Positions 1 through 64,000 of a DNA stretch of 64,000 nt are shown piece after piece. This stretch comes from Macrostomum lignano (taxonomy: Eukaryota), in contig NIVC01001249.1 of assembly GCA_002269645.1 (NCBI GenBank), forward strand, positions 1 to 64,000, written 5' to 3'. Each line of letters starts with the position of its first letter. The first letter of the stretch is position 1. The notes under the pieces are model-generated. The model had not been told where the DNA came from. It did not search any database and saw only the letters and a list, made by a program, of their open reading frames with translations. The translations under genes were made by a program, and so were the position numbers.

Positions 1-487
1 ATGTATGAAGTCTGGCGCCTCCGCGCTACCAAGTTCATGTCGCTTAGCCTGGCTCTCATTCAGACACACAGCTGGCGATTACGCAATCTGGACAAGACTG
101 ACCTCTGCAGTGAGTGTCTGTGTGTGTTTCGGCGAGTGAATGAGTGGGTGAGTTGGCGAGCCGCAGAACAGAACAGCATGTATTTGCTCTGAGGGTCTAG
201 CTATACCTAGTAGCGCTGCTTGACCTGCATCTGTTTAATGTCAATATTGACGACTGGCAGGCTTGGTTTGAGTATAGGGGATAATACGCTCATTCCAATA
301 ACATGATTTTTTGGTAAGGCTAGATGTTCATTCTAAAATTGTGTAAAATAGTTGTCGAGCTCGTACTCTCGCCAATGAGGGCCAACCCCCAAGACACAGA
401 AAAATTGGTTGCGGGTTTCTGGGATTACTTCCCATAAAACCCCCGATTAATCGCCTTCAAAACCTTCAACGAAAACTCGCTTGTCAG

Positions 488-751
488 GAGGCCAGCAGTT
501 TTCTGTCCGCCAATGCAACCAGGCACTCGGTCATCCGCGACTTTGCCAGCCGCCTGTCGCTGCTCTGTCCGGGCCGTCAGCGGCTGCTGAAGTCGAGGAT
601 CGCCGAGCTGAAGACCAGCTGGGACGCCGTGGCCTTCGCTGCCGCAGCCGGTGCCGCGGTGCTTGCCGCCATTGACGCGGTGCGTCTGGTAGCGTCAGGC
701 TGGCCACCGAGAGGAGGAAGGCGGAGGCGAGGCTGGAGATTGTGCTGGACG
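488..751 (+). CDS. Probable upstream exon of the klarsicht/nesprin-like gene (spectrin-repeat-like helices)
   Basis: Acceptor ttgtcag|GAG at 487/488 and donor ACG|gtgagt at 751/752 (phase 0/0). Reads EASSFLSANATRHSVIRDFASRLSLLCPGRQRLLKSRIAELKTSWDAV..., resembling spectrin-repeat helices B/C (L..L...W..). Linkage to the 12801 exon is inferred from phase and fold, not proven. Confidence 0.5.
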
Positions 752-775
752 GTGAGTGCTTCATAGTAGCTGTGG

Positions 776-2858
776 ATTGGGATCAGGGTGAATGGGGATC
801 AGGGTGAATGGGGATCAGGGTGAATGGGGATCAGGGTGAATGGGGATCAGGGTGAATGGGGATCAGGGTATATGGGGATCAGGGTAGATGGGGATCAGGG
901 TAGATAGGAATCAGAATAGATTGGGATCAGGGTAGATGGGGATCAGGGTAGATGGGGATCAGGGTAGATGGGAATCAGGGTAGATTGGGATCAGGGTAGA
1001 TTGGGATCAGGGTAGATGGGGATCAGGGTAGATGGGATCAGGGTAGATGGGGATCATGGTAGATAGGAATCAGAATAGATGGGATCAGGGTAGATGGGGA
1101 TCAGGGTAGATGGGGATCAGGGTAGATGGGGATCAGGGTAGATGGGGATCAGAGTAGATGGAAATCAGGGTAGATAGGAATCAGAATAGATTGGATCAGG
1201 GTAGATTGGGATCAGGGTAGATGGGGATCAGGGTAGATGGGGATCAGGGTAGATGGGGATCATGGTAGATAGGAATCAGAATAGATGGGGATCAGGGTAG
1301 ATGGGGATCAGGGTAGATGGGGATCAGGGTAGATGGGGATCAGGGTAGATGGAAATCAGGGTAGATAGGAATCAGAATAGATTGGGATAAGGGTAGATTA
1401 GGATCAGGGTAGATGGGGATCAGGGTAGATGGGGATCAGGGTAGATGGGGATCAGGGTAGATGGGGATCAGGGTAGATGGGGATCAGAATAGATGGGGAT
1501 CAGGGTAGATGGGGATCAGGGTAGATGGGGATCAGGGTAGATAGGAATCAGAATAGATTGGAATCAGGGTAGATGGGATCAGGGTAGAAAGGAATCAGAA
1601 TAGATTGGGATCAGGGTAGATGGGGATCAGAATAGATGGGGATCAGGGTAGATGGGGATCAGAATAGATGGGGATCAGGGTAGATGGGGATCAGAATAGA
1701 CGGGGATCAGGGTAGATGGGGATCAGGGTAGATGGGGATCAGGGTAGATGGGGATCAGGGTAGATAGGAATCAGAATAGATTGGGATCAGGGTAGATGGG
1801 GATCAGGGTAGATAGGAATCATAATAGATTGGGATCAGGGTAGATGGGGATCAGGGTAGATGGGGATCAGAATAGATGGGGATCAGGGTAGACGGGGATC
1901 AGAATAGATGGGATCAGGGTAGATGGGGATCAGAATAGACTGGGATCAGGGTAGATGGGGATCAGGGTAGATGGGGATCAGGGTAGATGGGGATCAGGGT
2001 AGATAGGAATCAGAATAGATTGGGATCAGGGTAGATGGGGATCAGGGTAGATGGGGATCAGAATAGATGGGGATCAGGGTAGACGGGATCAGAATAGATG
2101 GGGATCAGGGTAGATGGGATCAGAATAGATGGGGATCAGGGTAGATGGGGATCAGGGTAGATGGGGATCAGGGTAGATGGGGATCAGGGTAGATGGGGAT
2201 CAGGGTAGATAGGAATCAGAATAGATTGGGATCAGGGTAGATGGGGATCAGGGTAGATGGGGATCAGAATAGATTGGAATCAGGGTAGATTGGGATCAGG
2301 GTAGAAAGGAATCAGAATAGATTGGGATCAGGGTAGATGGGGATCAGAATAGATGGGGATCAGGGTAGATGGAGATCAGGGTAGATGGGGATCAGGGTAG
2401 ATGGGATCAGGGTAAGATAGGAATCAGAATAGATTGGGATCAGGGTAGATGGGGATCAGGGTAGATAGGAATCATAATAGATTGGGATCAGGGTAGATGG
2501 GGATCAGGGTAGATGGGGATCAGAATAGATTGGAATCAGGGTAGATTGGGATCAGGGTAGAAAGGAATCAGAATAGATGGGGATCAGGGTAGACGGGGAT
2601 CAGAATAGATGGGGATCAGGGTAGATGGGGATCAGAATAGATGGGGATCAGGGTAGATGGGGATCAGGGTAGATGGGGATCAGGGTAGATGGGGATCAGG
2701 GTAGATGGGGATCAGGGTAGATGGGATCAGGGTAGATAGGAATCAGAATAGATTGGGATCAGGGTAGATGGGGATCAGGGTAGATGGGGATCAGAATAGA
2801 TGGGGATCAGGGTAGACGGGGATCAGAATAGATAGGGATCAGGGTAGATGGGGATCAG
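776..2858. repeat. ~17-bp G-rich minisatellite (GATCAGGGTAGATGGGG) with GGAATCAGAATAGATT variants, ~2.1 kb
   Basis: Direct inspection; boundaries approximate. Confidence 0.95.
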
Positions 2859-3491
2859 AGAGTGTGATTAGTTATTAAGTACATTGAAAATTCAAATTGG
2901 TGTTGACATGGTGGATTGAAGTGAAAAGCAGATTTAAGGTTCGCGGAGAATGGAGAAATAGAAAGTGGAAAACACTGTCCAAGACATTCACCTCATCCGA
3001 AACATTGCGAAAACTTTTTTCTTCACAGAAAAGCAAAATCAGCAATAAATTATATCATTTTTATCCCCATCAGTTTTCGTTTTACGGTCTGTCATACACC
3101 CGAAATCCAAAACTTCGCGTGACTCATATCCTTAAAAACTTTCTGCGCAATGGTAACGGGACCTCTGCTACTAGGAGAGGTCAAACTTTCCTCCCTTAGA
3201 TGTCGAATGGAGGGTTTCTAGGGAAGAGAATTTTCTGGATTTTGCCAGCTGGGCAGCAGGGGATGGATAGTCTTGCCATTGGAGGAGGTTGGAGCTTGCG
3301 ATATTCAGACAGATAGGCAGAAAATTGGTTTCTCGGAAAGGTGGGTAGGGCGAGGCTGTAAAATGGGATTTCCGTCTGGTTGCAACTGGGAAGTGGCTTC
3401 TTGGCGGTCCGCCTGGTGGGTGGCGGAATCAAATTTTGGTTTCCAGTGTGGAAGCCTGGGCGCTGCGGCTGATTGTTATCGCATCTAGTTC

Positions 3492-4158
<667 letters not shown>

Positions 4159-4869
4159 TCCTGTCTGCTTGTTTGTGTCTACTTGCCTGTTTGCCTGACT
4201 GTCTGTGGTTACCTGTCTGTGGTTACCTGTCCGCTTGTCTATGCCTGCCTCTCTGTTGACTTGCCTGCGTTTCTGCCCATGAGAGTCCTGTATGCCTATC
4301 TTAGTTTCTTAGTGTCTTTCTGTCTGTCTATCCGCCCATCTACCCAGCTATATTGATCTGTTACGAATCCGATAGTCTCAATTGTTTCCCAGCATCCATC
4401 CGAACGCCATTTTCCTCCGGTGACCTCATTCCTTCGCTTGGTTTTGTGAGGGCCAGCACTTCGCTGCCTTCATGGTTAAGTTCACTCCAAGGGCAGCAGC
4501 TGGAGGCTCCTAGTGGACAGCAAATCTGTTTGGAACTGCCTAGCACAGCAGAGGATTGTAGGCGGCATTTGTTTCTATTTTTTAAGCCACCCTTCCCCTT
4601 GCAAAGGATTTTCTTTCCCAGCTTCTTTTAGACCAAGTTCGAGAGGAACTGCGCGCACCTGGGCATAGGGGAATACAGGGATAGGAATCAGTTCATTTTA
4701 CCTTCTTGTCTTTCTGCTGCCTCGCCTATAGTTCTAATTTTGGAGTAAAAAAAGGTCAATTAGCGAGCAAAACGGCTAGAAAAAGAGTGGCCAAGAAAGT
4801 ATTGAGCTGAAAGAGGATTAAGATTAAGAGGATTGAAACAATGGGGAATTAAAGTACAACGGGCAGACA

Positions 4870-5562
4870 ACTGCCTCTTCCGCTACTACAATGTCTCTTG
4901 ATCTCGCTACCACAGTGCCTCTCCCGCTACTACAATGTCTCTTGATCCCGCTACCACAGTGCCTCTCCCTCTACTACAATGTCTCTTGATCCCGCTACCA
5001 CAGTGCCTCTCCCGCTACTACAATGTCTCTTGATCCCGCTACCACAGTGCCTCTCCCTCTACTACAATGTCTCTTGATCCCGCTACCACAGTGCCTCTCC
5101 CGCTACTACAATGTCTCTTGATCCCGCTACCACAGTGCCTCTCCCGCTACTACAATGTCTCTTGATCCCGCTACCACAGTGCCTCTCCCTCTACTACAAT
5201 GTCTCTTGATCCCGCTACCACAGTGCCTCTCCCTCTACTACACATGTCTCTTGATCCCGCTACCACAGTGCCTCTCACGCTACCACAGTGCCTCTCCCGC
5301 TACCACAGTGCCTCTCACGCTACCACAGTGCCTCTCCCGCTACCACAGTGCCTCTCCCGCTACCACAGTTCCTCTCCCGCTACCACAGTGCCTCTCCCGC
5401 TACCACAGTGCCTCTCCCGCTACCACAGCGCCTCTCACGCTACCACAGTGCCTCTCCCGCTACCACAGTGCCTCTCCCGCTACCACAGAGCCTCTCCCGC
5501 TACCACAGTGCCTCTCACGCTACCACAGTGCCTCTCACGCTACCACAGCGCCTCTCACGCTA
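4870..5562. repeat. Composite minisatellite: 44-bp unit changing into its 20-bp subunit (CGCTACCACAGTGCCTCTCC)
   Basis: Direct inspection. Confidence 0.92.
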
Positions 5563-7704
5563 GAATCCAAATGATTGTAGAAGACTATAAAACTATATTA
5601 TATTAATCTCCCGCCATCATCAGATATTTGCTCGGACCTGCATCGCGTTGAATCCTGGTTAGCCAGCATCACAGGTAAGTGCCATGGTGTACTTTTCCGC
5701 TCTAATAATAAACAGCTTTGTGATTCTTACAGCAATTTTAATTGACAGATTTGAATTTGTGCTGGTAAAAAAACTTTCAGACACAAGCAATCGCCTGGCT
5801 GCACCGTTTAGCATAAGGTCGATCAATTTTCCAGCCATGACCGGTGCGGAAAGGTCTCACTGCGTCATACTACTTCAAGTGAGTAGTTCAATTGCTTGTT
5901 TTACTTATTTAACGCATATTTTTTTGTTAACCTCGAGTGCTTGGCTAAAAACAACACTAAATTATGACGTAAAGTATGACGGCGTAAGCTGCAATAAGGA
6001 CATTGAGACAACTTAATATTCCGTAATGCTTATATTTATATATAATATTCTATATATAACTCGTATGCAGTCTAAGATACAGTTTAACACCACGCACAAT
6101 TAAGCAGTGCAACAAATGTAAAAGTTATTAAAATTGAAACCAATTCAAAAAATTGTAAGCATCATGTTGGGTGCACAAATTAATAACTGTCTCAGTGTTA
6201 TTTTAACAGCCAAAATTGCTTTCGAGTTTTCATAAATTGGACATAGCTGGAGTACAGACAGAAGCTGGAATGTGAATCTTGAACAGACATTATCAGTTTG
6301 ATTTAACAACACAATTTAAGGCTTATACTGTACAGTATAAAGCTAGGCAGTAAACAGACGAGATAATTATGGTTATAAATTAAATTAATACGCGATTGTC
6401 AGTCGAACACGCAGGCTCGGGCGCGATGCATTATTAAGCATAAAAATAAACATATACGTATATATTCGATACCTACTACTGTCGAGCAGTCTGATTGAGT
6501 AGCAAGTAGCGTGTATTAAATTTATGAACCAGTCACAATTTCCAAACACCAATGGAAAAAAATGATGGATGAAGACGAGTTTCATTAAGAATATTGCATT
6601 ATTATTTAGACAGATACACCGATAACTGGGGAAAAACGAGGGAAAACCATGGAAAATCCGCAAATACCCACTGCGGGCCGACTACAAGTTAGTTACCGAT
6701 CGTTTTTTTATTATGCCAAACCGGTCCACACAAAAAATCAACTGATTGCACAAGACAGAAGTGCATTCGTACGAATAAAAAATGGGTGAAGTGTACTTTT
6801 ATAAACGTGCAAGCTGCAAGTAAAAAAATTAAATTCAGCTGTTTGAGTGCTAGCGATGAGACGAAGACTATAAAACGTGATTTTGTGAGTTGTGAAACAG
6901 AAAAAAACACCTATTAGGCTCATAATTCATAGCTGACATTGATTCTTAAATAATAAAACAGTTGAACCAATGCAGCCAGGTAAAAACAGCGATGACTTTT
7001 GCTAAAACAGCCAAACATCATTTTCTTTACGGCCAATAAATCCGAGATCCATTAAGCAACATAATTTTAATAAGAATTTCTAGATAGCAGAAATGACACA
7101 ACAAAAAGCTAGTTCATTTTCAAGCTGGCTAAAGGAATGTTCCGGAAAAAAAGTTTCGAATTAAACTAAAAATTGGATTCAAGCTGTCTTTTGAGATGCG
7201 CGATATTTGTCAGTTAATAAGCGACTCTAAAACAGTAAAGTTTCCGAGGGAACATCGGCAAGACTACAAGCTGTTCAACCAATTCAAGACAAAAAAATGT
7301 TTCGAGGCTTTCATTATAGCAAACGTTGCAACGGTAGCCAATCATAATAAAGCTGCGGCAGAGGTTTTAATTAGTAGAGAGCGCGGCGTGAAGTGGCTGT
7401 CAGTGGGAGCCAATCAGAACGAAGCTGGGGCAGAGGTTTGTAGTAAGTACAGAGATCGTGGCGTGAGGTGGGTGTCAGTAGGAGCCAATCAGAATGGAGC
7501 TGGGGCAGAGGTTTGTAGTTAGTAAAGAGAGCGCAGAGTGAGGTGGGTGCCAGTAGGAGCCAATCAGAATGGAACAGGAGGAAATTGCATAAAGTTGGGG
7601 TGAAACCACCTTGAAACCAGAATTCAAAGATATATCTTACTCAATAATTTTTAACATTACTAGAAGCAATCAGAATAGCATTTTCTCTTAATTATTTTAT
7701 CGAA

Positions 7705-8286
<582 letters not shown>

Positions 8287-8329
8287 CTATAGTTGCGATT
8301 CAATTGCCGCTGGGAATGGTAGCTGAGAT

Positions 8330-8880
8330 GGGGATCATGGGAATGCTACGGATTACTGTGATATTGGAGGATCAATAGGATTGGGGATCACTGGGATTGG
8401 AGAGTATTGGGATTTGGGATCATTGGGACTGGGACCATTGGGTTTTGGGGATCACTGAGATTGAGGATCATTGGGATTTAGGGATTACTGAGATTGAGGA
8501 TCATTGGGATTTGGGGATCACTGGAATTAAGGATCATTGGGATTTGCGGATCACTGGAATTGAGGATCATTGGGATTTGCGGATCACTGGAATTGAGGAT
8601 CATTGGGATTTGGAAATCACTAAACTTTGGGATCATTGGGATTTGGAAATCATTAAGATTGATGATCATTGGGATTTGGGACTGGGACTGAGGATTATTG
8701 GGATTTGGGGATCACTGAGATTGAGGATCATTGTGATTTGGGAATCACTGGGATTGAGGATCATTGGGATTTGGGGATCACTGGATTTTGGGGATCACTG
8801 GGATTTGGGGATCACTGGGATTTGGGGATCACTAAACTTTGGGATCATTGGGAGTTCGGGATCACTGGGATTTTGGGATC
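8330..8880. repeat. Degenerate ~30-bp GGGAT-rich minisatellite in KLC intron 2
   Basis: GAGGATCATTGGGATTTGGGGATCACTG repeats. Confidence 0.85.
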
Positions 8881-8919
8881 AAATTAGATGCCATATATTG
8901 TGTCCAGATTCTCTCTCTA

Positions 8920-9216
<297 letters not shown>

Positions 9217-9534
9217 TTAGCGGAGTAGACAATAAAACAGAATTCTGCAGCCTCGTCACCTTATTAGTTGGTGATTTATAATTAAAAGAAATTCTAAGCA
9301 AGCCTAATGGAAACCATAAATAAATTAACTGTGATGCTCATAGAGGCTTCTAATAACGACGGAGTGAATCGAAAGAGAGAGAAAGAGTAATAAAGAACCT
9401 AGAAATATGAAGTCAGTAGTACAGAGCGTGCATTATTTATGTTAATTTCATCAGTCAAAAAGATGGGACATGGGAGATAAGATGTTTTACATTTTGGAAT
9501 TAGAGTTCTGGGACTTGAGGTCAGGATTGTGGAA

Positions 9535-10400
9535 TTATGGGATTCGGGATTGTTGCATTCTGGGATTCGGGATTGTTGCATTATGGGATTCGGGATTGTT
9601 GCATTCTGGGATTCGGGATTGTTGCATTATGGGATTCGGGATTGTTGCATTCTGGGATTCGGGATTGTTGCATTATGGGATTCGGGATTGTTGCATTATG
9701 GGATTTAGGATTGTTGCATTATGGGATTCGGGATTGTTGCATTATGGGATTCGGGATTGTTGCATTCTGGGATTCGGGATTGTTGCATTATTGGATTCGG
9801 GATTGTTGCATTCTGGGATTCGGGATTGTTGCATTATGGGATTCGGGATTGTTGCATTCTGGGATTCGGGATTGTTGCATTATTGGATTCGGGATTGTTG
9901 CATTCTGGGATTCGGGATTGTTGCATTTTGGGATTCGGGATTGTTGCATTATGGGATTCGGGATTGTTGCATTATGGGATTTGGGATTGTTGCATTATGG
10001 GATTCGGGATTGTTGCATTATGGGATTCGGGATTGTTGCATTATGGGATTTAGGATTGTTGCATTATGGGATTCGGGATTGTTGCATTCTGGGATTCGGG
10101 ATTGTTGCATTTTGGGATTCGGGATTGTTGCATTATGGGATTTGGGATTGTTGCATTATGGGATTCGGGATTGTTGCATTATGGGATTCGGGATTGTTGC
10201 ATTATGGGATTCGGGATTGTTGCATTATGGGATTCGGGATTGTTGCATTATGGGATTCGGGATTGTTGCATTATGGGATTCAGGATTGTTGCATTATGGG
10301 ATTCTGAATTGTTGCATTATGGGATTCGGGATTGTTGCATTATGGGATTCGGGATTCGGTTTTGTTGCATAATGGGATTCGGGATTCGGATTCGGGATTT
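9535..10400. repeat. 23-bp minisatellite (TGGGATTCGGGATTGTTGCATTA) in KLC intron 1
   Basis: Direct inspection. Confidence 0.95.
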
Positions 10401-10640
10401 TGTCATTCGGGACTTGGGTTGGTGAGATTCGGGATACTATTACAAAGATCTGGAATAGGGATTCCACAGGGATTCTGGATTTTGGGATTTGAAAGCAGAA
10501 TTCTAGAATTCAGAATCGAGGTTCTCAGGATACGGAATCAAGACTATTGAGCAGTACGCATGGGATCTGGAGAATGATTGGACACAGCTTCATTGAGGGT
10601 CTTTCCGAATGAACAGATTCATTAAGGTAAAAAGCCTCAC

Positions 10641-11300
10641 CTCGTAGCGGCCCTGCCCAGCATATTGGATCACCAGGTTGTGCAGGGTCCTCAGCCTAGC
10701 CGGGATCTCGTATCCGCCAGAGGCCACATTCTGCATAGAGGACGCGTGACTCATTGTGCTCATGGTCATGGGATCCTCCGGCTGCTGGCCCGGCTGCTGT
10801 TGCTGCTGCTGCTCCTTACTAGCCCCCTCATCGCCCGCTGTTGCAGCCTCCGCTTCCGCATCGAATTTCTGCATCTCTTGCATAAACTGCAGCTGGGCTT
10901 TCTCCTCTTCTAGCTGGGCATTCTGCTCCTCGCTCTTCACCAGCTTCTGCTGTGTGCTGGCCAGCTCCTCACGGAGCCACACGTTCTCCTGGACGAGTCG
11001 GCGGACCTGACTGCGTAGCTTGTTCACCTCGGACTCGTTGTACTGCATGTACTGCGACAGGGCCGTGATCATCTCGGCTTCGTCTAGGCCCTTCTCTATG
11101 CGCTCCAGAGCCTGCTCGAGGTAGGGCAGCTGCGCCTCGACCACGGCGCCCTCCTCTCCGCTGCGAGGCGACGCCATCAGAGTCTGGTAGTATTTCTCCT
11201 GGTCGCTGCGCAGTGTTGCCAGGGTCTTCTTGGTGGCTTCAGCCTGACGAATGATATCGTCCTGTGTGGCTACTCCGCTCTGCTTCATTGCTTCTGGCAT
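10641..11300 (-). CDS. KLC: Kinesin light chain, exon 1 (heptad repeat, linker, start of TPR1)
   Basis: ATG at 11300. ESEVNKLRSQVRRLVQENVWLREELASTQQKL heptad and GGYEIPARLRTLHNLVIQYAGQGRYE, then donor GAG|gtgagg. The three exons total 1455 nt (484 aa plus stop) in frame. Confidence 0.96.
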
Positions 11301-11432
11301 TGTTTAGTAGTTTTGAATAGGAGAATAGTTTTGTAATTCAACTTTTTTTGTATTTCCTTCGAATCAAATATGCAATTTATGCATAATCAGAAATTTGACT
11401 CCTCGGCGTCTCGGAATTGATTTTTTGATCAC

Positions 11433-11470
11433 GTTGCTAAGCTACCGACCGGTCTGAACTCGTTAGCAAC
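11433..11470. promoter_or_regulatory. Candidate RFX X-box pair upstream of KLC
   Basis: GTTGCTAAGCTAC at 11433-11445 (reverse complement GTAGCTTAGCAAC) and half-site TAGCAAC at 11464-11470, about 130-170 bp upstream of the ATG. Motif match only. Confidence 0.3.
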
Positions 11471-12800
11471 GCAGTTTCTTGATTTTTCTCTCTTAGCAAG
11501 ACTAAGGGTTGAGTATAATGCAGTTATAATGATTGTGCTTGTTCGCTTGAGCGTGAAAAAAACTGGGTTGGAGCTTGGAATGAAAATGGAACACCGAATT
11601 TCTTGGGCGGGGCGTTCGACGCTAAAATATTTTCTCTTTGCAGAAGAATAGTAGCTTTGCTTGAAAGCAGAGTTTTAGCAGGAGCAAGGAGCACAGGGGG
11701 AATGAGCGTATTGGGGAGGGGTGGACAAGAGAGCGGAAAGGGTCTCATAAGGCAAAAACACGTTCTCACCCGACGCCAACCCCTCCGATTGTACGCAGGC
11801 CAAGAATTCCTTTAAAAAAAACAAGCGCGGGACGATCCAGTTAGTCTAGCTGGCAATTCCTAACCCTCACTGTTAGGGTGGGGGGGTTGTTGAGTGGCCC
11901 GCGCGGGGATAGGGTTGGGCTTGACCGATCGATAATCCACCAGTGTACAAGCTTGCTAAGGACAGGGTAGGGGGTTTACGACCGCCCGGCCTTGCCCCAG
12001 CTCCAGCTGAGATTCCCCTCCCCCACCCATCCAATGCCAGCCATGAAACCCTTTGGAATGTGATTGTGCTTGTACGTGTACAAACTTTCATATTTTAAGC
12101 TGCAGCTCTTTATAGTACATGCCTGGATGGAGAAAAGATAATTACTGTACAAAATCCGTCAACCTCAATCCGTCAATCCGAGTTGCCGATCCCTATTTTT
12201 GCATCAGAAGCGACCGACCAATTAGAATGCTTAGAATGTACTCTCCTTTTTATTCGCGTTCTTCCCAATCCCTGGCTCTGTCCCATTTTCCAGCATAGAC
12301 TTGGAAGCATTCTTGAACGAAAGTGAGGCATCAGTCTCTTCCCTGTCTCTGCGCTATCCATTTGCTTTGCATCAGAGCTGAGCACAGTTACATTCATAGC
12401 TAATAGTTGCCGTAGAAACTAGCAGTTTTGTACTGACTATACTGTACCTACCTAACAGCCTAAAATCCTCAGCTAAGAGGTTAGGAAAGCAACAAGAGCC
12501 GGGGGTGGGAACAGCATTGCACATTCTTGTTTTTGACCAATGCGAGAGAGCGGAGAGTACGAATAAGATTTTAGTAGTTGAAAGGCACTGTGGGATCTCC
12601 CGAGGGTTGGCTCGGGGATCGGGTTATAAGGAGATCGCGGGTTTTTGTAAAAGATTGTATAGGAAACTTCGCATTCTCAATTCCTTCCCACTCTAAGTAA
12701 GTACAAGTGCAGCAGTATATAATTGTCTAAGATTACAGACTAATATGAAACTCACTACCACTATACTCAGACAACTTCAACTCACTCTACACTATTTCAG

Positions 12801-13052
12801 CAACAGGAAGGCGAGTTTCGAATCCACTTGTCGGCAATCTCATATGCTAGACGATTACTAGACAAGCTCGCTGACCCCTGCCAGCTCACAGAGAGCTTGG
12901 AGCTACAAGTTCAGCGACATATCATACGGACAGAGAAGCTTAAGTCGCGCCTTTACGAGCTCTGGCTTCAGCTGCTGGAGCTCAAGTACTCGCTAGATTC
13001 CGAGTTCCTGGCCTCCAGGCGCAGGTCCAGGTCGCGTTTGCTGCTTGTCTCG
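12801..13052 (+). CDS. Klarsicht/nesprin-like KASH protein, exon (spectrin-like repeat)
   Basis: Acceptor tatttcag|CAA and donor TCG|gtgagt (phase 0). QQEGEFRIHLSAISYARRLLDKL...KLKSRLYELWLQLLELKYSLD recalls the klarsicht/nesprin helix pattern R..LWL..LE...LE. Confidence 0.7.
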
Positions 13053-13086
13053 GTGAGTGGTCTGCGGGGGAGAGAATCGTCTCTTA

Positions 13087-13585
13087 AAATCTCTGCTGAG
13101 AATCGCCTTTAGGAATCTCCGCCGAGAATCGCCTTTAAGAATCTCTGCTGAGAATCACCTTTAAGAATCTCTGCTGAGAATCACCTTTAAGAATCTCTGC
13201 TGAGAATCACCTTTAAGAATCTCTGCTGAGAATCACCTTTAAGAATCTCTGCTGAGAATCACCTTTAAGAATCTCTGCTGAGAATCACCTTTAAGAATCT
13301 CTGCTGAGAATCACCTTTAAGAATCTCTGCTGAAAATCACCTTTAAGAATCTCTGCTGAGAGTTCCATTTCGAAATTTCTGCAGAGAATTGCTCCTAGAA
13401 ATCTCTTCTCTGCTGAGAATCGCTCCTAGAAATCTCTTCTCTGCTGAGAATCGCTCCTAGAAATCTCTTCTCTGCTGAGAATCGCTCCTAGAAATCTCTT
13501 CTCTGCTGAGAATCGCTCCTAGAAATCTCTTCTCTGTTGAGAATCGCTCCTAGAAATCTCTTCTCTGCTGAGAATCGCTCCTAAA
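13087..13585. repeat. 26-bp then 31-bp minisatellite (GAATCTCTGCTGAGAATCACCTTTAA)
   Basis: Direct inspection. Confidence 0.92.
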
Positions 13586-14299
13586 AACCTCGTCTCTGCT
13601 GGGAATCAATGCTACCCCCTCTAGTGGCCTTAGGCTTGGAGTTTTGTCATTTACGCTTATGCACATGTACATGTACTCATTACAGTGTACAATATAGAGT
13701 ACACAGTACTGTATAGAGCAGAAATATGGAGGACCAAGGTACACTCGGCAAATAACAAACTGGCAAATGCAAGGTTCCCAGTCTCTGGCCCGGCCTAGCC
13801 AGGCGGGCCATTTTAAAGCTCTCAGCCAAATTTGCGACTGAAGGAGAGAAAATGAAGGTGCAGTAAAAGCAAAGGTTTCTCTTAGCCTGGTAGGTATATA
13901 ACCGTTATTATTTTAAGCGCAAACCTTCCGAACCATTCTTGGTTTTAGTCTTTTGTTCGTCTGCAACTATTTCTTCTTGCAAAAGAAACATTTGAGTTTT
14001 GATAATATAAATATAGTCTTAACAACATGCACGCGAGCACTTGCAACCATGGCTATTGAAGTTGGAGATTTCGAGGCCCCGAGGTTGCTGCTTTTTGCGA
14101 CATGGCTTCTTTTGTAAGTTCGAAGTTGATCGAATTGAGTCGCTTCTTTGAGCTTGTGAAGAGTGGAGAGAGTTGGATGTGTGGAAGGGTAATCGGAAAA
14201 TAGTAAAGTAGTGCAGTGTGGGCTGCATGTGAAGGAAATGAAGGAGGCGAACAAAGGATTAAGGAGATCAAAAAGGGGAGTTGAGTGGTTGAACTGGAG

Positions 14300-15150
14300 A
14301 GATCCAGGGTGAGAGTGAGTGAAGCGATGTGAGAATAGGAAAGTGATAGACTCAGGGTGTGAGTAGAGTAACTGAAGCGATAGAGTCAGTGTGAGAGTAG
14401 AGTGTAGAGATAGACTCAGGGTGAGAGTAGAGTGTAGAGATAGACTCAGGGTGAGAGCAGAGTGTAGCGATAGACTCAGGGTGAGAGCAGAGTGTAGCGA
14501 TAGATCCAGGGTGAGAGTAGAGTGAGTGAAGCGATAGATCCAGGGTGAGAGTAGAGTTTAGCGATAGATCCAGGGTGAGAGTAGAGTGAGTGAAGCGATA
14601 TATCCAGGGTGAGAGTAGAGTGAGTGAAGCGATAGATCCAGGGTGAGAGTAGAGTTTAGCGATAGATCCAGGGTGAGAGTAGAGTGAGTGAAGCGATAGA
14701 TCCAGGGTGAGAGTAGAGTGAGTGAAGCGATAGATCCAGGGTGAGAGTAGAGTGTAGCGATAGATCCAGGGTGAGAGTAGAGTTTAGCGATAGATCCAGG
14801 GTGAGAGTAGAGTGAGTGAAGCGATAGATCCAGGGTGAGAGTAGAGTGAGTGAAGCGATAGATCCAGGGTGAGAGTAGAGTTTAGGGATAGATCCAGGGT
14901 GAGAGTAGAGTGAGTGAAGCGATAGATCCAGGGTGAGAGTAGAGTTTAGCGATAGATCCAGGGTGAGAGTAGAGTTTAGCGATAGATCCAGGGTGAGAGT
15001 AGAGTGAGTGAAGCGATAGATCCAGGGTGAGAGTAGAGTGAGTGATGCGATAGATTTGGGGTGATAGATTCAGAGTGATAGATCCAGGATGAGAGTAGAG
15101 TGTAGCGATAGATTTGGGGTGAGAGTAGAGTAGAGTACAGCGATAGATTA
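14300..15150. repeat. 30/35-bp purine-rich minisatellite (GATAGATCCAGGGTGAGAGTAGAGT...)
   Basis: Direct inspection. Confidence 0.92.
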
Positions 15151-15689
15151 GAGTTTATAGAGAGACATCAATGAGATGAATTGACAAAGTGCATAAAAAG
15201 TTCAGAGTACAGAACCCGCAGCCACTAGAAAGGGCATAAGGCACTGCTAACGGTTCGATAGTTCGGTTTCTAAGCTAGAATGCTCAAAATCGTTTAGAAG
15301 TCTCTTAAGTCTCACACCGGTCAATGTTTAAAGGCCGAACTTCCTGTTAGCTAATTTTTATGCGAGCAATATTTCTGCTCTAATTAGAAAACTGTGATTC
15401 ATAATTTTCAAGATCATGCACAGCCTAATTGCGCAGCTTTTCAAGTCAAGACGGCTTAAGTAATTAATTGCTTGTGTGCTTGGTTTCCGGCATTGGGTAA
15501 TATTTAATAAAACTCTCAAGGCCTGCCTGGGTCCTCCGTTAGCTGGTCGCAAATATATTATTTAAAATCTTAATGTCTTCAGTGTGCTATCACTGTATCA
15601 GAGTTCTACTCAATTCTGTGAGTTCTTTAATTATTCACTGTTCTATTCGACCTCAGTTTTGATGCTATTGGATTCTAAGTATCCTAAAT

Positions 15690-16560
15690 TAATCTCTATG
15701 GCATTCCAAAGATCCCAAATGGACTTTTATGCGATTCTAATGATCCCAGTTTGAATTTTATGGGATTCCAAAGATCCCAAATAGATTTTTATGAGAGTCC
15801 AAAGATCCCAAATAGATTTTTATGAGAGTCCAAATATCCCAAATGGACTTCTATGGGATTCTAAAGATCCCAAATTGATTTTATGAGATTCCAAAGATCC
15901 CAAATTGATTTTATGAGATTCCAAAGATCCCAAATAGATTTTATGAGATTCCAAAGATCCCAAATTGATTTTATGAGATTCCAAAGATCCCAAATAGATT
16001 TTTATGAGAGTCCAAAGATCCCAAATAGATTTTTATGAGAGTCCAAAGATCCCAAATGGACTTCTATGGGATTCTAAAGATCCCAAATTGATTTTATGGG
16101 ATTCCAAAGATCCCAAATTGATTTTATGAGATTCCAAAGATCCCAAATAGATTTTTATGAGAGTCCAAAGATCCCAAATGGACTTCTATGGGATTATAAA
16201 GATCCCAAATAGATTTTATGAGATTCCAAAGATCCCAAATAGATTTTTATGAGAGTCCAAAGATCCCAAATAGATTTTTATGAGAGTCCAAAGATCCCAA
16301 ATGGACTTCTATGGGATTCTAAAGATCCCAAATAGATTTTTATGATTTTTATGAGAGTCCAAAGATCCCAAATTGATTTTATGAGATTCCAAAGATCCCA
16401 AATAGATTTTTATGAGAGTCCAAAGATCCCAAATGGACTTCTATGGGATTATAAAGATCCCAAAGTGACTTTTAAGGGATTCCAAAGATCCCAATTTACT
16501 TTAGTGGGATTTTAAAGACCCTAAATTTTTTTGGGATACCAAAGATCCCAAATAGATTTT
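15690..16560. repeat. 30/31-bp AT-rich minisatellite (CCAAAGATCCCAAATAGATTTTTATGAGAGT)
   Basis: Direct inspection. Confidence 0.92.
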
Positions 16561-16686
16561 AATGAAAATCTGAAGATAACCGTTTTTTTATTTATAGATT
16601 TATGGATTTCATATTTAACAAAGAGTATCCGACACTCCCAACTCTAGAAGCACAACTGGCCCCTTCCCAATCCCAACATAACGCAG

Positions 16687-16915
16687 GTGGACCATCTGAA
16701 CTCCGTATTCCCACCGGGCTGGGCGGGCCCGGAGAGCGGTTTCGCTTCCGAGCGCAGCCCGTCAAACATTGCGTCAAACTCCGCCGGCCACTCTTGCGCT
16801 GGCGACGCCGTTGACGCCAACGTCGGCGTTGGCGGCGGCTTCGGCGGCAATGGCAGCAGCCGAGAGTCAGCCTGCGGCGATTCGCTCAGCTCCTGCGATA
16901 TTTTGCCATTCTCTG
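16687..16915 (+). CDS. Klarsicht/nesprin-like protein, exon (disordered, ESGFASERSPS)
   Basis: Acceptor taacgcag|GTG (phase 0) and donor TCT G|gtttgt (phase 1). Phases match both neighbouring exons. Confidence 0.65.
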
Positions 16916-18132
16916 GTTTGTTCTCTCATATTTAACTTTAGAAACATCATAGTGGCTACTTACATTGCAATGAGTAGTGAAATAAGCGTTTCCTACGCTT
17001 AACAAGATTATTTAGCCTATTAGCAAGTTATTAGTTAGTCTTCAATTATTAGCAAGTCTTATCTGTGGGTTAACAAAAATTAGACTGCCACGAATTGACT
17101 GCCGAATCTAAATTCATTCTAAACTACCTTAACTCCTAAACCCTAACTTACATGTAAACTTAACTTTTCAACCCAACTCTAACTTCTAACCTAAACCCAA
17201 CTCTAACTCTAAATTAAACCCAATTCTAACCTGATTTAAACCCAATTCCAAACCTGACCTAAACCCTAACCTGCCCTAACTCTAACCTAACCTAAATTGC
17301 TGGTAGTTAGTCAAGTTGTGGCAATAAAATTGCGTCAATCAATTTATCAATTGTCGTGCTCTCGACTCTCGTGATTTCGATTTCGAGATAGCAAAAGACG
17401 CGAATGACTGCGACAGACTTGGACAAAATAGAGAGGACTTCTTCACAAATGCTGAAAATAAAAATTTAGAGAACTCCAGACAAGATTCTGTTGTCTGACA
17501 GAGCCCCCGAGGCAAGTATTTCTTTTAAATGGACCCATTAGAGCGTGCGACAACGTCCACGAGTGCAACACACTGCTGTCTAACTCTAAGCTTTCATTCA
17601 AGAAAAGATGGGGTGGGTTGAGCTTTGAGCTTTGCGCAGAAAAATGGACAGCAAAAATGAAAGATGAAAGAGAATGCGAGGAGACTCGAGGAGCTGAGAG
17701 AGTCAGGTTGCTCATAGAGGCATGCATTTACATTCTTTAAAATGCGACAGTGTTTGCCGCAGAGCTCTACTTGGCGTTGGCGGTGGAGAAAAGCTAAACA
17801 ACAGGGGCTTGTAATTTTGATGGCCACATCCATAAAACTCAGCTTTAAACCCCCCCCCCCCCCGCGGCCAAAATGTACATCCAATGTACATTCCAACCCC
17901 CGCGTCCTGCTCTCTCGCGCGGAGGGAAAGGAAGAAGTCGATGGGGCCTTGAAAACAGCGGGGGGTTGGCTTGCCGTTATCGCACCGCCCACCACCCCTC
18001 CCTGCCCCCAGGCCTTTCTCCCCCTTTAGTAAAATGTCTATCTATCCCCGTCCCGGCTCACATTTAAGCTTAGACATTGGCGTAGCCCCCCCAAACCTAT
18101 TGCTGAAGCTCCTCCCTCCTCCTCTCTCGCAG

Positions 18133-18828
18133 AGGACGAGTATGAGAAGATTCAAGACAACTCGAGCTCGGCGCTCTCCTCGGCTGTCTACGCGGCGAAG
18201 TCAAAGACAACAACGGCGACAGCGGCCGGAATGACCGATGGCGCCGAGGCTTCCGGCGCCGCCTCCGTGTTGCAGCGACCGGCCGAGTGCGGCAAAGCAG
18301 CCGGAGACGCTCGCCGGGCCGCTCTGGCGCGACAAGTTGACCAGTGGCGCCAGGACGCCAGCCTGCGCCACGACTTGTGCAGCCGGTCCGACAGCCGCCT
18401 GCGTAACGGCTTCGTCGCCTGCCGGGTGCGCAGTCACGACACCCTGCTGCGCCGGATGCGCATCAGTGCCAACGCCAACTCCGAGGACAGCGCCAGCGCC
18501 AACAATGCCAAGGATAATTACGAGACTCTCCTGACGTTGATAACTCGGGATGAGGGCGGCGATCGGTTAGAGTTCTTCGGCGGCGATGGCGACACTGATT
18601 TTGATATGGACAACGTGGAAGGCGTCGAGAATGGCGACAGCAAAGCCACGCGCCGCCAGACGAAGCTGCCGCGCTCGCTTGCCGAGGTGCAGGTGCGGCA
18701 CAGCCGCAGCGCCTATTTATCAACGGCAAGCAACTATTTCTATGGCATGACCGCCGTGGACAACGACGTGGTGCACGACGATATTGATGGCGAGGTTGAG
18801 GGCGGGGAGGACAACGTCATGAACCAGG
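18133..18828 (+). CDS. Klarsicht/nesprin-like protein, exon
   Basis: Acceptor ctctctcgcag|AG (phase 1) and donor CAG G|gtaagg (phase 1); open, GC-rich frame including ORF 18231-18848. Confidence 0.75.
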
Positions 18829-18846
18829 GTAAGGAAGCTGGTCACT

Positions 18847-19390
18847 GACGCCCACCGCCATTCCCGGACATGGGACACCCATCGCCATTCCGGACACCCA
18901 CCGCCATTCCTGGACACCCCGGACAACCACCGCCATTCCCGGACACCCACCGCCATTCCTGGACACTGGACATCCACCGCCATTCCTGGACACCCACCGC
19001 AATTCCCGGACACCCACCGCCATTCCCGGACACTGGACATCCACCGCCATTCCTGGACACCCACCGCAATTCCCGGACACCCACCGCCATTCCCGGACAC
19101 CCACCGCAATTCCCGGACACCCACCGCCATTCCCGGACAACCACCGCCATTCCCGGACACCCACCGCCATTCCCGGACACTGGACATCCACCGCCATTCC
19201 TGGACACCCACCGCAATTCCCGGACACCCACCGCCATTCCCGGACACCCACCGCCATTCCCGGACACCCACCGCCATTCTCGGACACCCACCGCCATTCC
19301 CGGACACTGAACATCCACCGCCATTCCCGGACACTGGACATCCACCGCCATTCCCGGACACTGGACATCCACCGCCATTCCCGGACACCC
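18847..19390. repeat. 20/27-bp minisatellite (CACCCACCGCCATTCCCGGA) filling an intron
   Basis: Direct inspection. Confidence 0.93.
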
Positions 19391-19403
19391 CTTGACACCG
19401 CAG

Positions 19404-19887
19404 ACGCCTCCGTCAGCGCCAGCCACTGGAACGGCGACGGCGTCTCCGACGTGGACTTGTCGGCGATTTCGCAGCAGGGCGGCAGCTGCCCGATCCGCCT
19501 TGCCCTCGCCCAGGCCCGCATCGCCGCCGCCGGCTCCGTCGGCAGTAGCTTCGGCAGCGGCACCGGCCGGTACCGGGGAGGCACCAGCGGCGGACGGTGG
19601 CGCGATTTTCGCAGCGACACCCGGCTGTACTGGGAGTGCCTGGCCGGTGGCAGCGAGGCCTACAGCGAAGGCGACGGCAGCGGCAGTGCTGGTGTTGATG
19701 GCGGCGACGGCGGCCGAATTGGTCGGCGCGGTCGCGATGCCACCTCGTCCGATGTTGACGAGAGTTGGTCGTTTTCCCGTTCCGACCTGTCCTCCTCTGC
19801 CGGCTCCTACGGGCTGGAACTGCCGGACAACCGGGGCGGCGCTGTTGAGAGTGGGGCCCGCATCAGCTGCGACAGTCTGGAGGGCGG
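19404..19887 (+). CDS. Klarsicht/nesprin-like protein, exon (Gly/Ser-rich, contains LYWE)
   Basis: Acceptor acaccgcag|AC (phase 1) and donor GG|gtgagt (phase 2); frame of ORF 19451-19891. Confidence 0.75.
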
Positions 19888-19909
19888 GTGAGTGGCTCTC
19901 GGTCTGCCC

Positions 19910-19988
19910 GTGTGTCTGTCTGTCTGTCTGCCTGTCTGCCTGTCTGTCTGTCTGCCTGCCTGTCTGTCTGTCTGTCTGTCTGTCTTAG

Positions 19989-20045
<57 letters not shown>
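19910..20045. repeat. (TCTG)n microsatellite
   Basis: Direct inspection. Confidence 0.95.
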
Positions 20046-20046
<1 letters not shown>

Positions 20047-20075
20047 CCTGATGATCTACCCTCCTTTCTTCCCAG

Positions 20076-20281
20076 AATGCACCCGCATCCTGGCGGATCG
20101 GCAGCGCAGGAGGCGGTCAGCTCTGACCACTCGCTGCTGCTAGTAGACCGAGCAGACCGGCACCTGTACTGGCAGCACCGCTCCGATCTCCACCCCGAGG
20201 CTGCTGCTACCGCCTTCGACTCAACTGACGGTGCTGCCACGGCCTCAAACATGCCGACAGTTGGAGAGGAAGATCAAAGCG
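20076..20281 (+). CDS. Klarsicht/nesprin-like protein, exon
   Basis: Acceptor tttcttcccag|A (phase 2) and donor AGC G|gtgagt (phase 1). Confidence 0.72.
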
Positions 20282-20330
20282 GTGAGTCGCATTGATAAAG
20301 TCAGACAGTGTTGTAGGCAATATAGGGTAA

Positions 20331-20930
20331 ATTCGGTCAGGAGTAATTTCGGTCAGGAGTAATTTCGGTCAGGAATAATTTCGGTCAGAAATAATTTCGT
20401 TTAGGAGTAATTTCGGTCAGGAGGAATTTCGGTCAGGGGTAATTTCGGTCAGGAATAATTTCGGTCAGGAGTAATTTCGGTCAGGAGTAAGTTCGTTTAG
20501 GAGTAATTTCGGTCAGGAGGAATTTCGGTCAGGGGTAATTTCGGTCAGGAATAATTTCGGTCAGGAGTAATTTCGGTCAGGAATAATTTCGGTCAGGAAT
20601 AATTTCGGTCAGGAGTAATTTCGGTCAGGAGGAATTTCGGTCAGGAGTAATTTCGGTCAGGAATAATTTCGGTCAGGAGGGATTTCGGTCAGGAATAATT
20701 TCGGTCAGGAATAATTTCGGTCAGGAGGGATTTCGGTCAGGAGTAATTTCGGTCAGGAATAATTTCGGTCAGGAATAATTTCGGTCATGAGGAATTTCGG
20801 TCAGGAATAATTTCGGTCAGGAGTAATTTCGGTCAGGAGTAATTTCGGTCAGGAGGAATTTCGGTCAGGAGGAATTTCGGTCAGGAGGAATTTCGGTCAG
20901 GAAGAATTTCAGTCAGGAGTAATTTCGTTC
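20331..20930. repeat. 16-bp minisatellite (AATTTCGGTCAGGAGT)
   Basis: Direct inspection. Confidence 0.95.
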
Positions 20931-21027
20931 AGACTCTAAAATCATTCTCCTATCTCGGTAGTTGAATTTATTATGATTTATTTCTAAGAAACGAATTTGC
21001 TCCGTTGCCATGGCTACCTTGCCGCAG

Positions 21028-21323
21028 GCCTGGACGAGAGCAGCCTGTCCAGTGTGGCCAACGAGCAGCTGGACGTGGACCAGCTGTGGGACTACAGCTG
21101 CCAGCCGGATCTGTACTCAGACGCCGATGACACTGACGAGTTGGATGAGCAGCGGACTCAGGCCGCGCTGCTGCTGGAGGACAGTCAGCTGAGCCTGTGG
21201 GAGATTGACCAGCCTGCTATGGACTTGACCTCTGCCGGGCTGCTGCCGCCTCAGCTGCCTGCCTCTGCTGTCCGGAGGCGGAAAATTGCGGCTGAGCTGC
21301 TTGAGACTGAGCACGACTTCTTG
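21028..21323 (+). CDS. Klarsicht/nesprin-like protein, acidic exon with DQLWDY and SLWEID motifs
   Basis: Acceptor ttgccgcag|GC (phase 1) and donor TTG|gtgagc (phase 0). Confidence 0.75.
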
Positions 21324-21394
21324 GTGAGCAGTCTGGATCTGTGATTCCATGATTTTAGGGACTTGGGATATTAGAGTCGGAATATTGGGATTCC

Positions 21395-23822
21395 ATAATC
21401 GGGATTCCATAATCGGGATTCCATAATCGGGATTCCATAATCGGGATTCCATAATCGGGATTCCATAATGGAGATTCCATAATCGGGGTTCCATAATGGG
21501 GATTCTATAATCGGGATTCCATGATTGAGATTCCATAATGGGGATTCCATAATCGGGATTCCATGATTGGCATTCTATAATTGGGATTCCAAAATCGGGA
21601 TTCCATGATTGGGATTCTATAATCGGGATTCCATGATTGGGTTCTATAATCGGGATTCCATGATTGGGATTCTATAATCGGGATTCCATGATTGGATTCT
21701 ATAATCGGGATTCCATGATTGGGTTCTATAATCGGGATTCCATGATTGGGATTCTATAATCGGGATTCCATGATTGGGTTCTATAATCGGGATTCCATGA
21801 TTGGGATTCTATAATCGGGATTCCATAATCGGGATTCCAAAATCGGGATTCCATGATTGGGATTCTATAATCGGGATTCCATGATTGGGATTCCATGATT
21901 GGGATTCTATAATCGGGATTCCATGATTGGGTTCTATAATCGGGATTCCATGATTGGGATTCTATAATCGGGATTCCATGATTGGGATTCTATAATCGGG
22001 ATTCCATGATTGGATTCTATAATCGGGATTCCATGATTGGGATTCTATAATCGGGATTCCATAATCGGGATTCTATAATCGGGATTCCATAATCGGGATT
22101 CCATAATTGGGATTCAATAATCGGGATTCTATTATCGGGATTCCACCAAAGCCACACCAACACTCAGCACTAAAGCCCCACACCTACATAATTGGGATTC
22201 CATAATCGGGATTCTATAATCGGGATTCTATAATCGGGATTCCATGATTGAGATTCCATAATGGGGATTCCATAATCGGGATTCCATGATTGGCATTCTA
22301 TAATTGGGATTCCAAAATCGGGATTCCATGATCGGGATTCTATAATCGGGATTCCATGATCGGGATTCCAAAATCGGGATTCCATGATTGGGATTCTATA
22401 ATCGGGATTCCATGATTGGGTTCTATAATCGGGATTCCATGATTGGGTTCTATAATCGGGATTCCATGATTGGGTTCTATAATCGGGATTCCATGATTGG
22501 GTTCTATAATCGGGATTCCATGATTGGGATTCTATAATCGGGATTCCATGATTGGGATTCTATAATCGGGATTCCATGATTGGGTTCTATAATCGGGATT
22601 CCATGATTGGGTTCTATAATCGGGATTCCATGATTGGGTTCTATAATCGGGATTCCATGATTGGGATTCTATAATCGGGATTCCATGATTGGGATTCTAT
22701 AATCGGGATTCCATGATTGGGTTCTATAATCGGGATTCCATGATTGGGATTCTATAATCGGGATTCCATGATTGGGATTCTATAATCGGGATTCCATGAT
22801 TGGGATTCTATAATCGGGATTCCATGATTGGGTTCTATAATCGGGATTCCATGATTGGGATTCTATAATCGGGATTCCATGATTGGGATTCTATAATCGG
22901 GATTCCATGATTGGGTTCTATAATCGGGATTCCATGATTGGGTTCTATAATCGGGATTCCATGATTGGGTTCTATAATCGGGATTCCATGATTGGGATTC
23001 TATAATCGGGATTCCATGATTGGGATTCTATAATCGGGATTCCATGATTGGGATTCTATAATCGGGATTCCATGATTGGGTTCTATAATCGGGATTCCAT
23101 GATTGGGATTCTATAATCGGGATTCCATGATTGGGTTCTATAATCGGGATTCCATGATTGGGATTCTATAATCGGGATTCCATGATTGGGATTCTATAAT
23201 CGGGATTCCATGATTGGGTTCTATAATCGGGATTCCATGATTGGGATTCTATAATCGGGATTCCATGATTGGGATTCTATAATCGGGATTCCATGATTGG
23301 GATTCTATAATCGGGATTCCATGATTGGGTTCTATAATCGGGATTCCATGATTGGGATTCTATAATCGGGATTCCATGATTGGGATTCTATAATCGGGAT
23401 TCCATGATTGGGTTCTATAATCAGGATTCCATGATTGGGATTCTATAATCGGGATTCCATGATTGGGATTCTATAATCGGGATTCCATGATTGGGATTCT
23501 ATAATCGGGATTCCATGATTGGGATTCTATAATCGGGGTTCCATAATGGGGATTCTATAATCGGGATTCCATGATTGGGTTCTATAATCGGGATTCCATG
23601 ATTGGGATTCTATAATCGGGATTCCATGTTTGGGATTCTATAATCTGGATTCCATGATTGGGATTCAATAATCGGGATTCCATAATTGGGATTCAATAAT
23701 CGGGATTCTATTATCGGGATTCCATCAAAGCCACACCAACACTCAGCACTAAAGCCCCACACCTACATAATTGGGATTCCATAATCGGGATTCTATAATC
23801 GGGATTTCATAATCGGGATTCC
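21395..23822. repeat. 14/28-bp minisatellite (GATTCCATGATTGGGATTCTATAATCGG), ~2.4 kb, with a duplicated unique spacer
   Basis: Direct inspection; spacer AAAGCCACACCAACACTCAGCACTAAAGCCCCACACCTAC occurs at about 22148 and 23727. Confidence 0.95.
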
Positions 23823-24424
23823 AAGACAGGTGACATAGACCAGCGCTTCTATCACCTGGTTATTCACCTGGTAAATCTTGTGTAATCAAAGGAAAGCAGA
23901 CTTCAAAGCCGAAAAGCAATTCTTGCATAGGAAATTACTGCTTCACATTACATTTCTGCAGAAGCTACATTTTTCTGCTCTACTGAAGGAAGCATATGTT
24001 TTGCTTTGGGTGGAGAAAATCCCCTTTTGAAATGGGAGATTTTAACGACAGGGGGATTTGACTTTGGCCAGGCGAGAGGTCCAGGTGTGTTTGACCCGAT
24101 GACTCACCCAATAAATCCCAATTGCGGACTCTCGTGTGCTCAAGCCAAAACTGTGTGCTCTGCGTGTGCTTGAAAATTTAGGAAGGTAATAAGGAGCGAA
24201 TTCTTATTGTTCCGCTAAAGCCGCTCTCTTCCTACTGGAGTAGTTTTTTATTATTTCTCCCCCAAATATGAGTCATGAGTCATTCGCTAAGTCGCACGAA
24301 TTTGTCGGTTCACCTGCCCTAGTATTAAGGGGGTAAAATTTATAGTCATGATTGAATTGCCACGATCAAAGCGGTTAATGGGGACGAGTTTACAATTTCC
24401 TGGTCAAGTCGAGCCTTCGTAGGT

Positions 24425-24835
24425 CAAGTGAAACCTGCCTGGGTCAAGTGAAACCTGCCTGGGTAAAGTGAAAAGCCTACCTGGGTCAAGTGAAAACCTA
24501 CCTGAGTCAATTGAAACCTGCCTGGGTCAAATGAAACCTGCCTGGGTCAAGTGAAACCTGCCTGGGTCAAGTGAAAACCTACCTGGGTCAAGTGAAAACC
24601 TACCTGGGTCAAGTGAAAACCTACCTGGGTCAAGTGAAAACCTACCTGGGTCAAGTGAAAACCTACCTGGGTCAAGTGACTATCTGGGTCAAGTGAAAAC
24701 CTACCTGGGTCAAGTGACTATCTCGGTCAAGTGACTATCTGGGTCAAGTGACTATCTGGGTCAAGTGACTATTTGGGTCAAGTGGCTATCTGGTTCAAGT
24801 GAAAAATTTGATCAAGTAATTCATTTGAGTCAAGT
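24425..24835. repeat. ~21-bp minisatellite (CCTGGGTCAAGTGAAAACCTA)
   Basis: Direct inspection. Confidence 0.9.
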
Positions 24836-24977
24836 AAACTCTTGCTGGGTCAGGTTTTGGGTCGAGTCGATATTTCCTGGATTCAGTCAAATCGAACCTT
24901 GTTGAGTCAAGTAGAGCCTTTCTGGCACCCAGCCACGCAGCTCGCTCACCCGAGCCACTCACTCCTACTCCATCCAG

Positions 24978-25363
24978 ACGCTGCAGTCCGAGGTCTGCAG
25001 TGCCTCAAAGACCGGCACCGATCTGAACCTCGGCGACGTCGCCGACTTAATCGACGCCAGCGACGATGACGTCATCGACGCAGACTCGGCCGAGCGTTGG
25101 CGCCGCCACGCCGAGATCCAAGAGGCCGCCTCGGAGGCCCACGCCAGCTGCCTGGCAACCGGCGAGTTCGACGCATCCGCAGCCGACATGGCGGCCGGCG
25201 TTGAGCGGCTGGACCGGCTGGCCGACGACCTTCGGCGCTGGCTGGCGACAGGCGCGGCGGAGCTAGAGGAGCTGCGTCAGGCGGAGGGCGAGAGTCGGCA
25301 GCGGCGCCTGCTGATGGAGAACTGGGAGCTGCTCATTGGCTGGCTGCAGTCCGATCTGGACAG
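24978..25363 (+). CDS. Klarsicht/nesprin-like protein, exon (spectrin-like helix: LDRLADDLRRWL)
   Basis: Acceptor ctccatccag|ACG (phase 0) and donor AG|gtgcgc (phase 2); no stops in frame. Confidence 0.75.
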
Positions 25364-25404
25364 GTGCGCGATGGGGGACTGCTGGGTGACGCTCTCCTCC
25401 CTGA

Positions 25405-25611
25405 CTGGTGCCTGTTCTCCTACCTATCTACCTTTCTATCTCTCCTCACCCTTGTCCCTTCCGTCTCACCCTCTCCTCTCACTCTGACTCTCCCTCAATC
25501 TCCATCTCTCCCTCTCTCCCTCTCACACCCTCTCTCTCACCTTCTCCCTGTCAATCTTCCTCTCACTCCTCCTTTCTTCCTCTCAATCTCCTCTCTCTCT
25601 CTCTTTCTCTA

Positions 25612-25645
<34 letters not shown>

Positions 25646-25850
25646 AATCTCCCTCTCCCTCTAAAGCTCCCTCTCACCCTCTCCCCTTACTCCCCCTCTA
25701 ACCGTCTACTTTCCCTCCCGCCCTCTCATTCTTTCTTCCACCCCTTTTCTCACTCTGCCCTTCCCTTTCCCTCTCTTCCTAGCCCTCTCTCACTCTCGCT
25801 CTCCCTATCCCTTGTAACACTCTTTGACTTCCTCGTATTCTACTCCTACC
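25405..25850. repeat. CT-rich low-complexity tract
   Basis: Direct inspection. Confidence 0.85.
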
Positions 25851-25972
25851 TCCATAATATCCCTATTTGTTAATACTAGTATCTCAACCTGCTTTATTAT
25901 CCCAAATCTCTGCCCCGCCAAACCGGCACAACAGCAGTTCACCCCGTCTTTCCTCCCTCTGCTCCATGCCAG

Positions 25973-26138
25973 CTGTCAATCAAATCGAGAGTCTCTGAGC
26001 AGGGCGCACGCCTCCATGCTGGAGCTGGAGCGGCTGCTCTGCCGTTGCGAGCGCCTCATCCAGGAGGAGCTGCACCGACTGCGGCAACTTGAGTCAGCCA
26101 GCAGCTTCGACAGGGAGACCGCGGCGGCGGATTTAGAG
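25973..26138 (+). CDS. Klarsicht/nesprin-like protein, exon (helical)
   Basis: Acceptor ccatgccag|C (phase 2) and donor GAG|gtgagc (phase 0); SMLELERLLCRCERLIQEELHRLRQLE. Confidence 0.75.
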
Positions 26139-26160
26139 GTGAGCAGCTGCTCAACTCAAT

Positions 26161-26528
26161 ACTGACTGACTGACTGACTGACTGACTGACTGACTGACTC
26201 ACTGACTCACTGACTGACTGACTGACTGACTCACTGACTGACTGACTGACTGACTGACTGACTGACTGACTGACTGACTGACTGACTGACTGACTGACTG
26301 ACTGACTGACTGACTGACACACTGACTGACTGACTGACTGACTGACTGACTGACTGACTGACTGACTGACTGACTGACTGACTGACTGACTGACTGACTG
26401 ACTGACTGACTGACTGACTGACTGACTGACTGACTGACTGACTGACTGACTGACTGACTGACTGACTGACTCACTGACTCACTGACTCACTGACTCACTG
26501 ACTGGCTCACTGACTGACTGACTGACTG
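26161..26528. repeat. (ACTG)n microsatellite
   Basis: Direct inspection. Confidence 0.97.
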
Positions 26529-26698
26529 ATAAATTAATCTCTGCTTGAACTCCGGACCTTCAACACGATTATAATTTTTAAATTTTTTGTGTCCGAGTAG
26601 ATAATTTCTAGTGTTCGCCACATACTACTACTTTGGTGATGAAAAGTCTGTTTTCTATACATATCGGGAAATTCAACTCCACTCGCCCTTCTGCTTAG

Positions 26699-27178
26699 GA
26701 GGCAGCCAAAAACGCGGACTCGGCGGCCTCCCTTGTCAGCCACTGCTCGGCGCTGCTCGACGCCTCCCTCGGCGCCAGCCTGACAGCGTCGGCGCACGCG
26801 CGAATTGACGAACGACTCGCGTCGGCGTCCAGCAGCTCGGCGAGGCTGCGCCGTCGCTGCCGACGTCTCCGCCTTTTGGTGATTCGGGCCACGACATGTA
26901 CGGAGCTGCCGACGCAGCCGGAGGTCCGTGCGGAGCGGCTCGGCCGGCGCTGGTGCGCCCGTATGGCGGCCGCTGCGGCTGTGGCTTCTCTGCTGCTTCT
27001 TCTGCTGCTGCTGCTGTGCTGGCTGGCTGCTCTGCTGGCCAACCCGGCTGGAGCTCCGCCGGCTTCGGCAGCTCCCGTGACGGCCGACTGGGGCTGCCGG
27101 CGCGGCTGGATGGGCTGGCTGGTGTCCCGCCTGCTGCCAGCGCTGCGGGAGACCCGACCGAATGGCGCTCCGTTCTGA
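26699..27178 (+). CDS. Klarsicht/nesprin-like protein, last exon: single TM plus KASH-like luminal tail
   Basis: Acceptor ttctgcttag|GAG (phase 0). RRWCARMAAAAAVASLLLLLLLLLCWLAALL (TM), then ...WGC...SRLLPALRETRPNGAPF*, comparable to KASH ends such as PMLRYTNGPPPL. The nine exons 12801-27178 total 3195 nt in frame. Confidence 0.72.
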   Translation, partial: EAAKNADSAASLVSHCSALLDASLGASLTASAHARIDERLASASSSSARLRRRCRRLRLLVIRATTCTELPTQPEVRAERLGRRWCARMAAAAAVASLLLLLLLLLCWLAALLANPAGAPPASAAPVTADWGCRRGWMGWLVSRLLPALRETRPNGAPF

Positions 27179-27231
27179 GTCCGTGGGGAGTCCTGCACTA
27201 CCGTGCTCAGACTGGGTTTTAGAGGCCTCAG

Positions 27232-27655
27232 GGTCCCTGTATTTCAGCTGGTGCCAGCACCTGAAGGTCCCTGTATTTCAGCTGGTGCCTGCACCTGAAG
27301 GTCCCTGTATTTCAGCTGGTGCCTGCACCTGAAGCTCCCTGTATTTCAGCTGGTGCCTGCACCTGAAGGTCCCTGTATTTCAGCTGGTGCCTGCACCTGA
27401 AGGTCCCTGTATTTCAGCTGGTGCCTGCACCTGAAGGTCCCTGTATTTCAGCTGGTGCCTGCACCTGAAGGTCCCTGTATCTCAGCTGGTGCCTGCACCT
27501 GAAGGTCCCTGTATTTCAGCTGGTGCCTGCACCTGAAGGTCCCTGTATCTCAGCTGGTGCCTGCACCTGAAGGTCCCTGTATCTCAGCTGGTGCCAGCAC
27601 CTGAAGGTCCCTGTATCTCAGCTGGTGCCTGCACCTGAAGGTCCCTGTATTTCAG
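27232..27655. repeat. 34-bp minisatellite, ~12 copies (GGTCCCTGTATTTCAGCTGGTGCCTGCACCTGAA)
   Basis: Head-to-tail units, no spacers. Confidence 0.95.
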
Positions 27656-28689
27656 TGGATTGGCCCATCTGAAGGTCCCTGAGTTTTAATGATTGAGCGA
27701 CACATCTGAAGGACCCAGATGAAGTTTAGGAAGCACCAATTATTTTATTAATCCTTATTATTAGGCCTTAAAGTGCAAGTTTCTGCACAGAAAATTTCCA
27801 GCTCAAATTGTCTGCTTATAATCTTGTTTTCAGAATTCCTTTGTATTCAGATTGAATATATCCCTGTTTCACTACTAACGGACCAGCGCTTTGCCTACTT
27901 ATATTAGTAGGCGAAATGCGAAAGGCAGCCGTAATTTATCCTCACTGTGCTTTTCTCCTGTCTATGTGTGGTTCTGCATGACTATAATCTCATTGTCAAT
28001 TTTCCTCCAATCTCCATATTGACTGTTGATATTATTATTTGGCCACTCAACTCTGCGGTGACTTCTCCAGATTTTTAGTCAGCTTCCACACTTTTCAACC
28101 CACCTTTGAAGTTACTTTATTATGCTCATGATGTTGTAATTTGCAGCTTTTTTATCTGATTTCAACATTTTAGAAATTAAATGTTCACAGCTCTACTTAA
28201 AAGCTGCGGAACAGTAGCTAACTTGGCGCATGACGAATAAAATCAATTAAAAAAATCGAGAAAAGGGCAGTGAATTAATGTTCAGAATGTTGCTCTATCT
28301 GTTTGGGGCCAAACTGATTTAATTACTGTTCTGTACATTATTCATTAAGCTGTTTGCCCATAATTTTACCTGTTTTTAGTATTTTTTCTCTGCTGGATTG
28401 AAGCGCTTTAGCCTAGATTAATCCTCGTTTATATATCGGTTCTCCTGTGCGCACAGCCGCCTCTCATGCTGGTGGTGTTCTTCACAACTCATCATTTTTC
28501 TTTCAGCTCTTCAGCTTGACAACTGTGTCATTTGTTCTTGAGCAGGGATGAGGCCGATCTAGCCTATTGCTTGAAGTACACAAAATACACTGACAGACTG
28601 ACACGTGTTTGACAATATAAAATAGGTGTATAAATTTTACTTACAAGTATTTGTTTATATTTGAATTTGTTTGATCCGTGAGTCCAGTG

Positions 28690-29112
28690 AATGGAGAGGG
28701 TGGAGGAGGGTAGAAAGAGGGTGAGAGAGGAGGGTAGAGAGGGAGGGAGGGAGGAGGGTAGAGAGGGAGGGAGGAGGGTAGAGAGGGAGAGGGAGGAGGG
28801 TAGAGAGGGAGGGAGGAGGGTAGAGAGGGTGAGGGAGGAGGGTGGAGAGGGTGAGGGAGGAAGGTAGAGAGGGTGAGGGAGGAGGGTCGAGAGGGTGAGG
28901 GAGGAGGGTGGAGAGGGTGAGGGAGGAAGGTAGAGAGGGTGAGGGAGGAGGGTCGAGAGGGTGAGGGAGGAGGGTCGAGAGGGTGAGGGAGGAAGGTAGA
29001 GAGGGTGAGGGAGGAGGGTAGAGAGGGAGAGGGAGGAGGGTAGAGAGGGAGAGGGAGGAGGGTAGAGAGGGTGAGGGAGGAGGGTAGGGAGAGGGTGAGG
29101 GAGGAGGGTATA
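28690..29112. repeat. 21-bp GA-rich minisatellite
   Basis: GAGGGTAGAGAGGGTGAGGGA-type units. Confidence 0.9.
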
Positions 29113-30029
29113 GGGAGGGATTTTACAGTGAAAAGAATCAACCAATTTTTCTCTAAAGTATTCATCTGAGAACTGTTTCACACTTTAGATGTATATTTAG
29201 TGCAACGAACTACAACTTGGCTCGGATGGCAAGACGGCACTGCCACCAGACCTGAGTCAACAGACTCAACAACGCCAACTGTTAGCTACTTGGCTCACTG
29301 CCAGCCAAGTGAGCTCAGCCATTGAGCGGAGCTCACACGCACAAAGTTAACTGCCCTCATGTCCGTCAACTGTGCTCATCACGTGAGCTGGGGGGGGGGA
29401 TTACCCAACTGTATTTTGCATTGAGACCTGCTATTTGCCTACAGGGGAGGGGGGTTTGGCGACTCACTGCCGCTTCTATAGTTGCTTATTGTACGAGATC
29501 AGCGCGCTTGGCTCAATATCCAGGCCGCGCAGTTCCCGCCTAGCAACCGAGATTGGGATCTAGGACTTGTCAAATAAATATTACCTTGGGGGGGGGCAAT
29601 ATATATCCTAGCTAGAGAGGGCTTCTTCTCAATCAATTTTGTCGACTTAAGTGAGACGGAGCTGTTTGGCAACGAGCCCGCGGAGACCCTTCCTCCCCCA
29701 ACAGCTCACTGGAATTTGTGCCAAACACACAATTGCCAAGCAACTAAACAATGCCCCCCCTGCACACCGGTTGTCGGTTGCATCATTTTGTTTGTTGGGC
29801 GAAAGCAAAAAAAAACGGCTCAGCTCGAACTCGCTAATCTTTTTGAGCTTGTCTGGCCCGGAGTTCCCCTCTCAGGTGCCAAACTATTTTATGGTGCGTT
29901 ACGGTGCCGTTGCTATGGGGACAGCTGTTCCCCTTGAGGAGGGATATAGTAACTTACGGGTTCGGTAGGCTTACGTCGGTCTACATGTAGGGGTGCCTAC
30001 CCTGACTTTTCGAAATGGAATGGAAAGTG

Positions 30030-30635
30030 GGAATTGGGAGAAATCATAAGCGAGAGAATCAGAGGGGAATTGGGATGAATCATTAGAGAGAATCAGAGGG
30101 ATTTGGGATGAATCATTCGAGAGAATCAAAGGGAATTGGGAGAAATCATAAGCGAGAGAATCAGAGGGATTTGGGATGAATCATTAGAGAGAATCAAAGG
30201 GAATTGGGATGAATCATTAGAGACAAAAACAGAGAATCAGAGGGGCATTGGGATAAACCATTAGAGAGGGGATCAGAGGGGCATTTTGATAAACCATTAG
30301 AGAGAAAATCAGAGGGGAATTGGGATAAACCATTAGAGAGAGAATCAGAGGGGAATTGTAATTAATCCTTAGAGAGAATCAGAGAGGAATTATGATGAAT
30401 CATTAGAGAGAGAATCAGAGGGGAATTGGGATAAACCATTAGAGAGAGAATCAGAGGGCCATTGGGATAAACCATTAGAGAGAGAATCAGAGAGGAATTG
30501 TGATGAATCATTAGAGAGAGAATCAGAGGGGAATTGGGATAAACCATTAGAGAGAATCAGAGGGGAATTGTAATTAATCATTGGAATCAGAGAGGAATTA
30601 TGATGAATCATTAGACAGAGAATCAAAGGGGAATT
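30030..30635. repeat. Degenerate ~35-bp minisatellite (GAGAGAATCAGAGGGGAATTGGGATAAACCATTA)
   Basis: Direct inspection. Confidence 0.85.
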
Positions 30636-31404
30636 TTGACAGATCTTAAGGAACCCAAGAAAATAAAAGAATCGTGTTATAAAACTCACGGGGACTGGAT
30701 GAATGCATGTCATTAAACATGGGAAACTCGATCGGAGAAATCGCACATTTCAATTCCAGATCGCACAGAGAGCTTTCAACCCCCTGTCAGACTCCTCCCA
30801 GCTGCAGGCAGCCAAGCACAGATTCTTTAAGCACAGTTTATAAACAATTCCCCAAGTCCACAGATCCCGAAGGGACTTCCCCCTTACAAAATGACACGCG
30901 CTAAACATTGTTGGAAGTGGATTTTGTTTATTTGCCTTCAAGGCAGTATTTATTGATTGTTAATGCCAGTGTGTTCTCTCTCTGTATATTGTTGACGAAA
31001 ATTTGTCGAACTATTTTACTAACCCCTAGAATGCTATTGCTACTTTCGAATTTTGAATCCTAAGATTCCATAGAATTAACTTGGAATTCCAGATTAGTTT
31101 CCAATCCGTGACTTTGCTCGCTTCGATAAGTTGAGCTTAAAAAGTTTACACCGGTTTTGAGTTTGAGTGATGAAGGATTTGGTAGAGCTGCTGGCAACAA
31201 ACTATTGGATTACACAGTCAAGTTTGTGTCTCAACTGATCCAAGCGGCTCAGAAACTGACAGCCTTGGATGGCGGAAAAAATGAAGGGGTCAATTTTTTG
31301 TTTAAACCTTAAGCTAATGAGCTTTCGCGAGTCTGCTGTTCCGTGTTCTGAGTTACAGTTTGAGGATTAGGGAAACTCTGGTTTCTAAAATTCAGGTTCT
31401 TTTG

Positions 31405-32100
31405 CAACTTCAGGATTCATGATACTTCAGGACTGAGAAACTTCAGGATAGTGAAACTTCAGGACTGAGAAACTTCAGGACAGTGAAACTTCAGGACAAT
31501 TAAACTTCAGGACAGTTAAACTTCAGGACAGTGAAACTTCAGGACAGTGAAACTTCAGTAGAGTGAAACTTCAGGACTGAGAAACTTCAGGACCGTGAAA
31601 CTTCAGGACTGTGAAACTTCAGGACAGTGAAACTTCAGGACAGTGAAACTTCAGGACTGTGAAGCTTTAGGACAGAGAGAGAAACTTCAGGACAATTAAA
31701 CTTCAGGACAGTTAAACTTCAGGACAGTGAAACTTCAGGACAGTGAAACTTCAGGACTGTGAAGCTTTAGGACAGAGAGAGAAACTTCAGGACAATTAAA
31801 CTTCAGGACAGTTAAACTTCAGGACAATTAAACTTCAGGACAGTTAAACTTCAGGACAATTAAACTTCAGGACCGTGAAACTTCAGGACTGTGAAACTTC
31901 AGGACAGTGAAACTTCAGGACAGTGAAACTTCAGGACTGTGAAGCTTTAGGACAGAGAGAGAAACTTCAGGACAATTAAACTTCAGGACAGTTAAACTTC
32001 AGGACAATTAAACTTCAGGACCATTAAACTTCAGGACCATTAAACTTCCGGACTGCAAAACTTCAGGACTGAGAAACTTCAGGACAGTTAAGCTTCAGGA
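31405..32100. repeat. 16-bp minisatellite (GTGAAACTTCAGGACA)
   Basis: Direct inspection. Confidence 0.93.
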
Positions 32101-33059
32101 TTCACAAAGCTTCATTTTTATCCAGCCCCTGCGTTTATAATGCATATTGTTTATGAAATTTCAGTTTGAAGAAACTTCGAAATTGCGGGAATGTGAAACT
32201 TGACCGAACCAGGCACTGCAATAGCTTTCAAAACACTGCAGTCCCGTGCCGCTTTACCAAACTCACGGACGCCACCCCCAACCCAATAACAGTCCCCATT
32301 ATTGCACCATCACCGCACTCCAGCTATTCGAGTTTCAATCGATTATTACGTCACCAAAACGACAATTATTCGAAAACAACAATACCCGGAGCAATTGCAT
32401 ATTCGCATTGGAGTTTGCATATCGCACCTCACTATCAAAAAACGTTGTGAAACTCGAATAACTGACTCAAACTGGTGGGCATAGTGAGGCGCTATTCTCA
32501 CCTCGGGGCCGCACAATGGGAATTTGATGATTAATATTTTTATCTAGACGGAACCCCCGCGGCTATTTTTGATGGATTTATGAAAGCCCATTCGTCAGAC
32601 ACAACGGCCAATAAATATTTCATTCCAATATTTGAGCTCATAAAACGGTTATGTTTTTCGTTTTAAAAAATATCATAATAATAGAAAATATGTTTGCTTG
32701 AGTCCGATCAGTGAAATTTGAGCTGCCACTTCGTAGATCTTCGAGTTGATAGACCTGAGATACCTCCGGGAATGACTGTAAGCTTTTATTGACTCGATCG
32801 AGCTGTGGTTTATCAACACCGAATTTTGATCTGTTGATTCTCTGCTCGCTACTGAAATTCCACCTTTGTCGGCTGAGCTCGGGATCAGATGCAACCGGGG
32901 GGTCATTGTGTTTGTGGGCCTTGGCTGTTTGTCTGTTTTGTGTGATTATTGAGCACGCTAGGTGAGAGTGAGATAGAGATGTGAGAGAGATTGGAGAAAC
33001 TAGAAGCCATTAGAAAGATATTAGACACACAGGTTGCGATTCTATGGTTAAGGTTAGAG

Positions 33060-33305
33060 AAGCACGGAGAGATTAGAGAATCAGGGAGAGATTAGGGAAG
33101 CAGGGAGAGATTAGAGAATCAGGGAGAGATTAGAGAAGCAGGGAGAGATTAGAGAAGCAGGGAGAGATTAGAGAAGCAGGGAGAGATTAGAGAAGCAGGG
33201 TGAGATTAGATAAGCAGGGAGAGATTAGATAAGCAGGGAGAGATTAGAGAAGCAGGGAGAGATGATTAGAGAAACATGAAGAGATTAGAGAAGCAGGGAG
33301 AGATT
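33060..33305. repeat. 19-bp minisatellite (GATTAGAGAAGCAGGGAGA)
   Basis: Direct inspection. Confidence 0.9.
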
Positions 33306-35261
33306 GGAAAACATTTTCCTGTTGTTTTTCATATACCTGAGCAGCATGGAACTGCGAGTGTGCCCTAACAGAGCTAGATTGCGGATTCGAACACCCAGTA
33401 ACCCGCTGAGCAGAGAATGAGCACAAACAGTTTGCCATATCTGCAACACCTTTATTGATTTTATCCCCTAGGGAGTCTAAGATCCTCGCCTTAAACGGCC
33501 CCAGCTGTGAGCAAGCATTTGCAGAGCTATTCCGTGCCGGTTTGGACCGGGTTAATTACCTCAACACCTCTACAGGTGGCATTCCGCAGCACACGGTGCA
33601 AATCTCAGTTGGCTTTTGATGTTTGCCGACCAGCCGCAGCGAGACGGACCACCCGCTGCGACTGTCAATGCTGACTGGCCATTGCAGCCCTTGAGCGCAG
33701 GTGCAGGATCTGTAGGTAATTTTCGAAATCAGAATTTTTTTATAACTGCAAATTCGTTTTGCAAATTTGTTTGTTTGATCTCGTTGCCGCGGTGCACCTG
33801 TGCCTCTGGCCCGAATTCATGTTGACAGTTTCCCAGAACTAATTTGAGCGTGAAAAGTCAGTGAATGAAAAGGCAAATTTATTTATTGAAATTCGCATTC
33901 TGTATCCATGCCAAAATATGACATTGTTCGCATTGCCGAACACGTCAAGTTTGATTCCTTTGTCGACATTTTTCAGTTCAGATGCCGCCCGTATTGTAAG
34001 CTGACACCATGTCAGCTCCAAGAGCACAGGACTCGTCCGCATCTAATTAAGAGAATTGTTGTGCTGCACGCTTGATGGCTTTGACCATTTTTTTTATCTT
34101 CTGTGACTTTTGGCCTGCAATTGCTGCATGGCTTGGTAACCAACGACACAGATCGAGACAGCGATAGTGGCCCGTGAAGGGAGGGTTCCTAACTAACCAA
34201 TATGGCTGCGCCCGATGAGAAATGGAGAGGGGAATAGAATAGAGATGGTAGAGTAGAGATGAGAGAGTAGGGATGGTAGAGTAGAGATGGTAGAGTAGAG
34301 ATGTGAGAGTAGAGATGGTAGAATAGAAATTGGAGAGTAGAGATAGGAAAGTAGATATGAAAGAGTTGAGATGGGAGAATAGAGATAGGAAAGTAGAGAT
34401 GGAAGAGTACAGATGGAAGAGTAGAGATGGGAAAGGCGATATGAGAGATGAGAGATCTGAGATCTGAGAGAAGAGATGAGAGAAAATGAAGCTAAACAGA
34501 CAGTTTTTTGACGAAAATGATACTGGAAGGACATGGAAAAGTAAAAAAAGTATAAAACACGAGAACAGCACAGGGGAATTTCAGTTTTGAGGTCATGATG
34601 TTGTCGATATCAAGTTGAAAATTTTGCAATGCTCAGCCATAAGAGGTGGAGTTGAGATATTGACTGTTAAATCTCGCTAAAACAATCCTGCATTGTCAAA
34701 TGTATTGCGTAACGGATCACTGTGTGCCCTCAGCGCAGATTGTTCAGAAAGAGGCGGACTGTGCTCAGTTGAGCATCTAGCGATCGCACATTGGGACGCA
34801 TCAACTTTCACCCTTGCAGCAGCGGTTGGTTCAGTTAGCTTTAGCGATGATATCTCAAGTTCCTGTCTCAACTCTTATCTATCAGATTGCCTGTATAGAA
34901 CGTATTTCGCACCTTGAGTTCAGCACAGTTTCACACCTTTCGGCTCCCACTAGCTATAGCATTGGCGCATTCCACATATTTTTCCATCTGGTGCTAGAAA
35001 GTATCAACCTTGGCCATCTAGAGCAGTTTTTGATATCACTGCACATTGAATTGAACAGAACTGGCAAGTTCGCACCTCTCAAACTCCACCAGGGTTCGGT
35101 TATGCGAATTCCGTTTGCTTCATGCAGCTGCGTGCGATTCGGAATCCAGGACTCTGACTGCTTGGGTTGAAATTTTGCCGCAGCTGGTGCTGGCTGGTCT
35201 TCCCTAGAGCGGAGAGGGGAGAGGGGATCCAGGGAGAGAAAAATATGAAGTATAGTCTGAG

Positions 35262-35890
35262 GAGACAGTAGACACGGGAGAGAGTAGACAGGGGGAGAGA
35301 GTAGACAGGGGAGAGAGTAGACAGGGGAGAGAGTAGACAGGGGAGAGAGTAGACACGGGAGAGAGTAGACAGGGGGAGAGAGTAGACAGGGGAGAGAGTA
35401 GACAGAGGAGGGAGTAGACAGGGGAGAGAGTAGACAGGGAAGAGAGTGGGGAGAGAGTATATACAAGACAGAGAATAGACAGAGGAAAGAGTAGACATGG
35501 AGAGAGAAAATAGAGAGAGTAGCTACAGGGGAGAGAGTAGATACAGGGGAGAGAGTAGATACAGGGGAGAGAGTAGATACAGGGGAGAGAGTAGATACAG
35601 GGGAGAGAGAGTAGATACAGGGGAGAGAGTAGATAGAAGAGAGAGATAGTAGACAATGGAGAAAGTAGACAGGGGAGAGAGTAGACAGAGGTGAGAGTAG
35701 ACAGCAAGAAAGAATATACAGGGAGAGAGTAGACAGAGGTGAGAGTAGACAGCAAGAAAGAATATACAGGGAGAGAGTAGATACAAGGGAGAGAGTGGGG
35801 GAGAGTAGAAAGCGTAGAGAGTAGACAGGGGAGAGAGTAGGTAAAAAGGAGAGAGATATTAGCCAGGGGAAGGGAGAGGGTAGACAGAGA
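35262..35890. repeat. ~18-bp GA-rich minisatellite (GAGAGAGTAGACAGGG)
   Basis: Direct inspection. Confidence 0.88.
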
Positions 35891-36218
35891 AGTAAAATGC
35901 AACTTATACAGGCAGAGACCACAATAATTTGAACTGCCATCACCCATCATCCATACAACTTCAATGGGGAAATGAATTATAAACAATGGAAGCACTACAA
36001 TCAGCAACGGAAATTTGAATTAAGATGTATTAAAGGAATAGTGGCAATTTTCTAAATTCATAATTAGCAAATATGTGTTAGTGTTATTAGCTAATTAGTT
36101 TTTATTATAGACTTCGTGTTTAATTAAAGCGGGTCAAGTCGGTCGGAAAGGCCAGTGAAAGTGAGGGTAGAGCCGTAGAGGAGTGACTGCGAGAGACAGG
36201 ACGCAAGGTCGGGCTCTC

Positions 36219-36288
36219 ATTGGCTGACAAGACGCTGGACAGCTCCTATTGGCTGGCCACAATCGAGCGATACGAGTTGGGCTATAAA
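36219..36288 (+). promoter_or_regulatory. Pol II promoter of the PDZ gene: two inverted CCAAT boxes plus TATA
   Basis: ATTGG at 36219 and 36248, TATAAA at 36283. A donor CTG|gtaaga at 36449/36450 and an acceptor cgcgcag before the ATG at 37296 imply a non-coding first exon. Confidence 0.55.
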
Positions 36289-36514
36289 GCCTGGAGGCGG
36301 GTCCGCGGCTTTTGCTCTGCACTCACCCTGTTTCTCCTTTACTGCCCAGTCCAGATATTTACATTCTATTGGCATAATCATCAAATTGATCCAGGCTTTA
36401 ACGTCGGGTATATTTCGATTTGCAAGCTTTGATTCTTCATATATAACTGGTAAGATAATTATCTGCTTTCTCATTGCTTTTAATTTGCTGTCACACTTTG
36501 TTTATCGATCTATC

Positions 36515-37130
36515 TCGTATGGACTCTCACAGTTTGTCTGTCAATCTATCTGCTCGGACTCTCACAGTTTGTCTGTCAATTTATCTGCTATGGACTCTCA
36601 CAGTTTGTCTGTCAATCTATCTGCTATGGACTCTCACAGTTTGTCTGTCAATTTATCTGCTATAGACTCTCACAGTTTGTCTGTCAATCTATATGCTTCG
36701 GACCCTCACAGTTTGTCTGTCAATCTATCTGCTTCGGACCCTCACAGTTTGTCTGTCAATCTATCTGCTTCGGACCCTCACAGTTTGTCTGTCAATCTAT
36801 CTGCTTTAGACTCTCACAGTTTGTCTGTCAATCTATCTGCTTCAGACTCTCACAGTTTCTGTCAATCTATCTGCCATGGACTCTCACAGTTTGTCTGTCA
36901 ATCTATCTGCTACGGACTCTCTCAGTTTGTCTGTCAATCTATATGCTTCGGACCCTCACAGTTTGTCTGTCAATCTATATGCTTCGGACCCTCACAGTTT
37001 GTCTGTCAATCTATCTGCTTCAGACTCTCACAGTTTGTCTGTCAATCTATCTGCTTCAGACTCTCACAGTTTGTCTGTCAATCTATCTGCTTCAGACTCT
37101 CACAGTTTCTGTCAATCTATCTGCCATGGA
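36515..37130. repeat. 36-bp minisatellite (CTCACAGTTTGTCTGTCAATCTATCTGCTTCGGACT)
   Basis: Direct inspection; lies in the inferred 5'UTR intron. Confidence 0.93.
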
Positions 37131-37295
37131 CTCCCGTCGTTTCTCACTGTCTCTCCAAAGAGTCCAAATGTCTATCGATCTGTTCTATGGCTTTTTAAAT
37201 CTTTAAACCAGCCTCATCAGCTCACATTAGTCAGCAACAGAGCAAGGTTTCTTATCTTTTAACTCCCCCCGTTCTCCAACGCGCAGAGTGCAGCC

Positions 37296-37720
37296 ATGCT
37301 CGCCACCACGCCGCAGCCGCATCAGCCGCCGCCGCCGCCACAGCTAGCGCAGTCGCTGGTCACCACCCTGCGCTTGGACGGTAGCAACGCGATTGGCAGC
37401 CGACAGCAGCAGCGCCAGCAGCCGCTGCGAGTCGACCACAGCCTGTTGCTGCCCGCCGTCTGCAGTCGGAAGCGTCGACAGTCCTCAAGTGAAGAGTCTT
37501 CGCCTCCACCGACGGCCCCGGCAACCCCGGCCAAGATGGCGCGCCTTCGCCCTGCCGCCCCCGCCATCGCCACCAACCCGCACTACCGGCGCCGATCCCA
37601 GCTGCTGGCGCCGGCACCAGCGCCGGCCGTATCGACATCGTCGCCAAGCCCAAAAAGCTCCGGCTGTTGCGACGCGCAGACCAGCCCGACGAGGCCGCAG
37701 GCACCGCCGATGCCGCCGCC

Positions 37721-37771
<51 letters not shown>

Positions 37772-38220
37772 GAAGACTCCCCTGGGCGGCTGGGCGCGGT
37801 CAGCGCGCCATCGAATCGCTTCACGCATCCGCCGAAGCCTCAGCGCCTCCAGGCTGGCCGCTGCTGCCACCACTGCTGCCGTCTCTCCCGCCGCCGCCGC
37901 CACCACCTGCAGCGCTAGCGACATCGGCGGACGGGCGGAGACGCCCAAACGGCGCCAGAAGTCGTCCTCGCTGCACCGTTTGATGCAGCGGCTCGCCGGC
38001 ACTCCAACGTCGGCAAAAAAGCCGCGCCAGCCGGTGTCAGCGTCGAGCGTAGCGTCGGCTGCGTCGTCTCCCTCGACGACGCCGTCAACTGTGACGGCGA
38101 GGGCGTCGCCACGAGGTCGCGTGCTGCGACTTGGCGCTGACGGGACTCGCCTGGTTCGACTGCAGCGGCCGCGCGGCGCCAGGTTCGGCTTCTTTGTTGC
38201 CAGGCGGCAGCCGCATGGAG
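37296..38220 (+). CDS. PDZ-domain protein, coding exon 1 (Pro/Gln/Ser-rich N-terminus plus first PDZ strands); KIAA1614/Par6-like PDZ
   Basis: ATG in GCAGCCATG context, poly-Q. RGRVLRLGADGTRLVRLQRPRGARFGFFV is the PDZ carboxylate-binding loop; donor GGA G|gtgaga. Confidence 0.75.
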
Positions 38221-38228
38221 GTGAGAAA

Positions 38229-38582
38229 TCAATTACAGACAGTTGCAGTCAATTACAGACAGTTGCAGTCAATTACAGACAGTTGCAGTCAATTACAGAC
38301 AGTTGCAGTCAATTACAGACAGTTGCAGTCAATTACAGACAGTTGCAGTCAATTACAGACAGTTGCAGTCAATTACAGACAGTTGCAGTCAATTACAGAC
38401 AGTTGCAGTCAATTACAGACAGTTGCAGTCAATTACAGACAGTTGCAGTCAATTACAGACAGTTGCAGTCAATTACAGACAGTTGCAGTCAATTACAGAC
38501 AGTTGCAGTCAATTACAGACAGTTGCAGTCAATTACAGACAGTTGCAGTCAATTACAGACAGTTGCAGTCAATTACAGATAG
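38229..38582. repeat. Near-perfect 20-bp minisatellite (AATTACAGACAGTTGCAGTC), ~18 copies, intronic
   Basis: Direct inspection. Confidence 0.97.
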
Positions 38583-38674
38583 TTGCTCAGTTTGGTACTT
38601 ACTCAAACTACTCAGAGTAATAGCAGCAGATGCAGAATTCTCAAAACACATCATCACTCCTCACCGCCATGCAG

Positions 38675-38862
38675 CAGTGTTCGTGAGCCGTTTCAACGAC
38701 GCCAAGGACCAGCTGCGCTATCAGTCTGTGCTCTGCGTCGGCGACCAGATCCTGGAGATCCAGGGACTCCCAACCGATGCCATGGACCTCGCTGACATTT
38801 GCAGTTCCATCGCCGACTGTCGGACTCTCGTGCTTCGGGTGCGCAGCGAGTTTGCCTGGTAG
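38675..38862 (+). CDS. PDZ-domain protein, coding exon 2 (C-terminal half of PDZ)
   Basis: Tandem acceptor gcag|cag| (38675 or 38678, both in frame). VFVSRF...VLCVGDQILEIQG...LVLRVR contains the PDZ GD.ILE.NG-type motif; stop TAG at 38860-38862. Confidence 0.8.
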
Positions 38863-39055
38863 CCCACCTGGGACGGGGGTCACGGGTTTGATTCCCGACG
38901 AGACGTGCGCCTCGTAGCATTTTTTAAATTGCCTTTTTTAACCCAGAAGTAACTGTAAACAGTTATATAGATACATGTAGTTTTAATTCCACTATGCATG
39001 TCATTTGTACAGATTTTATTACCTTTGTTTCTTCACCTATCGATGTATGCTCATT

Positions 39056-39146
39056 GTTTGTACTCCATGGCCTTGTACTCCATGGCCTTGTACTCCATGG
39101 CCTTGTACTCCATGGCCTTGTACTCCATGGCCTTGTACTCCATGGC
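39056..39146. repeat. 15-bp tandem repeat (TTGTACTCCATGGCC) x ~6
   Basis: Direct inspection. Confidence 0.9.
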
Positions 39147-39704
39147 TCAATTTTAAACACCCTACCCTACCATAGCAAATTTGTTCGTTCCATAGCCTAT
39201 TAAAATATATTTGTGATTAAATGTCGAAATAACAACTAAAGTATTAGGTAGTTAAATTAAAATTTAAATATTTTTGTTTGTTTTATATATAATTCACTTT
39301 CTTTTTATTTAAAGACTTGAATATATATCGATGTAGGGGTCTGGCTCGTCAACTCCCGACCGTCAAGTACTGGTATTGTACATGTAATGTGATGCATATA
39401 CGTTGTACATTATAACTACGAAGTACATGTATATTAATGATACATATCATGTCATGAAAGATGCGAATGTCTTTGTAGTCGTTTGATATGCTATGGTTCA
39501 TATGGCCATGGCTTACCTGCATGGCTGCATGGTCAAAATGCGCTGCAACAACAGCAGCAGAATAAGCTAGCTGTCAGGCTCATCTGAAGGTCAAACGGTG
39601 CACATATAGCGTCAGCCAGCAGGCAGTCGACAAAACGCTGCAGCATCAGTAGAAGCACCTGCACCCGGCTGCGGGCAGTGGGACTCGGCGCCAGCAGACC
39701 GCCT

Positions 39705-39850
39705 ACGGGACGTTTGCCAGCTGACGTTTTGCCAGCCGACGTTTTGCCAGCCGACGTTTTGCCAGCCGAAGTTTGCCTGCGGGACGTTTGCCAGCCGATG
39801 TTTTGCCAGCCGACGTTTGCCTGCGGGACGTTTGCCAGCCGGACATTTGC
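39705..39850. repeat. 15-bp tandem repeat (GACGTTTTGCCAGCC)
   Basis: Direct inspection. Confidence 0.85.
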
Positions 39851-40773
39851 AGGCGGCAATTGGTTAAAAAAGTCTGCCCTCTCTAGGCTTACATGTATAC
39901 TTTCATTTGAAAGCTGTGGACCTCGCTCCCTACTACTGCTATAAAATATACAGGTTACTAACTGTTCAGGCTTATTGAAGTTATTGCTCTTGTCTGAGTA
40001 AATAGGATGGTAAAAATACAAAATAGAAGTTTCCATGGTCACAGTTGATGTCTATGAATGCCATGGAATGGCCCTTTTCCATCTCAGTGGCTAAGCAAGC
40101 TAAGTGTTTTTACAAGCTAAATGGGAAAAGACTGAGACATCCATAATGGTATTGGCTTAGTCTCGCCTATTATATTAACTCATATTATATTAACTCAAAA
40201 GCCAAACTCTGCTTAACGGAGTTTTGGCCATGACAGCGTGCACTTGACAAGCTGCATTGGAATTAATTCGCTTACTTTTGGATCTCCCAATGGACTGGGA
40301 AATATATAAGCCAGAATTATCGTTTAGCAGGTCTTTTATTTGATCAAAACTTTTATTTTGAGCATCTTTTATTTGCTCAAAGCTCCCGTCTAAATTTGCG
40401 TTGCCTTCATTCGCAAGTCAAACATCAAACATCTCAAACTAGAAAAAGCGATACAAAACTGTCAGAATCAGAAGTAAACTTTGTAGTATTTTCACATAGG
40501 GTTTGTAATTGTGCTAAATGATAAAAAAGGTCATTCGCTTGTCTACAAGCTAGTCTAGTGTAAGAAAGAGCCACGATTTGCAATTTGCATTTCCGTGCTT
40601 TCGGGTCGGGTGATTAGGTCACTGAGTCTCTGAGCCTGAGTGGAGACTGGTTCCGCCGGACGACACGCACGCATTATTTATGATTGATAATTAAGCCCCA
40701 GACTTCGTTCAATCAGCTCTTAAGGTAGGATTTTTAAACTATAAAACCATAATTATGGCCTCCTTCCCACAGC

Positions 40774-40845
40774 GGTCCCATGGTGTAGCGGTTAGCACTC
40801 AGGACTCTGAATCCTGCGACCCGAGTTCGAGTCTCGGTGGGACCT
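40774..40845 (+). tRNA. tRNA-Gln-CTG: tRNA-Gln (anticodon CTG)
   Basis: 72 nt; acceptor stem GGTCCCA/TGGGACC, anticodon arm CAGGA-CT-CTG-AA-TCCTG, T-arm GAGTTCGAGTCTC, followed by an oligo-T Pol III terminator. Confidence 0.97.
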
Positions 40846-42053
40846 TCTTTTTATTATTTAACGTTTTTGCCTTCCTTCTAATCTTTATCAGAAATTTTTT
40901 AATTTTTATACTTATTAATTAAGAAAAGAAGGATAGTTTTATTACATTTTTGGTTTGCAAATCTCTTTCAAAATTTAACACATTTCATATTAAAGCCCTT
41001 ATTTGTGACTGCCACTGTGAAAATTACCATTTAAACTAGATTCTAATACAAGAGTAATAATAGATAAGATTGAGAAAGCTATGAATAGTATTTTTGAATT
41101 TTTGAATAGCATTTATTTTATAAATGCTTTTTCATGAATTTTTTTATTCCTAACAATGAGCCGGGTTTAAAGCTAGTACATATCAACTATCCGATATGTA
41201 TCGAAAACAAACTTTAGCAAGCGAAAAATGCTTTGTAAAAAACGAAACCAATTAGAAGGCTTAAAAGGTTCTTCTATTATGAAGATTTACCGTTTAAGTT
41301 CATAGTATTTCCTATCTACCCTCCCCCTGCTGTCTCTTATGCTTTCGAATGTAGTTGACATCAAGAACTTATGACCCAAAACCCCAGCGGGTGATGTTGA
41401 AACTTGCATGATGAGGCTGATCGACAGTTGCTCCTTTCCCTTGGTTTCGCAGTCCACATTCACAGCACAGATAGTTTATGCAATATGCGCGTCACTAACA
41501 GCTTGGCCAAAACAGTCAAGAGACACGCCTCGTTAATAATAATTAGCTTTGTATGACGACCAAGACTGACACAGAGCTTGTTGAACAAGCATCGTAGCAT
41601 CGTACGTGTAGTTGCCATGCGGTTGGTAGGGCCGATGGATCGATTTGATTCGAAGAAATGGCGACAGCCGCCGCCCAGGGGATGTTGAAGACGTCAAGCT
41701 CGCAGCAGGGAAATTCGGGACTACGCACGAGACCCCGCGCGCAGTGTGCCATAAGCCGAACAAAGACTAGTATTCTGTTGTTTCGCCACAGGAGGCCCTC
41801 AGCAACTAATTTTTATTGTCTTGCGCCGTTCTGCCAGAGCCGTCCGCCTTCGGTTTATGGGCAAAGATCGCCAAATCCTGATGCCATCGCCTTGGTTGCC
41901 GGCACGAGAATGATTCGTTTTCCCCAGACTGGCTGCTATCAGCAAGACAAAATCAAGTCTTTGTTTTGGTTATCCCAAATCGATTTACAGAAGTGCTCGG
42001 GTGGCACCCAAAGGTCGAAGAAGAGCATCTTGAAGAAGAGCCCTAAGAAAGGC

Positions 42054-43185
42054 CCCAGTTCCCAGTTGGCGTCCCAGTTCCCAGTTGGCGCCTCAGTCCC
42101 AGTTGGCGCCCCAGTCTCAGTTGGCGCCCCAGTTCCCAGTTCCCAGTTGGCGCCCCAGTCCCAATTGGCGCCCCAGTTGGTGCCGCAGTCCCCAGTTGGC
42201 GCCCCAGTTCCCAGTTGGCGCCCCAGTTCCCAGTTGGCGCCCCAGTCCCAGTTGGCGCCCCAGTCCCAGTTGGCGCCCCAGTTCCCAGTTCCCAGTTGGC
42301 GCCCCAGTCCCAGTTGGCGCCCCAGTTGGTGCCGCAGTCCCCAGTTGGCGCCCCAGTTCCCAGTTGGCGCCCCAGTCCCCAGTTGGCGCCCCAGTTCCCA
42401 GCCCCAAGTTGGCGCCCCAGTTCCCAGTTCCCAGTTGGCGCCCCAGTCCCAGTTGGCGCCCCAGTTGGTGCCGCAGTCCCCAGTTGGCGCCGCAGTTCCC
42501 AGCCCCAAGTTGGCGCCCCAGTTCCCAGTCCCCAGTTGGCGCCCCAGTCCCCAGTTGGCGCCCCAGTCCCAGTTGGTGCCGCAGTCCCCAGTTGGCGCCC
42601 CAGTTCCCAGTTGGCGCCCCAGTTTCCAGTCCCCAGTTGGCGCCCCAGTTCCCAGTTGGCGCCCCAGTTCCCAGTTGGCGCCCCAGTTCCCAGTTCCCAG
42701 TTGGCGCCCCAGTTCCCAGTTGGCGCCCCAGTTCCCAGTTGGCGCCCCAGTTCCCAGTTGGCGCCCCAGTTCCCAGTTGGCGCCCCAGTTCCCAGTTGGC
42801 GCCCCAGTTCCCAGTTGGCGCCCCAGTTCCCAGTTGGCGCCCCAGTTCCCAGTTGGCGCCCCAGTTCCCAGTTGGCGCCCCAGTTCCCAGTTGGCGCCCC
42901 AGTTCCCAGTTGGCGCCCCAGTTCCCAGTTGGCGCCCCAGTTCGCAGTTCCCAGTTGGCGCTCCAGTTCGCAGTCCCTAGTTGGCGCCCTAGTCCCTAGT
43001 TGGCGCCCCAGTTCCCAGTTGGCGCCCCAGTTCCCAGTTCCCAGTTGGCGCCCCAGTTCCCAGTCCCTAGTTGGCGCCTCAGTCCCAGTTGGCGCCCCAG
43101 TTCCCAGTTGGCGCCCCAGTTCCCAGTTGGCGCCCCAGTTCCCAGTTGGCGCCCCAGTTCCCAGTTGGCGCCCCAGTTCGCAGTT
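42054..43185. repeat. 19-bp GC-rich minisatellite (GTTGGCGCCCCAGTTCCCA)
   Basis: Direct inspection. Confidence 0.95.
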
Positions 43186-43644
43186 CGAAGCAACAGCCTG
43201 TATCCGACACTGAATGTGCACAGGCCTTGTAATTACAGTTCCAGAGCCCAGTCGAAGGGACAGCAGACCAGCAGCACAGTAGATTCTCATAAATCACATT
43301 GCAAGTCTGGGTCCACCCCGAAAACCAAGGCGGAGAAAACTCCACCAGGAAATCGCGTGGACAAATCTTGGATACAGCTCGAGAGGTCTTTGTCCCAGTT
43401 TCCAGTCAAGAAGTGAAACTGCAGTTAAGTGTTTTTTTAGTGGACTGGGAATAAATATTGTGCGGCACAGGCATTGAGAGATGAACCGCAGGAGATAAGA
43501 CACCTTGGGTGGCTGCGCTGGTCATAAAATATGGAATACTTTTACTGCAGTTTTGTAGCAGCCATGGATCTCTGACATGGGACACATGGACTGGAAGGCT
43601 AAGCTATGGACTGGAAGGCTAAGCTATGGACTGGGCGCCAAAAT

Positions 43645-43872
43645 GAACGATGAGGCTCTAAAATGAGCGATCTCGGCGCCAAAATTAGCGATTGGGCGCT
43701 AAAATTAGCGATTATGCGCCAAAATGAGCGATCTCGGCGCCAAAATGAGCGATCTCGGCGCCAAAATGAGCGATCTCGGCGCCAAAATGAGCGATCTTGG
43801 CGCCAAAATGAGCGATCTCGGCGCCAAAATGAGCGATCTCGGCGCCAAAATGAGCGATCGGGCGCCAAAATT
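43645..43872. repeat. 21-bp minisatellite (GGCGCCAAAATGAGCGATCTC)
   Basis: Direct inspection. Confidence 0.93.
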
Positions 43873-44532
43873 AGCCATTTGAGCCTTCAATCCATCCAAA
43901 CCTCCAAGCCATGACATTCGAAAACGTCGAACTTCACTTAAAAAGTCGCCGTCGGCGGTCCTTGGAGCAGGTGAAATGCAAGAATTAATTGCTGCAGCGC
44001 AAGGGACCGATCTAAAAAGACGCTCTCGCGGGCGGCCCGTGTAAAAACAACAAATACGAGCGTGAGCCCCCATCGGCCCCATTAACTTGGATTCCCCAAT
44101 GCACAATAAATTAGGGAAAGTCAAGGGCTCAGTCTAAACAGCTCCTCCTATATAGCGATTGTATTTGCAAAACAATGACCGGAGCAACAGGTCTTTGTTC
44201 TGTTCTGAGCGGCGCCACACTTCAGATTTATTGCTGCAAAGGGTCCTACCGCAGCACGCGACGGGAGATCAGACGCATCTGGGAGGGGAAATTCTCCCCT
44301 CCCTGGGGGGGGGGATTCTGTCGGACTGAATTGCTTTATTGGGGCTCTCTTGGGAGAGAAAGACAGAAAATTCAAACAAAGATCTTGGGAGTTAAGGTTT
44401 TAGACTAAGGGCCCACCTGGGAGGCCGGCCCTTTAGAAGCTAAGTCAGTTTAGTGCGGTCCGCTCTGCCACGCAATATGACTACTGTTGGATATAACTGT
44501 AGACCAGAGGCTCCAAAACTAAGGGCGTATAT

Positions 44533-45150
44533 GTTTCTCTGGCGCCAAATACATGTACAGCGTTTCTCTTGTGCTAAATACAGCGTTTCTCTGGCGCCAA
44601 ATACAGCGTTTCTCTGGCGCCAAATACAGCGTTTCTCTTGTGCTAAATACAGTGTTTCTCTGGCGCCAAATACAGCGTTTCTCTGGCGCCAAATACAGTG
44701 TTTCTCTGGCGCCAAATACAGTGTTTCTCTGGCGCCAAATACAGCGTTTCTCTGGCGCCAAATACAGTGTTTCTCTGGCGCCAAATACAGTGTTTCTCTT
44801 GTGCTAAATACAGCGTTTCTCTGGCGCCAAATACAGTGTTTCTCTTGTGCTAAATACAGCGTTTCTCTGGCGCCAAATACAGTGTTTCTCTTGTGCTAAA
44901 TACAGCGTTTCTCTGGCGCCAAATACAGTGTTTCTCTTGTGCTAAATACAGTGTTTCTCTGGCGCCAAATACAGCGTTTCTCTTGTGCTAAATACAGTGT
45001 TTCTCTGGCGCCAAATACAGTGTTTCTCTGGCGCCAAATACAGTGTTTCTCTGGCGCCAAATACAGTGTTTCTCTGGCGCCAAATACAGCGTTTCTCTGG
45101 CGCCAAATACAGCGTTTCTCTGGCGCCAAATACAGCGTTTCTCTGGCGCT
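44533..45150. repeat. 23-bp minisatellite (TTTCTCTGGCGCCAAATACAGCG)
   Basis: Direct inspection. Confidence 0.95.
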
Positions 45151-46377
45151 AAATGCCTCTCTATGTTTCTTCATGTCCTGCCTGTTGGCCCCTCAGCCTC
45201 GTTGAATCGCCCACAGCTGCAGCAACCGAGGGTGGCTGGCACACTCGAAATGGTCGCTGCAACCTTGACCAGACTGCTGATCCAGATTCCAGCAACAACT
45301 GCTTCACTAATATCGAGCCGACAGGCCCCATTACAATACAACACGACTCGGTGCCGGGCTCGTGGCTGCAGCGTTGGGTTCATTCCAGGTCACCCTTGCA
45401 GGCAGCACTTCAATGATTTAAAGAGAAAAAAAATGAGGGAGATTTTGCTGGCAAGCGGCCAAGTTTTATTTTAAAATGTATACCTTGTACTTGTAATATA
45501 TAAAAAAGAGTTTTTTTCGCATTATATTACTATTAGTAGATGCAAAGAGTATGCATTTAGTAAAATATTATAAACTAGTAGAAAACTATAAAGGAAAAAT
45601 AAAAATAACAAATCCACGCAATAATATGTATTGAAATTTTACTTTAAGTATCTACATAGTATGAGACAGATATTACATGATTAATTGACAATGCATGACA
45701 AAAGTTTTGAAAAGTTTTGCTAACTTTTAAAAATAAGTACATGCAGGATAGAAAGTTCCTCGATTTCAAAATGTCATCAAAAGAACAATATCCTCACCTT
45801 CTGGAATACAGAATTGCAAAAACGGTGCGGTGAAAATGGATTTACCATAGACAAACTTAGCTCAGAAGACTTTATTTTAGATTACGTGCGAGCGTAGTTT
45901 AGTTTAGACTGAACATTGTCGGCTGATTTTCCATGCAAGAATGGCATTCTTGCACTCTTTTGCGTGCAGGAATGGATGTCTATGGTAAAATCTCACTGAA
46001 AAAGCGTTAGGCGCAGAAATGCATTCCTGCACGGTTTTGTGCATTCCTGCACGATGAATCATCCGACAATGATATTCCTTCACGTTCCTTCAGTTTCGAA
46101 GTTACATGTAGATTGCTTTTCGGTACATCCACAATCTAGCATTAGCAGTCTAAACATTTTAAACGTTTTGTAGCATTCTAAAGGTGTAGAAACTGAGGCG
46201 CCTGCCAAGTAGTATAAGTGGAGTTTTTCGTTATTTCTTGCTCAGAGAACAGACAGCCGGCCCACGCGAGTCAGAGGCTGGCATCCTCCGCCCTGCGGCC
46301 CAGCAGCGGCCTGGAGCAGCGCGACCAGCCCACCAGTCGGGACGCCTCGATAAAACGGCTGTCGTGGCGTCGTTGCG

Positions 46378-47079
46378 CTAGCAGCGTCGAAGAAAACGTA
46401 GCGGTGAGGCTGGTGCCGCCTCTGCGGTTGGCGGTGGCAGCTCCAGGGGAAGCGGCAGAGGCTGACGGCCGAGCAGCTGCAGCACCTGCCGACGGAAGTT
46501 GGCGCTGATCGCGTAGAACACGAAGAAGCTGCAGGCGCTGTCAACGGTTACCAGCAGGTAGCTGACGGGCACCATCCAGTCTGGGAAGGAGCGGTGCAGC
46601 CCGAAGGTGATGAAGGTCGCGCCTGGCAAGTCGAAGACGATAAAAATGGTGGCCAGCACCAGTACAATGCGGGTGACGACGAGGCCGGACCTTCTGGCGG
46701 CAGCGGCTGGGGCGACGGAGGCGGCGACTTCGCCAGGCTGGTTGCCCCTGGCAACGGCCAGCTGAGCGGCGGTGACGCCGGATGCCAGCAGGATCAGCAG
46801 CACGGGCAGGTAAGTCTGAGGCGTCCTCGTCAGCGGCAGCATCACGTCCACCAGGAACCGCTCGCTGCCGCCGGCCGCCAGACGCCACGCGGCGAAGGTG
46901 CCGGGCCCGGCGGCGGCCGCGACCAGCAGCAGGACGCCGAAGCCGCACAGCTGGAAGCGGCGCGTCAGCCAGCGGCGGAAGCCGATGGGCTTGAAGGTGG
47001 CCAGACAGCGGAACACGCTGATGCAGGCCGTCCACATGTTCTTCACGGCCACGCTGAACGACACTCAGCAGTAGCTCAC
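46378..47079 (-). pseudogene. Rhodopsin-like 7TM receptor copy A, exon 2 (TM3-TM7), premature stop
   Basis: Acceptor aaaccag|GTG. Codon 5 is TGA (47067-47065) where paralog B has TGG; hydrophobic helices and a FYAISANFRRQV helix-8 motif. Confidence 0.8.
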
Positions 47080-47896
47080 CTGGTTTTGTAGAGTTTTGGG
47101 TGCGAGAAACGAGTTTTTAAAAATCTAGAGTTTTAAGTGTGGAGTTTTCCTTAGACCTGCTCGACTTATATATGTCCAATATAGTAATAGGCTCGTCATG
47201 ATGATACTTCTGAAAGTACTAGCAGGCATAGTAGTCGTAGGTATAGGCCTTCAGCAACTCCACTACTCTAATGAGTTTGGCAGACATTTTGAGCAGCGTA
47301 CAAGACGAAGATGCTCAGAATTTACCGAACAATGCAACTTGTCACCAAGTTGGTTCTGCCAAATATCCCGAGAGCCAACATCCGGGATGCGACTCTCCAG
47401 GAGTTGCTGCTCTCTAGTCGGAATCAATTAAACAATCCAGCTGAGCCGATGCGAGCTTACCCTACGCCTGTAAGAGACTCATCCGGATCAAATGATGCGC
47501 TCATGACAAGATGATCTTTTCAGGGTATTAGTTATCAAACTGGAGAATAAATTTGCACATTATAACCTCGGGTAAATTTCAAACTAAATCGGCATCCATT
47601 GCGGAGAATTTGAATTTCTAATTATTTCGGTGCAAGATTTCAAATCTCTCTTGGTTTCTAGGAAAGCTCTCAGGGACGATTATTCAGGTCGGTTCTTTTA
47701 CGTCGTTGCCGAATAAATGCTGCCATGTCTTTTCGTGGCATCCTCGAGGTTCTGCAAAATTTGACCCAGGCCAATTTTCGTCTGCAAGCCTCAAAGGAAT
47801 CGAATTAGGGGTCGTGGCGGATGAGTCAGACGCGTTTGCTGCAGAAAGGACCCGCAGATTATGCAATTAATTGATAAAGCCATCGAGCCAGCTCAT

Positions 47897-48211
47897 ATCG
47901 AACAACGTGTTGGCTAGTGACGCCTCTAGAGTGTGCTCCGTCATGAGCAGCGCCAGGTCGAACGGCATATAGCCGCAGGTGGCCAGGCAGTAGTTGACGT
48001 GGGCCAGCTGCATCAGGATGAGGCCGACGTCGAACACATCGCGGTTGCGCAGGTACTTGCGGACCAGCAGCGTCAGCGGCAGGCAGCTGAGCATCAGGCC
48101 GGCGGCGGCCGCGGGAATGGTGACGGCCCGCACTGCGATGTACAGCCTGCTGTATCCGGGACCTGTGGCGTTGCTGGCCTCGGGGCCATGGGTGCTGAAG
48201 GAGCCTGACAT
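47897..48211 (-). pseudogene. Rhodopsin-like 7TM receptor copy A, exon 1 (N-terminus with NAT sequon, TM1-TM2), splice donor lost
   Basis: ATG at 48211. GAT|atgagc where paralog B has GAT|gtgagc, so read-through hits TAA at 47869-47867. Confidence 0.78.
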
Positions 48212-49439
48212 TCTCTGCACTCTCTCGTCTTAATCTTTGCAGGTCCCGATGTAGGACGCATATTTATCAGATCCGACTCAAACCGATTCTGCTCACGCGC
48301 AAGAGCCGCTGTGTCAGCCGACCGTCCAAATCTGCAAATCGTTCCAAATCGTCCAAGTCATTGGCCCAAATCTGCGGGTTTTTTTCCATTGTCGGAAATT
48401 TACCGACGCGCTGGTGAAGAGCGAAATTGTGCACAGAGCGAGGACGAATCGGCTTACCGGGCCGCTCTTAGCCTCCACCAACCATGACCAGCCAGATTTT
48501 CCGTAGCCTAAGCATCGGAGCCGGTTGAGACCGGCTCGAACCGGATCTGGAGGCCGGCCATTCGCCTCCCCCCCTGAGAGATTAGTTGCTAAGACACATC
48601 TGAATCTGAATCTGAGGGATGAGAGACAGCTATGCTCAACAAACTCACCGATCTTAGTAGTCAACCCCATGAAGTCGCCAAACTCAGAAAGTCACTCTCA
48701 CTGTCCAATTCAAGTTCCTATGTGACTGTAATAAGCGAGTCACTTTCATATAGTCACTACTACTATCACTCTTACTGTCACTCTTAGTCCTCACTCACAC
48801 CTGTCACTCTTTTATAGTTATCCTCAATTTCTCACCCATAGAGTAAGCCATTCCTGCAGTATCTCTCGTCACCTTACTGTCACTCTCAGATAGTTACCCT
48901 ATACTGTCACTCTCATATACATGTAGTCACCCTATATTCACTCTCATATAGTCACCCTACTGTCACTCTCAGATAGTAGGGTGAAGTAGGAAAAGTGACG
49001 CAAGGTAGAAAAAACAAATATTGCAGCCGCTAAAACATCGAACTGCGAAAAAAAACAAAAAACCGAAGAAGCACGAAAATCAACCAACGGTGAATAAACT
49101 GCAAACTTACAAAAAACGCAAAACAATCACCGACAAAAGAGAAAAAACAAAGAAAACACAGACCACATAAACGAGAACAAACCGACACGAAAAAAACAAA
49201 AATGAAAGCGACTGTAAGGATAAACACCACCAACTACGGAAAAAAACAACCAACGTGCCGCAACCAAAACCGACCACCGAACAACAACGACTGAGAACCA
49301 CCAACCAACCGACTGACCGACCACCGACCGTCACACAGCCACCGACATCGAACGACAACCGACTGAACGCCACCAGCAAAACGACCAAAAGAACACAGGA
49401 AAACCGACTAGACGCAGCCGACTAGACACCAGCGGCACG

Positions 49440-51670
49440 TCAGACTTCCAGAGGTACCAGCAACTTCACTGGCCGTCGAAGATGCGTAGCAGCTCGACCA
49501 CTTTGAGAACTGGCCACCCGCAGTAGGCATGAGCAGGCGACTCCATCGCGACCCTGGTGCACAGCTTCGACAACCGCAAGCTTCCATGGAAGTCTTGCTA
49601 ATCCGGCATCCATCACTAACACTACGTCACCAACTCGTATTTCCCGATTCGATGTTCGACCGTCTTTGGATGATCGCTCACGGAGGGCCAGAATGTACTG
49701 TGCTTGCCACTCCTTCCAGAACTTGTTCAGCAAATGTCTGGACTTTCGGAGCCTTTCGGGAAGCGGCAGGACCATTGAAACTTCCGCTTCGTCCTCTGGT
49801 TCTTTTGTCAGGCGGTGCAGAACGAGGAAATGGCCAGGTGTGATGACTTCTGATTGCTCGCCGGAAGACACAAAACCAAGCGGTCTTGAGTTTACAACCG
49901 CTTTCGCCTCACAGATTACTGTCGACAGCTCCTCGACGGTCAGGAATGCCCTTCCGATTGTCTTCTTGAGCACTGATTTCACTACGCCGACCAGTCTCTC
50001 GTAGAAGCCTCCCATCCATGGAGCTCGCTCGGGAATGAATGTCCAAGTGACTCGGCGGCTGCTCAAAAAATATTGACCTGTTTGAGTCCGTAATGGAGCT
50101 TCTTCTGCATCCAGTAGCCTGGCCGCCGCATGGAAGGTTTTGAAGTTGTCAGAGATAATTGACGGTACACCTCGGCGGACACAGGAGCGTCTCAGGCTCA
50201 GAAGGAATGACTGCGTTGTCAAGTCAGTGACGAGTTCGAGATGCACTGCTGGTGTGCTAGTACAGGTCAACAATAGAATGTAGGCTTTATGTTGGCCGTC
50301 ATCCTCCCCCCTGCGGTAGATGAGGGGGCCGCAGTAATCGAGGCCAACATGCTGGAAGGCTCTGCCCGGTGACGCACGGGACGTAGGTAACTGCGCTTTT
50401 TGGGAGATCTTATACGACAGGCCTTGAAGACGTATGCACGTGTTGCATGCTTTCTGTCGTCCCTTCAAGAGCCAGAATTTCTCGCGAATTCAGAGTAACG
50501 TTGCTGCCACACCACCATGACCAACCTTGTGGTGCGCCTCTCAGATCAACAGCCGCTGGAAATCGACGTCTGTCGGACAGAGAACCGGCGATTTTTGGTG
50601 GGTCGAGAGCTTGGCTCACCGAGTCGACCTGCACTGCGAAGGACTCCCCCTTGACTTGACTTAGCTGCAGGGGGCGTCCGGCGGATGCAGCGAGGAGGCG
50701 GAGGAGACCGCCCATTTCGTTAGCCCCTGGCAGGACTCCCCTTGATCTATAAATAGCCACAGATTACAATTGAGCAGCGTGCGGGCTGTGCCCTCCTTGA
50801 GACATCGTATGTCCAAACTGAAATCTCGTGCCTGCAGTGACTTGATCCAGCAGTCCTCCGCTTGTAACAACTCCGTAGCCGTCAACTCGCCGATGCTTTC
50901 TCGCCTCTTCTGTTTGATTGTCTTGATAAAGCGAAACACCCAAGCAGTGACGCGCAACAGTTTCGTCAGGGTGCTGAACCGTTGCAGCTCAATTATGGAG
51001 TGGACTCTGTAGCTGAACATCGGGTGTCCTCGCGTGAGTTATCGAACAGCTGGGCTCGTCTTCTCTAGATATGGAATGCTGATCGCACATCGCAGGTTGT
51101 TCTGGCCAGTGCAGGTCCAGTTCAGACAGCCACGTTGGACCTCGAAACCAGGAGGACGTTGCTGTGAACATCCTAGGGATTACTGGTCGCGTAGCAATGT
51201 CTGCTGGATTGTCCTTTCCTGGACAGTACCGCCATGATTCCGGGGCGACTATCGAACGAATTTTGATTGCACGGTTTTGAATGAACGGTTTCCACAGCTT
51301 GTGCTTCGATTTGAGCCACCAAAGGACGTCCATGCTGTCGCTCCAACAGACGATCGGGAAGTCCGGATATTCTGCGCGAATCTCACTGATCTCACTGCAA
51401 CTCTGCTGAAAGAGTAGCTTCGGTCGTGTCAGCAATGGACACAGAAGACCCAGAGCGTTGAAGGTTTTGGAGAATGCCGACAACGTTGCCCGTTTAGTCA
51501 AATTTTCTCTTGCAAGATTGGCTGCCGGGTGGTCGCTAATCGAAAGAATGAAGGCATCCTTCTGCGGAGCCCACTGCATACCTGAGACTTTAACCGACGA
51601 CTCGTCAGGCGCCGTCACCCCACAACCTTCCTCACGAGCTACAGTGTTCAGGGCTGAATAAATATGAACT
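49440..51670 (-). mobile_element. Degenerate BEL/Pao LTR retrotransposon pol remnant (partial RNase H/Peptidase_A17 region, HHCC integrase, DDE core, DUF5641-like C-terminus)
   Basis: WSDSMDVLWWL...WRYCPGKDNPADIATR, RFSTLTKLLRVTAWVFRF, HKVGHGG..*IREKFW..CNTC, GLDYCGP/SDN/GGFYERLV, FWKEWQAQYILALRER. Stops, frameshifts and internal deletions; gag/protease/RT core absent. A possible 3' LTR starts at TGT 49428 (minus), end unresolved. Confidence 0.93.
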
Positions 51671-51684
51671 TTTTCCGCCACAAG

Positions 51685-52285
51685 TAGATATAAGTATGAG
51701 TAGATATGAGTAGATACGAAGAGATGTGAGTAGTTGTAAGTAGATGTGAGTAGACATGAGTAGATAAGAGTAAATATGAGTAGATACGAGTAGATGTGAG
51801 TAGTTTTGAGTAGATGTGAGCAGATGTGAGCAGATGTGAGTAGATATGAGTAGATGTGAGTAGATATGAGCAGATATGAGTAGATGTGAGCAGATGTGAG
51901 CAGATGTGAGTAGATGTGAGTAGATATGAGAGATATGAGTAGATATGAGTAGATATGAGTAGATATAGTAGATATGAGTAGATATATGTATATATGAGTA
52001 GATGTGAGTAGTTGTAAGTAGATGTGAGTAGACATGAGTAGATAAGAGTAAATATGAGTAGATACGAGTAGATGTGAGTAGTTTTGAGTAGATGTGAGCA
52101 GATGTGAGCAGATGTGAGTAGATATGAGTAGATGTGAGTAGATATGAGCAGATATGAGTAGATGTGAGCAGATGTGAGCAGATGTGAGTAGATGTGAGTA
52201 GATATGAGCAGATTTGAGTAGATATGAGTAGATATGAGCAGATGTGAGTAGATGTGAGTAGATATGAGTAGATGTGAGTAAATGT
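51685..52285. repeat. 10-bp minisatellite (GAGTAGATRT) at the 5' break of the BEL element
   Basis: Direct inspection; includes a ~295-bp higher-order duplication. Confidence 0.93.
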
Positions 52286-52734
52286 GAATAGATTTTCTCA
52301 TTATCTGGTCCGAAAGTTGGTGATTCTAAAGTAGCAAGTATTAGTGTGTCATTTGACCTCAAACTGGATGTTATAAAAATCTAATCAACCACAGTAGATG
52401 GGGCGCACAGTTGCCAGGTGCCGAATGGGAGGCTCCTCATGTTCCGATGTCAGATAGAAAGAAAAGTGTGACAGGTGTGCCCCGCAGGTTTCTTTTATAA
52501 AAAGCATTGAGAAGATAGAAGGTTCTGTACCGCGTGACCGGTAAATATGAGCCGAGCCACCTTTGAAAATTTAATGTTATTATTTACACAGAACGAGTTT
52601 CTACGGATTAACCAGTTTGAGTATCAGTTGCGCTTCGGTTTGCGAATGTTCCGGAACAAAAAAATAAGTATTTCACTCTGCTGTACTACTTATAACTGTA
52701 AGTAGTCGGCATTGTGTTGGCGCACTCGAGTAAG

Positions 52735-54309
52735 TCAAGAGGGACGAGTCTTTGTTCCCACAAGAGGCCGATTCTCCTGCTGCCGAGGTTGACCGTCGCG
52801 ACCGCTTTTAGGGGCGTCTCTGTTCGCCTGGCAGCGGAGCAGCTGGCGCAGCTGGCCTCGGAAGTTGGCGCTAAAAGCGCCGAAAATTGCAAAGTGAACC
52901 GCGCCGTGACAGGTCACCAGCAGGTCGTCGACGGGCACCAGCCAGTCCTGCAGAGGGCGGAACTGTTGGACAATCACCATGACAGCGCCAGGCAGTTCCA
53001 GCGCTGCGATGGTGCCAGCAGACAGGCAAACAATGAGCAGCGTGTTGCACCAGTTGCGGGCCTGGACGGTTGCGGCTGCCGTTGCGACTGCGTTGGAATT
53101 TGCCGCTGCGGCTGCGGTGGCGGCAACGGCTGCAGCGGCAGCGGCGCCTGCCAGCCTGGAGTTGGCGGCGGCGCGCGACTCCATCGCGTTGAAATTTCTA
53201 GCAACTCCGCCCGCTGTGTCAGCTGCTTGGTAATTTGCCGTCGCGACAGTGGCATCATCAGCGGCGAACGCGTAGACCTTGGCAGCAATCGCCGCACAGT
53301 CGGCTTCGATATCGTTGGAATCCGCGGCGGCAGCGGCGGCGACGGTGGCAGCGGTTTTGATCAATGCTTTCGCTGCGCAAACGTTGGCAGCGGTGGCTGA
53401 GGTAGCGGCGGCTGCAGCAGCAGCGGCTGCAGTGACAGCAGCTGATTCTGCAGAGATAGCAGCTTCGAATGCGAAAGCATTGGAGGCAGCGGCTGCCGCA
53501 ACAGCCGAGGCAGAAGCCGCCGCGGCAGCGTTGGCAGCTTTGGTGAAAGCGCAGTCGGTTGCCAATGCACTGGCGGCTGTGGCGAAATTAGCGGCTGCTG
53601 CGGCGGCAGCGTCAGCGGATTTGGCTGCGCGAGCGCAAGTCGTTGAGGCAGAGCCACGCTCTGGTAGAGCACGAACTGCCTTGGCAGCCTTGGCCGAGTA
53701 TTGATTGGCCGCGGCTGCAGCTCTAGCAGCTTCGATCGCGTCAGTAACGTCGGTCATCGCTTTGGTTGAACTGCCGTCTTCGTCCTCGCTGGACATAACC
53801 GAGGCATTGAAGCATTCGGCAGCTGCGAGAGCTGCGTTCTCGCATGCAGCTGCGGCAGCTGCTGCGGCTGCAACTGGGTCTTCTGTGGCCGGAATCGCGT
53901 TGGTATTGGCGTCCGCTCCTGAGCTGTGCGTGGATGAGGGACTTAACGAGGCAATATTATCGCCGGGTCGGTTGGCCCGGGCAGCGGCTAGCTCAGCTAC
54001 CGTTAGAGCACTGATCAGCACGATCAGCGGCACGGGTAGGTAAGTCTGAGTTGTCCTTGTCAGAGGCAGCATCGTGTTCACCAGGAACTGCTCGCTACCG
54101 CCAGCCGTCAGACGCCAACCGGCGAAAGCGCCAAAGACAACGGCGCTCGCGACCAGCAGCAGGACGGCGAAGCTGCACAGCTGGATGCGGCAAGTCAGCC
54201 ATCGACGAAATTTCATCGGTCGGGAGATAGCCATGAAGCGAAACAGGCAGGTGCACATCATCCACAGGTTCTTCAGGGAGAGGCTGAGCAAGAACCAGCA
54301 GTAAATTGC
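52735..54309 (-). CDS. Rhodopsin-like 7TM receptor copy C, exon 2 (TM3-TM7) with a ~295-aa Ala-rich third intracellular loop
   Basis: Acceptor ccacccacag|GCA (phase 0). AIYCWFLLSLSLKNLW...LFRFMAISRP aligns with copies A/B; the ORF is continuous to TGA at 52737-52735. Confidence 0.85.
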   Translation of the reverse strand, partial: AIYCWFLLSLSLKNLWMMCTCLFRFMAISRPMKFRRWLTCRIQLCSFAVLLLVASAVVFGAFAGWRLTAGGSEQFLVNTMLPLTRTTQTYLPVPLIVLISALTVAELAAARANRPGDNIASLSPSSTHSSGADANTNAIPATEDPVAAAAAAAAACENAALAAAECFNASVMSSEDEDGSSTKAMTDVTDAIEAARAAAAANQYSAKAAKAVRALPERGSASTTCARAAKSADAAAAAAANFATAASALATDCAFTKAANAAAAASASAVAAAAASNAFAFEAAISAESAAVTAAAAAAAAATSATAANVCAAKALIKTAATVAAAAAADSNDIEADCAAIAAKVYAFAADDATVATANYQAADTAGGVARNFNAMESRAAANSRLAGAAAAAAVAATAAAAANSNAVATAAATVQARNWCNTLLIVCLSAGTIAALELPGAVMVIVQQFRPLQDWLVPVDDLLVTCHGAVHFAIFGAFSANFRGQLRQLLRCQANRDAPKSGRDGQPRQQENRPLVGTKTRPS

Positions 54310-54568
54310 CTGTGGGTGGCAGGACAGCACCAGTGCTGGGGCATCGCGATGGCTTCTCAGATTTTGGGAAAGAAACTCATCGAAGCTCACTTTACACCGT
54401 CCGGAAGGCCAAAAGTCAAAAGGGCCAAAAGTCAAAAGGTTGTTATGATGGGGTTGATGAGTACCAAATTATGTTGGTGTCATGGATTCGCTTTGAGTAT
54501 TACTTCTAGAATGTGTCCGGGGGTATAGAAAACGTCTGGCCAGTGTCTATATAGGGCTAATTGCAATA

Positions 54569-54890
54569 GGTGGTAACTATCCGGGTGGTTAGAGCGTCTG
54601 ACTGACAACTGGAAGGTCGGGGGTTCGATTCCCGATCCTACTGAAACAAATTGAGTTCTTGAGCAAGACACTTAACTCTGCATTGCTTCAGTTTACCCAG
54701 CTGTAAAATGGGTGCCAGCATTAGCTGGGGTAATTGAGGTTGGATGTGGCGACCCCTCAGTCCTTGGACTGAACAACCGTACGCAGCCTTCGGATGTACC
54801 GCGGTTGCACATCTGGCCATCCACAGGGCCCTGTTTGGATTCAACCGCCCTGCAGGGAGGCCAGAGCGGTAAACATGGCCCTCTCAGGTC
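54569..54890 (+). mobile_element. tRNA-derived SINE in the receptor C intron (antisense)
   Basis: tRNA-like head with B box GGTTCGATTCC (54622-54632), then TCTTGAGCAAGACACTTAAC...TTTACCCAGCTGTAAAATGGGTGCC, resembling conserved metazoan SINE central domains (recalled, not searched). Ends approximate. Confidence 0.7.
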
Positions 54891-55006
54891 ATCGCTGCTC
54901 AAAAAAGTGTTCAATGTCGCCCAAAATTTTTAGTGCGCAACCGTGACATCCATGTAGTGTTTATTGGAGCGAATTATTGACATGCCGAAAAAACATGTAA
55001 ACTTAC

Positions 55007-55327
55007 AGCAAACGAAACATTATGCTTAAAGCTTGCCCACCGAGTGTGTCCCGACTTGAGCAGCGCCAGTTCAAAGGCAACATAGCAGAGGGCGGCCAGA
55101 CAAAAGTTTGTAAAGGCCAGCTGCATCAGGATGAGGCCGATGTCGACCGGCTCAGGGTTGCGCCGGTACTTGCCAATCAGTATGAGCAGCCACAGGCAGC
55201 TGAGCAACAGGCCAGCGGCTGCCACGGGAATGGTGACGGCCCGCACCGCGATGCAAGTCCTGCTGCAGCCGAGGCCCGTGCCGTTCGCTAGGCTTGCTGC
55301 AATGCTGAACTGCTGGTTTGGCGCCAT
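55007..55327 (-). CDS. Rhodopsin-like 7TM receptor copy C, exon 1 (N-terminus with NGT sequon, TM1-TM2)
   Basis: ATG at 55327, donor GCT|gtaagt (55007/55006, phase 0); 107 aa homologous to copy A exon 1. Confidence 0.85.
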
Positions 55328-56035
55328 GTTTAGCGGTTGGTTTCCTAGATTTCTGCCACTGACGTCTGACAGATGAGCACTCTAGACTATGTATAAGTTG
55401 AGGACTATTTTTCTGATGAGGCGTATGTTGTCTATGGCTAACTCGTAAAATCATGTTTTGATTTCTGAAGATTTTAGTTTTAATCAATTATAGAACCAGA
55501 ATTGGTTCAGAACTTTTCGAGTTTTAGTCTATTTTCATAAACTGTTACAGAACCTTGTTCTGGACAGTAAACTTTTAATGCGATTTTAACATTTAAAAAA
55601 GCAATTTTAAGCAATTTTTTAGTGTTGCACAAGTATTACAAATAATATCTAAAAAGAAATGTTCTAGCTGTTTATATAATCTTCAATATAGCTCGTAGCT
55701 TTTACGTCGTAGAGTGGTGTGACCAATTTTTATTGTTAATATTATACTAATAGTTTTAAACTTTTAATTCTTGCCAGAGTGCCGAAGTAACTAGGCGTGA
55801 TAACTGATAACAGATATCCAGAACAGTTAAAAAACATTAAATAAACTTTTAAAAATAGTGGACAAAAATAATTTTTCTTTAACAAAAGCGGGTTTAAAAT
55901 GGATTAAAATCTACGATCCGATGATACAATAAAAAACCAGATCACATAAAGTTGCGTGCAAAGTGCTTTCAGTTCAGTAGAAAGTTAAACTAAGGAATCT
56001 TAATGCATTTTAAGACAAGACTCATTCACTAGCTT

Positions 56036-56380
56036 GTACCCCTCCCCGTAGCTGAACCCCTCCGACCGCGCCTTTCCACCAAAATATCTACCCCCAGCCC
56101 GGCAGCCCAATTTCTGTTGGTTCGTACCCCTCCCCCTAGCTGAACCCCTCCGACCGCGCCTTTCCACCAAAATATCTACCCCCAGCCCGGCAGCCCAATT
56201 TCTGTTGGTTCGTACCCCTCCCCCTAGCTGAACCCCTCCGACCGCGCCTTTCCACCAAAATCTCTACCCCCAGCCCGGCAGCCCAATCTCTGTTGGTTCG
56301 TACCCCTCCCCCTAGCTGAACCCCTCCGACCGCGCCTTTCCACCAAAATCTCTACCCCCCAGCCCGGGCAGCCCAATTTT
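56036..56380. repeat. Four copies of an 88-bp C-rich unit
   Basis: Unit starts at 56036, 56124, 56212 and 56300. Confidence 0.95.
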
Positions 56381-56928
56381 TACTGTGAACACCGGCACCA
56401 CCGGATCTTCCTGCGCGACACCGCAGCACCAGCTGCCCGTCGTAGCCAGGGGGCTAAGCGGAATGTGCGGCGACGCCCAGATACCCCTGCAGCTAAATAA
56501 AGTAGTCAAGTGTGCTTAGGACAATAAACTGGAGTGTATTTAAATTAAAGAGTTGCAAGCTGGTATTGATGAATGGTTAGAAATCAGTGCTTTGTTAGCT
56601 CGGTAGTTCAAGGACTAAAGAGTTTTAGTTCTTTTTCAGAACGAAGTAGCTGAAACATTCCTACTAGATTTTGTGTTTGGATTAATGCAAAACAAAAAAA
56701 ATGTTTGAGTTTTAAAAGTCAAGCACGAACCCACAAACGAGCATATTTGTGATACACGTTAATTTTCGTCTCAGTTAATCTTTAATGATTAGGAAAATCG
56801 CGTAGAATGCCTCATTTAATCTCTAAAAACTCGTATCTCAACAAGTCAAGGTGAACGCGTGTGCAAAAGCTATATAAAGCCAAGTAAGCAACGAAATTTG
56901 AATTGCAGAGCAGCACGTCAGTGACACA

Positions 56929-57819
56929 CTACTGCAAGTAGGACTGCGATAGCCGCTGATAGTGCAGACGGAGCTCCTGGCGCTGTCTTTCATCTTCAGA
57001 GGCGTCAGACGAGCCGGCCAGATCCGGTAGGCCCCGCGCCGGACTTTCGGGGATATTTTGCGAGCCCAACAGTCGAAGCGATGACAGATCACCGCCTGCG
57101 GCTCCGTGGATGAGGCTCAGACCCAGGCCGCTTCCTCCACCCACGCCAACGCCGCCAAGTCCAGCGCTGGGCGGAGCCGGGGCGCGTCCGCAGTTCAGCA
57201 GCTGGCCGACTTGGCGACGGAAGTTGGCGCTGAACGCGTAGAACACGAAGAAGCTGCAGGCGCTGTCGACGGTCACCAACAAGTCGCTGACGGGCACCAT
57301 CCAGTCTGGAAGCTGTTTGTGCAGCTCGAATGTGATGAAGATGGCGCCAGGCAGCTCAAAGATGGAGAATGAGATCGCCAGCACCAGCACGATGCGGGTG
57401 GCGGTGAGGCAGCTGACTGAACTCGTCGACACGGCCTGTTGGTTAGCTGCGCCAGAAGCGTCGTTAGCCTCGCCAGGCCGGTTGCCCCTGGCGACGGCCA
57501 GCTGAGCGGCGGTGACGCCGGAGGCCAGCAGGATCAGCGGCACGGGCAGGTAAGTCTGAGGCGTCCTCGTCAGCGGCAGCATCACGTCCACCAGGAACCG
57601 CTCGCTGCCGCCGGCCGCCAGACGCCACGCGGCGAAGGTGCCGGGCCCGGCGGCGGCCGCGACCAGCAGCAGGACGCCGAAGCCGCACAGCTGGAAGCGG
57701 CGCGTCAGCCAGCGGCGGAAGCCGATGGGCTTGAAGGTGGCCAGACAGCGGAACACGCTGATGCAGGCCGTCCACATGTTCTTCACGGTCACGCTGAACA
57801 ACACCCAGCAGTAGCTCAC
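56929..57819 (-). CDS. Rhodopsin-like 7TM receptor copy B, exon 2 (TM3-TM7 plus C-tail)
   Basis: Acceptor aaaccag|GTG; intact ORF VSYCWVLFSVTVKNMW...FYAFSANFRRQV. Confidence 0.85.
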   Translation of the reverse strand: MSYCWVLFSVTVKNMWTACISVFRCLATFKPIGFRRWLTRRFQLCGFGVLLLVAAAAGPGTFAAWRLAAGGSERFLVDVMLPLTRTPQTYLPVPLILLASGVTAAQLAVARGNRPGEANDASGAANQQAVSTSSVSCLTATRIVLVLAISFSIFELPGAIFITFELHKQLPDWMVPVSDLLVTVDSACSFFVFYAFSANFRRQVGQLLNCGRAPAPPSAGLGGVGVGGGSGLGLSLIHGAAGGDLSSLRLLGSQNIPESPARGLPDLAGSSDASEDERQRQELRLHYQRLSQSYLQ

Positions 57820-58854
57820 CTGGTTTTGTAGAGTTTTTGGTGCGAGAAACGAGTTTTAAAATGTGTGCTTATAGCCATCAGCTGACTAACCTCTTCAGAC
57901 ATGCTCTCTACAATGGCCTATATAGGTTTTTCAACGTCTCTTACCTTCCTTAACAAGAGTGGGAAACGACCAGCTAGCCAAGAACCCTCGTGCTGCCCTT
58001 GGGGCTCTAAAAACGTGGACTACTGAACAGCCGAGTGATGAAGAGCATAGTATTTAGGCATTCGACCTTCACTTTTTTCTAATGCGGATAGAATCTATTG
58101 CATTGAATGTAATTTTATAAACATAGCAACTTCAGAGATGCAATTTCCTGAGTATGACTTGTTTGCCTTCATCTCACACGAATGTCTACTGAGTGGCGGC
58201 TTGGATGGTCCAAACCAAAGCTAAAAAACAAGCCAAAGCTGCTAATTGATTTTTTTCTGTTTGAGAAAGGCGAGAAGCACGGAAATCAATTGGACCTCAT
58301 CATTGCCTTTAATCTTCATCATGATGAAGCGCTCACGGACCAAAATTAGTTTATTGTAGGCTGTTTTGCTTTGAGTCGGCAGCTGTTTACCGCGGCATTT
58401 TACAGAAACAATGCCTGCTTATAGAAAGTGCCATATCACGTTAGTCTATTTCTATTACACTTGATGACATGGCCAATTCAATCAGGATATTTAAAGCTCA
58501 AAATCGTTTTGTCTAAAGCAGGAAAAAAGCAAGCAGGGTGCCAAAAGTGTGATTTTCTCTCTTTTTTTAAACACCAGGGCACCAGGGCTACCTTTTGCTC
58601 TTTGCCTTTTGCCCGAGCCTTCTATTCATAGTAAATCAAAGAGGAAAAGTCAAAGAGCAAAACCAGGGTTGAAAGCTTGCTTGTTCAGAACCTAAATTAA
58701 AAAGAAAAACCACTACCAAAGGGTTGCCCGGAGAGGAAAAATGAGGAAAAGTAGGCATTTCATAGAAATTTAACTAGCCTATCTAATCATCCCTCTCGTC
58801 CGTCCGGTCGTCCGGTCGTCCGATTTTTTCATAAAACTGAGAATTTCCCACAGG

Positions 58855-59550
58855 AAGTTTCCCCGCAGCGAGGTTTTCCCGCAGCGAGGTTTTCCCGCCA
58901 AGATTTCCCCGCCGAGATTTCCCCGCCGAGATTTCCCCGCCGAGATTTCCCCGCCGAGATTTCCCCGCCGAGATTTCCTCGCCGAGATTTCCCCGCCGAG
59001 ATTTCCCCGCCGAGATTTCCCCGCCGAGATTTCCTCGCCGAGATTTCCCCCGCCGAGATTTCCCCACCGAAATGTCCCCGCCGAGATTCCCCCACCGAGA
59101 TTTCCCCGCCGAGATTTCCCCGCCGAGATTTCCCCACCGAAATGTCCCCGCCGAGATTCCCCCACCGAGATTTCCCCACCGAGATTTCCCCACCGAAATG
59201 TCCCCGCCGAGATTCCCCCACCGAGATTTCCCCACCGAGATTTCCCCACCGAAATGTCCCCGCCGAGATTCCCCCACCGAGATTTCCCCACCGAGATTTC
59301 CCCGCCGAGCTTTTCCCATGGCGAAGTTGTCCCGCGAGAGTTTTTCTCTCCCCGCAGGGTTTTCCTGTAGGAATTTCAAGTCAAATCCAGTCTATAGACA
59401 ATGCTGGACTAGATTAGAAGTAGCCTAGACTCGATTTCAAATCCGATTGGATTTGACTTGAAATTCCGACAGGAAAAACCCTGCGGGAAAACCTCGCTGC
59501 GGGAAAACCTCCTGCGGGAAACCCTCGCTGCAGGAAAACCTCCTGCGGGC
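58855..59550. mobile_element. Foldback/MITE-like inverted-repeat element with a 14-bp minisatellite (CCCCGCCGAGATTT) expanded in the left arm
   Basis: Arms 59351-59389 and 59448-59487 are near-perfect reverse complements. CGCAGCGAGGTTTTCCCGC near 58880 is inverted at about 59484-59550. Confidence 0.65.
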
Positions 59551-60134
59551 TTTTTGTTTAGAAAATTAGGATTCTGTGTTAATTTTACATCCTACGTACA
59601 TGTCTGTGCCTAATAATTGTAAAAATGGCACAGCTCGACCCTTTTGTTTCACAAATCTTTTTTATCTTGCTTAGCTTATTGACTCTGTAACAAAATGTAT
59701 TTTTAATAAACTAATTCAAGCATTCAGACAAATCAGACAATATTGACTAGGCTTTTCTCATAAATATGGTCTATGTCTATATTAGGCCAATATGCACGTT
59801 TGATATACACCTTTGACGAGGCTTTGGTGTTAAAAAATTAATGCTTTTCATTGTCTATGGCCCGAAATGGGGGTCTATGGAGCAACCAATTTGAGAATTT
59901 GGGCGCGCTATTAATCCTTTCCACAGTTGTGCAAGCCTTAGACCATAGAAAGTAACAGATTTCATCAGACAAACATGGATATGGCAGACGAAGAATTTAG
60001 CGAGCAGAGCAGTGACGACAGCCCAAGATGCAGTGGATGAGCAGAATCTTGCAGGGCGAGAACCCTATTGCAAGATAAGCAACGAAAAGTACGACCTGAT
60101 TGTCGCTGCCATCGAGAGAGGTGATAGTGCTGAG

Positions 60135-62342
60135 TGATGTAACCACGCTCTGGTCGCGGGATAGGGCATGGGAACTTTTTTGAAAGTGCCTCCTATCCCG
60201 TACACCCCCCTGCACAGAGCTGTCGAGACTCGGCCAGGTCTCCGACCAGGCCTGGATACTCGCGCTCTGCTGCACCCCCTGCTGCCTTGGCTCCGTCTCC
60301 CCTGCCGCCACACTTGCCTTTCCGGAGCTCCCTGTCCCTCTCTGTACCCCACCCCCTCCACCCTATCTCCCCTGCGCTCTACCCTATTCTTCTTGTACTC
60401 TTCCTGTCCCCTCTCTTTTTGTCTCCCTCTGCACTCTTTTCCTGCGCTGTCCCCTCTTTCCCTATGTCTACTTACAGTATTTTGTGTGCTCACGTCTCCC
60501 CATCCCCTCTCAAACTCCCAAACGGTGACGCAAGTCGTGTGACCCCTTCTTCCCCTCGATGACTCATCGATGACTCACCCCTTCCTTGCGCAACCTTTTC
60601 TCACGCCATTGTTCTCCTCCCCAATTTTCTCATGCGACACCCACCCCACCTCCGCTTCTATTGTTCTCGTTTTTGATTCTTTTGTTCTCTTTACCCACAC
60701 CAATTATCACATTTTCTCCGATTTTCTCTTTCTTTTGTTCTCGTTTTCGCACCTAATTATCACCTTTTCTTCAATGTTTGCTTTTCTATTGTTCTCGATT
60801 CTCCCCAATTATCCCCGATTTCCAATTCCTTTGTTCTCGACCCCAGCCCTATTGTTCTCAATGTTTGCTTGCGCAACACTTTCGCGACCACCCGCTGCGC
60901 CAATTATCCCCCCACCCCACCTCCGGATTGCGCAATTTCCCTATTTCTCATGTTGCTATGCCGGTCTCATGCTTCTCATCATGACTCATTCTGACGTCAT
61001 TCTGCCGGCAGCCAATCAGAGAGAGGGAGCCATGGTAACGACCTTGGAGAGGGGACTGTGAAGGCTATAAAAGGAAGCGATTTCGGCAGGAGAATCCTCA
61101 GACTGTTGGTCTCCTCGTCCTTCTTTGGACTTGCGGTCAGACACTGCTCTGACCTTCCCGTCTATCAGACGAACCCCTGCCGGTCCGCGGTCTGTTACCG
61201 CCAAGTTATCCTTAGCTCCCCGAGTGAGCTCGCCTATCGGCCAGCGGTCTGATACCGCCCAGCATCAACAGCATCGCCTGATCTACACCAGCGCCTAGTC
61301 GCTTCAGCGCATCGCCGCTTCACCGTCTGCCTGACTGCAGCCTACAGCCGCCCTCGGTCACTCCGCCTCTCTCTCTCTCTCTCTGTGCAGCTGCCGGTAA
61401 GTTCCTGTTACTAATTTGTGCTCTAATCGCCTTTGCTTATCCGGGGTTTGCCTATTTTGCCATTGCTTAATTAGAGAGCTGAGCCAATTGTGATACCGTA
61501 ACTTTTGCTGTATTTTACTCAATAGTGAAGCCGCCTAATTGCCTGACCATTTGCCCAAGGGCCTAATTATTAACTATTAACTAACCTCATCATTATTCAC
61601 TCTTTCACCATCATTTCACTCATGGCTTGCTAAGCCTTTCCCCCGGGGTGGCAAAGCATAAGGAAGTTTGGGTAAGCTAATGGCCTCTCCCCGTGCAAAG
61701 CTCGCCTGTGAGTGCGTGCTGCGGGGCCCTGTGTGCGTGCAGTAGAGGGATTAGCGAGTCTTGGCACAGAATGGCAGTAGGAAGGTTGCAACCCCATGCT
61801 GACGCGTCCCTTCGCCCTGAGCAATCTAAACTATAGACAGTACATGTTCGCCTCATACTACTCTTAGTAATCAAAGTCGCAAGTCAGCCTCGCTCACAGC
61901 CACAAAGGATCCCCTGCTGAGAAATCCTCCGGATTGAGCCCAGAGTTCCCGATCATGCCCCAAGCAGAGTCCCTGTACTCGGCTGCATGTGTCTCCCCTG
62001 TTAGCCTAAACCTCCTGGTAACCATTCCAGGCGGGGCTCTAGCCTCGAGAGGTCTGGTAGAAAGATCCAGGTGCGCCAGGTCACATAGAGTGGTGGCAGC
62101 CACTCGGTCATATTATGACCGAGTGACCAATTATTGCACCTTGGCTACAGGTGGGGTCCATGTGGGTCCTTGGCCCTCTGGTCACAAAGCGCTACCAAAG
62201 CTATCAATCATGTGGGCGGGACAGTCTGGTGCTGGAGGTCCATCAGGTCATTGCCCGGTCATAGGCAGCCTACGGTCATTGCCCCTCTAGTCATGCGTTC
62301 GTCTCTTAACGGAGCGGACAGGCGACAAGGGCGGTTACATCA
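60135..62342 (+). mobile_element. 2208-bp solo-LTR-like insertion (TG...CA, 10-bp terminal inverted repeat, 4-bp TSD TGAG), probably Ty3/Gypsy type
   Basis: TGAG|TGATGTAACC ... GGTTACATCA|TGAG; internal promoter motifs; no coding domain recognised. Confidence 0.8.
60982..61072 (+). promoter_or_regulatory. LTR promoter: AP-1 (TGACTCA), CRE (TGACGTCA), CCAAT and TATAAAA
   Basis: TGACTCA 60982, TGACGTCA 60992, CCAAT 61012, TATAAAA 61066; two more TGACTCA at 60560 and 60571. Confidence 0.6.
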
Positions 62343-63825
62343 TGAGCACATTTCGCGATGGCTGGACGTAAAGAGAAAAACAGTGTATTCTATCAGGCGT
62401 CGCTATGAAATCACGGGACGCCGGGACCGCGCACCACGGGTGGAGATCGAGCATCGAAAACTGGAAGAGCAACGCATTCAACTGCTTCTTTCATCACTGG
62501 ATAGCAATCCTCTAATGACGTTGAAAGAGTTGCGAAGCAAGCTGACTGACACCTATCCAGGCCTCGAAGTGAGTACTACAACTGTAAGCCGGACCTTGGA
62601 CAGACAGCTGATTACATTGAAGTGCCTTGGTCGAGACGCCGATGTGCCAGTGGTCAGGAATAGTCCTGAAAACCGGGCATGCCGACGAGAATTTGCTCAC
62701 TGGCTCACTGGTGTTCCACCTGAACGTCACCTCATCTATGTTGATGAGACCGGTTTCAACATTTGCACTCGCCGGTCCCGAGGACGTGGACCGGCGAGAC
62801 GTGGCCAGCAGACGTGGCCAGTAAGTCCGACGTGTTTCAAGCATTTGTCGAGGCTGTAAACATGCTGTAAACAATCGAGATGATGTAGACGATGCCGACA
62901 ACTTCTTAGTCATCATTGATGGAGCTCGCTTCCATAACAGGCTGAGGATCCCCCAGCAGTTTGAGCTGAACTGGCAGGTTGCAGTACTGCCTCCATATTC
63001 TCCATTTCTGGACCCGACCGAGTGGGCGCATTCCTGTTTGAAGGCGGCCACCAAGCGGTAATTTGCGCAGCCACAGGTGCAAATCGAATTGGACAATCCA
63101 CTGCCAGAGACAACACTGCTGGAGTGGCGCGTACTCGTTCTTCATCGGATTGCGGAGGAGGCAACGGCTGAGATTACAGTAGCCAAATGCGGTGGCTGGT
63201 TTCGGCAGACGCTTCGCTTCATCACGCACTGCTTAAACGAGGAAGAAATTCTCTGAACATTGATCGGGTTTGATTTCAATCTATCCAACACTGTTTTGAG
63301 AGACACGATTGTTCTCGGCTTATACTGTATGCCATGGTTTTGCCTTTGCCTGTTTTGATTGGTTTCTCTGAAATCAAAGTGTTAATGTCAAACGTTTTTT
63401 TGATATGCCATCTATTTGTAGGCGTTATTTTAGTGAAGTTATTTGTGCTTTATTAGCAAAGCATAATTAAAATATTTCAAAAAATGAATGACTCGAGCTG
63501 TACCATTCTTACGATTTTTAGGCTTAGGACATGTACATAGGATATAAAATTAACGTAGAATTCTAGTTTTCTAAACAAAAAGCTCTACGAATATTAATCG
63601 AACTACAAAAAAGGCAAAGTCACATCGAAAGATAAAAAGATGAAAGATTTTTGTGCTGAAATAATGAAAAACTTCTACCTTGTCACATACCTGTGCGCAC
63701 TCTGCACCTTGTGAATTGGCCTTCATGAGAGAGAATTGCACATCATCTGAATTCTCTACATGCTGAAATCAGAAAAGGACCCGCAGATTATGCAATTAAT
63801 TGATAAAGCCATCGAGCCAGCTCAC

Positions 63826-64000
63826 ATCGAACAACGTGTTCGCCAGTGACGCCTCTAAAGTGTGCTCCGACAAGAGCAGCGCCAGGTCGAACGGCATGTA
63901 GCCACAGGTGGCCAGGCAGTAGTTGACGTGGGCCAGCTGCATCAGGATGAGGCCGACGTCGAACACCTCCCGGTTGCGCAGGTACTTGCGGACCAGCAGC
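63826..64000 (-). CDS. Rhodopsin-like 7TM receptor copy B, exon 1 (partial, runs off the window)
   Basis: About 95% identical to 47897-48070, with intact donor GAT|gtgagc (63826/63825); splices in phase 0 to 57819 across a 6.0-kb intron. Confidence 0.82.

What the first reader, a model, noticed from the sequence alone, without database searches (positions are those of the whole stretch)
53070..53955. 7TM receptor with a ~295-aa, roughly half-alanine third intracellular loop
Seen: where paralogs A/B have a 20-25-aa TM5-TM6 loop, copy C has a continuous in-frame insert about 45-50% Ala. It uses mixed GCN codons (not a DNA tandem repeat) and has periodic Cys, Phe, Asn, Asp and Thr; both flanking TM regions and splice sites are intact. 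The nearest plausible GT/AG pair would shift the frame, so it is probably coding. Known: Ala-rich chains form long helices (type I antifreeze proteins, helical bundles), and TM5/TM6 extensions control G-protein access. Inference: a novel receptor architecture with a cytoplasmic helical rod or bundle (scaffold, mechanical or thermal sensor, or signalling block).
Basis: partly seen in the sequence, partly recalled or inferred. Interest (0 to 1): 0.75.

Follow-up and report, generated by a model that had tools for sequence, protein, structure and literature searches.

The report
Alanine-rich giant loop in flatworm receptor
One member of a tandem family of orphan seven-helix receptors in the flatworm Macrostomum lignano carries a real, transcribed ~300-residue, 45%-alanine low-complexity expansion of its third cytoplasmic loop. 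It looks like repeat slippage in a loop that tolerates it, not a new folded domain.

Summary
The core observation holds. Window 53068-53955 (minus strand) encodes 296 in-frame residues, 45.3% Ala, between TM5 and TM6 of a two-exon 7TM gene. Its paralogs have 21-52-residue loops there.

The window is Macrostomum lignano contig NIVC01001249.1. The gene is already in GenBank as hypothetical protein PAA70312.1 (BOX15_Mlig022205g2). That annotation is built only from RNA-seq transcripts. It splices exon 1 to exon 2 as I predicted and keeps the whole insert. Two further assembly copies encode the identical insert.

No internal GT donor scores like a real one. Two UniProt models that cut pieces out use poor splice sites.

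The insert has no homolog in 1.8 billion representative proteins, no significant residue periodicity and no significant internal repeat. AlphaFold2 predicts helices at low confidence (pLDDT about 51-54).

All paralog loops are A/N/S/T-rich, and paralog E has its own in-frame imperfect repeat expansion. In the insert, 56% of non-Ala codons lie one nucleotide from GCN.

Best reading: an in-situ, slippage-driven expansion of a permissive ICL3, giving a helix-prone, non-globular loop. A gating role for G-protein access is inferred by analogy only. The folded rod or bundle is not supported. Interest is modest.

The parts
55007..55327 (-). Gene C (Mlig022205g2) exon 1: start ATG at 55327, N-terminus with an NGT site, TM1 (55172-55252) and TM2 (55058-55147). 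Ends ...NVSFA before donor GTAAGT.
   Evidence: The junction FA|AIYCW is identical in GenBank PAA70312.1.
54310..55006 (-). Intron 1 of gene C (697 nt, GTAAGT...CCACCCACAG, phase 0). Unique sequence with no copies elsewhere in the window.
53974..54309 (-). Exon 2, 5' part: TM3 (54229-54309, with YCW and FRF in place of DRY), TM4 (54115-54195) and TM5 (53974-54045).
   Evidence: Hydropathy and AF2 helices. About 60% amino-acid identity to paralogs.
53068..53955 (-). The Ala-rich insert: 296 codons, 45.3% Ala, spliced-protein residues 226-521. The whole ICL3 is residues 220-527 (53050-53973).
   Evidence: Retained in PAA70312.1, PAA61665.1 and the 508-aa CDS on NIVC01001248.1.
52735..53049 (-). 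Exon 2, 3' part: TM6 (52969-53049, ELPG), TM7 (52861-52938, FGAFSANFR in place of NPxxY), short C-tail and stop codon at 52735-52737.
56929..57822 (-). Paralog A exon 2, with a 26-residue ICL3. Its exon 1 lies at about 63844-64000 and runs beyond the window end.
46378..47082 (-). Paralog B exon 2, with an ICL3 of about 21 residues. It has an in-frame TGA at 47065-47067. Its exon 1 is at about 47897-48175, with the donor GT changed to AT at 47895-47896.

Best explanation
Gene C is an expressed, lineage-specific member of a tandem array of at least five very divergent rhodopsin-like 7TM genes in Macrostomum lignano. The array order is D, E, A, C, B.

The ancestral third intracellular loop of the family was short and A/N/S/T-rich. 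In gene C it grew in place to about 308 residues. The growth came from repeated in-frame slippage or unequal exchange of imperfect GCN-rich 9-21-nt units, followed by point mutation.

The result is a cryptically simple, helix-prone but non-globular cytoplasmic loop. It is tolerated because ICL3 is structurally permissive.

Shown here:
- The insert exists, is in frame, and sits in a spliced transcript-derived CDS.
- It is identical in three assembly copies.
- It has no homolog and no confident fold.
- The loop is a recurrent expansion site among the paralogs.

Inferred only:
- Its likeliest effect, if any, is length-dependent gating of the G-protein/arrestin pocket, as described for long ICL3s.
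- Its 48 Ser/Thr residues could serve as phosphorylation sites.
- Its C-terminal part may extend TM6 as a helix.
For: - **Identity and transcript.** The window is NIVC01001249.1 of assembly Mlig_3_7. PAA70312.1 (640 aa, on the 226,653-bp contig) equals my spliced model with the full insert. That GenBank annotation was built only from StringTie/TACO and de novo transcripts, with TransDecoder ORFs (PMC5730564).
- **Other copies.** The identical insert is found in copies on NIVC01001248.1 and NIVC01002007.1. There are no differences across 1575 bp of exon 2.
- **No credible intron.** No donor inside the insert scores above 4 bits, against about 6 bits for real donors.
- **Gene under constraint.** dN/dS for C against A, D and E is about 0.5 at dS of about 0.6, with no stop or frameshift in 631 codons.
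- **In-situ origin.** Both ends of the C loop align to the short D/E loop (ADxxTN... and ...ANSxAR-xW). All paralog loops are A/N/S/T-rich, with lengths of roughly 21-26, 52 and 308 residues. Paralog E has its own imperfect (AAC GCC)n expansion with periods of 6-30 nt.
- **Codon evidence.** In the insert 56% of non-Ala codons are one step from GCN, against 33% in the rest of the gene (Fisher p = 3e-6). All direct-repeat spacings are multiples of 3.
- **Repeat-prone genome.** 31% of the window is tandem repeat.
- **Not a domain.** The exhaustive HMMER search found only models of the same locus plus one spurious cuticle protein. There are no Pfam or PDB sequence hits, AF2 confidence is low, and there is no periodicity or internal repeat.
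Against: - I saw no read-level RNA data and no protein evidence. A StringTie model shows the region is exonic in the assembled transcript, but gives neither abundance nor proof of translation.
- No ortholog is available, so selection on the insert itself is untested.
- The zero differences among the three copies extend into downstream non-coding DNA. They therefore reflect recent duplication or conversion, not constraint.
- dN/dS of 0.5 is higher than the 0.22-0.32 seen among A, D and E. This is compatible with relaxed selection on C.
- The absence of same-codon runs means the slippage history is inferred, not directly visible.
- The gating function rests only on analogy with mammalian receptors.
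Confidence: 0.68

Rival explanations
1. The insert is a genuine folded cytoplasmic domain: a long helical hairpin, bundle or rod that extends TM6. It would have a specific scaffolding or sensing role.
For: - AF2 assigns helix to nearly all of the insert.
- One helix (residues 475-555) runs continuously from the insert into TM6, with the locally highest pLDDT of about 62-64.
- Pro and Gly are scarce (10 of 296).
- From my own knowledge, Ala-rich helices can pack, as in Maxi antifreeze protein. PDB 4ke2 appears as a non-significant Foldseek hit (E = 5.3).
Against: - Mean pLDDT is 51-54 and pTM 0.27-0.41.
- No significant structural match.
- No heptad, 3.6-residue or 11-residue periodicity.
- Only about 16% bulky hydrophobic residues, and sequence entropy of 3.08 bits against 4.02 in the rest of the protein.
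- No homolog anywhere.
- The Pro/Gly deficit needs only the rarity of G:C to C:G transversions from GCN codons (inference).
Confidence: 0.1
2. Gene C is a decaying or functionless paralog that is still transcribed. The Ala-rich tract would then be neutral repeat junk with no signalling role.
For: - C is the divergent member: about 55% amino-acid identity and dN/dS about 0.5, against 0.22-0.32 among A, D and E.
- C alone gives no Pfam hit.
- Neighbour B is visibly broken.
- The genome is highly repeat-prone.
Against: - 631 codons are intact at dS of about 0.6 from the other paralogs, with pN (0.26) clearly below pS (0.42).
- Splice sites are intact, and a spliced transcript model exists.
- All three assembly copies keep the frame, except for one 1-bp deletion in exon 1 of the NIVC01001248.1 copy. 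That deletion lies among similar single-base gaps and looks like an assembly error.
Confidence: 0.17
3. Part or all of the Ala-rich region is removed by splicing, as in UniProt models A0A1I8GRT0 (removes 354 nt, 53304-53657) and A0A1I8I303 (removes 729 nt, 52948-53676, including TM6).
For: - Both models exist in public databases, and both use in-frame GT..AG pairs.
- The acceptor at 52948 has a reasonable pyrimidine tract (4.8 bits).
Against: - Their donors score -1.3 and -1.0 bits, against about 6 bits for the family's real donors.
- The two models disagree with each other.
- One model fuses genes A and C and deletes TM6.
- The transcript-derived GenBank CDSs on three contigs keep the insert entirely.
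Confidence: 0.04
4. The insert is an assembly artefact.
For: None found. It was considered only because the assembly is PacBio-based and the region is GC-rich and of low complexity.
Against: The same sequence is present in three contigs of Mlig_3_7. It is also present, in the parts retained, in two protein models that I believe derive from the independent ML2 assembly.
Confidence: 0.01

Closest known systems
Class A GPCRs with long, disordered third intracellular loops (muscarinic M1-M5, alpha2-adrenergic, beta2AR; ICL3 autoregulation model of Sadler et al. 2023, PMC10033409)
   Same: A large insertion exactly between TM5 and TM6, with no defined fold and high sequence divergence between paralogs. 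Its length is far above the threshold of about 45 residues proposed for gating G-protein access.
   Different: At about 308 residues it is at or beyond the top of the range I recall for vertebrate receptors, and 45% Ala is extreme. It is helix-prone rather than Pro/Gly/Ser-rich. The host receptor is an orphan with no DRY or NPxxY motif. No signalling data exist.
Dopamine D4 receptor exon-3 VNTR (48-bp repeat in ICL3; from my own knowledge)
   Same: ICL3 lengthened by in-frame repeat slippage. The loop tolerates large length changes.
   Different: The DRD4 repeats are clear 16-residue Pro-rich units and vary in length within populations. Here the units are degenerate (TRF scores of 56 or less) and the three assembly copies are identical in length.
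Flatworm-specific orphan rhodopsin-like families (PROF1/Srfb, Srfa, Srfc, Rho-L, Rho-R, fwRhods; PMC6114109)
   Same: A lineage-restricted, expanded, highly divergent rhodopsin-like 7TM family with weak or no similarity outside flatworms.
   Different: Membership in any named family was not tested, because no sequences of those families were on hand. That study's pipeline excluded its M. lignano hits. The best Pfam signal here is the nematode Srw family (E = 8e-6 for A, D and E).
Type I (Ala-rich helical) antifreeze proteins, including Maxi
   Same: A very high Ala fraction with predicted alpha-helix. Both are thought to arise from expansion of GCN-rich sequence.
   Different: There is no 11-residue Thr/Asx periodicity and no sequence hit. 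The segment is an intracellular loop of a membrane protein, not a secreted peptide.
Ala-rich heptad coiled coils (for example Plasmodium vivax MSP3 central domain)
   Same: An Ala-rich, helix-prone, low-complexity segment.
   Different: Heptad periodicity of hydrophobic residues is not significant (lag 7, z = 1.8; spectral power at 102.9 degrees is 22, against a 95% shuffle maximum of 45).

Membership tests
Rhodopsin-like (class A) 7TM receptors | Seven transmembrane helices with an extracellular N-terminus | tested here: met
   Hydropathy peaks and AF2 helices fall at seven positions: 23-56, 63-91, 97-136, 139-175, 199-219, 528-555 and 567-604. An N-terminal NGT sequon is present. TM3 and TM7 are weakly hydrophobic.
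Rhodopsin-like (class A) 7TM receptors | Significant profile match to a class A or related serpentine family | tested here: inconclusive
   C has no Pfam hit. A, D and E match 7TM_GPCR_Srw, with a best E of 8e-6; the one bit score seen (A exon 2: 21.0) is just under the 22.2-bit cut-off. The family profile against PDB returns only class A GPCRs (GPR52, CCK-A receptor), aligned in register, at E = 0.03-0.3. UniProt names the protein by the PROSITE profile G_PROTEIN_RECEP_F1_2.
Rhodopsin-like (class A) 7TM receptors | E/DRY motif at the cytoplasmic end of TM3 | tested here: not met
   The motif is FRF in C and FRC in A, B, D and E. Only the Arg is kept.
Rhodopsin-like (class A) 7TM receptors | NPxxY in TM7 and CWxP in TM6 | tested here: not met
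   TM7 reads FGAFSANFR in C and FYAFSANFR in the paralogs, with no Asn-Pro. TM6 has ELPG: the Pro is kept but Cys-Trp is absent.
GPCRs with an autoregulatory long ICL3 (Sadler et al. 2023) | ICL3 longer than about 45 residues, without a defined structure | tested here: met
   ICL3 is 308 residues. pLDDT is mostly below 55.
GPCRs with an autoregulatory long ICL3 (Sadler et al. 2023) | The loop occludes the G-protein pocket and tunes coupling selectivity | not testable with these tools
   This needs signalling assays with and without the loop.
Type I antifreeze proteins | 11-residue periodicity of Thr/Asx on an Ala-rich helix | tested here: not met
   The top Thr autocorrelation lags are 3, 35, 16 and 12, all below threshold. 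Lag 11 is not enriched. There is no PDB sequence hit.
Coiled coil | Heptad (3.5-residue) periodicity of hydrophobic residues | tested here: not met
   Spectral power at 102.9 degrees is 22, against a 95% shuffle maximum of 45. Lag 7 gives z = 1.8.
VNTR or microsatellite-type coding repeat | Recognisable tandem units, and length variation between copies | tested here: not met
   Only 2-3 copies of degenerate 9-21-nt units are present. The three assembly copies show no length difference, although the 10-mer array 440 bp downstream does vary.

The most novel reading that the evidence does not exclude
The Ala-rich loop is not merely tolerated low complexity. It would form a stable, very long helical extension of TM6 with helical hairpins packed through small-residue (Ala-coil) interfaces. 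That would give this flatworm receptor a rigid cytoplasmic stalk that either blocks or replaces G-protein coupling, for example by acting as a scaffold or by forcing constitutive silence. It would be a folded domain born de novo from a triplet-repeat expansion inside a GPCR loop.
Probability: 0.08. Interest if true: 0.6.

Novelty: new variant of a known kind. Interest (0 to 1): 0.3.

Why it matters
If the loop is translated as annotated, this would be one of the most extreme compositionally biased ICL3s that I am aware of. It would be a natural test of two questions. How much length and helix propensity can ICL3 absorb? Does loop length alone gate G-protein access?

The paralog series gives a ready-made comparison within one locus, with loops of roughly 21-26, 52 and 308 residues.

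It also shows how a repeat-rich genome, here with 31% tandem repeats, reshapes coding sequence.

A practical point is that automated gene models for this locus disagree. Two UniProt entries excise different parts of the insert, so annotators should prefer the transcript-based CDS.

Beyond that, the gene is an orphan with no known ligand, expression pattern or phenotype. The immediate biological significance is therefore limited.

Tried and rejected
1. **Intron hypothesis.** I enumerated all in-frame GT..AG pairs in the insert. No donor inside the insert exceeds 4 bits, and the two UniProt 'introns' score -1.3 and -1.0. Rejected.
2. **Hidden ~86-residue repeat.** The Cys spacing (59/28/58/27) suggested one. 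A composition-corrected self-alignment scored 29.2 against a shuffle mean of 32.3. Rejected.
3. **Periodicity (3.6, 7 or 11 residues).** Not significant.
4. **Homologs of the insert.** The word-indexed search and the exhaustive HMMER search over 1.84 billion representatives found only models of the same locus, plus a spurious arthropod cuticle protein. Pfam and PDB sequence searches were empty.
5. **Structure.** Both AF2 runs gave low confidence. The Foldseek matches were non-significant, so I did not use them.
6. **Selection from the three assembly copies.** Uninformative, because the downstream non-coding DNA is equally identical.
7. **Wider family relatives.** A profile search found only M. 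lignano proteins. The named flatworm families could not be tested.
8. **Expression data.** A literature search for Mlig022205 found nothing. The Wasik et al. 2015 annotation paper is not in the searchable library.
9. **tRNA-like stretch in intron 1 (about 54575-54640).** No Rfam or ARAGORN hit and no other copies. Dropped.
10. **Exact look-ups.** The 566-aa TTG-start ORF and the 282-aa form of paralog A were not on record.
Full report
**What the window is.** A search with the receptor, insert removed, returned Macrostomum lignano proteins at 94-100% identity. A locus fetched for one hit overlaps window 63264-64000 at 100% identity. Window coordinates therefore equal positions 1-64000 of contig NIVC01001249.1 in assembly Mlig_3_7 (GCA_002269645.1). 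The sequence is eukaryotic and very repeat-rich. TRF arrays with score of at least 100 cover 31% of the window.

**Gene anatomy.** Three paralogous two-exon 7TM genes lie on the minus strand.
- A: exon 2 at 56929-57822, exon 1 at the window edge.
- C: exon 1 at 55007-55327 and exon 2 at 52735-54309.
- B: exon 2 at 46378-47082 and exon 1 at about 47897-48175.

The array continues upstream with paralogs D and E. All share a phase-0 GT...AG intron between TM2 and TM3.

A, D and E are nearly identical to each other (dS about 0.08). C is the divergent member: about 55% amino-acid identity, dS about 0.6 and dN/dS about 0.5, against 0.22-0.32 among A, D and E. B in this window has an in-frame TGA and a GT-to-AT change at its donor.

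**The observation.** Window 53068-53955 (minus strand) encodes 296 residues that are 45.3% Ala. It sits between TM5 (53974-54045) and TM6 (52969-53049). The whole ICL3 is 308 residues, against roughly 21-26 in A, B and D and about 52 in E.
- Ala codons are mixed, and their usage matches the rest of the gene (chi-square p = 0.64). Adjacent identical codons are not in excess.
- TRF sees only short, degenerate units of 9-21 nt. All repeat spacings are multiples of three.
- The sense frame is the only one of six that is open. Only 0.24% of dinucleotide shuffles are open in that frame. The antisense Ala frame has just three stops, so an open frame is weak proof of coding.
- The claimed periodicity of Cys, Phe, Asn, Asp and Thr is not significant. 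An apparent ~86-residue Cys pattern fails a composition-corrected self-alignment test.
None has a credible donor.

**Is the insert in the mRNA?** An exact-sequence look-up showed that the 508-residue product starting at the first Met of exon 2 is an annotated CDS on sister contig NIVC01001248.1. It contains the whole insert. Its 90%-identity cluster also holds two further proteins:
- PAA70312.1 (BOX15_Mlig022205g2, 640 aa, 5'-partial), on the 226,653-bp contig, which is the window's own contig.
- PAA61665.1 (g3, 642 aa), on NIVC01002007.1.

PAA70312.1 joins exon 1 to exon 2 at FA|AIYCW, as I had predicted, and keeps every residue of the insert.

The GenBank annotation of Mlig_3_7 was derived solely from RNA-seq. 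[quoted passage not shown] A spliced, transcript-based model therefore retains the insert. This is indirect evidence. I saw no reads, no expression level and no protein data.

**Conflicting public models.** Two UniProt entries, A0A1I8GRT0 and A0A1I8I303, describe the same locus. To my knowledge they come from the earlier ML2 assembly.
- Each removes a different in-frame piece of the insert: 354 nt in one, and 729 nt including TM6 in the other.
- The second entry also fuses genes A and C.
- Their donors score -1.3 and -1.0 bits, against about 6 bits for real family donors.

I regard both as mis-annotations.

**The three assembly copies.** The copies are 98-99% identical around the gene, in line with the redundancy reported for this assembly. 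Exon 2 shows no differences. So does the downstream non-coding DNA up to a minisatellite, so this says nothing about selection. It does rule out an assembly artefact. It also shows that the tract does not vary in length, unlike the 10-mer array 440 bp downstream.

**What the insert is not.**
- It has no relatives. The exhaustive HMMER search of 1.84 billion representative proteins found only models of the same locus and one spurious cuticle protein. Pfam and PDB sequence searches were empty.
- It has no confident fold. AlphaFold2 predicts almost continuous helix at mean pLDDT 53.7 and pTM 0.41 for the insert alone, and 50.7 and 0.27 for the full length. The best-scoring part is a helix running from residue 475 into TM6.
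- Foldseek finds nothing significant.
- Sequence entropy is 3.08 bits, against 4.02 in the rest of the protein. Bulky hydrophobic residues make up about 16%.
- The most hydrophobic 19-residue stretch (Kyte-Doolittle 1.51) is a poly-Ala run interrupted by Glu and Asn. Its score falls within the range of this protein's weaker TM segments, so hydropathy alone does not exclude membrane association. I judge it an unlikely extra TM segment because the Ala run is short and interrupted (inference).

**Origin.**
- Both ends of the C loop align with the short ancestral loop of D and E.
- Every paralog loop is A/N/S/T-rich.
- E, which differs from D by only about 2% at non-synonymous sites, has gained about 27 extra residues through an imperfect (AAC GCC)n array with periods of 6-30 nt.
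- In the C insert, 56% of non-Ala codons are one nucleotide from GCN, against 33% elsewhere in the gene (p = 3e-6).

Together these point to in-situ, in-frame expansion of GCN-rich imperfect repeats, followed by point mutation. ICL3 appears to be a recurrent expansion site in this family.

**Family placement.** The family is rhodopsin-like only at the edge of detection.
- A, D and E match the Srw family with a best E of 8e-6. A exon 2 alone scored 21.0 bits, just under the 22.2-bit cut-off.
- The family profile against PDB hits only class A GPCRs, in register, at E = 0.03-0.3.
- UniProt labels the protein by the PROSITE class A profile.
- DRY is FRF or FRC, and NPxxY and CWxP are absent.
- The profile search found only M. 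lignano members.

Lineage-restricted orphan rhodopsin families are well documented in flatworms (PMC6114109). Membership in a named family was not tested.

**Mechanism and verdict.** The best-supported reading (confidence about 0.68) is a real, transcribed, lineage-specific low-complexity expansion of a permissive loop. It yields a helix-prone, non-globular ICL3.

Its functional effect is inferred only by analogy. ICL3s longer than about 45 residues gate access to the G-protein pocket and sharpen coupling selectivity (PMC10033409). A 308-residue loop would be expected to do this strongly, or else to be nearly neutral.

The rivals are:
- a functionless but transcribed paralog (0.17);
- a folded helical domain (0.10);
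- partial splicing of the insert (0.04);
- an assembly artefact (0.01).

The finding is real. It is a variant of a known theme, in a gene already deposited as a hypothetical protein, and its interest is modest.

Noticed in passing
window 46378-48175 (minus strand): Paralog B has an in-frame TGA at 47065-47067, replacing the Trp of the conserved YCW motif. Its exon-1 donor is changed from GT to AT at 47895-47896. It is probably a pseudogene in this copy. A B-like partial CDS (PAA70328.1) is nevertheless annotated on sister contig NIVC01001248.1.
   Followed up: partly
L001 968-3004 and 8135-10858 (contig NIVC01001249.1, upstream of the window): The receptor array continues with paralogs D and E. 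ICL3 of E carries its own in-frame, imperfect (AAC GCC)n-type expansion (L001 10335-10429, periods 6-30 nt), giving an Asn/Ala/Ser-rich loop of about 52 residues.
   Followed up: yes
whole window, e.g. 775-2858, 21384-23725, 42052-43185, 51695-52293: About 31% of the window is minisatellite-type tandem repeat with units of 4-98 nt. The 10-mer x60 array at 51695-52293, 440 bp downstream of the gene C stop codon, differs in length between assembly copies.
   Followed up: partly
UniProt A0A1I8GRT0 (P0001) and A0A1I8I303 (P0003), mapping to window 52735-57822: Two public gene models of this locus excise different in-frame GT..AG pieces of the Ala-rich region using very weak donors. One uses an alternative exon-2 acceptor that drops AIYCWFLLSLSLK. 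The other fuses genes A and C and deletes TM6. Both are probably mis-annotations.
   Followed up: yes
window 49440-50468 and 50989-~51650 (minus strand): ORFs with retroelement hallmarks lie between genes C and B: DUF5641 (E = 7e-16) and a weak Pao retrotransposon peptidase hit. This looks like a BEL/Pao-type LTR retrotransposon fragment. Its upstream ORF runs into the 10-mer array.
   Followed up: partly
window 62134-62859 (+): An ORF with a homeodomain-like HTH_32 match (E = 8e-7), typical of DNA-transposon transposases, lies inside the roughly 6-kb intron 1 of paralog A.
   Followed up: no
window 7705-8217 and 10590-11300 (minus strand): Exons of a TPR-repeat gene (TPR_12, E = 8e-24). From memory it resembles kinesin light chain. 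It is unrelated to the finding.
   Followed up: no
window 40774-40845 (+): A single tRNA-Gln (CTG) gene, found by both ARAGORN and Rfam at 64.6 bits.
   Followed up: yes
window 37296-38862 (+): Long ORFs rich in Pro, Gln, Ala and Ser include a (GCA)17 run at 37721-37770. A 20-nt x18 tandem array at 38229-38586 is open in several frames. This is another example of simple repeats inside apparent coding sequence in this genome.
   Followed up: no
L002 (NIVC01001248.1) and L003 (NIVC01002007.1) versus window 51396-56290: Three 98-99% identical copies of the gene C region exist in the assembly. Differences cluster in the upstream region and in intron 1 (54874-54951). The L002 copy has only single-base gaps and one 13-bp gap from window 55052 to 54341, including one gap in exon 1 at 55052. 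These look like assembly errors.
   Followed up: yes
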